Below are positions 1 to 64,000 of a stretch of 64,000 bases of DNA, piece by piece. Every line of letters starts with the position of its first letter. The stretch's first letter is position 1. The stretch spans positions 4,092,001 to 4,156,000 of the forward strand of contig NC_081396.1 in NCBI RefSeq assembly GCF_030684315.1, read 5' to 3'. Under the pieces are notes generated by a model. The model made no database searches, was not told the origin of the DNA, and saw only the letters and a list, made by a program, of their open reading frames with translations. The stretch is from Stegostoma tigrinum. Lineage: Eukaryota. Both the position numbers and the translations under genes were made by a program.

Positions 1-359
1 GGTACTGTCAGCAATAACATGCTAACACTAATTGCACATGTTCTTCCTTTGCGATCCATGTCTGAACATTTTGATGCATTGCATCACTTAAACTGTTCTT
101 GGAGAATACAATCATTGTTGTCTTTCTAGGAATGCTGATTGGGGATGCTTATACTAATTCCATCATTATATTTTCAATACAGGCATTGGCTACTGTTAAG
201 TTGAAAATTGTGGTCATCACTGGGTGAGAGTTCAAATGTGCTTACTCATCATATTTATTCAGATGTGATCAGATGCTTGACAAATCAAGAGCAAAAATTG
301 GATCCAGAATAAAATATTCTTTTTTTTGGAATGGTCCGTTAGTTTATTTATATTTCCAG

Positions 360-1460
360 GCTGGTGTGTGTGTGTTTTTTTCCCTTTATTGTTTGGATAT
401 GTGGTCATGAGTGTCTCTTACTTCGCACTTGTCCACGTTGAAGCTTATGCATGACTAAATATATTCATGTTGCCTTGGTGCTGGTGTCTGCATTCACATC
501 TTTGTGTTTGTGTAGATGAATTGTGTTCATTTCACAATGTGTAAGAATCATTATGTTAATGTGACATTTCATTCGTTGAGACCTGTCCTTAATTTCAATG
601 ATTTTGTTATTTTTCTTTTGTGCAGTGCGATTGAAAATGTGTGTTAATGTATCGATTTCTGATTCGACCAACCTTAGATTATTTTCATGTTTGCACTACA
701 TAAATATGTCATGTTTGTATGTCCCTTCAAATTTTGAATGAATACTTATGTGATGAAATGATTTCCTTGGAAATTCATCCTAAACCTTTTCCTGATATGA
801 TTTCCTGTGCTGTTGCACGTGAATATTTGCTGATCTTATGCCATTCACGTTTTGTTCCAAATACTCCACTGTGTGTTGATCGACGCACTTCTGTGTCCAC
901 ATGTGAGGCTTGTAAATTGTGTGTATATGTGACCGTGTTTATTGGCTAATCAATAACATTTAAAAGTAAGTAATTAAGCTGGCTCTTTCCTCATAACATT
1001 TTATTTCTACAAGTGAGTTAATAATGAGATTAAAATTTATCTCTCCGTTTATGCATATCGATGTGAGTGCACATGTGGGAGGATTTATCTGGGGTATTGT
1101 ATGTGTGTTTACAATTGTATGTCTTTACGTATTATGGTGTATGATTGAATATGCATTCATAAGCATTTGTGTGCTGAAGTGTGTCTATGCTTTTCATGAT
1201 TATGTATAGTTACCATCGTTTATTGGGGTGTGTTTCTATCGATGCACTGGTCTTTGTTGTGTAAGTACATATAACAGCTCATATATCAGATGCAAATATG
1301 CCTCTGCATGTATCCATGTGTGACAGCTGATCTGTATTTGCATTTATGTTTGCACATTGGTATTTCCTTCAGGTGAGATCTTGTATATGTGTGTCATTCG
1401 AGCGTCTGAGTGTTTATCCGTATCTGTGTTTGTTTATGTTTTTAAACTAGACTTTTTTTT
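360..1460. repeat. TG-rich degenerate low-complexity block downstream of the secretory poly(A) site
   Basis: Dense tgtg/tatgt/tttgt motifs on +; the ORFs in it are compositional artefacts. Confidence 0.65.
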
Positions 1461-2594
1461 CATTGTTTTGCAATGTTAATCGATTTCCAATGAGTATTTC
1501 TGATTCTGATGGTGTCGGGAACATTTTGCTCCGTTACGGGGAGATAAGCACTTTGTGGTTGACGCTTGATGCAACGCAGAATTTCTGACTCCGAGGTAAA
1601 GGCCCGAGATAAGACCTCCACGACGCCAGAAATGTATAACAATATTTCTGAGTATTTTGGATATAAAATATGTCCAAGGCACGTGAAGGAAAATGACATC
1701 CGGTGTTTGTATACCAGAACTGATTCCACGGAGTCCAGGATTTTGAGTCACAAAAGTGGAAAATAAGCTGGAATAATGCCAGTTTGGTTTTGGATTATGC
1801 AGAACAAAAGTTAGATGATTAACGGAACAAGCTTGTCCAACATGCTTCAAAAAGCAGTATGTGGCATGGAAAATTTAAAGCATTGGTCAGTGAGGAAGAA
1901 GCTGACTGTTCCTGGTAGCTATGAAATCACATTACAGTGTGCACACAATGTTAAGACTCGGAAAGGGGAGTAAGCATATCCTCCGTTAATCCTCAAACTC
2001 TCTTCTTCCTCTGCTCAAAATAAGAAAATTTATTCCTGTTATCTTTGGTGTGAAAGTGAAGATACATTCTGTCAACTGATGCACTGCTGCGAGTTCCCTG
2101 GCAGTCCCCAGATCAAAAAGGATTAATTCAAGTCATGAAAACTATATGATCAGTGCCCAAAGCAATGCTTTCTTGTTTGTGTGTTGCGATCAAAAAACAT
2201 TTTAAATGCCTCAACAGTTTATTTTCTCATTACGTGCAATGGGGCAATTTAAATCTGGCATGCAGTTTATGGACGTAGCCCCATTGAGGAATCAGGAAAA
2301 CAAAATCATAATTCGTGGTGTTCATTTGTGATGAAATGGACATTGCCAAATTTCATCACATTGCGATTTAAGTTGGAGAAGACACTTGGCAGAATCCTAC
2401 AATGAGTGAGCTTCAGTCTGTCACTGAAGCAGGACCGGGCTGGCCGGCCTAAGGGAGTGTTAACTGCCCAGATAAAAGCCCTGGACCTGCTAATAATCGA
2501 ATTTAACTAGATGTGTGGAAAATTATGAAAAGTAGGAAACACAATCAAATAAAATGGTTGTCTATTTGCAAAACAATTGGAGGAAAGAAAACAC

Positions 2595-2609
2595 TTTATT
2601 ACTTTTATT
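2595..2609 (-). terminator. Two tandem AATAAA polyadenylation signals for the secretory mRNA
   Basis: Minus strand TCAATAAAAGTAATAAAG about 30-40 nt after the vestigial TGA. Confidence 0.8.
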
Positions 2610-2636
2610 GAATTCTTAAGTGTAACCTTGAGATTT

Positions 2637-3027
2637 TCATGGCGTGAATTTATGGTGTCCATCAGTGCATGTGAAATATTCACAAAACTCGGTTTGCCGC
2701 TGGATTTATCAACCGTTCTGTTGATGATCTTCAATGGAATCGCTTCATGTCCCACCACACAGGAGTAAGAAGCACCGCTGGTCCACTCCTCCGCAGCAAT
2801 GGATAATAGGCTGTACAAGAAGAAGGAGGTGTTATTGCTCGCTGCCATCACCTCAGTGTTCTTATAGTTTGTGGGATTAACCGGCTTGTCATTGGTTGTC
2901 CACTTGACAAAGATCTCACGGGGTCTGAAACCCCTCACGAAACAGGTGAGCAAAACAAACTTCTGTGCGGAAACTTCTTCTGTTGTTGGCAGGAGAACGG
3001 ACACCATTGGCTCCAGTGGATTTACCG
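2637..3027 (-). pseudogene. IGHM: IgM CH4 exon plus secretory tailpiece (decayed)
   Basis: ttctgcag|CG GTA AAT CCA; [28 protein letters not shown]...[57 protein letters not shown]. The end reads TCA CGC CA TGA where S-C-Q-stop is expected. Confidence 0.96.
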
Positions 3028-3489
3028 CTGCAGAATATTTAAAATAAATAAAACAAAATTTATAAAATCAAGAAACAATATTGTAATTTCACCGAATATT
3101 CAACTATTCCATGTTTAATTTGAAATTTATTCAATTTCACTTTTTTGTAAGGAGCAGAATGACTTCCATTCTATTCATTAAACAGATGAAAAAAGTTCAA
3201 AAGTGACCTCCATGTTATCAGCCCAGAACTACAAAATTTAGTCCATTTGTCATTACTGGAGTTTACTTCACAAAACTCCAGGTATCTTCCCAATTTGTTT
3301 GACATAATTGCAACAGAATATCCTTTAATACATTTGTTTTCTTAAAAGAAAAGTTACTGAACTTCCTTGCCAGGAAATGATCATAAATCCTCCCATCGGT
3401 ATGACTTCATTCCCAATCAAAGTATGCTAAGGATGTATCTGGGTCTGAATTACACATGGGATATATTGTGAATTCATTTCTTCACTCAC

Positions 3490-3795
3490 ATTTCTCCTAG
3501 TGGATAGAATGTCGCAGTAGAGTCCGTAGATACTGATTGCTCACCACGCATACAAATTTATCCCCACTCAGCCAGGCTTCAGTAGAAATATCTAACTCGC
3601 TGATCACACCTTCGGAATGCTCTCCAGAATGGTCAACAATCTCTGATTTCAGAGTCTTCTTATCGTGCATCCAGGTGAAGTTGGCATCAAAATGAAGTTT
3701 GTACACAACGCAGGTTAATTTCACCGCCGGCTCCAGTAAGACCTGTTCAACTGGTGGCGGTAATATTTTAGCGGTGTAATCATGGAACTCTGAAA
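3490..3795 (-). pseudogene. IGHM: IgM CH3 exon with premature TAG near its 3' end
   Basis: ccattgtag|TT TCA GAG ... ATC CAC TAG GAG AAA T|gtgagt; KILPPPVEQVLLEPAVKLTCVV..FTWMH..LDISTEAWLSGDKFVCVVS; stop at 3499-3497. Confidence 0.95.
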
Positions 3796-5721
3796 CTACA
3801 ATGGAGCAGAAACCAGAATCAATGACAAACTGCCTCTGGAGAAACAAAATAACAGTGTTTACTCACAATGTAAAGAACCTACCTTAACGCACGAAACTTT
3901 CAGCTATTCCGGCAACGATACTTACTTTTGTTCGTATATATAAATTTGTGAAATCATTGTTGATTACCTATAAATTGCCCTGGGTAATCTTTGCCAAAGT
4001 AAACTAGCTTTGCACAAAGTGAATTCTGTGAAAAAAAAATCAATGTCACCATGATTTAAACCATGGAGTAATTTTCTTGTTTCACTTAAGGCCAACTACT
4101 GATATTTTTGGCAAAACTAATCTCAAATCAATGTAATGAATTCATTTTTACTTTCATGAGGCATGTGTGCAATTTTTGCTGAACATGGTGAGTGTCAAAT
4201 CACATAACAATTTCAGTAAACCTGTAATCAAACGTAGTCATTCTCTTATTCCTTTTGTAACTATGGTTATTTTCCTATGTTAATGTAGTGGTGAAATTTC
4301 AGGTAAATTCTTTTCAATGTAACTTAACATGATGGAAAATAAGTTGCATTATTGGTGTGAGATCATTCTCTAAATTAGATCATGAAATACTATTCCTCAT
4401 TGTCCATATTTGGAATAGACCTGAAAACGAGACACAGAATACGGCATCGGAAACAGAGTAGGGCACTCGTCCTCTCAAACCTTCACTACACCATGCAATA
4501 TTCACTGAGATAATGAATAGGCTCAACTCTCATTTTGTTCAGTTAGCTGCAACTTTAAATTCCTTCCCAGAAAAAAAAATAATCCAGCAGTGAGAGTTTT
4601 ATATCGACTTGCAAACTCACCTGATATCTGCACTGGTAAATTTCATACTTCCACTACTCACTGCGTAAAATCATCCATCCTGAAACCAGGCTAAAGGATG
4701 TTAGTTATAATGCTGAGTTAATTCATTCCAATTGCTGCATTTCCACCAGAATTTATTGTCCTGCCACATCCACGAATTGCAGAAAACCTCTGAACCAGGC
4801 TCGTTGAGATCAAGTTTATCTCTTTTAATCCAATTTTATTCTCACCCTGGTCTCAGTTTTGGTGTCATGATTGACGTTAAAAGTCCCATAACTTGCAAAA
4901 ATTTTGTCATCCAATGCTCAAGGTCAACAGGTACTTCCTGGTCTTGGAACAAAGTATTGAGTAGATTTTGTTTTATTTTCAAGTCTGAGTCTCTTCATAT
5001 CTTCCTATGTCATCTTCTGACCACAAAACAGAAAGATATACCAGAAGAATCAGAAGATTCCGGAAATCAATGCTTTTCTGCAATGCAAACATTGAATGAT
5101 TTGTTTCTCAATCCCATTGTCCCGCGTTCTCCATGTACTAAGCATCAACCAATCTATCTCTATCTTAATTGATTTCGATGTGTGACCTCCACAACACTCT
5201 GGGGCAGTGAAATCCACAGATTCATCACTCCCTGGTTAAAGATATTCCTCATTGGTCCAGTTCTATATCGCCCTCCCTTTGATTCTGAGGCACTGTCTTC
5301 GGGTCCGAGTCAACGTATTAGTGAAAACATCTTCTCCGCATCTACCCTGTTTCGAATTCTCAGTATTTGCTAAGTTTCAACGAGATCACTTGTCGATGGC
5401 TCACCTCACCCCTGCCGCCAACAACCCCCTATTCTTGATGCCATAACGAGTATTATGCATTTCCACTCCGTCTCCAAGTATTGGCCAACAACAAATGAAT
5501 CCAGTCAACTGTCATATGTCATCAACATAGATGGAAACATGTTTGTCTGATTTGAATTAAGAGCACTGCTGACGTACAACTCACAATGAAATGAGATACA
5601 CATTTGCATGATCTCAAATTAAAACTTGATCAGTGCTGTTCACTCAGCTTGATAAATTACGTGTATTGGATTTGCATCAGCGGGCAGAATTCGTGTCCTT
5701 TCTGTAGAATGCATCTCTTAC

Positions 5722-6036
5722 CCTGAGGTCCTGTGATGTTCTGACTTTGAATGAACCCCTCATGACCGACTTGGCATGTATGAACTGCTCTGTCGAACCA
5801 TTTACAATAAGGGACTCTCATCTGACTGGTCGTTGAGAAGTTTCCATTCGCTTCACACACAGGGGCAGTGAAGATACCAGAATCCACGTGTCTTCCATTC
5901 TTCAACCAAATCACGGAGATTTTCTTTGGATCGAGATCAAAGATTGAACAGACAATGGTTGCAACTTTTCTGCTCTCGATTACTTCTCTGGAACGCACAG
6001 TTAAGAGAACAGTCGGAGGGACACCACCGTTTTGAA
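5722..6036 (-). pseudogene. IGHM: IgM CH2 exon
   Basis: ttttcttaag|TT CAA AAC ... CCT CAG G|gtaaga; PPTVLLTV...ATIVCSIFDLDPKKISVIWLKNG...NGNFSTTSQMRVP..WF..VHTCQVGH; 315 bp, open. Confidence 0.95.
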
Positions 6037-6149
6037 CTTAAGAAAACAGATCATGTAAATTATCTGATTTGAGAACAAATAGAGTCAGTTATTCCCAATC
6101 AATGTTCATTGCGGCTAGTATACATTTCGCCCAAAAATTACAAGGATCC

Positions 6150-9120
6150 TAATTATGCAAAATACAGCAAAAGCTGGCGTTCAGGCAAAAAGATCAGCTG
6201 GTTGAAATTCAGTGCTAAAATTCGAAGAAACAACAAGTACTAAATATGGTAATGAAATTATACATCAGTCAAATCAATGAAAAGATTCCGACGAAGTGAA
6301 GAGAAAAATGAGGAAATTAAGTAGTTGATATTATGCCAATATGTTGACAGAGGGGAAGGACACATTATTCCAGGAGATTCAGCCTTCAAGAGAGTCGGGA
6401 GAACTAATAAAATGGAGGCTGGGGTGGGTGGCTGTAGTGTGTGTCGCAGTATTGAGCAGGGTGGATTCAATAGTAAAGAGAAAAGAAATCGTAGATAACT
6501 CCTCAAATGAAAGCAATGAAAAAGACTTAAAAACCAACATAAAGCTAAAAAGTCTGCTCGGAGAGCAAAAAAGGTTCCTTGACAGGTTCAAGAGATATGA
6601 GTGTGGGTACGTCAGCAAATTTTCATAAATAGGGTAATGATTGTAAGGATTTCAACTTCCTCAATGTAGGTTCGGCATTCAACGTTTCAAATGTTCAGCA
6701 GGTGTAGAAGTGTGAAATTGAGGTTTTTAATGCAGTACGTCGGCGACCTGACAAGAGAGGCTGAACCTGTACCTTTCTTTAGGTAATGTGGCCAACAAAG
6801 CACTCCACGTATCAAAGGAGAAGCATTTTGCAGAGATTGATCACAAACTCATTAGATTCAATATTGTTCTGGAAAGTGATAGTAATACACCCAAACTGAA
6901 ATTTTGAATCATGTGAAGGCAAAATGTAATATGATAGGGTACAATTTGACCAGACTGAAATGAGAGCAGGCATTTCATGGTAAATGTGAGTCGGATCAGG
7001 AGGATGCACTCAAGCAGGAAATGTAAAGACGAAAAGGCCGTCAAAACAATGGAAGCTCTCAAGAGGTCTAAAACATGCAAGGGCAGGTTGAAAATGAAAA
7101 ATTAAGAGAAAAACGAAGCATAAAATTATATTTGCACAATATTGGAAAATAACCCCTTTAAAAAAAACAACGAAGAGTTGTTTTACAAGTTGACAAATGG
7201 CAGAACGACAAGTGCAGAAACAACAGGGCCCATTAAGTGCAACAGCAGTATTATTTACTTATTAGCTGTAATTGTAGGGTAATGGTCGTGCTGAGTTCAT
7301 GTGAATGGAAGTCAGTGCCTAGTGGTGGTCTGTGGGGATCAGCATAAATATCCTTGTGTGATGTCTACAAACAATTTACATTTGAAGCTGGAATGTTTGG
7401 TCAGAAATGTCGCAGTTCGAATGAAAAGTGTCAAGCTGTACGTATTGAGGTCAAAAATTGTACAACATAGTTTTTTTTAGAAAAGAAGGAGTGGCTTGAT
7501 GGGCTGATCATGACAAATGGGAATCATTCTGGGTAAGGGTGAGGTGATGCATGTATGCTGAAAAAATGCAATGTTTTGCGTTATAAATTGTGGAATCCTG
7601 AGATGCACGAGATTTTTTAGTGTGCATGCTCAGCTGTCGCTTATGGCTCAAGGGCTCGGCAAAAACAAACAAACACTGAGTCATAGACATGCATAGTTTG
7701 GGAACAAACCTTTCGGTTTAACACGTCCATTTGACCAGATATCCAAAATTATTAACTTAAGGAGTAACAGCAAGTAAGTTATGTTAAAAATTAAAACATT
7801 GTGTTGGAGATCACGATTAAAGTGAAGATGCAGGTATAGAATCAGGGAGAAGAGTTGTGATGTGCTTTAAGAAATCTGCATCAGATGAGTGGATTCTCTG
7901 TCTTGTACTACAGGGCGGATGAAATGTATCCAGCGCTGTTGAGAGAGGAACGGAAGGAAATGGTTGAGGTGATGGCAATGATTTTGAATTCTTCTTTGGC
8001 CTCAGGCAATACCCTGAATGGCTGTAGGCCACACAAAGTGGTACCATAGCGTAAAAGGGAGCAAAGTGTTATCCATGGAATCAGGGGTTAGTCAAACTAG
8101 GCTGAGTCGTCGACAAAATATTGCAATCAATTCCAAGGAACACTATTAATCTTCATTCGGAGGAGTTTATTCAAAAAATCTTGGCAAGTTTTATTGAGGG
8201 GAATTCATGCCGAACGAACATGAAGGGATTTTGTCAAAGACTAACGAGGTGGGTAGATGATAGCAAAGCTAAGAGGCAATGGGATTCGAGGAAATTTGAT
8301 TGGATCAAAAACTGTTTGCGTGGCTGCAATTGGAAGGTGATGGTCGTGGTGTTTTCATGTGAATAGAGGCCTGCACTTCGTGGTGCTGGGAGGGGATCAG
8401 CATAAATATCCTTGTTGTTTGTGATGTCGACAAACAATTTAGACTTGAAGCTGGAATGTTTGGCCAGAAGTGTCGCAGACCAAATGAAAATTGTCGAGCT
8501 GTACATATTGAGGTCAAAAAATTGTACAGCATAGAAGAATAAATAATTAGATGTGGCTCGATGGGCCGATCATGGCAAATAGGATTCATTCTGGTTAAGT
8601 GTGACGTGATGTATGTCTGCTGAAAAAAATGCAAAGTTTAATATGATAAATTGTGGAATTCTGAGATGCGCGAAATTTTTTCATGTGTATGCTCACCTAG
8701 TGCTTATGGCTCAAGGACTGGCCAAAAAAAATCACGGAGTTGTAGATGTGTATAGTATGGGAGCAGACCTTCCAGTTTAACACGCTCACTTGACCACATA
8801 TTCCAAATTAATCTGGTAATATTTGCCACATACACCTCTAAACTGTTCATTTTTATGTACCTGTCCAGATAACTTTTAAATATTTTAATTATCCTCCACA
8901 AGTTCCTCTGGCATCTCAATCCATTCACATGTCACCCTTTGCATGGTCCCTGTGAAATCTTTGGTTTCTCAATTTAAATCTATGCTCTTGAAGTTTTAGA
9001 CTCCCTTCTACCAATGATACGATGTTAGCTGTTCTCCCCGCCCAAATTCCTCATAATTTGATAAGCTTTCATCAGGTCTCCAGTCTTCGACTCTCGAAGG
9101 AAATTAATCCCTCTTATAGA
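6150..9120. mobile_element. Decayed CR1/L2 fragments filling the CH1-CH2 intron
   Basis: Degenerate endonuclease/RT-like sequence on + (6150-8620) and a LINE 3' end on - (8730-9120). Confidence 0.6.
7300..8815. repeat. ~450-bp direct duplication (7300-7750 vs 8360-8815)
   Basis: Shared ggggatcagcataaatatccttg...gaagctggaatgtttgg...attgaggtcaaaaa...ataaattgtggaat...cttatggctcaaggg; offset ~1060 bp. Confidence 0.9.
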
Positions 9121-9446
9121 GCCTTTCTCTGTAATTTATATCATCCGCTCATTTCGAGGGGAATTAATCATTTAGACAATGGAGGAATAGTCATGTTAAA
9201 GCTGAAACTTTCATAGCACGTCAGAAGCTTTGAGGCAAATACTTGCATTGCCAAATCAACAAGACAATCGATCCTCTGTTAGTAAATTGTATGAGACTGG
9301 TTGGGTTTTTTTGAATGGTATGTAATTGATGGGCCAAAGGGTCATTCACCTGCTTAAACGTTTATGATTCTGGTGAACATGTTAACAATCAAGCCCAATT
9401 CAAATAAAGCACACACATCTGTTTACCCCGTTCCCACAACACTTAC

Positions 9447-9743
9447 ATAACATTTCAGTGCTTGTGTCAAACCCGCTGTGTCGAACCTCACAGATAACTT
9501 TTCCATATTTTGCCTCTGATTCGGGGACCACTAACTGACTGCTCAGGGTGTAAGTTCCCTTCTGGTTTCTCATCGATGGGTATGTCATAAATCCAGTCGA
9601 GATTGGCTTCCCACCTTTCTTCCAGGTCACAGGGGTAGCGTCAGGGGAATAGTCCATCGCCAAACAACCAAAAGTCACAGAACCGTTAGAGTTGTGCTGG
9701 TCACTGGAGGCGAGACGATAAATCATCAGGGAAGACGGCTTTA
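9447..9743 (-). pseudogene. IGHM: IgM CH1 exon
   Basis: ttcccag|TA AAG CCG ... ATG TTA T|gtaagt; KPSSLMIYRLASSDQHNSNGSVTFGCLAMDYSPDATPVTWKKGG...TYTLSSQL...ICEVRHSG; 297 bp, open. Confidence 0.95.
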
Positions 9744-9785
9744 CTGGGAAAGAATGCCGGATTAAGCAAGTTAGACTCTGTTAAT

Positions 9786-10090
9786 TCATAGAATCCTTAC
9801 AGTATGTAAAGAGGCCATTCAGTCCGATATCTCCACACCTCCACTTGGAACAGCACCCTATGCAGAAATATTCCCCTTTCCGAAAACCCTGAATTTCATG
9901 TGGCAAATCCACCGCACGTGCATACTAATGAGCACCAATGAATCGTCATTCCAGCTATCCTCGACATGTTTGGGCTGTGGGAGGGCATTGGAACACCCTG
10001 CAGAAACACACACAGATACGCGGAGAATGTGCAAACTTTGCACAGACAGTCGTCCGAGGGTGAAATCGATCCCGGTTCTGACAGCAATGT
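9786..10090 (-). mobile_element. Degenerate HE1/V-SINE just upstream of the CH1 acceptor
   Basis: agaatgtgcaaactttgcacagacagtcgtccgagg matches the V-domain of the copy at 25477-25782. Confidence 0.75.
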
Positions 10091-10340
10091 AAATTCAGCT
10101 TATTTTTGTTTTATGTTATTTGTTGATCATGTTCTGTTATTTCACTCTTCAGAAATACGCCTGATACCTTCACTACTATATTTTAGTTTAGGAATAAGAA
10201 CACTCTAATCCCAACACTGTGCAGTTTTGAAAGACGTCGCCAATAACCAAACTGAAATTTCATTTGGATTACAAGTGAATAAAGGAGAAGTTAAATGAAT
10301 TAAAATTCGAAACACTGTGGGTACTGAAAATAAGAAGCAT

Positions 10341-10493
10341 NNNNNNNNNNNNNNNNNNNNNNNNNNNNNNNNNNNNNNNNNNNNNNNNNNNNNNNNNNNN
10401 NNNNNNNNNNNNNNNNNNNNNNNNNNNNNNNNNNNNNNNNNNNNNNNNNNNNNNNNNNNNNNNNNNNNNNNNNNNNNNNNNNNNNNNNNNNNN
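10341..10493. other. Assembly gap (N run) in the J-C intron
   Basis: Read directly from the sequence. Confidence 1.
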
Positions 10494-12299
10494 CATGTCT
10501 AAATTCCTCATCAATAAAGTTATGCGAATGATAAATAGTCCTGTCCTTTCTCCGTCTGGTCTTGTAAAAACACATTCACTGCAATTGATCAGCTCAACTA
10601 CCTCAGATTCCCCATAAGCCCAAAGATTTTTAAAGTGACGGAACTTCAGAAGTGACTCAGTAATCCGTAATTACCGGATGCCAATGAAACAATAATAATG
10701 CTTTTAATAATAATACACGATGATGAAAGACTATGAAGTGGCTTTTATGACTTGTGAGACTCTGAGTGAAACCTTTCAGACTAATCCCACTCTAAGATGA
10801 CATAAATCTGATGTGTCTGAGAGGAAATTAGTTATTTGCAAACCAGCAAATTTAAATTGTTTCACCATTAATAAAATCATCTTCCTGCTGCCACACAAAT
10901 CCAAATGAGGAAACAGGACATTGCTAAATAGTTGTGGTAAAGTTTCCAGAGCAGTGATCAACATTGACTTGTGACTTCATGAAGTGCCTTGCATTGTCGA
11001 AACGAAATTCGTGAGACGACGCCCTTCTTATTGTCTGATGCTGCCATGCCACAGAATCATGAGTGACAGTTCAATCTTCTTCCAACTTGAGCACCAGTTT
11101 GAAGACATAGATAATATAGCGTTTGCAGTGTCTGCCCTCTTGGTAGAGATTTCAATGTGCATCACAATACAAGTAATGAAAGTAAAATATCTACCGAGTT
11201 TGAAACAAAAAAAAGTCTCAAACATTCCAAGATTATATTAGCATGTATGATGTCGGCTTTGCTGTCAACAGTAGCATTCTTTGCCCGTTGCTAATCATCC
11301 ATGGGCATGTGGTGGAGAGTTGCTTTCTTCCAACTTTATTGACCTTACAAAGCAGATACTCACAGTATGGCTGGGACGGGAATGGTAGGCCCAGCAACAT
11401 CGTGAAGAAGTGACAATATCATTAAACAGAGAGAAGATTTGCAGTTGGATGCGCTGTCTTTCACTTGCTGCCCTGCCCTTCTCGATGGCAGAGGTCGTGG
11501 GCTCAGAAATTGCTGGGGATGGAATCTGGCTGAGTTTCGACAGCCAAACTCGTAGAGAACCAACAACAGTTCCACTACATTAGAAGTAAAGGAGTGAATA
11601 TTGCGTGTGATAAATGGAATGCCAAACAACTGTATTGCTTTATGGTGTGTGGTGCCAAGCTTCTGAAGCGCTATTTATGTTTGACTCATCCAGAAAGTGG
11701 ACAGCATCCAACCACCCTTCTGCCTAGTGCCTTGTTGTTGGTTTAGCAGGCGTTTGGGGACAGCCGATAAATTACTTGCAGAAAATGCCTGGCCTCTGGT
11801 CTGCTCTTGGCGCCAGAACATTTGCACAATAACTCATATTCTTTTTTTTAAGTTGATGTTGTGGGATTTGGCAACGATAATAACATTTTCAAGATAAATA
11901 TTTAAAGTCACTCTTCTGGGAAATTGAATGTGTTTGTCACAAACGTGTTACGAAACTTATTTTCCATTGCCAATGCAAGTAAATATATTTTTTCTCAGAA
12001 GACGGTTGCTACAGTAGCGAGAAGAGGAGCAGAGGATGGCAGCTGAGAGAATTCACTGTCGCAATTGATCCCATGCCAATTGTGTGGAAGTTTAAACCGA
12101 TAATGGACAAATGGCTGAATGTTGAAGGCCTCTGAAAATACGCGCTCCTCCATTGAGAATCACAGATATTGCTGAACTATGGTTAACTGCTGAACATTTC
12201 ACCAGGAATAATTCACGAAATTAACATGTGTGCTTTAGCTGACAAATTGACACCAAATTCACTGCACAAACTCTACTTTCTCAGTCTGGCCACCACTCC

Positions 12300-13800
12300 C
12301 TCGCACTCTGCCTTGAACCTCCACTGAAATTGATAAACCCCACCCTGTCACATATCCATTCACTCCAGAATGCATAACCTCATTCAGACGGCAATGCCAC
12401 ACATTCCAAGATAATCATTTACCCAGCTGGACATATACTTTCGATTCCTTACAATGAATTCCCCTTCTGCCAATCCGCACACACTGTTCATTTGCATCTG
12501 ACCCTGACAGTACCTGTCCCCCCAGTGGAGACCCAATTCCCCCAGACATGATTTCAAGCCCTCGATCATTTAACCCTCGTCTTACCCAATCAAACTGCGA
12601 ACATTGCATCCCGCCTCTCTTCTCTTCCGTTGTTTACTGCCTGCCGCTTTGCCAAACTGCAAGATTTGCATTGTGCATGATGCCCTTCTGCCATTCCATT
12701 ATTTTGATCACCTAAAAACCACACCGGCCCGCATACTACTGGCTTGTCAAAGAACCAGTCTGGCACTTTAGACACCTACAATATTTTCACAAAAACGAAA
12801 CCTCACTTAACAAGTACCACTCAGCCAAACTGGTTCCTTGTAACCATAATCATTTGCCTTGAATCTAAATTGCCAAGCTGCATGCTTGCCACCCAACACA
12901 TCAAAGCCTACCAACTCACGCTCTTTCCCCTACTGGCTCACCACCTGTGAACTGCAAGCCTCTCCATAATAGGGTCACAGAGTTGTAGAGACATACAATA
13001 TCAAAATCACTAATTGGAGCTTGTGCCTCTAAAGCTGTTGAAGTACTTGCCGAACTGTCTTTTCAATGTTATAACTGCACTAAGTCTAAAAGAATTACAA
13101 GATTAAAAGAAACGTCCAAGGTAAACAACTGCTTTCCATCACTCAAAACCCCAAGTCTCAGTAACATCTCTCAACTATTTTCTGAACACGTGCTTAGTTA
13201 CCAAGATTATTCGTGCAGCAGGACAACAGAAACTGAACGGAATACTCCAAAAGTAGCCTCGCTAATGTCGGGTACAGCCACAATTTGACATGTTGACTCC
13301 TATACTCAACGCTCCAACCAATGAACAAAATTGCGCCAAACGCCTTCATCACCACTCTATCGGTGACACCTCTTTCAAGGAATGATGGTGCTGAACCTTT
13401 CGGTCCCTCTGTTTGACAACACTCCCCAGTGCCCGACAATGAACTGCAGAATTCATGTCCTGGATTGTCTTCTTTGAAATACAATACCACTCATTCATCT
13501 CAGTTAAACTCCATCTGTCCTCCTTATCCTATTGATCCTGCTAATCAAGATCCCGTTGCACTTTTAGAAAATGTTCTTCACTGTCCACTTTATGATGAAT
13601 TTTGTTGAAATCACAAACTTGCTAACTATTCAATGTTTTCAAGTTTCAATACCGAATGTTGATATTTGTTTATATTTTCCTTCATAGCCACTGTTTCATT
13701 CATTCCTTAAACAAGTAATAAACTCCTTGTAAGTATTTCATGTTTTGCCCTCAACCACTTTCTTTTGTAGAAAGTTCCAGAAGTTCACCACGCTCCAGTT
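12300..13800 (-). mobile_element. Decayed CR1/L2 3' fragments in the J-C intron
   Basis: VVMKAFGAILFIGWSVEYRSQHVKLWLYPTLARLLLEYSVQF resembles the CR1 ORF2 C-terminus. Confidence 0.7.
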
Positions 13801-15319
13801 CAACAGTAAACAACTGAGTAAAATTTTATGGAGAGCTGCGAAGCCTGTTGCGCTCAAGATGTAAAATGATCTAATGAATGGTCTAACATTCTTAACAGCT
13901 CAAGAGGCCTTTGTCGGCTTCAAATTAGTATCCTCACATCACCTTTGACAGCACGTCCCAAAACTATCGACGTTAAGGACAAGAGCGCACAAGCAAGTAA
14001 GTGCTTCACTTGAAAGTTTACCTCCAAATCACACTTGATTTCACTTACAACAATTTCTCTGTCCCTTTCTTATTTCAGGGTGCAGCGTTATTGAACTCAC
14101 TTTCTTACAGCGCTGTGGGCGTACTAATGCTACATGAAGTCTCGCAATTCAAGTAGGCTGGTGACTATGAACTTCTCAAGGAGATATAAGCGTTCTGAAG
14201 CTTCCATGTCATTCCAGAGGAACAAATACCCACTGGAAGCATTGAACGATATTTGAGGAACTTGTTGAGTGTCCATTCAGGGACCACGTGCTGAGGAGTT
14301 TCCTTATGTATGGTTTGACGATGTTTTCAATTAATTAACAAAACTGTATCTTCATAATTTAATGGGAATTAAGGTTTCCTCATTTTTAGAATTGTAACCA
14401 TGTCTTACTCTTGACTGGGGGAAGGAAATATAATGTTTAATTAAAACGGTCTGACGAACTTGATTGGGATGTTTGAACTGGAAATTTTCAGAGATTTAAA
14501 GTTGATACTCATGATACTATTTCTTCTGAAACCACGGCTTCAGATTGGGTTACTCACTTTCAATGATTATCTGATTTAAAAATCACTAAACATTCTTAAT
14601 TTATTATAGCACATTTTGTCCATGAACAACTTAAGTTGTTTCACTGACAATTGAGCATGCTTTTCATGAAAGAAAACAAAAACTGAATGCTTTAAGCCTG
14701 GAATAAAACCACAAATTACTGAAGAATCTCAGCAGGTCTGGCAGCTCCTGAGGAGTGAATGCAAAGATAATTTTCCGATCTCAGTCCACCTTGCTTCAGC
14801 AAATTGTTTTCATGTTTCTGGCGTGGGAATTGACATCTATTCAGTCCAGCTTTGATTAAGTTTGCTTGGCTTCTGCTGAAAAGGGATTCTTAGGAGAGAT
14901 AATGGACGAACTGAGGTATAACTAAAGATTAACTGAAAATGTGCCACGATTTGCTGCAAGTGTGAGATTCAGCAGAACCCTCATCCTCCTGAACAGGCAA
15001 ATGCACCTGATCGAGTGTATCATTAATGTGATATAAAATAAAACAAGCTCAACATTGTCAACTCAAATATTCTTTGGGGATGATTCGTAATAGGACTTTT
15101 TTTCATGTTATTGATAGAAGAACAAGACGAAAGCTGCAATTTCTGTGGGGCATCACTGAATTAACCCAACTAGCGTCGCCCACATCCCATGAGCAAATAT
15201 TGTTTTTATTTACAATAAATAGAACCCCCTCAACCCCCACCAAATTCTGTCTGCTATGGAAGAAAGCGATTGATTCAGAACTCTATTTTTGGAATTCCGA
15301 CAACATGCACAGACATTGA

Positions 15320-15323
<4 letters not shown>

Positions 15324-15356
<33 letters not shown>
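15324..15356. repeat. (TC)16 microsatellite
   Basis: Read directly from the sequence. Confidence 0.98.
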
Positions 15357-15360
<4 letters not shown>

Positions 15361-15916
15361 TTTAACCTGTTGAGATATGGTATTATGTACCACTGTAACA
15401 GGTTTGAATTGAACACGGGCCACATACCTCAATGTCAGGGACACGACTGCTGTCGCAAAAGAGGCAGAATTCAATTATCTCGACACTGCACAACACAACG
15501 CAACCCACCTGTTTGACAGTCCATAAACCATGTTAACTAATACCTTCTTTCAGCAACCAGGCATAGTTACAGAGTCTTTTCAAGAATTATTCAAACGCAC
15601 TTTGATAGTCCTCCTGAATTATACAATCATTACAGGAACTACTGTGGAATACAACTAGGAATTCCATGGTGATACATTCAGTGTCATTAGATTTCAATCC
15701 CGGGGACGTCCCATTCCAATACAATCATGGTAGTTGCTGCACCAGATCTGCTATAATCCAAATAAAGTAAAATATTTTGAAGTAAAGTTTGATCTTTACC
15801 ATTCACATGAACAGCCCACGGTAGCCCCTTCAAGAAGAGGAGGCAAATAAACTCTGATTCTACATTTTGCCACGAAACATGTGTCGGAAAGCTGAAGGGG
15901 GAATACAATATACAGC

Positions 15917-17095
15917 ATAATAAAATGTGAGGCTGGATGAACACAGCAGGCCGAGCAGCATCTCAGGAGCACAAAAGCTGACGTTTCGGGCCTAGACCCT
16001 TCATCAGAGAGGGGGATGGGGTGAGGGTTCTGGAATAAATAGGGAGGGGGGGAATCAGACTGAAGATGGAGAGAAAAGAAGATAGGTGGAGAGAGTTTAG
16101 GTGGGGAGGTAGGGAGGGGATAGGTCAGTCCAGGGAAGACGGGCAGGTCAAGGAGGTGGGATGAGGTTAGTAGGTAGATGGGGGTGCGGCTTGGGTTGGG
16201 AGGAAGGGATGGGTGAGAGGACGAACAGGTTAGGGAGGCTGAGACAGTTTGGACTGGTTTTGGGATGCAGTGGGTGGAGGGGAAGAGCTGGACTGGTTGT
16301 GTGGTGCAGTGGGGTAGGGGATGAACTGGGCTGGTTTAGGGATGCGGTGGGGGAAGGGGAGATTTTGAAGCTGGTGAAGTCCACATTGATACCATTAGGC
16401 TGCAGGGTTCCCAAGCAGAATGTGAGTTGCTGTTCCTGCAACCTTCGGGTGGCATCATTGTGGCACGGCAGGAGGCCCATGGTGGAAATGTCATCCAAAG
16501 AATGGGAGGGGGAGTGGAAATGGTTAGCGACTGGGAGGTGCAGTTGTTTGTTGTGAACCGAGCGGAGGTGTTCTGCAAAGCAGTCCCCAAGCCTCCGCTT
16601 GGTTTCCCCAATGTCGAGGGAGCCACACTGGGTACAGTGGATACAGTATACCACATTGGCAGATGTGCAGGTGAACCTCTACTTAATGTGGAATGTCATC
16701 TTGGGACCTGGGATAGGGGTCAGGGAGGAGGTGCTGGGCAAGTGTAGCATTTCCTGTGGTTGCAGGGGAAGGTGTCGGGTGTGGTGGGGTTGGAGGGCAG
16801 TGTGGAGCGAACAAGGGAGTCATGGAGAGAGTGGTCTCTCCGGGAAGCAGACAGGGGTGGGGATGGAAAAATGTCTTGGGTGGTGGGGTCGGTTTGTAGA
16901 TGGCGGAAGTGTCTGAGGATGATGCGTTGTATCTGGAGGTTGTGGGGTGGTGTGTGAGAACGAGGGGGATCCTCTTTGGGCGATTGTGGCAGGGGCGGGG
17001 TGTGAGGGATGTGTTGCGGGAAATACGGGAGACGCGGTCAAGGGCGTTCTCGATCACGGTGGGGGTAAAGCTGCGGTCCTTGAAGAACTTGGACA
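15917..17095 (-). mobile_element. Penelope-like element, 5'-truncated left arm (GIY-YIG endonuclease + 3' pLTR)
   Basis: VYCIHCTQCGSLDIGETKRRLGDCFAEH...LPVANHF...EQQL...LGTLQPNGIN motifs; reverse complement of ~17460-18602. Confidence 0.92.
15978..16009 (-). ncRNA. Minimal hammerhead-ribozyme motif in Penelope pLTR
   Basis: CT-CTGATGA-A-GGGT-CTAG-GCCC-GAAA-CGTC-AG: CUGAUGA and GAAA cores, stem II, palindromic ACGT stem III, GUC cleavage triplet. Stem I is only ~2 bp. Confidence 0.75.
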
Positions 17096-18612
17096 GGCCC
17101 CAACACAGGCCCCAAACCCCACCTCTTCCTCCGGTACATTGATGACTGTATCGGCGCCGCCTCTTGCTCCCTAGAGGAGCTCAAACAGTTCATCCACTTC
17201 ACCAACACCTTCCACCCAAACCTTCAGTTCACCTGGGCCATCTCCAGCACATCTCTCACCTTCCTGGACCTCTCAGTCTCCATCCCAGGCAACCAGCTTG
17301 TATTTGATGTCCATTGCAAGCCCACCGACTCCCACAGCTCCATAGAATACACCTCCTCCCACCCACCCTCCTGCAAAAATTCCATCCCCTATTCCCAATT
17401 CCTCCGCCTCCGCCGCATCTGCTCCCATGATAAGACATTCCATTCCCGCACATCCCAGATGTCCAAGTACTTCAAGGACCGCAACTTGACCGTGTCTCCC
17501 GTATTTCCCGCAACACATCCCTCACACCCCGCCCCCGCCACAACCGCCCAAAGAGGATTCCCCTCGTTCTCACACACCACCCCACCAACCTCCGGATACA
17601 ACGCATCATCCTCCGACACTTCCGCCATCTACAATTCGACCCCACCACCCAAGACATTTTCCATTCCCACCCCTGTCAGCTTTCCGGAGAGACCACTCTC
17701 TTGTTCGCTCCACAATGCCCTCCAACACCACCACACCCGGCAGCTTCCCCTGCAACCGCAGGAAATGCTACACTTGCCCCCACACCTCCTCTCTCACCCC
17801 TATCCCAGGTCCCAAGATGACATTCCACATTAAGCAGAGGTTCACCTGCACATCTGCCAATGTGGTATACTACATCCACTGTACCCGGTGTGGCTCCCTC
17901 TACATTGGGGAAACCAAGCGGAGGCTTGGGGACTGCTTTGCAGAACACCTCTGCTCAGTTCGCAACAAACAACTGCACCTCCCAGTCGCCAACCATTTCC
18001 ACTCCCCCTCCCATTCTTTAGATGACATGTCCATCATGGGCCTCCTGCAGTGCCATAATGATGCCACCCGAAGGTTGCAGGAACAGCAACTCATATTCCG
18101 CTTGGGAACCCTGCAGCCTAATGGTATCAATGTGGTCTGCACCAGCTTCAAAATCTCCACTTCCCCCACCGCATCCCTAAACCAGACCAGTTCGTCCCCT
18201 CACCCCACTGCACCACACAACCAGCCCAGCTCCCAACCTCCACCCACTGCATCCCAAAATCAGTCCAACCTATCTCAGCCTCCCTAACCTGTTCTTCCTC
18301 TCACCCATCCCTTCCTCCCAACCCAAGCCGCACCCCCATCTACCTACTAACCTCATCCCACCTCCTTGACCTGTCCATCTTCCCTGGACTGACCTATCCC
18401 CTCCCTACCTCCCCACCTAAACTCTCTTCACGTATCTTCTTTTCTCTCCATCTTCGGTCCGACTTCCCCTCTCTCCCTATTTATTTCAGAACCCTCACCC
18501 CATCCCCCTCTCTGATGAAGGGTCTAGGCCCGAAACGTCAGCTTTTGTGCTCCTGAGATGCTGCTCGGCCTGCTGTGCTCATCCAGCCTCACATTTTATT
18601 ATCTTGGATTCT
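17096..18612 (+). mobile_element. Penelope-like element, 5'-truncated right arm (RT C-terminus + GIY-YIG + 3' pLTR)
   Basis: From 17105: TGPKPHLFLRYIDDCIG...FHPNLQFTW...LTFLDL...YTSSHP..CKNSIPYSQFLRLRRICS. ORF 17715-18287 has VVYYIHCTRCGSLYIGET. Confidence 0.93.
18510..18541 (+). ncRNA. Minimal hammerhead-ribozyme motif in Penelope pLTR
   Basis: ctCTGATGAagggtctaggcccGAAAcGTCag, identical over 32 nt to the minus-strand copy at 15978-16009. Confidence 0.75.
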
Positions 18613-18731
18613 ACTGCCTCACTCAATCAAAAATCCCCCCAAGGCGGGCACATTATTGCTGGCAATCGATTTCAAACCTCCTGCAGGCTGTCTTTCATTG
18701 CTAAACTGTTCGATCTGATTTTACTGATTTG

Positions 18732-18913
18732 TTCAGGGGTTTCATCTCTGAGACTTCAATGAAATATTATTTTACTGGCAGATAAAAACATCTTTGAAGC
18801 TACAGAAGGAACTTAGCTGTTTCAGGGTATTCATCTCTGAGACTTCAATGAAATATTATTTTACTGGCAGATAAAAACATCTTTGAAGCTACAGAAGGAG
18901 CTTAGCTGTTTCG
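18732..18913. repeat. 89-bp tandem duplication, two near-identical copies
   Basis: ttcatctctgagacttcaatgaaatattattttactggcagataaaaacatctttgaagctacagaagga.cttagctgtttc at 18741 and 18830. Confidence 0.95.
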
Positions 18914-21139
18914 GATGCAGGACATGAACCAGACGAGTTACAACGGTTACGACCACTTGACAAAACAATCAGAAATAACATAGACACAAACTGTACAACG
19001 GTCTTTAACCTCACAGCTAAAGTTTTTCAATCTGTCATGTCAAAAGTTGCAGATTAACTGTTATTTAATTTTCATAAAAGAAACAAGTCAGAGGTTAGCA
19101 TTAATAGAATGGGATCGCTTTCACATTGAACAGAGATTATGTACTACTTCAAAAAAAAACTTTTCAAGTCGTCATGATAAACCAAATTATTGAGGTGAGA
19201 CATTTCACCAATTTAAGCCAAGCTCAAGATAAAATGAATAATTTTCGAAATTAATTTTTCATATTCTTAAAAGAGTTCTTAAAATTTGGAGATTTTGCAC
19301 GCACTGTACAAAACCATTTTGCATGGCATTGCGAAAAACAATTTCTGTCGAATAACTTAATGTAAATATTTACTGTCAGAGTTGCTTTGCAATGGCTAGT
19401 TAGTTTTCTTATGACCTGCTTTGCAGTGAAAGATAAGTTTTAGAATGCATAAATTGAGAATGTGTTTCTCCCGAGAGTTGCCCACTTCACCTGATGTCTA
19501 CATAAATGATAATCACCCTTATCTAATGTGAACAATATCCTTCAAAAGGCTTAAGTTGAAGTATATTTATTAAAGTAAATATTACTCTATTTTATTGTTT
19601 GAAATAATCCATGTGTTCTGACACTTTGTACGTACTGCTTCTGCAAAATTATAAACTGTGCATATGTCTCAATGCATTGATATATAACACATTATCTTCA
19701 TTTGCAGAAAGCATTCACATGATGAGTTCATGCTTGGATAATTTTACTGAATACAAACTCTAACCTTGGTCACATAATACCCGACATCAGTTGTTTCCGA
19801 GAGAGTGATTCTTGAGTTAATGTGACGTTGTAAAATGAAACTCTATTTATTTAAACCACAAGCATTGGGGAAACATAGAACGCTGTGCAGATTAAATCAC
19901 TCAGTTAAAATTTTGTTTTTATTTCCACAAACATATTTAATCAGGGATATAACAATTAATTACTACAAGTTACTTGTGAGAATGATCAATACAGTAAATT
20001 TGATCTGTTCTTCATCGAAGTATTTTGGAAGATTGCTAATTAGCCTTTGTTAATTATCTTTCTCAGCCAGAAATCTTGTTTGTAATATATGACAGATTGA
20101 AAGGTGATTCCTGATCAAGGTTATGGCGTTTTTGCTCTATGTCAAGAACGATTAAAGCATTATATCATTGAAATCCTGTTCATATTTCTCTGTGACTTGT
20201 AATCTATACAAGGAAGAAAATTGCTGTCGAAATAGCTGATTGCATAGCATAAATAAATTAATTTGCAACTATGATGTATCGGTAAATATGCTCCATAGGT
20301 TGTCTGTTCTTCCTTAATTTCCAAAATTTGTCATCTGCCTTTCGACTCATATTTGGCTTTTGGAAATTTCAACACGACTGGTGTTTGCATTCAATGAGTA
20401 AACTGGAGCGTTTAATTTTAGCAACCAATTAAACAATGCTAAAACAACGTAGAAACCAGAAACCGCTTCAGAAATGTTATGACTTTGATACCTCCAAGCA
20501 TGTTTTCTTCTCAATAGATCAAAAATAACCAAATCAAAATCTTGAGGGAGAGTCATGTGTTTGCTGCAGAATTGTTCCACAGGAATTTTCAACAGAACTG
20601 TAACATCAGCAAAGAAATCTCAAATTGGAATCCATCAAAACTGCTCACCACCAAATAAACTAATGATTAAATTATATAGAAATTATAGCCAGAGCAGCAC
20701 CCTTGATTGCAAGGTGACTTATTCAACAACACATTAAGCTGAGCATTTTATTTAAAAGAATATATTTTTAGCAGCAATTCAGTTTATTTGTCACCAGTTT
20801 ACATTTACTGTTCATGTAAATTGTGAGCACTGCGCAGTAGAGAAGTTAGAGTCATATGTCGGTTCATGACTTTAATGTCAAAACAAGATTAGTTCAATGA
20901 ACACAATTACAACATCATAATTTTGCATTATGCTAAATTTATCCTCAGTTTTGAAAGTTGATGAATTGGGCATTTTGAAATGTTCAACGCAAATTGTATT
21001 TGTATGAGGGTAGGCATAACAGACTTTATTTAGTTTACAATTACAATGATTTTTTTCAATAAATCAATGCACTAAAATGTCGTCATTTTTTTTTATTCCA
21101 CGAACCTTCCGTGTGTCTATGGTAAGTCTGTGTTCACAG

Positions 21140-21720
21140 AGATGCAATGGACATAATGATGTCAATCAATCAAGCTGGCCACACGAATTGAAACAAAACA
21201 GAAACGATGCAGGAAAAAAACAAATAAATTGGCAAATATTGGTAATTAAAAGTAATTCAGGTGGACAACCACATCAACATGGAAATAAAGAAAGCATGAA
21301 ACCAATTACAGAAAGCATGAAACCTATTTCAAGCTCAGCTCTATTCAACAAAATTAATGAAAATCCAAACAATTTAATTCAACGGAGTCAAGTGAAACAA
21401 AATTAAATTCAATAAACTTAAAACAACAAATTCAACTGAAAGAGAAAGAGAATCTCATCAAAACAAATCAACAAAATCAAATAAAGAAAATTCAGAATCC
21501 AAACAAGTCAATTCAACAGAATCAAGGAAAACAAATTGAGAATACAATCAGCTGAAGTCAACTGACTGATCAACTCAAATCAACAGACTGAACAATAGCA
21601 GCACAAGAGAATTTCAAGAGAGAATCTAAAGTGGTTATCATCAACAAAAGTAACATATTAAACCAGAAACTACAATCACGACAAGAGCATAATGTGTCGG
21701 TTGAATATATTGAAGAAATT
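21140..21720. repeat. Strand-biased degenerate A/C-rich repeat (aatcaac/aattcaac motifs) 3' of JH
   Basis: Recurrent aatcaa/attcaac/actgaa motifs and a 21-bp-period agaaagcatgaaacc repeat at ~21289-21324. Confidence 0.75.
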
Positions 21721-22132
21721 GGCAATGATACTTTAACATATTTTGTCAATGTGTTTTAAACTCTTTTACGTACTTAACGTTTGTTGTCGATATTAAAAAA
21801 TGCAGATATTGAGTGTCACTGGCATTAATCATTGTTTAAACGTCATACTGTTCACAAGACTTCCCCCCCCCCCAGACCACCAATTAAACAGAGCCAAACA
21901 GTATTGCCATCTGACACAGAAAGAGAGAAGCGTCGAATAACTGAATCTCTCACCAACTCTTTACTTATTTGCTGACACGTAAATGCATCTTATAAATACT
22001 TTGCAGAAAAAAAACAATTTTAAGCAAACTAAGCTCAGCACAGAATCCGAGTTTCATTTGAGTCATGAAATACTCGAATAAATAGACAATTAAAACAAAT
22101 ATAACGGTTACTAATAACATTCAAGTTCTTAC

Positions 22133-22185
22133 CTAAGGCCACAGTCACCCTGCTTCCTTGTCCCCAGTAATCGAATTCAGTATAT
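22133..22185 (-). other. IGHJ: Fused D2-JH segment
   Basis: ATATACTG AA TTC GAT TAC TGG GGA CAA GGA AGC AGG GTG ACT GTG GCC TTA G|gtaag = YTEFDYWGQGSRVTVAL, with the WGxG motif and an intact donor. Preceded by a 12-RSS rather than the 22/23-RSS of an unjoined shark JH. Confidence 0.9.
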
Positions 22186-22213
22186 CACTGTGAGATGCAT
22201 GATATCAAATATA
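22186..22213 (+). promoter_or_regulatory. Recombination signal sequence, 12-bp spacer (5' RSS of D2)
   Basis: Reading away from the coding end: CACTGTG - agatgcatgata (12 nt) - TCAAATATA. It abuts the D2-J segment and faces the 22-RSS. Confidence 0.8.
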
Positions 22214-22527
22214 GTCGTGGACTGTATATTGTGAAATGCAGATACTTATTTGCATTGATCCCCAAAAAGAAAAGAACTGATCCAGGCTCTTCTAATAATG
22301 ACACAGTGCAAAAGTTTAGCTTTCATTTCAAATTGTATATTTAACGGTGCTTGGAATATGATCTAATGTTTAGTGTGCTTTTCATATGTCAATCTACACT
22401 ACGAAAATAAAAGAATTTTACACATGTCCACAACCGAGCTTTACTGGACAGCATTTTCAGTAAGTCTTACATTATTTGTTGCTCCTGTATAGCTCTCATC
22501 GCCAATTTGAACGAAACACTTGTCAAT

Positions 22528-22565
22528 GGTTTCTGAATGACGATGTAGGTATGCACATCAATGTG
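22528..22565 (-). promoter_or_regulatory. Recombination signal sequence, 22-bp spacer
   Basis: CACATTG - atgtgcatacctacatcgtcat (22 nt) - TCAGAAACC (consensus CACAGTG/ACAAAAACC). Confidence 0.88.
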
Positions 22566-22575
22566 ACTCACGTAT
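22566..22575 (-). other. D1 remnant joined directly to VH (ATACGTGAGT)
   Basis: 10 extra nt between the V end (TGT GCA AAA GAC) and the first heptamer. There is no RSS flush with the V end; the following RSS has the 22-bp spacer expected 3' of shark D1. Confidence 0.75.
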
Positions 22576-22880
22576 GTCTTTTGCACAGAAATAGATGGCG
22601 GTGTCTTCGATCTTCAAGTTTTCAATTTCCAATGCAAAGATATTGTTTGAAGTGTCTTTGGATGCAGTAAATCGATCTTTATTCGCTGGCACACAGTAAT
22701 TGCTCGAGGAATCATAATTGGTAACTCACCACTCCAGACCCTGTCCGGGAACTTGGCGGACCCAAGCCATCCATGTTTCGCCAAGATTTAACCCGCTGGT
22801 TTTACAGGTCAGTTTCAGGGAACCTCCAGGTTGGCTGTTTCCTGTCTCTGGTGGAATAAAAGTAACCTCTGACTGGACAC
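22576..22880 (-). pseudogene. IGHV: VH exon with in-frame stop in FR2
   Basis: Acceptor ctttttgaag|GT; [100 protein letters not shown]. Both canonical Cys, the WVRQ motif and DTAIYFC are present. Confidence 0.96.
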
Positions 22881-23007
22881 CTTCAAAAAGGAAATAAAAT
22901 ATCACTAGTTTTGCAAATGAAATGGTTCCTGAATCATTTACATCCCAGTGGGAGACGAACACTTAAATGATTACAAACAGAAACTTGGAGGAAAAAAGAA
23001 AACTCAT

Positions 23008-23056
23008 TGGATAAGAAAATAAGAAACAAACTGAGAAAAATCGTCGACGTTGTCAA
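23008..23056 (-). pseudogene. IgH leader exon (start codon TTG, donor ATGAGT)
   Basis: TTG ACA ACG TCG ACG ATT TTT CTC AGT TTG TTT CTT ATT TTC TTA TCC A| = (M>L)TTSTIFLSLFLIFLS, a hydrophobic leader 127 bp upstream of the V acceptor. No ATG, and the donor reads ATGAGT instead of GTGAGT. Confidence 0.88.
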
Positions 23057-23059
23057 TCT

Positions 23060-23230
23060 GGTAGCTTAGGAGAAAATGCTCTGTGAAGAGCTTTCTAAAC
23101 AAACCCCAAATCGTGGAATTATGGTCCAGTGACCAGAATTTATCAGTCCATCAGATGGGGCAGGTTTACAGGTTCCGCCTTTTGGTTTCCAGCTGGATGC
23201 TGTGATTCGTTCACTGTACCACCTCCCACA
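23060..23230 (-). promoter_or_regulatory. Putative VH promoter: TATA-like GATAAAT (23144-23138), E-boxes (23152-23157, 23190-23195), no octamer
   Basis: Lies immediately 5' of the leader; motifs read directly from the sequence, function not demonstrated. Confidence 0.4.
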
Positions 23231-24768
23231 GCCCTCAAAGATGGTTTAATATATTTATATGAGGTTATTATTAAACGTGGAATGTTTCCGTCTTGGGATA
23301 TTTGTTTTGCCATACATCTTGATTGGACGTATTCCCATATTTTTTAGCAGTGGAAGTACGATTAAACAGCTTCAGGTCTGTTTCAGATGACAGTATTTAG
23401 TATTTAATTTGAGACAGTAAATATTTCAAATGGAAACTAAATCCCTTTATTTCTTGAAATTCATTAGCAAGCAGCTAAATCTGTGAGCATAATTAAATGT
23501 ATTATCAGCCAATAAAATTGCTGACACTTTTTGGAGACACTCCAAGTCTCTGTCACACAACAGAATAGGTCACATTTCATAACAGGCGTTTCTAAATTCA
23601 AGTTTGGAAACTTATTACGGACCATGCACAAAATTATCATGCTTAGAATATCTTGTCCGTGACGATACAGTTTGAGTCGAGAGATGCGAAGAAGCTCCTT
23701 TTCTTGAAGAATATCTCCCATTTAATCTCCTTCAAATTTGTCCGGCCAAACATTATCATTTGGAAATGCATAGCCAAGGAAAATTACGCAACTGATAAAT
23801 ACACAGTGAGTTTACAGTCAAACATAACAATCAGAAAGACGTTTGAAAGATAATCTTATGACTCAAAACAGACCAGTTGATAAATTAAGAACAAATCGCC
23901 ACAGCATACAAATAACTGCCAGCAACCGTGTGTACATCAAAAGTAGCGAGTCAGTTCGAGAGTAAACAATCATCAAAACTGATGCAGATCATAAACAGGT
24001 CATTTCTGAACTCATCGGTAGCTTCGACGGGTTCTGTTACAGACGTTGGCAAAAATTAAGTGTTACATTACACCAGTGCTAGTCAATGAAAAGCGCCCAC
24101 TCAATGTAAATGATCAGAGATTGTTACAAAAAGATATACCGGATCGAACCAACCAAGATTCCAAAATGTACTTTGAATTGATAACGAATGTCACTGCAAT
24201 GCGAGATTTGATCCATTGGGTTCACATTCTAGAGATTTAAAATAGTTAATGAATAACTTAACTGCCTCGAATGATCTTTGTTTGGAAGTAATAAAAAAAT
24301 CTGGCATACAGTACATTTCCAGTTTTCTCATGGACACCCAGTGAATGCTGTATTCAATGACTTTTTTCAAAGAAGACATGCCAAGGGACATGAGTTTTTT
24401 GTGTAAATGACAAATTATAGCGTGTATCGTGATGTTTTATCTTCGGTGATTCATATGGCTTTAATTTGCCAGGCACAATATCTGCAGAAAAAACAAACAT
24501 GGAATTCAAAGTGCCATTTAATAGAAGCATCTGCTGGTTCTACTGTAAACCAGAGATTTTTTTCGTCACTGCTTACTGCTTGGCGGAAAACCAGTTTCAA
24601 AACATACCACACACCTCTGCATAAACACATATACCCAGCAAAAATACGGGCTAAAAGTTCAGTTTTCAACTGTGTCACTTTCTCGTGACTGGAAATATTT
24701 GTGCATTCCCGACACTATAGAAAGATGCAAAATTAAGTGGAGGATCGCTTCAGGACATTATGATTTTA

Positions 24769-24983
24769 NNNNNNNNNNNNNNNNNNNNNNNNNNNNNNNN
24801 NNNNNNNNNNNNNNNNNNNNNNNNNNNNNNNNNNNNNNNNNNNNNNNNNNNNNNNNNNNNNNNNNNNNNNNNNNNNNNNNNNNNNNNNNNNNNNNNNNNN
24901 NNNNNNNNNNNNNNNNNNNNNNNNNNNNNNNNNNNNNNNNNNNNNNNNNNNNNNNNNNNNNNNNNNNNNNNNNNNNNNNNNNN
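24769..24983. other. Assembly gap (N run)
   Basis: Read directly from the sequence. Confidence 1.
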
Positions 24984-26450
24984 GCGTTGAAAAGCACATG
25001 AACAGACCATTTCGTGCAACCAATCCATGCTGACCATAATTCCAAGCTAAGCTGGAAGACTTCCATTCACTTGGCTGATATCCTTTAAAACATTCCTGTT
25101 TCAGATACTTGCACAAGTGACTTTTCAAAGTTACAACTCTCCCAGTATGCAACACTTCCTATAGATGTGCAATGCTCACACGAGCCATTTTCTGTGTGAT
25201 ATAGTGTTCTTTCAGGAGTTTTTGAAAAAAAAATGCTCCTTTCACTTGTACAATTAGCCCCAAGCCGTGTAATTTCAATGTCCCAGGCAAGGACGCCTGC
25301 CATTAACCTTATCTACAACCCTCAGGATTTTATGAATATTTTAAAAGATATTATTTAACCTCCTATGCTCTCATGGTAAAAGTCCCAGTTTATCCAGTCT
25401 CTACTTTTAACTAAAGCCCTCCAGTTCAAAATAAAATTCCTGGCAAATATTTTCTCAACCTTCTCCACTAAATAATATTAGATTAGATTACCTACAATGT
25501 GGAAACAGGCCCTTCAGCCGAACAAGTCCACACCACCCCTTGAAGAATCCCACCAACCTATCACCCACACACCCCTCAACACTGCAGGGAATTTAGTATG
25601 GCCAATCCACCTAGCCTGCAGATCTCTAGTTAAGGGAGGAAACAGGATCACCTGAAGGAAACCCACGCAGACATGGGGAGAATGCACAAACTCCACACAG
25701 ACAGTCACCCGAGGCTGGAATCAAACGCGGGCCCGTGGGCACTAAGAGGCTGCAGTGCTAACCACTGAACCACTATGTCACCATCTTTTTTCTATAACAA
25801 GGTGACCATAACCGGACACATTATGCCAGAAGAGGCTTCGACAAAGCCCTGTACAACCTTCACATTACTGTGTTTCTCCCATACTCAAAACTACTGAACA
25901 ATGAAGACAAGCCTGCTACATACCTTCTTAACCATCCTCTGATGCAAACATCAATGTATTATGATTCAACACCACTAGCTCTCGTTGTAATATTGAGCTG
26001 CATTTTCACTTACGCCATTGACCTTCTTGACCAAGATCTCTTTGAAATTTGAAATAACGCACTTCAATGTTCACTAAATCAGCAATTTTGATTATCAAAT
26101 ACCTGCATGGTAAATATGCCTTCTAGTTTATGACTGAAATCTTTCACATAAACTGTAAGTAAAAGTGCACCCAGCACTGAACCATGTGGAACATAAATAG
26201 TAACAAGCAACCTGTCCAAAAAAACGAAAGCCCCACCATCACTGTCTGTCACTTGCCATTTAGCCAAATGTGCATGCAATTGTCAAGTTCACCCCGAATA
26301 CCATGTGATCTAGATTGAAGAATAGAAATAGAGAGAGACAAAAAAGAATGAGTGGATGCATCAACGGCCAGATGGAAAGTCGAATGGACTTCTGGCTTTA
26401 TCAGAAAATGACATGGTCTTCCAAATACTAAATTTTGTTTGCCAACTTCT
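24984..26450 (-). mobile_element. Decayed CR1 fragments, interrupted by a SINE
   Basis: VPHGSVLGALLLTVYVKD (RT PQGSVLGP block) and CR1 3' region. Confidence 0.7.
25477..25782 (-). mobile_element. HE1/V-SINE, full length
   Basis: tRNA-like head (ggtgacatagtggttcagtggttagcactgc...tttgattcc), V-domain (tctgtgtggagtttg..cattctcccc.tgtctgcgtgggtttcc), CR1-like tail ending in (TAATC)n. Confidence 0.88.
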
Positions 26451-28911
26451 TTCCTCAAGGCAGGACAATTGTTCAAAATGTCTCATACTATTAACTTTTG
26501 TTCTTCCCCAGTCTCGTTAAAAATATAATTCCACATGTATCCCGAAATGACAAAAAGACCTTGAGCAATAGCAACTTGAATATACACCTATTGTACTTAT
26601 GATTGTTGTCTGCTGATTGTAAATCTTCATCTCAAAGATAAAGAACGGGGATTTGCCTGGATTCAGAGAAATCATATTAATATTTCGAATATGTGGCTTC
26701 GTTACAGGACAATCAACATATCTTCATCGAATTTACTTCAAACACAGAAACAATAGATGTCTATTATACCGTGCTATGAAACTGCGATTTGCGAGCAATG
26801 AAATTGCCCCTTTTCATACAGTTGCCCCTCTGATTGGAGATTTGCTGACCGTAGTGAGACTGGTATATTGATGGGGAATGCCTCCAACAATACACCAACA
26901 AGTGAATATTGATGAAAAGCCTGGTGGGCAGCTTTCTGTTATATTTTCATTTTGAAATTTTTCATCGTAAAGAAAAAGAAACAATGATCATTAGTCAGTA
27001 ATTCCTGAAGTATTTTAGGCAATAGCTGAAGAAATAGTCAATATCAATTGCTCCTCCTCACTTTAAAAGACTCCCTCCCATACCCTGAGATTGTCAAACC
27101 AATTTGTGCACAGTTTCAATTTGCCTTCAAAAAGCAACTATTTGCTGTGATTGTTTCAGCATCAATGAACACAAGGAGGTAAATATGAGCAAAAATGCAA
27201 TTCTCGTCCATCAATATTTCACAGACCACCATATTACAAAGCATGTGTCGTTTCTTAAAACTTTCACAATCTGACGCATCAATACGAAATTAAAATTTCC
27301 TAATCATGAAACTTTTCAGTACATTCAGTGTTCCATAATTCTCTATTTTCTAAAACCATTGGTTTCTGGTAACTGATTGGTGTCTCCTGTTCCATTAATG
27401 ATTGCGAACTTTGCAATCACTTTACATTAGTTGATGAATTGCCATTTATGTTTGATCTCCAATCAGTGCAACGATAAAAAAAAATTCCAAGAGGAAAAAA
27501 CCAGCGGGTCCATAATTCCGTTGAATTACAATATATTTAGAAGTGAGGCCTGTGATATGCTTTGCTTTTTTTAGTGGAATTGGCTTCAAGGCCACGTTCA
27601 CCATCAGTGCCTGTAGAAACAGAGCAACATAGAATATTGGAGCAAGAGAAATTCATTCTACTGTGAGCCTTCTAATAATTCATCACGATCATGATTAGTC
27701 ATCTAACCATGCTTTCGCCCCATCGTCTTTGATCCCAGTCGCCCCAGGTGATACATATAGCCACTTCTTGAATGTGTTCAGTCTTTTGCAATCAGCTCTT
27801 TCGTGATTTGATGAATTCCGAAGACTCACTACTCTTTGAGTGCACAAATGACTTCTCCGCTCAGTCGTCTATGCTCTGCCCCCAATTCTTGACTGTTACC
27901 CCTGGTTCTGGACACATCTACCATTGGAACGTCCTTCCAGTCGTTACATGAATGTTGTACAAGGGTGGTCATGAGGCGATGAACGGCCAATCTGTGTTGC
28001 CAATGCATCCGCGAGTTACTGTTGATTCATTGAATGTGTAGGTTTCATTTTAGTTATGTCTTCTTGATGTGCATATGCACTGACAGTAATTATCTGAAAT
28101 TCCAACGGTGGCTCCATTCCCTGAAGTTCCCTGCAGTGTTAAAATTAAGATCCTTCTGCCATCTCAGTTTTGCATCAAGGATCCTGCTGTGCTATTTCAA
28201 AGAACTGAAAGGGAAGTGCCCCTATTTTATTAGCCAATTTTATATTGTTTCAGCCACAATCACAAAAATAGATGATCGTGTCATGACAACATAACTTCTT
28301 TTTTGTAGCTCCTTGGGTAATCATTGCCGGCTGAAATACCTACAATACCATACCCAATACAATTTGCAGATGCCTCTCTTGCTCATAAGCACACGGCGAC
28401 TCCAGCTAACCATCCCTCAACTAACGAATTTGCTTTGGTCTTCGAGAAAACTACATTGCCAACAATAATTATGTGAGTGGCACGGTGCCTTTAATGTGAG
28501 CATTAGTTACCATGTCAGGTCACTTTGACAAGTAAGCCTGGGATAGTTCTAATCACTGGAGAAACAAACGATAGAAACGGGCCATTCACCTTCCTAGGGT
28601 GCGGCAACTGTTTACAACGACTGTTTAGTTCATCACAAGCAATGGTAGCATTCACATTTTCTCCAGAAGCCAGCATTTACAACATGGGAGATCATATCTG
28701 TGTTCAAAATTGGAGTATATCCGATACACTTTCTCTGACTGCACTGTTGGCCATTACCTGTTCCCTGGTTTAATCATACTTTATTATAAATACTCAAGAA
28801 CAACAAATCAGTTCCATAGATCCTGACGAAGTGTTAATCAATGAGCTATCAATCAGTGTTCACGAAGACAAGGAAAAATGTGGCAAGTGAAATCAATTAG
28901 GACATCAGCAC

Positions 28912-29057
28912 NNNNNNNNNNNNNNNNNNNNNNNNNNNNNNNNNNNNNNNNNNNNNNNNNNNNNNNNNNNNNNNNNNNNNNNNNNNNNNNNNNNNNNNNN
29001 NNNNNNNNNNNNNNNNNNNNNNNNNNNNNNNNNNNNNNNNNNNNNNNNNNNNNNNNN
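28912..29057. other. Assembly gap (N run)
   Basis: Read directly from the sequence. Confidence 1.
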
Positions 29058-31267
29058 TTACAGACAGAACGTACGTATTTTGTAGTGAGTTCAGTACGAT
29101 CGTGCTATGACTGGGTAACAAAAAATCTGGAAAAAAAAGCAACAGTAAGGAAATTTTAGTTTGGCTGGATTTATTCATTGTGGAACACGCGAATTTGAGA
29201 ATTTTTTTTCCGGTGAAGTACACAATGTAATGCTGGATAAATTAGGTGAAAAAAAGCTTCTTTAACGTTGGGGGATGCTCTGTAAGTAAAGTATTCAGAT
29301 ATAAGTGATCGGCAGCAAAGTGACAGGGAAGATTCAGGTAGCACAGTTCATAAAAGGATAGTGAAGGCAGGAACAGCAAACACATTTAAAAAGTGTTTGG
29401 AGATGTACTCCAAGTGCTATAACCTTCACTGTTACAGTCAATATGCTCTACAGTAAGCCTAGGCTGGAAGGTTCTGTTTTCAGGTGGTACAGTCCCAATG
29501 GGGTATGTAATTGTTTCTGTGGTGAAAAATCTTCAATAACTCAAAATACATGCTTGTCAAATTCAGAGGCTTTAAATTGGAAATGTCCCAAACTTTTGTC
29601 TCAATCATGTCAAATTTCAATAATCTTACACTCTCTCTGTTCAGGTAAGTAATGATCTATTGTTCCTCAAATGACGTTTTGGGCAACGTCTCTTTATTTG
29701 GCCAAGGTCAGCAAAATGAATTAACAATTTTAAAGGCATTAAACTTATTTTGATACAAATAGGCTAGCTTCATCTGCAGTAGACTGAACTTTCCAAACAT
29801 TACAGAGAAGATAAATGAGTCCTCACGTCATTAGGAATGACTTTTTTTCGAAACATTGTAGATGGATTGCTCAAAGCAGTTCGTGTGAGCAAAATTGTTT
29901 GGTGCTCTTTGTGGATTACTGCACTAAATGTTGCTTCAACCTGATTAATATGGTCCAAATGCACTTCAAAATGCCTTTGATCACATCCTTCATAAGAGAT
30001 AGTACAGCAAATTTAAGAAGTCATGGACCAAAAATGGCAGTTGTTCTTTGAACTCAAGGAAGGTCCATAATGGTATTCTGCAGGTATCAATGCTTCGACC
30101 TCTGATAGATTTCATTTATGTTTTTGACAACGACATTGGCATACCTCACAATTTGTTGCAACGAGAAACTGGTAACTATTCTGAACCAAAGGAAGATGTT
30201 TCAGAATTTCTTTAGAATCCAGTGACATTTGTGGAATTGGCCTCGGAATGATACATGAAATTTAGCCCAGAGCATTTGAGATGATTAACTTATGGCGGAA
30301 AGTGTAGAGATATAATAGAAGATTGTGTAGAACATGTCATGTCTCGTAGAAGCAAGAAAGGTATTTGAAACCTATATAATACACAGATTAGGTGTCACTT
30401 GGAGTGTATCTTCAGCTTTGGGCATCAATTGAAGACCTGTTATAAAGCGTACCTTCAAGGATCAAGAATGTGCATTCAGCCAAAGGACTTTCATTGAATA
30501 CCACGTTGTAGAAGTTGTGCAGCTTTGTTTGTTGGAGAAATGCATGACAGGTGATTGCTATATGTGTCCAAAATAATAAGGGGCTTGCGTGGATAAATAA
30601 GAGGACCAATGGAGGCATGAAGAAGCCAAACTTCATAACACAGTACATAGTTATGTTCTGGAAAGCAATCATTGAGAATATAGCACTGGCAGCAAGCACT
30701 GCATATTTCGAGAAGGGATCCAATCCAACATCTAAAACAAAAACAATCAAAGAAATTGACTTTTCGGAGGAGTAAATTAGACAAGAAGGGCCGAATGGCT
30801 CATAATGTGTTGCAAACACTCTCTAATACTATTCATCATACGCAAATGCCACACGGCGTAACTGACGTGGATTTTTTTTTCACAACATTGACAGCAACTA
30901 TGCCTTCCACTAAATCCACTAAATCTTGTCAATGATCATCCTAAAGCGGGTCATTTCTTACTTGTTTCTGTTATATGCTCAATATCAGTGCATACAGCAT
31001 TGAATCAAAAACCTCTTCACATTTGATTTGGTATTCTTGTGTACGACTATGCTGAATTATGTCATGGATAATATGACACTATGACTTTACAATAAGTAAA
31101 TCTAAATCACCCTCTGTGTTTTCTATGCAACACCTATCACGTTCTGTTACAACAGGCTCTATTTCCATTATTGTTCTTAACGCCTGTTATCGGCAGTTTT
31201 TATATTAACTGTATGATCGATTTAGTTCTGATACAAGTAATCAAAATGTCAACTAAACGTATTCCAT

Positions 31268-33335
31268 GATAACAAGGTGTGGAGCTGGATGAAAACAGCA
31301 GGCCAAAAAGCACCTTAGGAGCACAAAAGCTGACGCTTCAGGCCCAGATCCTTCATCAGAAAAGGAGGAGGGGAAAGAAGGTTGAAATAAATAGGGGCAG
31401 AGGGGGAGTCGGATCGAAGATGGATAGAGCAGTGGATAAGTGGAGAAGAGACAGACAAGTTAAAGGGCGGGGCGTGGGGGGAATGGAGCCTGTAGAGGTG
31501 ATGGTAAGTGGAGAGGTCGGGAGGGGGTAGGTCAGTCCAGGGAGCACTGACTGGTCCAGTAGGCGGGATGAGATTAGTAGATAGGAAATTGAGTTGTGGC
31601 TTGAAGTGGGAGGAGGGATAGGTGAGTGGAAGAAATGGTTAGGGAGGCAGGGACGATCTCGGCTGGTTTGGGGATGACGCAGGGGCAGGGGAGATTTTGA
31701 AGCTTGCGAAATCCACATTGATGCCATTGGGGTGCAGGTTCCCAAGCGGAATATAGGTTGCTGTTCCTGCAAGCTTCCGGTGGCATCCTTGAGGCATTGC
31801 AGGAGGCCCAGGATGGGCAAGTCATCTGAGGAATGGAAGTGTCAGTTGAAATGGTTCTTGACAGGGACATGCAGTTATTTATTGCAAATCGAGAGTTGGT
31901 GTTCTGCAAAGTGGACCTCAAGCCTCTGTTTGGTTTCCTCGATGAAGAGAAGGCCACAACGGGTACAGTGGATGCAGCATACCACATTGGCAGTTGTGCA
32001 GGTGAACATCTGCTTGATGTGGAAAGTCTTCTTGGCTCTTGGGATGGGGGTGAGGGAGGAGGTGTGGGGCCAAATGTAGCAATTCCTGCAGTTGCAGGGG
32101 AACGTGCTGGGTGTGCTGGGGTTGGAGGGGAGGGTGGGACGGTCAAGGAACTCACGAAAAGAGTTGACCTTCCAGAAAACAGACAACGGTGAGGATGGAA
32201 AGATGTCTTTGGTGGTGGGATCTGATTGTCGATGGCAGAAGTGTGGGAGCATGATGCGTTAGATCCAGAGGTTGGTGGTGTGGTATGTGAGAACGACGGG
32301 AATATTCTTTTGGCGGTTTTTGTGGGCTGGGGTGAGAGGGATGATTTGCAGGAAATGCGTGAGACACGGTCAAAGGCATTCTCGACCACTGCAAGGAGAA
32401 GTTGCGGTCCTTGAAGAACGAGCACATCTGTGATGTACAGGAGTGGAATGCCTCATCCCGGAGGCAGATGCAGCGCAGGTTAAGAAATCGGGAATAGGTG
32501 ATGGAATTTTTGCAGGAACGTGGGACGAGCAGTATTCTATGTAGCTGTGGGAGTTGGTGTGCTTGAAATGGATATCGTTTTCTCAGTGGTTGTCTGAGAT
32601 GGAGACAGAGAGGTCTACGAATGTGAGTGATGTTTTGGACATGTTCCAGGTGAACTTGAAGTTGGGGTGGAAGCTGTTGGCGAAGTGGATGAACTCTTCG
32701 AGCTCCTCTGGTGAGCACGAGGCAGCGCTAATACAGTCATCAATGTAGCGGAGGAAGAAGTGGGGTTTGGGGCCAGTGTAGATACGGAAGAGGGACTGTT
32801 CGACGTAACCTACAAAGAGGCAGGCATAGCTTGGGCCCACGCGGGTACCGATGGCCACCCCTTTCATCTGTAGGAAGTGGAAGGAATCGAAAGAGATGTT
32901 GTTGAAGTTGAGGACGAGTTTGGCTAGGCAGATGATTGTGCCAGTGTTGGGGGACTGGTCGGGCCTGCAGGACAGGAGGAAATGGAGGGCTTTTAGGCCA
33001 TCTGCATGGGGACTGTAGGTTTATGGGGACTGGATGTCCATGTTGAAAATGAGGTGTGGGGACCGGGGAAATTGAAGTTCTGGAGGAAGTGAAAGACGTG
33101 GGTTGTGACACAGATGTAGATACGGAGTTCCGGTACCAAGGGGGACAAAATGGAGCCAGGGTAGATGGAGATGAGTTTGGTGGGGCAGGAACAGGCAGAG
33201 ACAATGGGTCCACCAGGGCAGGCGGGCTTGTGGATTTTGGGAAGGAGATAGAAGTAGGTGGCGTGGGTCTGGGGAACAATGACATTGGATGTTGTGTGTG
33301 GGTGGCCTCCTGAGGTACTGAGGTTGTGACTTAGA
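31268..33335 (-). mobile_element. Older Penelope-like element, ~2 kb (RT + GIY-YIG, frameshifted)
   Basis: FYLLPKIHK, KGVAIGTRVGPSYACLFVGYVEQ, FFLRYIDD, VVCCIHCTRCGLLFIEET; same 3' pLTR as the intronic copies. Confidence 0.92.
31330..31361 (-). ncRNA. Degenerate hammerhead motif (GAAA>GAAG)
   Basis: ttCTGATGAaggatctgggcctGAAGcgtcag; a core adenine is mutated, so it is probably inactive. Confidence 0.55.
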
Positions 33336-33829
33336 ATTAGAAGCATTAGAATCACGAGATTCAAAACAAGCAGCTCACCATCACCTTCTCAAGTGCAACT
33401 AATGACAGGCAGTAATGTTGGCGAGACAGAGATGGCCGTTTCCAAAAAGGAAAAAAAATATAAAATAACGAGCACAGGACACAGGAACCAAAAAAATCAT
33501 CAGTGCTTTCTGGTTCTCATCAACAGCTTGTAATTTTTTCTCGACAATCAAGGGCCAAGCAGGTGTGTCGGAAAAATTAGTGTTTGCATATTATACTAGA
33601 AGCAACTTAAAAATAAAAATAAACACGAGACGAGGGCAGAAGAAAGAGTTGGTATCACAGAAAAGTAGCATTTGAAATTTTGTTCAAAGTAGGACTTATT
33701 AAGCAGTCGTGGTTTCTGAAAGAAATCAGAAAATAAGCAACCGTTACAACAAGCTCTTTCAAAGAGAGAGGATTTCAAATTATGAAATTAAAATAGAGTA
33801 GTATCCTAAGGAAGTGGAATCCACTGCGA

Positions 33830-34077
33830 CTGTGGAAATGGCGCCCCACCCTGACACTTCCAATAGCTAACATAGATAACCTGCACACCCCTGGACACTA
33901 TGGGTAATTTCGCATGGCTGATCGACCAACTTGCATATCTTTGGGCTGTGGAATGAAATTGGAGCAGCTGCCAGAAATAGCGAAAACGTGTCGACTCCAT
34001 GCTGTCAGTCGCCAGAAGATGGAACCAAATGTGAGGCCTTAGCATGGCTGGCAGTGCTAATCACTGAACCACTGACC
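33830..34077 (-). mobile_element. Degenerate HE1/V-SINE
   Basis: ctgcacacccctggacactatgggtaattt...gcagtgctaatcactgaaccactg is homologous to 25570-25775. Confidence 0.7.
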
Positions 34078-37000
34078 CTCATCTGTGGCTTATGTTTGAA
34101 TCTGATGATGGTCAGGGTCGCTGCAGAAAATGGGTTCCTTCTATATATTACTTCTGTTGTCTGACACAACACCACAGCTATCTGTCGAAAAGAATGCATT
34201 TTTGTCATTGTCTATTTTAGTAAAATATCAGGAAGAGATCAAACAGAATGTATCGGGGATTGGGACATTATGGATACAGAATCTAAAACGATTAAAATAA
34301 TATTAGATTGAAATAAAGAGAGTAACAATAGTACAAAGACCAAAGCATCAAAGGCGCAATCTATATGTTCCAGAACTTAGAGAACCGAATGAGTTTAATA
34401 CGTTGCCCAGAGACTCGTCCAACACCGTCCTGGAATCGACCTTTAAACAGACCACAAGAAGTCAACTTGTACAATTGAATTCCATGTGATCGATGACTGC
34501 TCACGACCTTTCTGTCCAAATGCAGGCCAGCTCGTCAGACGTTTCCTCCAGTTTATTCTCTAGATTTATTTTATGTTCAAAAGTGACATGTGTAGCTTGC
34601 CAGAGGCACAGAGAAACAGACAGTTGTGTGACAGATGAGAATGATACAACAGAAGCATAACAAAAGTCTTCCTGCTTGTGAGGGTCAAAGCACACGGTCA
34701 GTCTCAGGAACAAACTTGATGATTGCTGTTGGTCTTAACACTGTTTTCAATTCCAGTCCCTTTGTGTTTTTTTTAAGAATACAACATAAAAGAAAGAAGA
34801 GTCTTAAAACGACACTATGTTAACTGCAAGAGAGGAAAAAGTAAAACTTTTATCACTGAAAAAGGAGCCTAAAAGATAATAAGTAGTTTCGTTTTCAACT
34901 TTTTGATTAAAACAGAAAACTTTATTTCAGTTTCGCGCTATCCCAGGTAAAAAGAAAGGAGAGCTTGCATCAGTGAACAGGTCTTTCTGCCGTTGAAATT
35001 TCCTCTGGTAATAATTTGGCGTTCGATTCTTTCCACTCGTAGCAGATTTCATGAAGAAATGAGCTTTATTTTTGCTTGTTTTTGCATTTTCAGACATAGA
35101 TCTTATCTATTTCAAGAGAGAAGTAGATAGATTTCTGATACAAGAAGGAAAGGTTTCCTGGATCTGATGCCATGCGATAAGATTTCAATAATTTGCTACT
35201 GAATCATTTAATTGCTACCTAAGATAGCAGCGGACATATCACAAACTTTTTACTTGATCTGAGATTAGAAGGAATGAGCTTAAGTCGAGTGTTATTAAAT
35301 GAGATGACGTTAACTGTGATTTCACGAGAGCAGAACGAATTACAGTGAGCCTGTCAATCATTTAAGAGAATAATGAACAATGGTGCAATAACAGAAATTT
35401 AAGGAGCTATTTCAGATTATAGCTCACAGATAATTTCCGTAAAATGAGGAAACAAAAAAAAGTGAAAGTGGCACAATCGATGATTAGAAATTTAGCAACA
35501 ACACCCAACTCAAATATTAATGTTATTGCAGCCATGAAAAGTCAGACGATTGGGCAGAATACGTGCAAGTTCGAGATTAAATGTTAAACAATGATGAACA
35601 CATCAGAGAAAGAATGAAACTTATCTAAGAAGATTAAACAGACAGAGGTCATGTTCATTTACTTCAAAGCTATAGTTAGTGAAACTGATAACAATGAGAA
35701 GATGGACAATTAATTGAGGATACTTTACTATAGCCCTTTCTGCAGACTTTATCAGCAACACACATGAGAATAACTGGTAAATGAGGAAAACGAAAATAAA
35801 GTTAACATAGCAATAAAAGTACAACTTTTCATAAAGTGTTCCTGAGCAATTAGTTGGAGTTCTTTGTTACATCACCTCTATACTGATATATTAATAGAAG
35901 TGAGTCGATAAATATTTCATTGGCTAGTTTTAATTATCCAGAATTCCCGAGATTGAGGAAATGTTTCAGCAGATTGTATCGTTGTTAATTGAAGTAATTT
36001 ATTAAACAGGGGCGTTACAGAAAGCAGAAAACTGCTTGCCAGTTAACGTATCGTCTGCCTGAAGGAATATGCTCGGACTTATTAAGGAACTACTACCAGA
36101 GAGCTTCAAAACTATCAGGTGGAATCCATATTACTTTAGAATGGGAAAAAAAAACATGCCTGCAGTTCATTGTAGAATTTTGCCAAATAAACTTGTACAT
36201 TTTCTAAAACAGCAGCAGCACTTAGATAACCAGAAATAATAGAAGCCTCGGAAAAGAGAGACGTGGAGAAGATTATTTAGATCACTGAGAATGTTGTGTA
36301 ATTCAATACGATCATCACTGATCAAAGTCTGGTACATTTTTTGTGGCAATCCCTCTCTGATAAGAATGTCTTTACTGAAATAAAGTGACCACGGCTGCAA
36401 ACTGTGCATCAGGTACAGAATAAGCAAGCCGTTATACATTTTTTAAAGAAAAAAAGCTTCATCGCGCCTATATTCAAAACGCCTTGTAAACATGGTTAAC
36501 ATTCCATCAGTATTCCGAAAGTACAATGAATAAAGTGTCGCATCAAAGTTTTTTTTTTTGCAGGATGTAAATGTTCAGAGTGAAGTGGTACTAAATTGGA
36601 ACAGATCGACTATGGCTAGCTTACCTAGTCTAAAGAACAAACATAACTTGGTGCTTTTCTGATTGGCAAGGTTTCAATGAGCCATATGACCAGTGGTGCA
36701 TCCTCAAGACTGTACTGCTTTAAGAGACCTGACTGAAGTGTCGAAAAGAGTGGTTGATAGTATGTTGAAAACACATTGATATGTAGGATTGTTCAGTGTG
36801 AATATAACACAAGGAAGTTACAAATAGATAGATAACGGTGAAGTGAGTGGTAAATTTGTACCAATCGGAGAATCATGTCTAAATTCTGAATATGTCTATT
36901 ATTTCAGGAACTGTAAAGTAGAAACAATGAGGCAGAGACAGTAGAATTTCCTTGTGCATGGAATTACGATGGTAGAAGTTCAGCAAAGATTTATTAAACT

Positions 37001-39769
37001 ATTACTGAGCCACTTTAGGGCAGGATTGGCTGAGATAAACTTGAATTTGAACAAGTGTTGGGCGTTTCATTCCAGCCGACAAGACCATACATCGTCCTGA
37101 TGCGGTAAATAGGGATAACACTTGTCGTCATTTGCAATTACTGGTTACTTGCGAGAAATCAGGATTTGCCCATTGGACACAGAATTGCCGGAAGAATATT
37201 TACTCACCTGTCGTCTTTGAAGCTCTCTTGATCAAAAACCTTCGAAGCAGAATATGCTTTTTCTTTGGTCAGGCAGTGGCCGATCCATTATTCCTAAACA
37301 AGGTAAAGAATGTTAATTAAATCTCGGCGGGGTGCAAACTAAATGGATGAATAGGTAGAATAATTGGGATTTCTTGTATTTTTGTGGATTTGTTTGCATT
37401 AATACTCAGTTGTACTTCTAGCATCCTCATTGTCTAAATATGTCTATGTATTTTATTTTGAAGGTAACTGAAATAATGTCTACTCCATAAAAGTGAAAAA
37501 GAATCTGGAAGGTAAATTCTGATTTCGGGTCAGAAACAGATGTGTTAACTCCTGAATGAGTCAGAGTTAATATAGCAAATGCTTAGATGAAGCCACATTT
37601 AACATGAGGAGAGATTTTCTGTAATGAAGCAACAAATCAAAAATCCCCACTTCTCCAATTTACAGTGGAATAGCCTATGTTTATGAAATTAAACTGCATT
37701 TAAGAAATATTTTCCTCCGATGTAGATATCGCTGACATTGCGAGAATTTGTGAACCATCTCTAATTCTCGATCAGTTGAGTGGCGAGCTGGGTCATTTCA
37801 GAAGTTAGATGAGAGTAAATAACTTTACATAATATTGCTGGGAGTGTTCTCTGGACATCAAACAGTGATGGAGAGATTGAAGGTCGGGCATGTGGCACAT
37901 TTCATGAAGTGCACAAACTATAGTGCAATATTAATAACGGATTTCAAATTCCCAAATATTCTGTGGCATAATACAATTGCGAATTGCCCAGAGTGGTCTG
38001 AATTCTTAAATCGTGTCCATGAGAGATTTTCTTGTTCATTCCTGAAATTAGAAATTGCCACAAAGTCCTGCCATGTAATCCCTCATTGTATGGAAAGAAG
38101 TGAAGCAAGTTGTCGGGCAGTCATTTGAAGAGAATCTTGCTAACAGTGAATGCTACTCTGAAGGATGTTACCTATCTATGGAAAGTGACAATGATCGTGG
38201 AGAAATGAAGTTTTTGAATTGTGTCAAGATCGATTTTGTTCTGCTGAAATTCAATCTTCCCAATGTCGATATGAGAGCAATTACACCAGAGCAGTGGGGG
38301 ATTATTCAATGAGAAATAAGACATTTGTAAGTGAAAAATATTCCTTCCAGGGAAAACTGTAAGTAAGAATTCCAAAGGTCACTGTGTGTGGTGGAACATG
38401 AAGGAGTATACAAAGGATGGGTCCACTGAAGTTCAGCATATCAGAAGCCCGAGAAGACTGTACAAAGTTGTTTAGGAATGAATTCTGAATTTAAAGAGGG
38501 GCAATTTTAATTAAATTACAGCAATGGAATTATATGGTAAGTTCAAAAGACATTTTAGAAATACACAGTGAGGAAGAGTATAATGAGAAACTGATTAGGG
38601 CCTAGCCGAAACTAACTGCAAAACTCTTGGAGTGCTGGATGACATTGATATATTTTGATATTGTATTTTACATCTCTATTTCTGACCACGAAAGATATGC
38701 AGTTATGATTTAGATAAGAAAGCTGTGGTATATTTTAGAAATTTCAATTAACTGGAAGAAGCATTTGCGCTTTCAGTGGGCATACATTTGCATAAGGCAT
38801 GAGTTCCAGTATCATGGGCAAATGTCGAATTGCAAGGACTCGGGTCGCAATATTAAACTCGTCTATGTACAGCTGACAAATGCCAGAGCATTAATGCTCA
38901 TCTAGCATGATGATTCAATAATTTTTCAAGACTTATTTTTTGACCCAGCGATTGAATTTGGTGTCAATTCCAGAGAAAGAATTTGGAAAAGAAAACTGAG
39001 AGACAATATTCAATAAAAGTTGTAAATGTAAAATATAATGAATAAAATTCAGCCTGGATTTGATGCAAGTGACACCATGACTGACATGGTATGTAACAAC
39101 TTCTAAGGAGGCGACAAGATGTGTGGTTGAAGATGGAAAAATATATGTAATCTGCTTTCACATTAACAAGGTTTGTGACTAGATCATGCATCTAAAATTA
39201 TTTATGAAATTAGAGAACCAAATGCAATTTGGGAAGTCGTTTCCAACATGTACTTTGTGACATTAGTCAGAAGGAAGAAGTTAATGGCCAAAAATAGTCT
39301 TTGAGAATAAACACTGTGATCAGTAGTGCATTGCAAGATTTTGGTGCTATGTCCTTTGCTGTTTGTCATGTATGTGAATGATTGATTCATGCATGCAGGA
39401 ATTTTTATCGCTGTGTTTACAGCTGAGGCGAAAAACGTGGGGTATTGCAACGAGCCAGGAGGAAAGCCTGAGACTAAGTTATGTTATAAAAGGCAGAACA
39501 ATGAAAAATAGAATATTATCCCAAGATTTATGAATGAAAACAACTTCCAGGACGATCAATTGAAGAGAATAAATGATGCATGGTTGTAACCGGAAAAAAA
39601 ATACAAATCATTGGCAGTCTCTTGCTGTACTTATCCATTTCGTCGTGAAGGAGATGATCGAGTGATATTGTTGCTAGAGATATTGTTATTAATTCAGTAA
39701 ACTCAGCTAACGTTCAAGAGGTCCATTTCCAAATGTCTTTAAATGGTGGAATTTAAATTTAGAAGCATA

Positions 39770-41240
39770 CTGCAAAGGTTATGGGACCTGACAAGATTCT
39801 GTCAACTATACTGGTGAATAGTGCTCCTATCTGCCACTCCAGAAGACAAGCATTTCCAAAGCACAGATTATACTGGCCCTGACTGGATAATATTTTTTTT
39901 TCAGACCATAGAAGAATCCAGTTCAACGAATTACTGCCTCAATATATTGCCCTCAATCATCAGTAGGTGTTCAAAGATGCCATTAACAGTGTGACCAAGC
40001 AGTCAGGAATCACCTGCTCAGTTACGCATTGTGTCTGTTATACAAGCTCCACTCAGTTCCTGACTGAATACCAGCCTTGGTTCAAAGATGAACAAAAACT
40101 GAGCCGTGCAACTGAGGGGAGAGTGACAACACTTGTCATCAAGGTCTCATCCAACTGAGCGTGGCATCGAGTGAGCTTTTGCAACACTGGAATCAATGTG
40201 CAGCAGTTCACAAACTTCACTGCCTGGAGACTTAACTTGTTAATCGGAAGATGGTTATGGTTGTTTGAGTTCATTCGCCTCAGCACATGGACATTTCTGT
40301 CAGAGTCCGTGGATAGTGTCTTTGGCCCAATTATGGACAATGTCTTCACTGGTCCAATTATCTTCAGCTACTTCATCAGCGATCTCCAGTATATCATAAG
40401 ATTACCTGTGAAATCGGGGTAATAATGATGTCACAGCACTCAGCATCTTCCCCAACTCGTTAGATGCAGAAGCAATCTATATTGAAATTCAACAACATCT
40501 GTTCAATATCCATAAGTGGGCTGACAATTGGCAAGTAGCATTCACACCATTAAACTGCTGGACAATCAATATTGTTAATTACAGGCTATCTCACCACAGC
40601 CAGCCGGCATTCAATGCTGTTATCCTCACTGAATTCTCCAATCTCTAAAGTCTGGGATTTTTTTTTACTGAATTGAAACTGAAATGGGAGCAACATATAA
40701 ACACAGTGGTGATAATAGCAGGTCAATAGCCAGGAACACTGAAACACGTAGCCCATCCTGCTAATTCCCCATAGCTATCCATCATTGAAGAAGATGTAAT
40801 GGCATGCCGCCCCATCTGCTTGAATGGGTTTCACGAGGCCTTCATTAAAAAACTTGACATAATCAGGAACAAACCAGCCCACGATAAAGCAGGGTCTCCA
40901 AATTTGATACTGAGCTGCTTGCGTTTGTAGAATATACAAGATATATTGCTCAAACATGCCAATACCCTGAGGCAACATATTCTTAAACCACCACCACTGG
41001 TATCTCGAAAGATAAGAGGATCAGATACACAGGAATATCAACATCTTCAAGCTCCCGTCCAAGACACTACCCCTCATAACTTGGACATACATCCGCCATT
41101 CATCAGAGTAATTGGGTCAAAATCCTGTAATTCTGTCCCTAAGGGCATTTTGAACCTTGAATTTGAGAAATACAGCTCAACACCATGTTTTCGAGTGAAC
41201 GAATGATGAGAAATAAAGTCCACCAGTATTCCACCAGTCA
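39770..41240 (+). mobile_element. Decayed non-LTR retrotransposon of a second family (CR1/L2 superfamily RT to 3' end)
   Basis: atgggacctgacaagatt (GPD.I), aattactgcc (NYRP) and aagtgggctgacaattggcaagta (W..W) remnants; related pieces at ~48000-48960 (+) and ~11250-12150 (-). Confidence 0.65.
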
Positions 41241-44200
41241 ACCTAAGAAATGAACTGTGAAACGAACTCGACAGTTTGATAACTTGGTTAAAGAGGCTTT
41301 GGGAGTATTTGCTTAGCATTGAAAAGCATGTAGTCACTTCACGGAGGCAGTATTTCAATTTCTGCCGTGGTAGCTTCCATTAATTAAAGGAATTCAAATG
41401 AAACGCCGAATCAGCGATAATCACACACTTCCCAAAGTTTTTGATAAGCTCACATGGCTCAGTATTGTCCTTCAGAGGAGGACTTCTGTCCTTTCTGCCT
41501 GTTCTGTCCAAATCGTTCCACAATAAGTGGCCTGTTTCTTGACAGGCCCGAATCTGAGTATGAAGCCTCTCACTTTTATTGAAACTTTTTTTCAGAAAAA
41601 AGAGACACAATTAGTCCAACAAGACAGTGGTATTACAAAACGGTCAGCAATTCTGCATTCTTGGGATACATAACTAACTTGTTTAACTTTCAATCAAGAG
41701 TTTTTTTTAAAGTGCAAAATGTGCTGGAGAATAGAAATCTTTAAAAAACTATATAAAATCAGAGTAAGAATGCTGGGAACAGGCTGTAAGTGGTTAAGGT
41801 TCTGCAGGGAGAGAATCTCAACCAGTTTTGAGATCGATTATTTGATGCAAAGTCTCCTCTGATCGCATTGTAAATGCGAAAGGATTTTCACCAGTATTTT
41901 GCAATAATGTTTATTGCTGACTTGAAATGTCAAATTCATTGCTCTTCTGTTTGTGAGAGCTTTCTGTGAATGCCTACTACATTTCCATAATCAGGATCTC
42001 TCTGGTAATATCACTGGACCAGTACTTGCAAAGTCCAGTTTGATGTTTAGTTGACAGGTAGTGAAATCCCACATTTTGCGGTTGGTAAAATTTCAAGTCA
42101 AAGAAAACCTGGAATGAAAAACCAAGTCTAATGGCAACAATGCAACCATAATCAATCGAAAATACAAAAGCAATTGTTTACTCACGTTTGTTCAGTAGGA
42201 AATCTCAGGTTCTACTTGGTCTGTGCTTTATCTGACTTCAGATGCGTGGTAATGTGGTTGAGTGCCTTCTGGAGTGGCTGCGGCAACCTACTGAATGGGT
42301 AACCTAGAATTATGATTCATTGCATGGCCGAGGCAGCAACATGATATTCCATGAATGATTAAAATGAAATATAAGCACACCTAAAACTCACAAACTGTAT
42401 CAATTCATTACAATTGCTGTGGCACTTCCTGACGTATTTTTTTTAATTCTAACACGCGACTTGAGGAAGATTGAGCTCTTCGATATATGCCATCAAAATA
42501 GATTAATGGATCAATCAATTGAGCGTTTAGACAAAATCTAGTCTGACAGAAATTTGTCATTTCCAGTGACTGTAGTACTTTTGTGACTTAATTCATCCCT
42601 GAAATTAAATATTAAATACGCGCTATCTTTTGGAAATAAATTACGTCTGCTCAAAACGATTTTGAGAAAATTTGTATTCATTTCTGCTGACTGTAAACAT
42701 GCTTAAAATAAACATGTTTTGATTGAAACTTATCAATAAGTATCTTCGATCAACTGGCTTTGTCTCCATCAATCTTTCTTTGAAATCGATGAAGCATGTA
42801 TGTAAGTTAGCACATAAACAGAACTCTCAGAATAGATCATAGGACAACAAAAACGCTATTTATCTTTCTCCATAAACACAGCACACAAGTGTTGGTAAAA
42901 ATGCAAATGACTCAACAGATTCCAATCACAGTTTATGTAAAGACTTTTTAAACTTAAGCTATAAGTTTTTAGAATCAGCATGATGTAAAATCTTATGTAT
43001 AGCCAGTAATTGCAACCAAAATTGTGAAATGCATTGACACAGCCAATGTTTCTGTCGTTGTCTGTCTGTTATTCTCTCCTGTACTCCCGGCATTTTTTTG
43101 AAATATGTGATGCCGTCTTTTCAATTACCACCATCAGAAAAGGCTTTCCTCGCCAGATCAGCATATACTTTTGTCCAACTAATGCATTTCTTTTCAGAGA
43201 AATTTGAGACTGTACAGCAAGGTTTTCTCCAAAAGGTATTTTTGAGTGATGAATAACTTAGAAGTGCTTGACGGGAACCGGCGGAGAAATCTTTCAACAG
43301 CACCAAAATTGTCTTGTATCATGGCTGTGAGGCTTTACTGTAGTTGTGTTGAAAGGGATTTTCATTGTATCTTACCAGTGTTGCTCATGTCTCAAGAATG
43401 CTGGACTGTGCAGTGTAATGCACTTTCTGTCTATAGTGCATCTTGAATGGACAGTTCATGGAATTTTGAATATTTAAGTGAAGAGGGCGGCTTGCTCGGC
43501 TAAGATGTTGTGTTGTGCTGTCCTGAGAGTGTGTTTATTTTTAGGGAATCTTCGATGCAGATCTATTCAGCATCCAAAACATATTGCATGTGGCACTACA
43601 GAGATTCTATGCTTCCATAATTATTTTGTTGTTTGGAACAATGTATTGGGAGATTAATTCTGAGCACAATGTGAGCTGCACAATCACTGAGAATATCTGA
43701 TGTAACGGTGTAAACGGGCCTTTAACTCCGACGATTGCCTTCCTGATTTCGGAATGTTTACTACCAAAATAAAATGGGAACAAACTCCGACATCGAACCA
43801 TTTCGACCCAAATTTCTGTTGTGTGTTTGTAGAGGTAGAAAATGTATTCTCTGAGCAATGTGCATAACTTCCATAATCAACATGCTAGCGGTGTTTTTGA
43901 TATTGTAGTTTAAATGTTGTTTTAGTCTGCCTTTACCTTTTCTGTAGCAGCCTTGGTTTTTTTTTGATAAATCTGCAACAAAATTGAAGGTGTATATGTT
44001 TTTTGTGCCACTATCTTAGACAAAGGATGTGGTCATATAAAAGAGAGTCAGAGGAGGTCTATGGATGATGGTATTAAGGCTTGCCTTTTTTAATGTGTAG
44101 AAGAAATTAAAGCACCTGTACTGTTCTCAAAAAAACACACAATTGAGGGGAAATATAGGTGAGGTCTATAATAATTCTAAAGTCAGTAATTTAAAGCAAA

Positions 44201-44779
44201 CATCAATTATCATGTCAAAACAATTTGAACCAGAATTTGGCATTCTTCCAATGGAATTTGTTCTTCCAGTCAATGACATTGTGGCCGAATAGATCTCATC
44301 CTCCTCCACTTTTTATTCTTGTTTTCATAAGCAGTGATTCCAACACTAATTCAAAATCTGTCCATTTCACATTCGAAAACATTTAAGAACGAATATCAAA
44401 AATCTTGCATGGTATAGAATTCCACAGATTCAAAACATTCTGCGAGAAGAAATTATCTTCTGACTTAAATTTGTGGTTTTAATTCAGAGATGATATCCTT
44501 TGGTCTTGAAATCTCTCCGATGTGGAAACTCTTGTGCATTAAAACTATCAAGTTTCCATAAAATAATACCTTCTTCAAAATGTCACTACTCAATCTTCGA
44601 TATTCCAACGATGACAGGCCAAAAACATACACTCTCCACTCCTAAAACGGATAATCCATACCCAGGATCAGTTAAGTGAACATCCTACCGATTTCTTTGC
44701 ATTACAGTGTATCTTCCCTTCGATACGAGGCCCAGAACAGTTCACAGAATTCCAGCTGTTGTGTGCCCAGTGCTTCCAC

Positions 44780-46045
44780 AGTTTTAACAAAACTTATGGA
44801 TTCACAGAATCATGCATAACTTAAACAAAGCCCTTCATTCCAACGTATCTGCGTCAAACAAGTATGCCAACCTGGCCTCGATCCATTTGGCAGTATTTGG
44901 CTCATTCCTCTGAAATGCTCCCTGTCATATCCGCATCCAGGTGTGTTTTATGTGTTCTAATTGTAAACACCTCTACTGCTTCCTCTGGCCGCGTGTTCTA
45001 CACATGCAGCACTACACCCCTACCCCCGCCACGGTGAAAGGTTTACCCGCTCCGTTCATTTTAAAAGTTTCCCTTGTCGCCTTAATTATACATCATTTAG
45101 TTCTGGGCTTGCCCACCCCAGGAAACCGCTCTTGGTTATTCAATCTTTCAATGTTCCTCATGATGTTATGAATCTCAATAAAATCACGCAAGCCTCTGAA
45201 GCTGCAGCAAAAAATTCTATTCAGTCCCTGCCTTTAGCTACCAAACTCCGATTCTATTATCACCTTTGTAAATCTTTGCTTCGCCCTCTCAATTAAAAAA
45301 AAAACCCTTCCATCAAAATCAAATGGGATTGCGAAAAATATTCCAAAAGATGACCTCAAAAATGTCCTATACAAAAGCAACATGAAAGTCAAATGTTCGA
45401 GATTATGACCAAAGAAGGCAAACGTGCCAAATACCTTCTTCACCACCCTGTCTACCTGCGAGTCCACTTTCAAGGAACTATGTATTTGCACCCCAGGATT
45501 CTTTGTTCAACAACACTCACCAGGACCCTTCCATGAACTGAATAAGTCGTGACGTGCTATACCTTACCAGAATGCATCACTTTACATTTTCTAACTTAAT
45601 CCTGAACTGATACTCACAGAATTGCATTGTCATGCAGCAAGAAAACAAACTCGACCGGACAACCTATCCATGAAGGTCATATTCCAAAACTAAATTAGCC
45701 ACATATACCTGCACGTGGACCTTGTCCCTCCAAAACTTTCTTACTCACGTTCTCGAAGAAATATTTCTAAATGCTGTAACTGTATCAGTATCAAACACCT
45801 GCCCGGAACATCATTCCATAAACGAACCAACCTCTATGCAAATTAAAAGCCATCCTGCCCCTCCTAACTCTTTCTTCTCTCACATTAAATGTCATGAAAC
45901 ATCTCAACGACGGGGAAAATATACCTCCTATTCATCTTATCTTTATCTCTCATGATTTTACAGTACTTTGATAAGGGAACCCCACAAATGTCTACATTCA
46001 ATGAATAATAGCTCCAGTCTATTCAACTAGTCCCATTAGCTCTCT
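44780..46045 (-). mobile_element. Stacked CR1 3'-end fragments
   Basis: QIHSSLKVDSQVDRVVKKVFGTFAF remnant and CR1 3'UTR-like sequence; paralogous set at 51750-52800. Confidence 0.7.
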
Positions 46046-46049
46046 AATC

Positions 46050-47850
46050 CCAGAACTTGAGATAGCTTTGGCAAATGTGATAATGGAGACCCCCAAAAGA
46101 GTAACAAGATAGTGAACATAACCCCTTAAAGATCAGTGAGGCTAACTATGCATGGAACTGAAGGAGGTGGATTAGGTACTCAACGAGGATTTTGCGTCAG
46201 TGTCAGAGTGCAGAAGGTTATATCATCTCGGGATGTTCGGGAAATAAGTCGCAATTGCATGAACAATATCACTATTGTAGAGGAAGATGTGTTGTGCATC
46301 TGAAGAAGATTAAGGTGGATCAGTCTCCGGGGCTCCATCAGGTGTGGCTTAGAATTTTTTGGGAAATTTGGGAAGTGATTGCTGGGCACGTTGTTGAGAT
46401 CATTGCATCATCAATAACCACAGCTGAGATGGCGGCAAACTGGAGTTTAGCCACCGTGGTGACACTATGAAAGAAATGAGGTGAGGAACAGTTAGAGATC
46501 TGCAGATAGGATCAGGGATTAAAGTTAGTGGTGAGCAAGTTGTTGGACGGGATTCCGAGGGAAAAGTTTTACATGTATTTGGAAAGGCAGAAATTGGTTC
46601 AAGTACTAAACATGGTGATTCGTTTCTCACTAACTTCATTGATATTTTTGAAGGTATGAGGAAGAGAATTGAAGAACCCAAAGCATGGGATATGAACTCA
46701 AGTAAGTCTTTTGGAAAGGTTTTGCATGGCAGATTTGTTAACAAGTTTTGAGACCAGGAAATGCAGGGAAAACTAATCTCTGGGAAATGTAACTGACTGG
46801 AAGATCGGAGACAGTGAGTGGTGGTGGAGGGTTGCTTTACAGACTGCAGGCCTATAACCAACAGTGTACCACTGGGATTGATGCCGGATCTATTACTTTT
46901 TAGTAGTTAACATAAATTATTTGAATGTGAATATAGCAGGAGTTTTTAGTCAGTTTTCAGAAGACACCAAAATTCATCATGAAATGGACAGCCAAGACGG
47001 TTACCTTAGGGTGTAATCGACACGTGTTCAAATGGGACAATGGGCCAAAAAATTTCAGATGGAGCAAAGTTAGATATATTTGTGTTGCTGCATTTTGATA
47101 GGGTAAATCAGGGCAGAAATCATATGCTTAAGGTTTTCGAGAGTGATTCCAAACAAACAGACCTTGGACTGCAGTTTCTTAGTTTCTCAAAAGTGGAATA
47201 ACATGGAAGCCAGGATAATGAGTAAGGCATTTATTGTGCTGGCATTTACTGGTAAGTGCACTGAGGATCGAAAATGGAACGTTGCAGTTGTAACCTACAT
47301 TGTTTCAGCCACATTTGGAATATGCATTTGTTTTCTTTTCTCGCTGCCTTTGGAAAGAGCTCATTGAAATGAAAATTTTCAGAGAGAATGTAGAAGTTTT
47401 TTGACAAGTTTGGATAGGTATAGCGATAGTCAGAGTCGGAACAGCCAGGTGTTATTTTCCCTGGAGTATCGAAAGCTGCATTGTGACCTTATGGAAGTTT
47501 ATTAAGTCACGAGGGTCATGGATAGAGTGAAAAGTCAAGGGTTTTTATTTTCCAAGTGTAAGGGAGACAATTGCAAACGTGATTAGGCTTAGTTTTACAG
47601 CAGAAAGACTTGGAAGAGACATAATGGGCAAATATTTCATGGGGAGGATTGTGAATGCATGGAATGAACTGCCAGAGGAAGTGGAAGAGGCTGGTACAAA
47701 TACTATACTTAAAGTCACCTGGATGCCTATACGAAGTTGAAGTGTTTACAGGGATATGGAAAAATTCTGGAAATTGAGTCTGGATTAATTTAGGACATCT
47801 GTTCGACACTGACGAATTCAGTGGAAGAGTCTGTTTCTATGGTCTATGAC
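46050..47850 (+). mobile_element. Decayed CR1 LINE (RT to 3' end)
   Basis: DQSPGLHQVWLR, gaagacaccaaaatt (FADDTK remnant) and CR1 3' region; many stops. Confidence 0.8.
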
Positions 47851-50800
47851 TCTATCCAGCCTCTCCCGATAAGGCTAACCTTCCATGTTAATAAATCTTT
47901 CCTCGGCATGATCTAACCTAATAATATCCTTCCTATAACGTTTTCCACATATATTTCAAGGTACACCCTGATGATATAGTCATCATTTACTGCAACTAGC
48001 CCTCCATATTGATTCTGGAACCACAAAGACTCATGCTGTCAGGTTAAACATGGACAAAGATAGCAACGTCTGATTATGATGTGTCATCTTCCCTGGGCTA
48101 AGGAGTAAGGACTTCTCCATGTTGAACAACATTTGGGGTGAGCAATGAAGCTGTCAAAGATGCAGCATATATTCGGGGAGAGAGAATTCAAAGCACACCA
48201 CTAGGCATAGCAACGGTACTGAGTGAGTTGCTTGGGCCCTGACAGACACAGCCATTAGACTGGGCCTGCAGCAGCTAGTAAATGAACAATCAAGAGGGAA
48301 AATATATGTTTAAACTCACCTTTCCCCATCATCTGGCTGCAGACATCATCAAATAAGAATGATAATAAGACAACGCTTGTGGAGACGAAGTCTCAGCTTC
48401 ATATTGAAAGTACCCTCCATTGTTTGTTTTTTGTTTTGCACTCTCAGTCTGCTAAATGGGGTAGATAAGTACCTAAAAACTTCGCATTAATGATGTGGAT
48501 TGTCCATCAATATAATCAGAATTATTCTTCAGAACAATGTGCAACTTCATAGCTCTGTGTCTTCCCTACTCAAAAATTATAACCGAGAGAGGGCATCAGC
48601 CCTGGTTTAAGGGAAAGTACAGGATGACATCCCTGGAACAGCAGTCGAGAAGAGATTTCAACATTTTGAAGACACCACAGAGGGACTGTTCTAATGCCAG
48701 ACAGCATAAACAATGCATGATCGACGGAGCTGAGTGAACATACAACTAGCTGATCAGTTCTAATCTCTGTTGTGATGCCACATCAAGTCAGGATGTGAGG
48801 TGGATAATTAAATAACTCATCGGAGGAGCAAGCTCCACAGATATTCCTATCTTAAAATTTGGAAGAACCCAATACATCAATGCAAAATTAAGGCTGAAGA
48901 GTTGACAGCAACCATTTGCCAGAAGTGTCAAGTTAATGCTCCATCCCAGCCTCCTCTCTTGGTCACCAACCTGTTCCCATTACTGTGGAAGGGTCACCAG
49001 ACTGGAAATGTTAACTCTGTTTTTTTCTTTTTTCACAGATGCTTCCAGACCTGTGGCCATTTTCAGCAACTTTGCTTTTCTTCCTTATTTCCAGTTTTTG
49101 CACTTCTTCAGGTTTTGTTTTCGGAGCAGTAATTCTACTTATTCGTGAAACTTGAATTAAAGGAACGTCTGGAATGAAAACGGAAGGCTGATGGAAAATA
49201 GAAATCATGTCCATTGGAAAGGAAATCTGCAGGCATTACTTGGTCTCTCCTTCTTGTGGCACCCGAAACACAGTAATGTTATTGACTGCCCTCTGAGTAG
49301 CGGTGGCAAACTTTTGAATGGGCGAATTGGGATAATAATGCATTCTTGCCGAGCCAGCAAAGACGACATTCCATAAATTGATAAAATATAATATTAACGT
49401 GACTAAAACTCACGAAACTATATCAGTGAATTTAAATTGCTGTGGCAGGTCTGCATGTCGTTTCAAGCATTTTTAATGAAAATTTAACATGAATTTGAGC
49501 TATGTTTAATTCTTGGATATGTTCTGGTCAAAACTGATCATAGTGCAATGAACAGGATGTTCAAAGTAAATCCAGTTGCACGGAAACGTTTCATTGACGG
49601 TGGCTTCAGAATATCCATGACTGAATTATTAACCGGAATTAAACTGCTAACATTAGTCCTTGTCTTTTGTAAACAAATATTATCTGTTGAAAATACTGTG
49701 CAACAAATGTGTATTCATTTATGCTCACTATCAACATTCTGAAAATAAACTTGTTTTGATTTGAAAATTTACGATAAATAGCTTCAATCATCTGCATTTG
49801 TCTCCATCAGCACTTCTTTGAAACCACTGAAATGTATATGTAAATAAATGCAGAAACAGAACTCGCAGAATAGATTATAGAGCAACAAAAGTAAATTTAT
49901 CCTTTCTGACAAACACAGCACACTCTTCGAAAACTAACTGATGTGAATGTGTTTGAAAACATATTGTTTTATGCGTGTACATTCAAAGTGATATCAATTT
50001 TTAAGTTTAGCAAAATTATGCATTTAGCATTGTAAGATAGATCGGCACTGCCAATTATTCCACCTCTGTCTTTGTCTACCTCTAATTCTCCCTTCCCACC
50101 TGATCTTCTTGCCTTTTCTTTTTTCTATGCGATGACATGTGTTGCCAATCCACAATCGGAAAATCTATTCCTAAACAACATGAAGTCAACGCATAAATAA
50201 AATATCTTCCCAGTCCAATTAATGTGTCTATATCTGAGTCTTTAGAGCAAGGTTTTTTCGAAAATCTGACTTTGATTCTCCTTCAATATGGAAGTGCTTA
50301 ACGGGAACCGATGGAGTGGTCTTTTAACAGGATCTAATCTATTATGTATCGAGGCTGTGACGCTTTACTGTGATAGTGTTGAAATGACTTTTCATTGCAT
50401 CTCACCAGTATTTCTCATGGCTGAAAAACGTTTGATGACTCAGTGCAATACACATTTCGTCTGTAATTCATCTTCACTGCACATCTCATGGAATGTTGAA
50501 AATGAAAGTGAAACGGGTATTTACTCCCTATCGGGAATGTGGTTACCATATCCGAGGAGAATTTGATTTAAAGGGAATGTTGACTGCAGCTCAACTCTGC
50601 ATCTAAGTCATACAAAATTTGACTTGATTATGTAAATTTGGACAATATAAAGGGATATTTCGGCTGAACATACTGTGACTGCACAATCAGTGCCAGCATC
50701 TGGTGCAACAATGTAAATAATTCCTTCACGCCTACCATTGTTTTCCTGATTTCACAGTGTTCCCACATCAAAATTCTGCATTAGAAATATTTGTCTTGTG

Positions 50801-52807
50801 CTTGTACAGCTACATTATGCATGATACGTGTACTATGAGTACATCCCACGCCGAAGGGCCAATGATGTGTGTGGCAGGATAGTTTATGTTATTTTGATCT
50901 GTCTTTAACCCTGTTTGTTTTGCTTTGTTTGACAAATATTCAACAACAGTCAAGATATACAGGCTCAGTGATTACATTCTAGAAATAATGCAATCACACC
51001 AAGGTGGGAAAGTGAAGATCTATGGACGATGTTATGGCGAGATTTACCACGAGAAAATGAACGTGAAGAACCTGGATTGTCCTTCTAAAACATGAAACTC
51101 GGGTCAGTATGAAAGTAGCGTATAATAATTCTCAAATGGCCAGCATAGAGCAAACGTTACTTGTTATGCCAGAAGAATTGGAAACAGAGGTATTTATTCT
51201 TCCGATGGAGATTGCTGTTCCTCTCAATGACATCATGTTTAAACATTTAATCGTCACTTCCACAGTTCTGCCTTGTGCTCACTTGCGTTGATTCCATTAC
51301 CAATTCAAAATCCGCCCTTTTCGCCTTTGAAAATACAAAACAAATCACCCATGACAGTTTTCTGCAAAAAAGAATTCCACAGATTCACAACATTTTGTGA
51401 GAAGAAATTATCGTCTGCCTTAAATTTGTGAACTATTATTCAGAAACCGTACCCTTTGCTCCTCAACTCTCTCACAATTGGAAATAATATTTCTTAAACC
51501 ATAAAGTTCCTGAAAAATAATACATCTTTCAATGTGTCGCGATTCAATATTTTACATTCCATTGAGAATAGCTGTGAAATATTCAACCATTGCTCAAAAG
51601 ACAGACAGTAATCCTTGGGATCATTCTCCTGAATCATATGTCGATTATCTCACGTTCCACTGCATCTTCTCTTTGATGCAAGTCCCAAAGCAGCTCCAAG
51701 CATTCCATCTGTCGTGAGAGTTATGCTTGTGTAGTTTTAACCGGTATATAGATTCATAGAATCGTTCTGTATGGAGAAAACCTTTCAGTCTAACTTATTT
51801 GCACCGACTAGAGAACCAATCTACCTTGGTCCCACTTGTGAGCTTTTGGATCACATTCCTCTACATTGTTCACGTTCATATACCCATCCAGGTTCATTGC
51901 AAATGTTATAATTCTATACAGCTACACCACTTCTTCTGGCAGCCTGTTCCATACACGCAGCACCACGACGTGAAAATAAAGTTACCAAGGAGACCCTTTT
52001 TAAACATTTCCCTTCCCACCTAAATACAATTATCTCCAGTCTTGTACTCACACACGCCAAAAGAAGACCTTGTCTATTGAAATGAGCAAAGTCCCTTGTG
52101 ATTTTATAAATATCAATATGTTCATCTCTCAGCCTTCGATGTGGCAGGAGAAAGCCTATTCAGCCCCTGCATACAGCGAAACGCCCGAGTTCCAGCACCA
52201 TCCTTGTGAATCGTACCTTCATTCTCTCAAATTTACAAAACCCCACCTATATAATTGCGACTAAAATTGTGTGAAGTGTTCCAAAATTGGCCACATGAAC
52301 ATCCTACGTCGCTGCAACAAGGCATCATAACTCCAATACTCAAAGTTGTGACCAATTAAGCCAAATGTGCCAAACGTCTTCTTCACCTCACAGCATAGAA
52401 ACACATTTGACCGTCCGATCATTCCATGGCAACCACAAACGCAATGTAAACACGTCCCGACCCTCGGCCCATATCCGTCCAATGTTTTACTCACTTTCTC
52501 AAGGAAATGTTTCCAAATGTTTTAATTGTACTTGTACTGGCCACTTCCTCTGGAAGTTCATTCCACAAATGAACTGATCTCTTTGTAAAAGAACAAGTCG
52601 TTTCATTTCTACATGTTTCCCCTCTAACCATAAAAATATGGAAAATGGTCTTAAAACACACAAATCGAAGGGAAGGTATACTATTTGACTTATATATACC
52701 GTCCATGATTTATCTAAAAAAATGAGCTCTCAAACATCTACATTCGAGACATAAAAGACACAATTTATTCAGCTCCTCCCTGTATCAAATATCAAAATCT
52801 GCAGTTC

Positions 52808-53420
52808 CGGAACTTAAGATAACTTTGGCGAATTTTTTTAAGGAGAATACAGAGTGATTTTACAAATGCATTCAGGAAAACAGATAAACTGGTGAGATAT
52901 TAGGACGCGTTAATGATTTGCAAGGCCACCTATGTGTGGAGTGACAGGCGATGGGTTTGAAAAAGGTTGCCAAGTTTGGAGGGTTTTATCTGCAGTGTCA
53001 GGCTGAATGGGCTGGGACTATGTTCAGTGGTGCATCGGAGGCTGAGGGGTGAACTTACAAAAGTTTGTAAAATCATGAGGGACAATGGTAAGGTGAATAG
53101 CCAAAATCTTTCCCCCGGTTTTGGAGTGTCAAAACCCAAAATACGTAAGCTGAGGTTGGGAGATCAAAGATTTGGAAGACACCAAAGAGAAAACTATTTC
53201 CCACAGAAGTGGTGCATGTACAGAATGAACTACCAGAGGAAGTGATGGATGTTGATGTCATTGTATCATTTAAAATGCATCTGTATGGGGATATAATAAG
53301 GAGGTTTTAGATGGATCTACACCAAATCCCGGCAGTGAGACTAGTTTAATTTAGAATATTCTATCGGCACAGACAAATTGGACTGAAGGGTTTGTTTCTG
53401 TGTTGTTCTTTTCTTTCACT
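52808..53420 (+). mobile_element. Decayed CR1 fragment, paralog of 46050-47850 with ~1.2-kb internal deletion
   Basis: Same start (gaactt.agata.ctttggc.aat), then jumps to the 3' region (RRLRGELTKVCKIM). Confidence 0.7.
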
Positions 53421-53789
53421 CCGTAGTTTTATACAATCCCTCCCTCGAACTCAAATCTTCCATGAAATCATTTCTGCACTCTCTCCAGTTTGATAATATC
53501 CTTCCTATAGTCGGGCATCCAGAACTGGAGACAGTCCGGCAGAAGAACCCTCACCAACCTCCCACAGAAACTCAATATGAATTCGCAACTCCGACATTCA
53601 GCAGTCTGAGAATTATAGTCACACATGCTTAATGCCTTCTTACCCACTCCAACAACATGTGAAACAAACTTCAAAGAACTGGTCTCTCTGTACTAAAATA
53701 GAACATAGAACATAGAACAGTACAGCACAGAACAGGCCCTTCAGCCCACAATGTTGTGCCGACCATTGATCCACATGCATGCACCCTGA

Positions 53790-56560
53790 AATTTCTGTGA
53801 CCATATGCATGTCCAGCAGTCCCTTAAATGACGCCAATGACCTTGCTTCCACAACTGCTGCTGGCAACGTATTCCATGCTCTCACAACTCTCTGTGTAAA
53901 GAACCCGCCTCTGACATCCCCTCTATACTTTCCTCCAACCAGCTTAAAACTATGACCCCTCGTGTTAGCCATTTCTGCCCTGGGAAATAGTCTCTGTCTA
54001 TCAACTCTATCTCTACCTCTCATTATCTTGTATACCTCAATTAGGTCCCCTCTCCTCCTCCTTTTCTCCAATGAAAAAAATCCGAGCTCAGTCAACCTCT
54101 CTTCATTAGATAAGCCCTCCAGTCCAGGCAGCATCCTGGTAAACCTCCTCTGAACCCTCTCCAAAGCATCCACATCTTTCCTACAAGAGGGCGACCAGAA
54201 CTGGACGCAGTATTCCAAGTGTGGTCGAACCAAAGTTTTATAGAGCTGCAACAAGATCTCACGACTCAAACTCAATCCCCCTGTTAATGATAGCCAAAAC
54301 ACCATACGCTTTCTTAACAACCCTGTCCACTTGGGTGGCGATTTTAAGGAATCTATAATATCTGCACACCAAGATCCCTCTGTTCCTGCACACTGCCAAG
54401 AATCATATCCTTAATCCTGTACTCAGCTTTCAAATTCGACTTTCCAAAATGCATCACCTCGCATTTATCCAGGTTGAACTCCATCTGCCACCTCTCAGCC
54501 CTTCTCTGCATCCTGTCAATGTCCTGCTGCAGCCTACAACAGCCCTCTATACTATCAACGACACCTCCAACCTTTGTGTCGTCTGCAAACTTGCTGACCC
54601 ATCCTTCAATCCCTTCATCCAAGTCATTAATAAAAATTACAAACAGTAGAGGCCCAAGGACAGAGGCCTGTGGAACACCACTCACCACTGACTTCCAGGC
54701 AGAATATTTTCCTTCTACTACCACACGCTGCCTTCTGCTGGCTGGCCAATTCTGTATCCAGACAGCTAAGTTCCCCCGTATCCCATTCCTCGTGACCTTT
54801 TGAATGAGCCTACCATGGGGAACCTTATCAAATGCCTTACTGATGCCCATATACACCACATCCTCAACTCGACCCTCATCAACTTTTCTAGTCACATCCT
54901 CAAAGAACTCGAAAAGGTTTGAGAGGCATGACCTGCCCCTCACAAAGCCGTGTTGACTGCATTTGATCAAGCCATGCTCTTCCAGATGGTCATAAATCCT
55001 ATCACTCAGAATCCTTTCTAACACCTTGCAGACGACAGACGTGAGACCTACTGGTCTGTAGTTGCTGGGGATTTCCCTATTTCCTTTCTTGAAGAGAGGA
55101 ATTACATTTGCCTCTCTCCAGTCCTCAGGTATGACTCCAATGGAGAGCGAGGATGCAAAGATCCTCGCAAGTGGCGAAGCAATTGCATTTCTCGCTTCCC
55201 AAAGCAGCCGAGGACAAATCTCGTCCGGGCCTGGCCACTTGTCAATCTTAATGTTTGACAAAATTTTCAGCACTTCAGCTTCCTCTATCTCTATCCATTC
55301 CAGCATGCACACCTGCTCTTCAAAGGTTTCATTCACTACAACGTTCGGTTCTTTCGTAAAGACAGAAGCAAAAATCTCATTTAGGGCTTCCCCTACCTCC
55401 TCAGACTCCACACACAAGTTCCCTATGCTATCCCTGATCGGCCCTAATCTTTCTTTGACCATTCTCTTATTCCTCACATAAGTGTAAAATGCGTTTGTGT
55501 TCTCCCTAATCCGTTCTGCCAAGCCTTTCTCGTGCCCGCTCCTGGCTCTGCTCAGACCATTTTTGAGCTCCTTCCTTGCCTGCGTGTAATCCTCTCCAGC
55601 TGAACTTGACCCTAGCTTCCTCCACCTTATGTACGCTACCTTCTTCCTTTTCACAAGAAGCTACGCCGCTCTCGTCATCCAAGGTTCCTTTATCTTACCC
55701 CTTCTTGCCTTTGTCAGAGGGACATATTTACTCATCACTCGCAACAACTGTTCCTTAAACAGCCTCCACATGTCTATAGTGCCCTTACCATGGTACAATT
55801 GCTCCCAGCCCATGCTTCCTAACTCATGTCTAATCGCGTCATAGTTTCCTCTTCCCCAATTAAATATCCTCCCATTTTGCCTAATCCTCTCCTTCTCCAT
55901 AGCTATGTAGAATGTGAGGCAGTTATGGTCACTATCACCAAAATGCTCTCCCACCACAAGATCTGATACCTGTCCCGGCTCGTTTCCGAGCACCAAGTCT
56001 AGAATGGCCTCTCCCCTCGTCGGCCTTCAACGTACTGAGTTACAAAACCCTCCTGAACACACCTTACAAAAACAGCTCCATTCTCATCTTCTGCTCGAAG
56101 GAGGTTACAATCAATATGAGGAAAGTTAAAGTCACCCATTAAAACAACCCTAATACGTCCACACTTTTCCAAAATCTGTCGACCTATGCTTTCTTCAATC
56201 TCCCCGCTGCTATTGCGGGGCCTGCAGTAAACCCCTAACGAGGTGACTACTCCCTTGCTGTTCCTAATTTCCACCCATACTGACCCAGTAGGCAGATCTT
56301 CCTCGACAATGGAAGCTTCTGTAGCTGTGATACCATATGATTAATAGTGCTACACGCCCTCCTCTTCCCCCCCGCCCCCCGCCAATTCTCTTATAAATGT
56401 CCTAAACCCTGGAACATCCAGCAACCATTCCTGCCCATGAGAAACCCATGTCTCTGTTATGGCCACAATATCATAGCACCAGGTACTGATCCATGCTCTC
56501 AGTTCATCATTTTTATTCCTGATACTCCTTGCGTTAAAGCAAACACACTTTAACCGATCC
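53790..56560 (-). pseudogene. CR1 ORF2 (endonuclease + reverse transcriptase), a few stops and frameshifts
   Basis: Collinear ORF pieces 56350-56793, 55999-56274, 55661-55996, 54353-55654 and 53640-54320. Confidence 0.92.
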
Positions 56561-56689
56561 CTTGGTTCCTTCCCAGGAAAATCCTTCCCACTAGCTGGTC
56601 TACCTCTTGCTACTGCCTCACCTGCATCAACTCTCACCACCGGTATACAGCTCAGGTTCCCCCCTCCCTGCCACACTTGTTTAAACCCG

Positions 56690-57613
56690 CTCCAACTACT
56701 CGAGAAAACCTTCCACCCAGGACATTTGACCCCTTCCAGTTCAGATGCAACCCATCCTTGTACAGGTCCCATCTTCCCCAGAAGGCATCCCAATAATCTA
56801 CATATCCGAAGCCCTCCCTCCTACATCAGCTGCATAGCCACGTGTTAAGCTGCGCCCGCTCCCTGTTCCTCGCCTCACTATCTCGTGGCACCCGAATTAA
56901 ACTGGAGAACACTACTCTGTTCGTCCTGCTTTGCAGCTTCCATCCTAACTCCTTGTAATCACTTTTTATATCCTCAATCCTATTTCTGGCTACATCATTA
57001 GTGCCAATATGTAACACGATTTCTGGCTGTTTGCCCTCCCCTTTTAGAACCTTAGACACCCGATCAGAGACGTCCCAGACCCTGGCACCAGGGAGGCAAC
57101 ATACCTTCCGGGAATCCCGATCCTGACCACAAAATCTCCTGTCGATTCCCCTAACTATCGAGTCCCCTAACACGAGTACTTTTCTATTCTGCCCCCTTCC
57201 CTTCTTTGCCTCAGTGTCAGGTTCTGTGCCAGAGAACGGACTACTGTGGCTTTCCTCCGGTAGGTCATCCCCCCCAGCAGTGTCCAAAACGGTATACTTA
57301 TTGCTGAGGGGAATGCCCACAGGGGATCTCTGCACTGTCCGTCTGTCCCCTTTCCTCCCCCTAACTGTAACACATCTATCCTTGTCCTGAGCCTTAGGAG
57401 TGACCAACTCCCGGTAACTCCTCTCAATTACCCCCTCTGCCTCCGGAATGATCCGTACTTCAACCAGCTCCAGCTCCATTTCCCTAACACGGTTTTCAAG
57501 GAGCTGTAATTGGGTGCACTTCCCCAGATGTAGCCAGCGGAGACGTGTGCCATGTCTCCCAACTGCCACATTCTGCAGGAGAAGCAATCAACTGCCCTAG
57601 CATCCATACCCAA
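56690..57613 (-). pseudogene. CR1 ORF1 (Cys-rich/coiled-coil N-terminus + SGNH esterase), disrupted
   Basis: CFSCRMW..GKCTQLQLLENRVREMELEL; VLGDSIVRG, CCLPGARV, LHIGTND. One frameshift and a premature stop at 56826. Confidence 0.88.
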
Positions 57614-57806
57614 CTTATCTGAACACCCACTCAGTAGTAAAGTAGAAAGCTTACTTCAAGTTGCTTTAAAATTAATAACAAACTTATATTCAATAGAGAA
57701 AGTTTAGAATGAACCTTGCCTTATTAACTAGGTTAGAGGACGAGGGCGGGTGGGAGACACTAAAGTTGTAGAGTCTCTGGTGTAGCCGCCTTGCTGATAT
57801 ATATGA

Positions 57807-58205
57807 TCACTGCTGTCCTTCGCGGCTCCCCCTCTGGTCCTCGTCACTTCCTCCGCCGCTCCCGCTCCTTCTGTGAAAGAGAAAAACACCGCTGCCCGCT
57901 ACCGGTAAGTAATTTTTAAAATAAGCTGCTTTACCTTAGCTGCAGTCTTCCAGGTCCATCTTACCTCTGCTGCTGCTCGCACTCAAAATGGCCGTTGGCG
58001 TCGAAGGGTGAGTATTTATACTCACTGTTTTCCTTCCCGGCTGCCCCTCTGGTCCTCGTCATTTCCTCCGCTGCTCCCGCTCCTTCTGTGAAAGAGAAAA
58101 ACACCGCTGCCTGCTACTGGTAAGTAATTTAAAAAATAAACTGCTTTTCCTTCGCTGCAGTCTTCCGGGTCCGTCTTACCTCCGCTGCTGCTCGCACTCA
58201 AAATG
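57807..58205. repeat. 215-bp tandem monomers (~1.85 copies) in the CR1 5'UTR, CpG-rich
   Basis: tcactg...cccctctggtcctcgtca...gaaagagaaaaacaccgctgcc...gctcgcactcaaaatg recurs at 57807 and 58022. Confidence 0.92.
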
Positions 58206-58277
58206 ATACATAAATGCTACATAAAGCACCATTTTCACTGTAAAAAAAAGGACTAAGTGTTTTTTAGCAAAACACTG

Positions 58278-60226
58278 GACCTCGCATTAAAAAAATGCAC
58301 AGTACAGCATAGTAAATCCCCTTCGGCCCATGATGTTGTGGTGACCTATTAAGCCACTAAGATCAATCTACTGTACATATCCTACATTTTACTCTCCTGT
58401 ATGGATCTATCCATGAGTTACTCAAAAGTTTCCAAAGTTCCTGACTCCACTACCACTGCCAGAGGAATATTCAACATGCCCAACACTCGCCGTGTGAAGA
58501 AAATACCTCTGGTGTCTTCCCTAGCTTCTGTCAATCGCCTTAAAATTATGCCACCTTATCATAGTTATTTCTTCACTGACGAAATAAAATGTCCCTGAGT
58601 ATCCACTCCATCTCTGCATCCCATCATCCTGTACACCCCTGTCAAGTCACCTCTCATCCTTCTTTGCTAAAATGAAAAAAGCCGTATTTCTTTCAACTTT
58701 TCATCATAGGATCTGTCCTCCAGTCCTCGGAGCATCCTGTTAAAACTTCTCAGTACCGTCTGTCAAGATTCCACATCTTTCCTGTCTGGTGTTGACCAGA
58801 ACTGAATACAATATTGCAAGTGTGGTCCAAACAGAGTTTCATAGATCTGCAGCATAACTTAATGTTTCTTAAACTCAAGACCCACTACCAATGAGAGCCA
58901 ACATGTCACATGCCTTCTTTACAGCCGTGTCGACTCTATAGCAACTTTGAAGGATCCATGGAAGTGAACCCAAGATCCCTCTGTTCCACCACACAGCTGA
59001 AAATCCTGTCATTATGCCTGCATTCTGCATTTAAATTTTACTTTCCAAAAATAATCAGTTCACATTTTACTGGGTTGAATGCCATCTACCACTTCTTTAT
59101 CCAACTTTGCATTCTGCCAATGTCCTGTTGCAATCTATGACTGCCGTCCATGCTGTCCACAACTCCACCAAACTTCGTGTCATCGGCAAACTTATAAACC
59201 CACCCTTCAATTTCCTCCTCAAAGTCATTTGTAAAGATCATAAAGAGCAGATCTCCCAGAACAGATCGCATGGGAGATCCACTAGTCACAAAGGTCCAGG
59301 CTGAATAATTTCCATGTACATTATCACCTGTCTTCGATTCAGAAGCCAGTTTGGTATCCATACAGCCAAATACCCCTGAATCCCCTGTCTCCTTGCTTTC
59401 TGAATGAGCCTACCATATTGAATATTGACAAATGCCCTGCTAAAATCCATATGCAACACATCTATTGCTCTAACACCATCTATGTGTTTTTTCACAACCA
59501 CAAAGAATTCACTAAGGTTTGTGAGGCATGTTGTGCCCCTCACAAATCCATGGTGACCATTTGTAGTCAAACTGTGATTTTCCAAATAGTCATAAATACT
59601 GTCTCTCAGACTATTCTCCAATAAATTGTCTACCAAAGAAGGAAGGCTTACTGGTCTGTCATTTCCAGGGTTATCTCTATTCCCTTTCTTGAGGCAAGGA
59701 ATGACATTTGCTATCCTCGAGTCCTCTCGTACTACTCCAGTGGGCGGGTAGGATGCGAAGATCATTGTCAAAAGGGCAGAACTCGCTTCCCTCTCTTGCT
59801 GTTATAACTTTGGTTATATCTCTTCTGACCCAGGAGACTTACCTGGCCTGATGTTTTTTGCTTCAAAAATGCTAGCACATCCCGTTGCCTCACATCAAAC
59901 TATTCGAGCAGAAATGCTGTCCTCACCAACGTCAAGGGTCCGTTCAGTTGTGAATACTGAAGCAAAGTACTCATTAAGACCCCCCCACCCCGCTACCTCC
60001 TGGAACTGCATGCACAAGTTCCCTTCATGATTCCTGAATGCCCCTATCCTCACTCTGGCGATCTTCTTGTTACTCATACCAAAAGAAGCCTTGTTGTTTT
60101 CATTGATTCTACTGGTGAATGTTTTCTTGTGCATGCTTGAAGCTCTCATGGGTGCACTCTTCAATTCCATCCTGGCTACCTTGTAGACTTCAAGAGCACT
60201 CTCCGACCCTTGCTTCCTAAACTTTA
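58278..60226 (-). mobile_element. 5'-truncated, older CR1 LINE (RT to 3' end)
   Basis: NDRPVSL, HHGFVRG, DFSRAF, YKFADDTKFGG in ORF fragments 59086-59771. Confidence 0.9.
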
Positions 60227-60559
60227 AGTAATTTATCTATTTAAAGTCCATTTGCTGTGACTCAGTCCACCGACGCAAACAATCAAGATATTTTATTAAT
60301 ATTGTGTAATTTTATTCCCTGTCAACTGTAACACAAATTTTGATGTCAACAACAACATACTAACCATGCCTTCGATATTTTGTTTAAATATTTTAAATAA
60401 ATGATGAACAAAAGCTGACTGCGCACTGAAACCTGTTGGACACCATTGGTAATAGACTTCCATTCCGAAAGAAAAACCTTCATTGAAGGGTCTCGGATGG
60501 AAACATCAGCCTTCCTGCTCCTCTGATGCTACTTGGCCAGCTGTGCTCATCCAGCCATT

Positions 60560-62170
60560 AAGTGAATTTTGTATCAAATTCCAAGTTCAGCCTGAATCTG
60601 TAACATAACCAGTAAGTCTACCAAGCGGAAACTTGTCAATGTCGAAGTAAACAATATTTACAGCTCTGTCCCTATCATTGATTTTGGCCAAATCCACAAT
60701 GAACTGGAACAATATTGTGAGACAAGATTTCCCATTCAAATGACACGCTGAGTATTTCTAACCAGTTCTTGCTTTTCCAGATGTATGTAAATCCTGTCTC
60801 TCTGAACCAAAAACTCACCACTGTCATAAGCCTCACCAGTCTGTAGTTCCCTAGTTTTTTTCCATCGAGCCTTTCCTATTTAAATAATAGCACCACATTA
60901 GACAAACTCTAGGCATCCTGCACCTCACCTTTGGCTATCTCTGGGACAAACCTCAGTAAGGGGCCCAGAAACCTCTTCCCTTGGTTCCCATAAATTTCGA
61001 GTCAGCATCTTATCACTTACCAAGTTTCCTAGTTCTGTAGTTTCCACTCCCCTCTCCGCAGTAAAGTCCGACACAATACATTCTTGTGGAACCTCACCCA
61101 TCTCCTATGGTTCCACACATGGACAGCTGCGTTGACCTTTAAGACTCTCTGTTTTCTGCCTAGCTGCTGTTTTTCCATTAATGTCATCATAGGAACACTT
61201 AGATTCTCATTAACTCCATTTACTAAACTGCCTCATGTCCACCTTTATCCTCCGGAGATGCACCTGAAGTACACTTCTCCTGTGATTATACTCTTATCAA
61301 TATAAAATGTACAATATTTCTTCTCCATTTGGTACAACCACATATAGAACAAGAACGTTTTCTTGTACACAGTGTCAAATTCGTCCACATCCAAGCACGC
61401 GTATGTGTGGCAGTCCCATTCTGTGTTTGGAAAGTTAAAACCTTGTACCATTATCCTAATTATATCCTTACAGATCCTAATAATATCCTTACAGATATCT
61501 GAGATTAACTGACAGATATGATTCTGATTTTCCCGCATGCTGTTGCGAGGACTCTAGGACAAATCCAACAAGGTGATCATCCTTCTCTCATTTAAAATTC
61601 GACCCATATTACTTCAGTGGCCAGCATAACAGCAATATCTCCAATTTGAACAGCTGTAACGTTCTCAAAAAAATAAATGTGGAACTATCCCTCCTCTCTT
61701 GCTTTCCGTTGTCTCCTTCCTAAAGCTCTACCCCTGCAACATCAACTGCCAGTATTGTCCATTTCTGACTCAGGTTTTTCTAATTGTCATCTTCCCAAAC
61801 ATACCAGAAGTTCATCTGTATTATCTGTCAGTCCAGTCGCTTACAAATAACTATGGGTTATTTATTAGTCTTCCCTCGTTTCTGTCAATCTCTTGTCAGT
61901 ATTGATTGATAGATTTGCATTATATTACCTACTGCATTGGTCACAGCCTTACCTTTTTTCCTTACTTTTGCTTTGGTTCCCACCACTGCCATAACTTTCC
62001 CCTGATGAATTTAAATCCTCAGATGTAGCGTAAGCATATTCCCCCTCACGGATATTGGTCTTCTTCCAACTCGGTTGGAACCCATCTCTCTTATATAGGT
62101 CACTTGTTCCACTGAAGTGATCCCAAATGGTCCAAAAAGGTAAATCTTCTCCATGCAAGACACTGTCATC
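60560..62170 (-). mobile_element. Highly decayed CR1 LINE (ORF1 end, endonuclease, RT start)
   Basis: DLYKRDGFQ (ORF1 end) and QGFNFPNTEWD (endonuclease GDFNFP block) remnants. Confidence 0.7.
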
Positions 62171-63749
62171 CACACAGCCATGTGCTCTTTTCTTCTGTTA
62201 CTATTCTCAAAATTTACATTAGACATGAACTAAAACCCAACAGTAATTTCGCCTTCCTTATTAATGATTATTAAATTAAAAGTTAGACTTTCTTGTGATT
62301 TAAGTACGAGGACTCGCAAATATATTGTGTGGATTTCTGATTCATTTTCTATTCAAATAATGTTTAGACATCTTGTTTTTCACTCAAACTGCATAATCTC
62401 GCTTTTTCCATCTATTCTCAGTTATTTCATCTATTTTGCATTAGCATGAGACGTTTCATTTTTTGCTGACTCTCTTGTGCCATCTACATCCCTCGGCAAA
62501 CTTTTTTGTGTCGTATTCACCATTTCTCTTTTCTAATATTTTTGTTTCATTTGCAAACTTACCGACAGCACATCGACTTTTCTCATCTCAGCCATTATTG
62601 TATCTTTCAAATATTTGTGCACCCAGCACTGATTCCTATGATGCTACATTAGTTAGAGGTTGACAACTTATACAAAAATTCTTCATGGAAAAATCTTACA
62701 ACTCTGATTTTGGCAACCTTCTGTCCACAATACTGAACTGCCTCCAAAGGCACGCTCTCTTATCTGATTAAGTTATCTTACGTGTGGTACCTTATCCGAC
62801 GTCTTCAGAAAATCTCAACACATTGCAAGCAGTGGTCATTCCTTATATTGCATTTTACTTTATCAAATGTTTCTTCGTAATTTATCTGGCATGATTTCAC
62901 TTTAATAAAACTGCTTTCTGTCCTCATAATTATCCTGTGTAATTTTAACCGCACAGTTGTTAAATTCCTAAGGTAGACGCCATCATTTTCCAATAAATGA
63001 TGTTAAACAAAAATGGCCTTACTCAACCTTTATGCAACTTTCAGTTTTTTTTTAAATAAAGGAGTTAGCCAATCTTCAGATACCTTTCCGAAATGTAACG
63101 ATTGCTGGAATGTTAAAACTATTACATCCAGCACGGCTTTCATTATTTCTTTTTTTTTCTATTCTCGATTCGATCTCATTAGTTACAATGTATTTAGTCA
63201 TATTTAGTCCTAATAATTTATCTACTCTTTTTTCCCAGTGAAAGTTACTGTATTACATTCCTGGCCTTTTCTTTTGACCTTCCATATTTAGTTATTTTGG
63301 AATGTTACTGGAAGGCAGATGTGCAGTATTTATTCAACTCGTCTGTCTCAATGCATTTCGCAAATATTCGTTCCCCCGCTACATTCATGACGGGGTATGT
63401 TCAATTTGGCCTTTCTTTTCCTTTCTACATATTAAAGAAAGCTTCTGCTGTCCGTTTTAATATTACCTGTAATTTTACATTCAAAGTTTACCATTCACGC
63501 CTCATTAATTTGTGTTTGCTTTTTGTTAGTTTTTTAAAACTTCCCAAATACTCTGGTGCCAATAATATTTACGATATTTCATGTTATATCTTTTTATTCA
63601 ATTTGTTACTGTCTTTAACTTCCCCACTTAACCATTATAACTTGTCTCCTTCCTATAATCCTTCATTACCTGAACCAACATATCGAGTTGCCAGTTTGGA
63701 TCCACAACATACTGTTTGAGGAATCTTTCCCACCGATGGCCATCGTGGA

Positions 63750-64000
63750 CTGGCCTCTGGCCCTGATACTGGACCTGGGAAAGAAAAGGGGAGTGGGTAG
63801 AATAGGAGAGCAATTGTTGTGGGAATTCAATCGTAACAGACACAGACAGATAGATCTGTGAACGCGGACGAGGTGAACAGAAGGTATGTTGACTCACCGG
63901 TGCCAGGGTCTGTGCATTCTTGGATCATGTCTTTAAGATCCTTAAGGGGGAGTTTGAGCAACCTGCAGTCATGCTACACATCGTTGGCAATGACATAGGT
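63750..64000 (+). mobile_element. Decayed CR1 ORF1 esterase fragment running off the window
   Basis: VVGNSIV...KVC*LTGARV...FKILKGE.EQPAVMLHIVGNDIG, homologous to the ORF1 at 57000-57180. Confidence 0.8.

Follow-up and report, generated by a model that had tools for sequence, protein, structure and literature searches.

The locus studied here raises the question of how two inverted Penelope-like sequences came to lie together in the J-C intron of a shark IgM cluster, and whether their presence there has any bearing on antibody rearrangement. Within the window (the whole stretch of 64,000 nucleotides that was analysed), two 5'-truncated Penelope-like copies are arranged head-to-head in the J-Cmu1 intron (Table 1). 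We consider it very probable that they represent a decayed pair that most likely stems from one insertion event and is likely carried as a neutral passenger in the J-C intron of an IgM cluster with a stop in its V exon. Self-BLAST of the window recovered the inverted arms described in the original prediction (15917-17042 against 18602-17485, 93.2% over 1131 columns), and global alignment of 15917-17095 with 17460-18602 gave 1081 matches, 54 mismatches and 52 gap columns, for an ungapped identity of 95.2% that falls to 91% once gaps are counted. Between the arms there are 54 substitutions and 12 indels, with the mismatches spread over the whole alignment. The 3' ends of both arms face outward, as had been proposed, and the longest perfect run between the arms (91 nt) spans the hammerhead-like motif. 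The start of the right copy was set at 17103, 5' of which 32 family copies differ in sequence. The spacer between the arms had been described as a unique RT segment of about 365 bp; it is indeed RT with the expected YIDD codons, but it is unique only inside the insertion and is otherwise ordinary family sequence, with 3273 first-look candidates. Pfam gave no match on the RT-bearing spacer frames, whilst two family copies (L110 and L114) possess ORFs of 837 and 827 aa with matches to RVT_1 followed by GIY-YIG, both under the curated cut-offs. Thus, the assignment to Penelope and the inverted partial repeat are both supported: the hallmark of EN+ Penelope-like elements, an RT with a C-terminal GIY-YIG in one ORF, is found in the family together with the YIDD and YIGET motifs, and 5' truncation with an adjoining inverted copy is found as well. 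Neither a full-length unit nor a tandem pLTR is present in the insertion itself, whose arms measure 1.15 kb and whose partial tail sits on the longer arm; a search of the flanks for a TSD returned none, the best flank match being 6 nt and imperfect.

Table 1. Positions of the features in the window.
Feature	Position	Strand	Remark
Cmu2-4	about 5708-6028, 3500-3830, 2645-3025	-	
Cmu1 exon	9430-9750 (approximate bounds)	-	
Left arm, 5'-truncated Penelope-like copy	15917-17095	-	RT end, GIY-YIG remnant, 3' region, pLTR end; no tail
Minimal hammerhead-like motif, left arm	15980-16007	-	sense in IgM transcript direction
Filler at head-to-head junction (7 nt)	17096-17102	+	copies bases just inside the right-copy start, templated-insertion-like
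Right copy, longer 5'-truncated Penelope-like copy	17103-18612	+	loop is its first 357 nt
RT catalytic YIDD codons in spacer	17135-17146	+	
GIY-YIG endonuclease remnant	17862-17984	+	Pfam PF01541, E 0.037, under curated cut-off
Minimal hammerhead-like motif, right arm	18512-18539	+	
Partial tail, initial 10 nt of the optional family tail (~39 nt)	18603-18612	+	remaining tail and usual TSD missing
IgM J segment, germline-joined to D2	22133-22175	-	
IgM V exon, germline-joined to D1	22575-22881	-	in-frame TGA at 22726-22728

The predicted location in a J-C intron was confirmed, with the insertion lying between the J segment and Cmu1 of a minus-strand cluster. This cluster shows the V-D1-D2-J-Cmu1-4 layout with mu secretory tail that is typical of shark IgM clusters, including four C1-set exons in which all four C-domain frames are open, and the identity of its last exon to nurse shark mu chains (90–91%) establishes the isotype as IgM and rules out IgW. 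Alignment with three sisters showed that V-D1 and D2-J are germline joins with trimmed ends. The V stop is located in framework 2 and is absent from all 15 sister V exons; furthermore, the secretory tail ends in NSRHE in place of the NSCQ-stop seen in both sisters examined, the terminal Cys and the stop being gone. Given the V stop, the germline joins and the damaged secretory tail, the sequence indicates that this cluster is likely a pseudogene. The 15 sister clusters were retrieved from the same contig through flank searches, and the Penelope site is empty in every one of them with left and right flanks collinear: the check across sister clusters that had been suggested thus finds the insertion in only one of 16 clusters. 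When compared to the empty sites, the focal site is missing ~11 nt of target and exhibits no TSD. Seven of the 15 sisters harbour their own head-to-head Penelope pairs elsewhere in the J-C intron, mostly short stubs from about four separate events, and the other eight show no Penelope match in this intron. Among the short stubs in the sister J-C introns (L129-L144), one is common to four clusters and an older one to six, and they are usable as markers of the order of cluster duplication. The 16 IgM clusters lie at 3.27–4.86 Mb of the contig, at intervals of ~70–140 kb, and form two blocks of nine and seven with divergent transcription, the broken focal cluster being the innermost of the left block; the sister at ~3.272 Mb appears to be D1-D2 joined and that at ~4.854 Mb is without the usual V RSS.

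The empty sister sites with their collinear flanks also bear on the reality of the structure. Complex structures of Penelope-like elements (PLEs) are described as troublesome for assemblies (in the available part of PMC8557442), and, among the contigs listed, read support was seen for the left junction but not for the central or right one, the lack of a contig bridging the central junction being evidence in neither direction. However, an assembly misjoin or artefactual inversion is scarcely conceivable given the sister sites; the 54 substitutions and 12 indels between the arms and the templated filler at the junction also speak against it, as do left-flank contigs from three runs that continue for 22–24 nt into the arm and match it throughout (two samples from one study that is possibly the source of the assembly, and an overlap under the 31-nt bridging rule of the tool).

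In order to decide whether the arms share an origin, raw identity is a poor guide. The original prediction held that arms no more similar to each other than to other family members would betray independent insertions, and on raw identity this is what is seen: the arms diverge by 62/1137 (5.5%), with a median divergence to other copies of 5.8% and 5.4% and the nearest copies at 4.4% and 3.8%. Of the 29 pairs scored, the focal arms are moreover the most divergent, the other pairs being best hits and hence biased young. As a refutation, however, this result is misleading given the rare variants that the arms have in common: five non-CpG variants, each present in at most two other copies, are shared between the arms, whilst, in 166 cases where a focal arm was compared to some other copy, the number of shared rare variants was none in 132, one in 33 and three in a single case (Poisson mean 0.21; P about 3e-6 for five). 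These comparisons, like the raw divergences, were made on copies of at least 150 nt and at least 88% identity to the reference. L179 and L182 were removed from the analysis as duplicates. The arms are furthermore concordant at 29/32 subfamily-diagnostic sites. On the strength of the shared rare variants, their sequences point to one source for both arms and not to independent insertions. The same pattern extends to the family, where concordance at subfamily sites is 400/465 in 28 other pairs against 51% between loci, and where young pairs are near-identical (2/1317, 2/1198 and 7/1477 differences; the youngest differ by 0–0.8%). From this concordance and the near-identity of young pairs, it appears likely that both members of a pair start out near-identical, from one source, and grow apart as they age, and the divergence of the focal arms likely reflects ageing after insertion. 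Two copies that inserted independently at one site, or unrelated copies that were later partly homogenised by gene conversion, would explain both the raw identity and the missing TSD, and the five shared variants do all lie in the 3' third, a distribution that gene conversion could also yield. We nevertheless regard this as very unlikely, since alongside the shared variants and the subfamily sites the arms are not separated by host DNA, their junction is GC-rich in contrast to the AT-rich sites preferred by a related enzyme (according to the available part of PMC11167929), and mismatches run along the whole arm alignment. Amongst family pairs with both ends in view, a full tail was found on exactly one side in 19/19 and a TSD of 10–20 nt in 16/19 scorable pairs. 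The focal copy exhibits neither of these marks of a single event, which counts against a single event here; with both missing, the single-event reading must assume a secondary deletion.

Head-to-head pairs of this kind are anything but rare, in spite of the insertion having been presented as unusual. The exact hammerhead 31-mer occurs in 89,060 copies genome-wide (reversed-pattern control: 0), and the first 100 motif matches on one contig include 22 in 11 minus-then-plus pairs within 3.5 kb, as opposed to two plus-then-minus pairs. The first 30 motif matches on one contig fall in 28 distinct loci, a sample in which paired copies are over-represented and a few loci are old or cut by the locus edge; head-to-head was the commonest form amongst them (19/28), and it was found in 31/73 best-hit loci after removal of 14 duplicates. 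Scaled up roughly from 3 Mb of a single contig, the genome would contain about ten thousand head-to-head pairs that have the exact motif at each end. In L161-L188, many short stubs have their 5' ends at reference position ~1457–1462, just before the hammerhead core. An adjoining inverted 5'-truncated copy is reported as frequent in PLEs in the available parts of PMC8557442 and PMC3846280: the architecture is routine for this Penelope-like family and has already been published. Other repeats in the window include an older Penelope-like copy at 31263-32779 (-), 78% identical to the right copy, a further Penelope-like terminal fragment at 60484-60556, and decayed direct repeats (66–79%) at 42197-45015 versus 49220-51966, 53643-59801 and 7265-8810; the RT frames of the 53.6–59.8 kb pair are presumably LINE-like. 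An 89-nt tandem duplication (96.7%) lies at 18732-18912, 120 nt from the right end of the insertion, and overlapping sister matches suggest a single copy there in the sisters.

As to how the pair was formed, we infer the enzymatic steps from the product. The GIY-YIG/RT protein of the element would nick both strands at an AT-rich site, and each 3'-OH would prime its own cDNA on RNA of one source element, with two nearby start sites being used, one with and one without the tail. Extension would stop at about 1.5 and 1.2 kb, and the cDNAs would be joined 5'-to-5' by microhomology-type end joining that leaves the 7-nt templated filler; the arms, near-identical at birth, would later drift by about 2.4–2.7% each. 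The loss of most of the tail, of the TSD and of ~11 nt of target at the right end likely goes back to a later deletion or to microhomology priming during integration, and comparison of the site with the tail suggests a short microhomology between the two at this end. Such both-strand activity has been described for PAc, which in vitro cleaves and extends both strands, uses two RT start sites that bound the tail and is a predicted dimer (available part of PMC11167929). Amongst 25 closely abutting family pairs with both ends in view, eight have the tail on the shorter arm and six on the longer, nine have arms of equal length, one has a tail on both arms and one on neither; the junction gaps of such pairs range from -5 to +8 nt, which together with the focal filler suggests microhomology-type joining. 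The alternative is that one cDNA folded back near 17460 and used its own 3' part as template, leaving the arms and a 364-nt loop. This would give the same gross anatomy from one source, agrees with the focal tail remnant being on the longer arm and has been proposed, as self-priming, for inverted PLE junctions (available part of PMC3846280). A copy, however, cannot hold a tail that its template lacks, and in 8/14 informative pairs it is the shorter arm that bears the tail; together with the TSDs in 16/19 family pairs and the both-strand extension by PAc in vitro (PMC11167929), this leads us to favour two separately primed cDNAs as the better fit to the family. With its partial tail on the longer arm, the focal copy itself is not covered by this exclusion, which holds for the family only, although for this copy too we judge fold-back copying to be improbable.

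The identical motifs at both ends (18512+ and 16007-) bear out the prediction of a shared hammerhead-like sequence, which falls within the 91-nt exact stretch common to the arms. We rejected this stretch as a sign of selection, as ~60 breaks in 1140 columns would by our estimate produce such a run about three times in ten. By inspection, the motif has the conserved core, an unpaired base before helix II, a palindromic loopless helix III and a very short helix I, whilst an Rfam scan of 14000-21000 with E values up to 5 returned no hammerhead and one chance match to SAM-II. The description as twin hammerheads did not hold, since the two are never both sense in one transcript: each strand carries one sense motif across the insertion, and the second sense copy for a dimeric fold is absent. 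In the MFE structure of RNA through the locus, the sense motif is fully paired to its antisense twin. Minimal PLE hammerheads are reported to be inactive as monomers and weak as dimers, with two sense copies needed (available part of PMC4209133), and hence cis cleavage by the focal motifs would be unlikely. The long dsRNA stem expected upon transcription is supported as a prediction, with 1110 arm-arm pairs in the MFE structure. As to the proposed fold-back of the DNA, extrusion from the duplex is unlikely given the 364-nt loop and the 5% arm mismatch, but these limits relax in long single-stranded DNA, where widely spaced and diverged inverted repeats can fold back in yeast (available part of PMC10164571).

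Does the insertion then influence rearrangement? Studies of inter-cluster switching in sharks by Zhu (2012) and Zhang (2013) reportedly place the junctions in the J-C intron, and the insertion had been tied to such AID-linked rearrangement of clusters. This tie is not supported: the insertion is present in one of 16 clusters only, and in one with a V stop. AID-linked switching from a V to another C has been described in nurse shark, and the available part of the same source portrays shark Ig loci as without S regions (PMC4279169). It is highly improbable that the insertion gave this V-dead IgM cluster a 1.5-kb G-rich, fold-back-prone tract behind its J and thereby made it a preferred acceptor of AID breaks. 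That the tract is a functional switch-like region, drawing AID breaks such that the V-dead cluster serves as C-region acceptor in inter-cluster switching, is extremely unlikely, even though 17096-18612 is G-rich on the IgM sense strand (41–43% G, 13–14% C), the four C-domain frames are open and inverted repeats of this type fold back in yeast (PMC10164571). Arm-specific C/G changes fall at WRC/GYW in 9/29 cases against 31/192 in other pairs (Fisher P 0.07; binomial against the site background P 0.04; both uncorrected); this excess is weak, uncorrected and not significant by Fisher, and an AID footprint is hence not claimed. WGCW density in the insertion (18.7–22.0 per kb) is like that of the intron flanks (18.7–21.2), WRC/GYW density is likewise similar, and neither the AGCT/WGCW-rich repetitive tract of Ig switch regions nor conservation across clusters was found: the site is empty in 15/15 sisters, eight of them without any Penelope match in the intron. 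There are furthermore only two tandem mismatches between the arms, and the secretory tail is damaged. Motif density, arm mutations and sister clusters thus revealed no link of the insertion to AID rearrangement, and it likely has no role in antibody rearrangement. Were the switch-like reading true, the locus would be a natural one-in-sixteen test of switch-like regions arising from mobile DNA, and a concentration of breakpoints here would have a bearing on switch-region origin.

With about ten thousand such pairs in the genome and a stop in the host V, the locus itself matters little. As a fossil it contributes modestly to the problem of how inverted Penelope insertions arise: one source element, a tail frequently borne by the shorter arm in the family and a templated filler all fit two-strand priming. 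A literature search, largely confined to freely accessible papers and to main texts, turned up none on this locus. The 5' inversions of L1 generated by twin-priming likewise involve priming from both target strands, with microhomology or filler at the internal junction, and their inverted parts are non-overlapping. In contrast, both focal arms start at the 3' end of the element and duplicate 1.15 kb. The two 3' end points separated by the tail and the AT-rich target of PAc, the Anolis Poseidon, are seen in the shark family too, and both-strand cleavage and extension as shown for PAc would give a product of the focal type; inverted double insertions were, however, not reconstituted according to the available part of that source (PMC11167929), and the shark element is known here from sequence. 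The focal motifs share the core, helix II base, helix III and short helix I of metazoan minimal PLE hammerheads as described in the available part of PMC4209133, but lie on opposite strands, with mutual pairing predicted. In comparison with tetrapod Ig switch regions and shark inter-cluster switching (available part of PMC4279169), the insertion similarly lies between J and Cmu1 and is G-rich on the sense strand over 1.5 kb, yet differs from the switch regions in the absence of AGCT/WGCW enrichment, tandem repeats and cluster conservation, and in its broken host V. There is also a close likeness to EN+ PLEs of the Penelope/Poseidon type, as portrayed in the available parts of PMC8557442 and PMC3846280: the shark family has RT followed by a C-terminal GIY-YIG and the focal insertion a 5'-truncated inverted copy directly adjoining head-to-head, and the optional 30–40 bp tail of these elements (PMC8557442) is matched in the family by a one-sided tail of ~39 nt, alongside TSDs and a hammerhead motif in the terminal repeat. 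From these elements the focal insertion differs in being without a full-length unit, tandem pLTR, most of the tail and a TSD, and in its long arms of 1.15 kb.

What the first reader, a model, noticed from the sequence alone, without database searches (positions are those of the whole stretch)
22133..22880. Germline pre-joined VD-DJ antibody gene with a single RAG join left to make
Seen: V runs directly into 10 extra nt and then a 22-RSS. After one 380-bp interval (22186-22565) a facing 12-RSS abuts ATATACTG fused to a 5'-trimmed JH. Established: an unrearranged shark IgM cluster is V-23 / 12-D1-22 / 12-D2-12 / 22-J with three intervals of a few hundred bp, and partly joined VD-DJ clusters are known from horn shark. 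Inference: two RAG joins (V-D1, D2-J) happened in germ cells and were inherited. The remaining pair obeys the 12/23 rule in deletional orientation, and both heptamers keep CAC. A flush join (GAG T|A TAT ACT) is out of frame, needing +1 or -2 nt, and would give a short, mostly hard-wired CDR3 (CAKDIRE-x-YTEFDYW).
Basis: partly seen in the sequence, partly recalled or inferred. Interest (0 to 1): 0.85.

Follow-up and report, generated by a model that had tools for sequence, protein, structure and literature searches.

The report
Dead, half-assembled shark IgM gene
This is a real shark IgM heavy-chain gene cluster in which two of the three antibody-gene joins (V to D1, D2 to J) are already present in inherited DNA; that layout has been known in sharks and skates since 1988, and this copy is a broken pseudogene that cannot make an antibody.

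Summary
On the minus strand lie a leader, a VH exon (22880-22576), 10 extra nt, a 22-spacer RSS, an interval, a facing 12-spacer RSS, 8 nt of D, a trimmed JH ending at the splice donor (22133), and four Cmu exons 12-20 kb downstream.

Contigs of paralogous clusters from the same species support a VD1-D2J layout:
- V homology stops at 22576, and the paralogues' own, unlike V-RSS abuts that point.
- The 10 nt plus 22-RSS match a paralogue's D1 3' end and its RSS.
- ATATACTG, the 12-RSS and about 300 nt of interval match a paralogue that continues as D sequence, not J.

The layout sits in exact contigs at single-copy depth in two DNA-like samples. The VD1-RSS junction recurs exactly in a run of a second study. 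This argues against a somatic or misassembled origin.

The gene is dead:
- No usable leader donor is in phase with the V exon.
- There is an in-frame TGA in V, seen in three runs.
- A TAG replaces a conserved Lys in Cmu3.
- The secretory tail has lost its Cys and its stop.

It is a new member of a known kind and a pseudogene, so interest is modest. First-stage notes report other germline-joined IgM clusters in this genome; I did not test them.

The parts
22975..23007 (-). Leader exon remnant. ATG at 23007; the first plausible donor, GTAATC, follows base 22975. It is defective.
   Evidence: donors after the ATG give phase 0 or 2, or lie behind an in-frame TAA. The only phase-1 GT gives a 4-nt exon. 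The V exon needs phase 1. Expressed paralogues end their leader ...CTGACTTTCTTATCCT before the V exon (loose end at 22880).
22576..22880 (-). VH exon, the V-derived part (FR1 to Cys-Ala-Lys-Asp)
   Evidence: Pfam V-set on both halves. 62% identity to shark VH proteins. Homology to paralogue DNA and to rearranged transcripts never extends past 22576 (loose ends and joints).
22726..22728 (-). In-frame TGA stop at the FR2/CDR2 border (LEW*), where shark VH relatives read LEWL
   Evidence: Covered with 0 differences by exact contigs in X1, X4 and X5 (table 8).
22566..22575 (-). D1 remnant ATACGTGAGT, its 3' end flush with its own RSS
   Evidence: loose end at 22545: a paralogue reads ...TACAGTGGGT|CACAGTG|ATGTGAACAATGT and then runs in register into our spacer and nonamer. 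16 of 18 positions are identical across spacer end, heptamer and D start (compared by eye).
22528..22565 (-). D1 3' RSS: heptamer CACATTG, 22-nt spacer, nonamer TCAGAAACC
   Evidence: Homologous to the paralogue RSS that follows a D-like coding end. Unlike the paralogues' V-RSS, which reads CACAGAG TGAGGAACAGCGG....
22214..22527 (-). D1-D2 intersegment DNA
   Evidence: records 4 and 11: a 1290-nt paralogue contig is colinear with 22178-22488 at about 82% identity. Other contigs align 22499-22545 next to the D1-type RSS.
22186..22213 (-). D2 5' RSS: heptamer CACTGTG (read away from the coding end), 12-nt spacer, weak nonamer TCAAATATA
   Evidence: Paralogue contigs cover it with only two one-base indels, one inside the nonamer and one just past it (table 4: 22211, 22214).
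22178..22185 (-). D2 remnant ATATACTG. Its 5' end is intact against its RSS and its 3' end is trimmed.
   Evidence: three or four paralogue contigs match down to 22178 and then diverge from J, continuing GG(G/T)TA. The core TACTGGGGTA recurs in CDR3 letters of rearranged transcripts (table 5c).
22133..22177 (-). 5'-trimmed JH (FDYWGQGSRVTVAL, donor G|GTAAGA). The first 1-2 nt, AA at 22177-22176, are of undetermined origin (N/P or J).
   Evidence: J homology of rearranged paralogue transcripts reaches at most 22176 (joints). Transcript loose ends at 22133 and 22140 run on into a Cmu1-like start.
9447..9743 (-). Cmu1 exon
   Evidence: C1-set, E 5.5e-14. Splice sites and phase 1 at both ends.
5722..6036 (-). 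Cmu2 exon
   Evidence: C1-set, E 1.6e-12..
3490..3795 (-). Cmu3 exon with a premature TAG at 3499-3497 (SIH*EK; relatives read SIHKEK or SIHKET). Also Phe where 3 of 4 relatives have Cys near its start.
2507..3027 (-). Cmu4 exon. The secretory tail is damaged: ...[11 protein letters not shown]... runs on 45 codons, where relatives end ...MDTVNSCQ-stop.
   Evidence: 81-91% identity to shark IgM Cmu4. Alignment A1..

Best explanation
This is a germline, partly assembled (VD1-D2J) IgM heavy-chain minilocus of an elasmobranch, and it has since decayed into a pseudogene.

Proposed history:
- An ordinary V-23 / 12-D1-22 / 12-D2-12 / 23-J cluster underwent two RAG-type coding joins in the germ line: V to D1, and D2 to J.
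- Each join removed a pair of RSS and the DNA between them, and trimmed a few coding nucleotides.
- What remained was one intersegment stretch bounded by the D1 3' 22-RSS and the D2 5' 12-RSS.
- The joined cluster was inherited.
- It now carries lesions in the leader, V, Cmu3 and the secretory tail, so it cannot produce a heavy chain whatever happens at the last join.

In a run that behaves like RNA it is still transcribed at a low level in unrearranged form. On paper its RSS pair is still a legal RAG substrate.

Shown here: the anatomy, the homology of each junction to paralogues, the single-copy depth, and the lesions.

Inferred: that RAG made the joins, that they happened in germ cells, and the order of joining and decay.
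For: Identity as an IgM cluster:
- V-set and four C1-set exons.
- Cmu4 is 81-91% identical to shark IgM, including the GKPSFVNIS...MDT tail.
- JH has WGQG and a splice donor.

VD1 join:
- Paralogue V contigs match up to 22576, and their own heptamer and an unlike spacer abut that point.
- V ends of six rearranged transcripts never pass 22576.
- The following 10 nt, heptamer and spacer align to a paralogue reading TACAGTGGGT|CACAGTG|ATGTG..., which runs into our nonamer.

D2J join:
- Paralogue contigs are colinear with 22178-22488 (ATATACTG, 12-RSS and interval) and diverge from J exactly at 22178.
- J homology of transcripts starts at 22176 at the earliest.

Germline status:
- A 1628-nt contig in X1 (depth 18.1) and a 1202-nt contig in X4 (depth 8.5) span 21800/21851-23051 with 0 mismatches.
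- These depths equal those of flanking single-copy contigs (19.7 and 7.6).
- No near-identical unjoined allele was seen.
- X5, from a second study, holds an exact 281-nt contig across V, D1, the RSS and the interval (22486-22766).

Size: one interval of 380 bp, and about 810 bp from leader intron to J. These match the roughly 380-400 bp lost per join and the 809-832 bp two-join products in nurse shark (PMC2435157).

Pseudogene status.
Against: - No full paralogue sequence could be read. The D1 and D2 assignments rest on 30-letter loose-end consensi, some of low agreement (0.6-0.71), and on alignment end points.
- Tissue and individual for the runs are not known. X1-X4 may be the very sample that was assembled, so only the VD1 junction has support from a second study.
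- The D2 3' RSS of the paralogues (12-spacer) is read from a consensus with 0.68 agreement.
- The C-exon lesions were not checked against reads.
- RAG involvement is inferred from the anatomy only.
Confidence: 0.85

Rival explanations
1. The layout is V-DDJ or V-DJ. V keeps its own 23-type RSS, the 10 extra nt are V-encoded, and the 12-RSS is that of D1, with D1 (and D2) already fused to J.
For: The spacer classes (22 on the V side, 12 on the J side) fit this as well as they fit VD1-D2J. V-DDJ is a common somatic configuration in some nurse shark gene groups.
Against::
- Paralogue V homology and all transcript V ends stop at 22576.
- The paralogues' V-RSS reads CACAGAG TGAGGAAC..., which is unlike the RSS here.
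- The RSS here aligns with one that follows a D-like coding end (TACAGTGGGT).
- Relatives end V at CAR/CVRE.
Confidence: 0.04
2. The layout is a somatic rearrangement intermediate or an assembly artefact. VD-DJ is a normal two-join intermediate in shark B cells and thymocytes, and one such molecule was assembled.
For: Somatic VD-DJ molecules exist in nurse shark lymphoid DNA (PMC2435157). The tissue of the DNA runs is unknown.
Against: - The exact contigs have the same depth as flanking single-copy DNA in two samples.
- No unjoined near-identical allele contig was seen.
- The same VD1-RSS junction appears in a run of another study.
- The junction-flanking heptamer and D1 carry substitutions relative to paralogues, as in old germline DNA.
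- The multiple lesions across 20 kb suggest a cluster long free of selection; this bears on its age, not on the junctions.
Confidence: 0.03
3. The deletions were not made by RAG. They arose by replication slippage, or by unequal exchange or gene conversion between clusters, and only mimic coding joints.
For: No mechanism can be shown from sequence alone. A VD-D-J and a V-D-DJ cluster could also have recombined with each other.
Against: Both deletions begin and end at coding/RSS borders. Each removes exactly one legal 12/23 pair of RSS and leaves trimmed coding ends. That is the signature of V(D)J coding joints, and it occurs twice in one cluster.
Confidence: 0.05
4. It is a functional one-join gene. 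The stops are individual-specific alleles or errors, and the cluster makes a restricted-CDR3 heavy chain after D1-D2 joining.
For: - Both heptamers keep CAC, the spacing is legal and the orientation is deletional.
- The locus is transcribed in X5.
- Germline-joined genes can have early-life roles, as IgM1gj does.
Against: - There are four independent lesions in the leader, V, Cmu3 and the tail.
- The V TGA is identical in three runs from two studies.
- No transcript joint with this locus's own D1 and D2 letters was seen (table 5c).
- No consensus octamer lies within 700 bp upstream.
Confidence: 0.03

Closest known systems
Germline VD1-D2J (VD-DJ) IgM clusters of horned shark and little skate (Kokubu et al. 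1988, as summarised in PMC2193153 and PMC5192425)
   Same: - The same minilocus type.
- The same two joins already made in inherited DNA.
- One remaining intersegment bounded by D1 3' and D2 5' RSS.
[quoted passage not shown]
   Different: - The species is different (not identified here; Cmu4 is 81% identical to bamboo shark).
- Here each junction could be mapped against paralogues to the nucleotide, and the cluster is shown to be a multiply hit pseudogene.
- I could not read the 1988 paper itself, which is not held.
Somatic VD-DJ two-join intermediates in nurse shark B cells and thymocytes (PMC2435157)
   Same: - Identical topology.
- Similar sizes: about 380-400 bp lost per join, and about 810-830 bp from leader intron to J.
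- Such molecules are transcribed unrearranged.
   Different: The nurse shark molecules are clonal somatic molecules at minute frequency. This one is at single-copy genomic depth and recurs identically in another study's run.
Fully germline-joined shark Ig genes (nurse shark IgM1gj VDJ; NS4 and NS3 VJ light chains; PMC2193156, PMC4279169)
   Same: The presumed origin is the same: RAG activity in germ cells followed by stable inheritance.
   Different: Those genes are completely joined. Several are in frame, expressed in pups and functional. This one keeps one join undone and is dead.
Chicken pseudo-VH (germline-fused VD) gene-conversion donors
   Same: A VD fusion in the germ line that cannot be expressed on its own (discussed in PMC2193156).
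   Different: The chicken pseudogenes lack an RSS, leader and C exons, and serve as conversion donors. No evidence of donor use exists here.

Membership tests
Elasmobranch IgM heavy-chain minilocus (L-V-D1-D2-J-Cmu1-4) | VH exon of the V-set type with a leader intron | tested here: met
   Pfam V-set on both halves. 62% identity to shark VH. AG acceptor at 22881-22882, followed by GVQS.
Elasmobranch IgM heavy-chain minilocus (L-V-D1-D2-J-Cmu1-4) | JH with a W-G-x-G motif and a splice donor, followed in cis by four C1-set mu exons and a secretory tail | tested here: met
   Cmu4 is 81-91% identical to shark IgM sequences.
Elasmobranch IgM heavy-chain minilocus (L-V-D1-D2-J-Cmu1-4) | Open reading frame through leader, V and C exons (a functional member) | tested here: not met
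   - The leader is out of phase.
- TGA in V.
- TAG in Cmu3.
- The tail has lost its Cys and stop.
Germline-joined VD1-D2J cluster | The V coding end is fused to D1-derived nucleotides, and the V 23-RSS and D1 5' 12-RSS are absent | tested here: met
   V homology ends at 22576. The next 10 nt align to a paralogue's D1 3' end. The paralogues' V-RSS is absent here.
Germline-joined VD1-D2J cluster | The retained V-side RSS is the D1 3' RSS (22/23 spacer) | tested here: met
   22-nt spacer. It aligns to a paralogue RSS that lies behind a D-like coding end (loose end at 22545).
Germline-joined VD1-D2J cluster | The D2 5' 12-RSS is retained, and D2 is fused to a trimmed J with loss of the D2 3' RSS and the J RSS | tested here: met
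   paralogues are colinear with 22178-22488 and then diverge from J. The paralogues' own D2 3' RSS is read only from a low-agreement consensus.
Germline-joined VD1-D2J cluster | Present in germline or non-lymphoid DNA and inherited | tested here: inconclusive
   Single-copy depth in two samples and an exact VD1 junction in a second study argue strongly for germline. Tissue and individuals of the coded runs are unknown.
RAG-competent 12/23 RSS pair | Heptamers with CAC, 12 and 23 (plus or minus 1) spacers, A-rich nonamers, facing orientation | tested here: met
   CACATTG-22-TCAGAAACC (6/7 heptamer, 7/9 nonamer) and CACTGTG-12-TCAAATATA (6/7, 5/9). The 12-RSS nonamer is weak, and paralogues carry a C within it that is absent here (table 4).
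RAG-competent 12/23 RSS pair | Actual cleavage and joining in lymphocytes | not testable with these tools
   No joint carrying this locus's own D1 and D2 letters was seen in the two RNA-like runs (table 5c). That is weak negative evidence.

The most novel reading that the evidence does not exclude
The dead VD1-D2J cluster is still an active RAG and transcription target in lymphocytes. Its unrearranged V-D1-RSS stretch and its J-C intron are found in an RNA-like run, and the RSS pair is legal. It would then be a natural single-join reporter of recombinase access that is free of selection on the product. It might also act as a decoy or a gene-conversion donor for neighbouring clusters.
Probability: 0.1. 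Interest if true: 0.45.

Novelty: new member of a known kind. Interest (0 to 1): 0.3.

Why it matters
Germline-joined antibody genes in cartilaginous fish are the classic evidence that the RAG recombinase has acted in germ cells and reshaped antigen-receptor loci. This copy adds a cleanly mapped example. Both germline joins can be placed to the nucleotide against unjoined paralogues, which early horned shark work found hard to do (PMC2193156).

It also shows that such a cluster can persist as a transcribed pseudogene.

It does not change the picture. The VD1-D2J type has been known since 1988, and this copy cannot contribute to the antibody repertoire. Its practical value is for annotation: it should be labelled an IGHM pseudogene cluster, partly rearranged. 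It may also serve as a selection-free marker for dating germline joins across species.

Tried and rejected
I could not fetch DNA of unjoined shark clusters, so the paralogue comparison rests on the read laying tables alone.
- The V-exon protein search gave only 3 hits, too few for a V-family assignment.
- The 1988 horned shark paper (PMC454840) is not held. PMC2191167 and PMC2192082 are held only as short scans without the relevant text.
- A simple RSS consensus scan is not discriminating on its own: 20 hits against about 6 in shuffles.
- No octamer (ATGCAAAT or ATTTGCAT, at least 7 of 8) was found within 700 bp upstream of the leader.
- No TM exons were recognised in the 2.5 kb left downstream of Cmu4.
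- The species could not be named: run and organism names are coded, and the best protein hits are unnamed.
At the read cap they would give well under 1x depth, and converted reads would fall below the likeness floor.
Exons were searched and translated one by one, and the stop-containing V and Cmu3 were searched as separate pieces.
- Rejected readings are V-DDJ, somatic or misassembled origin, non-RAG deletion and a functional one-join gene (see the rival explanations).

Full report
WHAT IS THERE

The finding lies on the minus strand. Reading 5' to 3' on that strand, the order is:
- ATG at 23007 and a short leader.
- A leader intron ending in AG.
- A VH exon from 22880.
- The conserved ...[10 protein letters not shown], whose last V-homologous base is 22576.
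- Ten further nucleotides, ATACGTGAGT (22575-22566).
- Heptamer CACATTG (22565-22559), a 22-nt spacer and nonamer TCAGAAACC (22536-22528).
- About 310 bp of non-coding DNA.
- A nonamer, 12-nt spacer and heptamer at 22213-22186, which read CACTGTG-12-TCAAATATA when taken away from the coding end.
- ATATACTG (22185-22178), then AA, then TTCGATTACTGGGGACAAGGAAGCAGGGTGACTGTGGCCTTAG, followed by the donor GTAAGA. The last J base is 22133.

IT IS AN IgM CLUSTER

Downstream on the same strand lie four C1-set exons with phase-1 splice sites:
- Cmu1 at 9743-9447.
- Cmu2 at 6036-5722.
- Cmu3 at 3795-3490.
- Cmu4 from 3027.

The last exon ends in the mu secretory tail motif [12 protein letters not shown]. 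It is 81-91% identical to shark IgM sequences: 81% to Chiloscyllium punctatum and 88-91% to two unnamed EukProt proteins. The V halves hit Pfam V-set and are 62% identical to shark VH.

The J-Cmu1 intron is about 12.4 kb. It holds a retroelement insertion at roughly 15.9-18.6 kb that another first-stage note describes. No second Ig cluster is in the window.

WHICH RSS ARE THEY? THE PARALOGUE TEST

Instead I laid the contigs of four runs of the same species on 21800-23300 at 80% likeness. This brought in contigs of paralogous IgM clusters and of rearranged transcripts, and their alignment end points answer the question.

(a) The V end.
- Genomic paralogue contigs match V up to 22576.
- Their own sequence abuts that point. 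Read on the coding strand it is CACAGAG TGAGGAACAGCGGTTGGATTTTT: a heptamer directly behind V and a spacer unlike ours.
- The V ends of six rearranged transcript contigs lie at 22576, 22581, 22583 or 22584, never beyond 22576.
- So V ends at 22576, and the ten extra nucleotides are not V-encoded.

(b) The 22-RSS and the ten extra nucleotides.
- Other paralogue contigs align to 22499-22545, which covers the interval, the nonamer and part of the spacer.
- They then read, on the coding strand, ...TACAGTGGGT | CACAGTG | ATGTGAACAATGT, running into our spacer.
- Compared by eye in register with 22546-22575, 16 of 18 positions around the heptamer are identical.
- After a one-base gap the D letters also match: ours is ATAC-GTGAGT and the paralogue is TACAGTGGGT.
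- Hence the 22-RSS is the RSS that follows a D-like element, which is D1. Our ten nucleotides are the 3' part of D1, still flush with its own heptamer, as expected for an end RAG has not cut.

(c) The 12-RSS and ATATACTG.
- A 1290-nt contig and shorter ones (records 4, 5, 11, 12) are colinear with 22178-22488 at about 82% identity. This covers ATATACTG, the 12-RSS and 300 nt of interval.
- They stop matching exactly at 22178. They go on for more than 200 nt with sequence that is not J and begins GG(G/T)TA.
- In the X1 consensus a CAC heptamer and a 12-nt spacer follow. Agreement there is only 0.68, so this reading is tentative.
- CDR3 letters of rearranged transcripts contain TACTGGGGTA-like cores and ACAGTGGGTA cores (table 5c). 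These fit a D2 that begins ATATACTGGGGTA and a D1 that ends CAGTGGGT.
- So ATATACTG is the intact 5' end of D2 against its own 12-RSS, joined to a 5'-trimmed J. Transcript J homology begins at 22172-22176. The origin of the AA at 22177-22176 is open.

(d) The same 1290-nt contig also has a 97-nt piece on the V end (joint 22488 to 22576). It has 372 nt beyond D2 and about 515 nt unaccounted for between the interval and V. That is what an unjoined V-D1-D2-J cluster with intervals of roughly 400 bp would give. This last point is inference from coordinates.

Sizes agree with the nurse shark, where each join removes about 380-400 bp and two-join products from leader intron to J are 809-832 bp (PMC2435157). 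Here the same span is about 810 bp.

GERMLINE OR SOMATIC?

VD-DJ is also a normal somatic intermediate in shark lymphocytes (PMC2435157), so this had to be checked.

- In X1 a 1628-nt contig (depth 18.1) covers 21800-23051 with no mismatch. In X4 a 1202-nt contig (depth 8.5) covers 21851-23051 with no mismatch and one gap.
- Adjacent single-copy contigs have depths 19.7 and 7.6. Single paralogue contigs have depths of about 20 and about 9 (table 8).
- A somatic junction in a polyclonal tissue could not reach that depth.
- No near-identical unjoined allele appeared.
- X1 and X4 are two samples of one study and may include the assembled animal, so they are not independent of the assembly.
- X5 belongs to a second study. 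It holds an exact 281-nt contig across V, D1, the RSS and 42 nt of interval (22486-22766), and an exact 152-nt contig in the J-C intron (21883-22034).
- X5 and X9 behave as RNA. They show leader-V splice joints, V-N-D-N-J joints with unrelated letters between, loose ends at the J donor that run on into a Cmu1-like start, and depths in the thousands on exons only.
- So the unrearranged locus appears to be transcribed at a low level in X5 but not X9. DNA carry-over cannot be excluded.
- The D2J junction has no support outside study P1.

THE GENE IS DEAD

(1) The leader.
- Following the only ATG, donors give phase 0 or phase 2, or lie behind an in-frame TAA. GTAATC after 33 nt gives phase 0.
- The single phase-1 GT leaves a 4-nt exon.
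- The V exon needs phase 1 (G|GT GTC CAG TCA).
- Expressed paralogues end their leader ...CTGACTTTCTTATCCT, like the LLTFLSG/C of shark relatives. Our leader differs by indels.

(2) The V exon.
- It has an in-frame TGA at 22728-22726 (QGLEW*V), where relatives have LEWL.
- All three exact contigs in X1, X4 and X5 carry it.

(3) Cmu3.
- It reads ...LRHSIH TAG GAG AAA T|GTGAGT.
- Four relatives read SIHKEK, SIHKKK or SIHKET there. A conserved Lys codon has become a stop at 3499-3497.
- A Cys present in three of the four relatives near the start of the exon is Phe here.

(4) The secretory tail.
- It reads ...[13 protein letters not shown]... for 45 more codons.
- Five of the seven relatives that reach this point end ...MDTVNS/ACQ-stop, and a sixth reads SCQ and then runs on. 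The penultimate Cys and the stop are lost.

(5) The promoter. No consensus octamer lies within 700 bp upstream.

The C-exon lesions were not checked against reads.

MECHANISM

The most likely history is two RAG-type coding joins in germ cells: V(23) with D1 5'(12), and D2 3'(12) with J(23).
- Each deletion starts and ends at coding/heptamer borders.
- Each removes one legal RSS pair.
- Each leaves trimmed coding ends.
- The two uncut coding ends are flush with their heptamers.

This is the explanation given for such clusters since 1988 (PMC2193153) and argued for shark light chains (PMC2193156).

The order of the two joins, and whether decay came before or after them, cannot be told here.

The remaining pair is CACATTG-22-TCAGAAACC and CACTGTG-12-TCAAATATA. 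It is legal and deletional. The 12-RSS nonamer matches only 5 of 9, and paralogues carry a C within it that is absent here (table 4). RSS-like motifs are common by a loose scan, so competence is untested. No transcript joint carrying this locus's own D letters was seen.

COMPARISON AND NOVELTY

[quoted passage not shown] They are listed as VD-DJ in a review (PMC5192425). [quoted passage not shown]

This is therefore a new member of a known kind, in a species I could not name.

First-stage notes of this scan report other germline-joined IgM clusters in the same genome: a VDJ 1.0 Mb away, a V-DD-J 0.8 Mb away, and a VDJ on another piece. I did not test them.

VERDICT

It is wrong in treating the locus as an antibody gene awaiting one join.
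- Interest is modest.

Noticed in passing
window 22168-22581 (paralogue, locus unknown): In DNA-like run X4, one contig at full single-copy depth (8.55) joins J (22168) to V (22581), skipping 412 bp. This suggests a paralogous, fully germline-joined VDJ cluster elsewhere in this genome. It was not reported in X1.
   Followed up: no
window 15917-18612: A GC-rich retroelement (quasi-palindromic Penelope-like, according to another first-stage note) is inserted in the 12.4-kb J-Cmu1 intron. Mirrored ORFs on both strands are visible in the ORF list.
   Followed up: no
window 21883-22034 and 22486-22766: Exact contigs of the unrearranged pseudogene (the J-C intron, and the V-D1-RSS-interval stretch) are present in RNA-like run X5 but not in X9. 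This looks like a sterile or unspliced transcript of a dead cluster, or DNA carry-over.
   Followed up: partly
window 23008-23700 (minus strand): No octamer (ATGCAAAT or ATTTGCAT, at least 7 of 8) lies within 700 bp upstream of the leader. An ATAAAT motif sits at 23143. The 5' UTRs of expressed paralogues align up to about 23084.
   Followed up: partly
protein P0004: A 232-aa protein filed under Aeromonas veronii is an elasmobranch IgM Cmu3-Cmu4 fragment, 84% identical to this Cmu4. It is probably host contamination in a bacterial assembly.
   Followed up: no
same genome piece, 1.45-1.63 Mb beyond the window's end and 3.0 Mb before its start: First-stage notes place TCR-delta / NAR-TCR V segments and IgH-like V genes among TCR V genes on the same piece as this IgM cluster. 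That is in line with the reported linkage of elasmobranch IgH clusters to the TCR alpha/delta locus (PMC12227049).
   Followed up: no
window 53640-57587 and 59086-60170 (minus strand): There are long ORFs with reverse-transcriptase and endonuclease-like LINE content. One element is nearly intact (ORFs of 433, 253 and 226 aa). A second copy is degraded.
   Followed up: no
window 10341-10493, 24769-24983, 28912-29057: There are three runs of N (gaps or masked stretches). I left them untouched. None touches the V-J region or a C exon.
   Followed up: no
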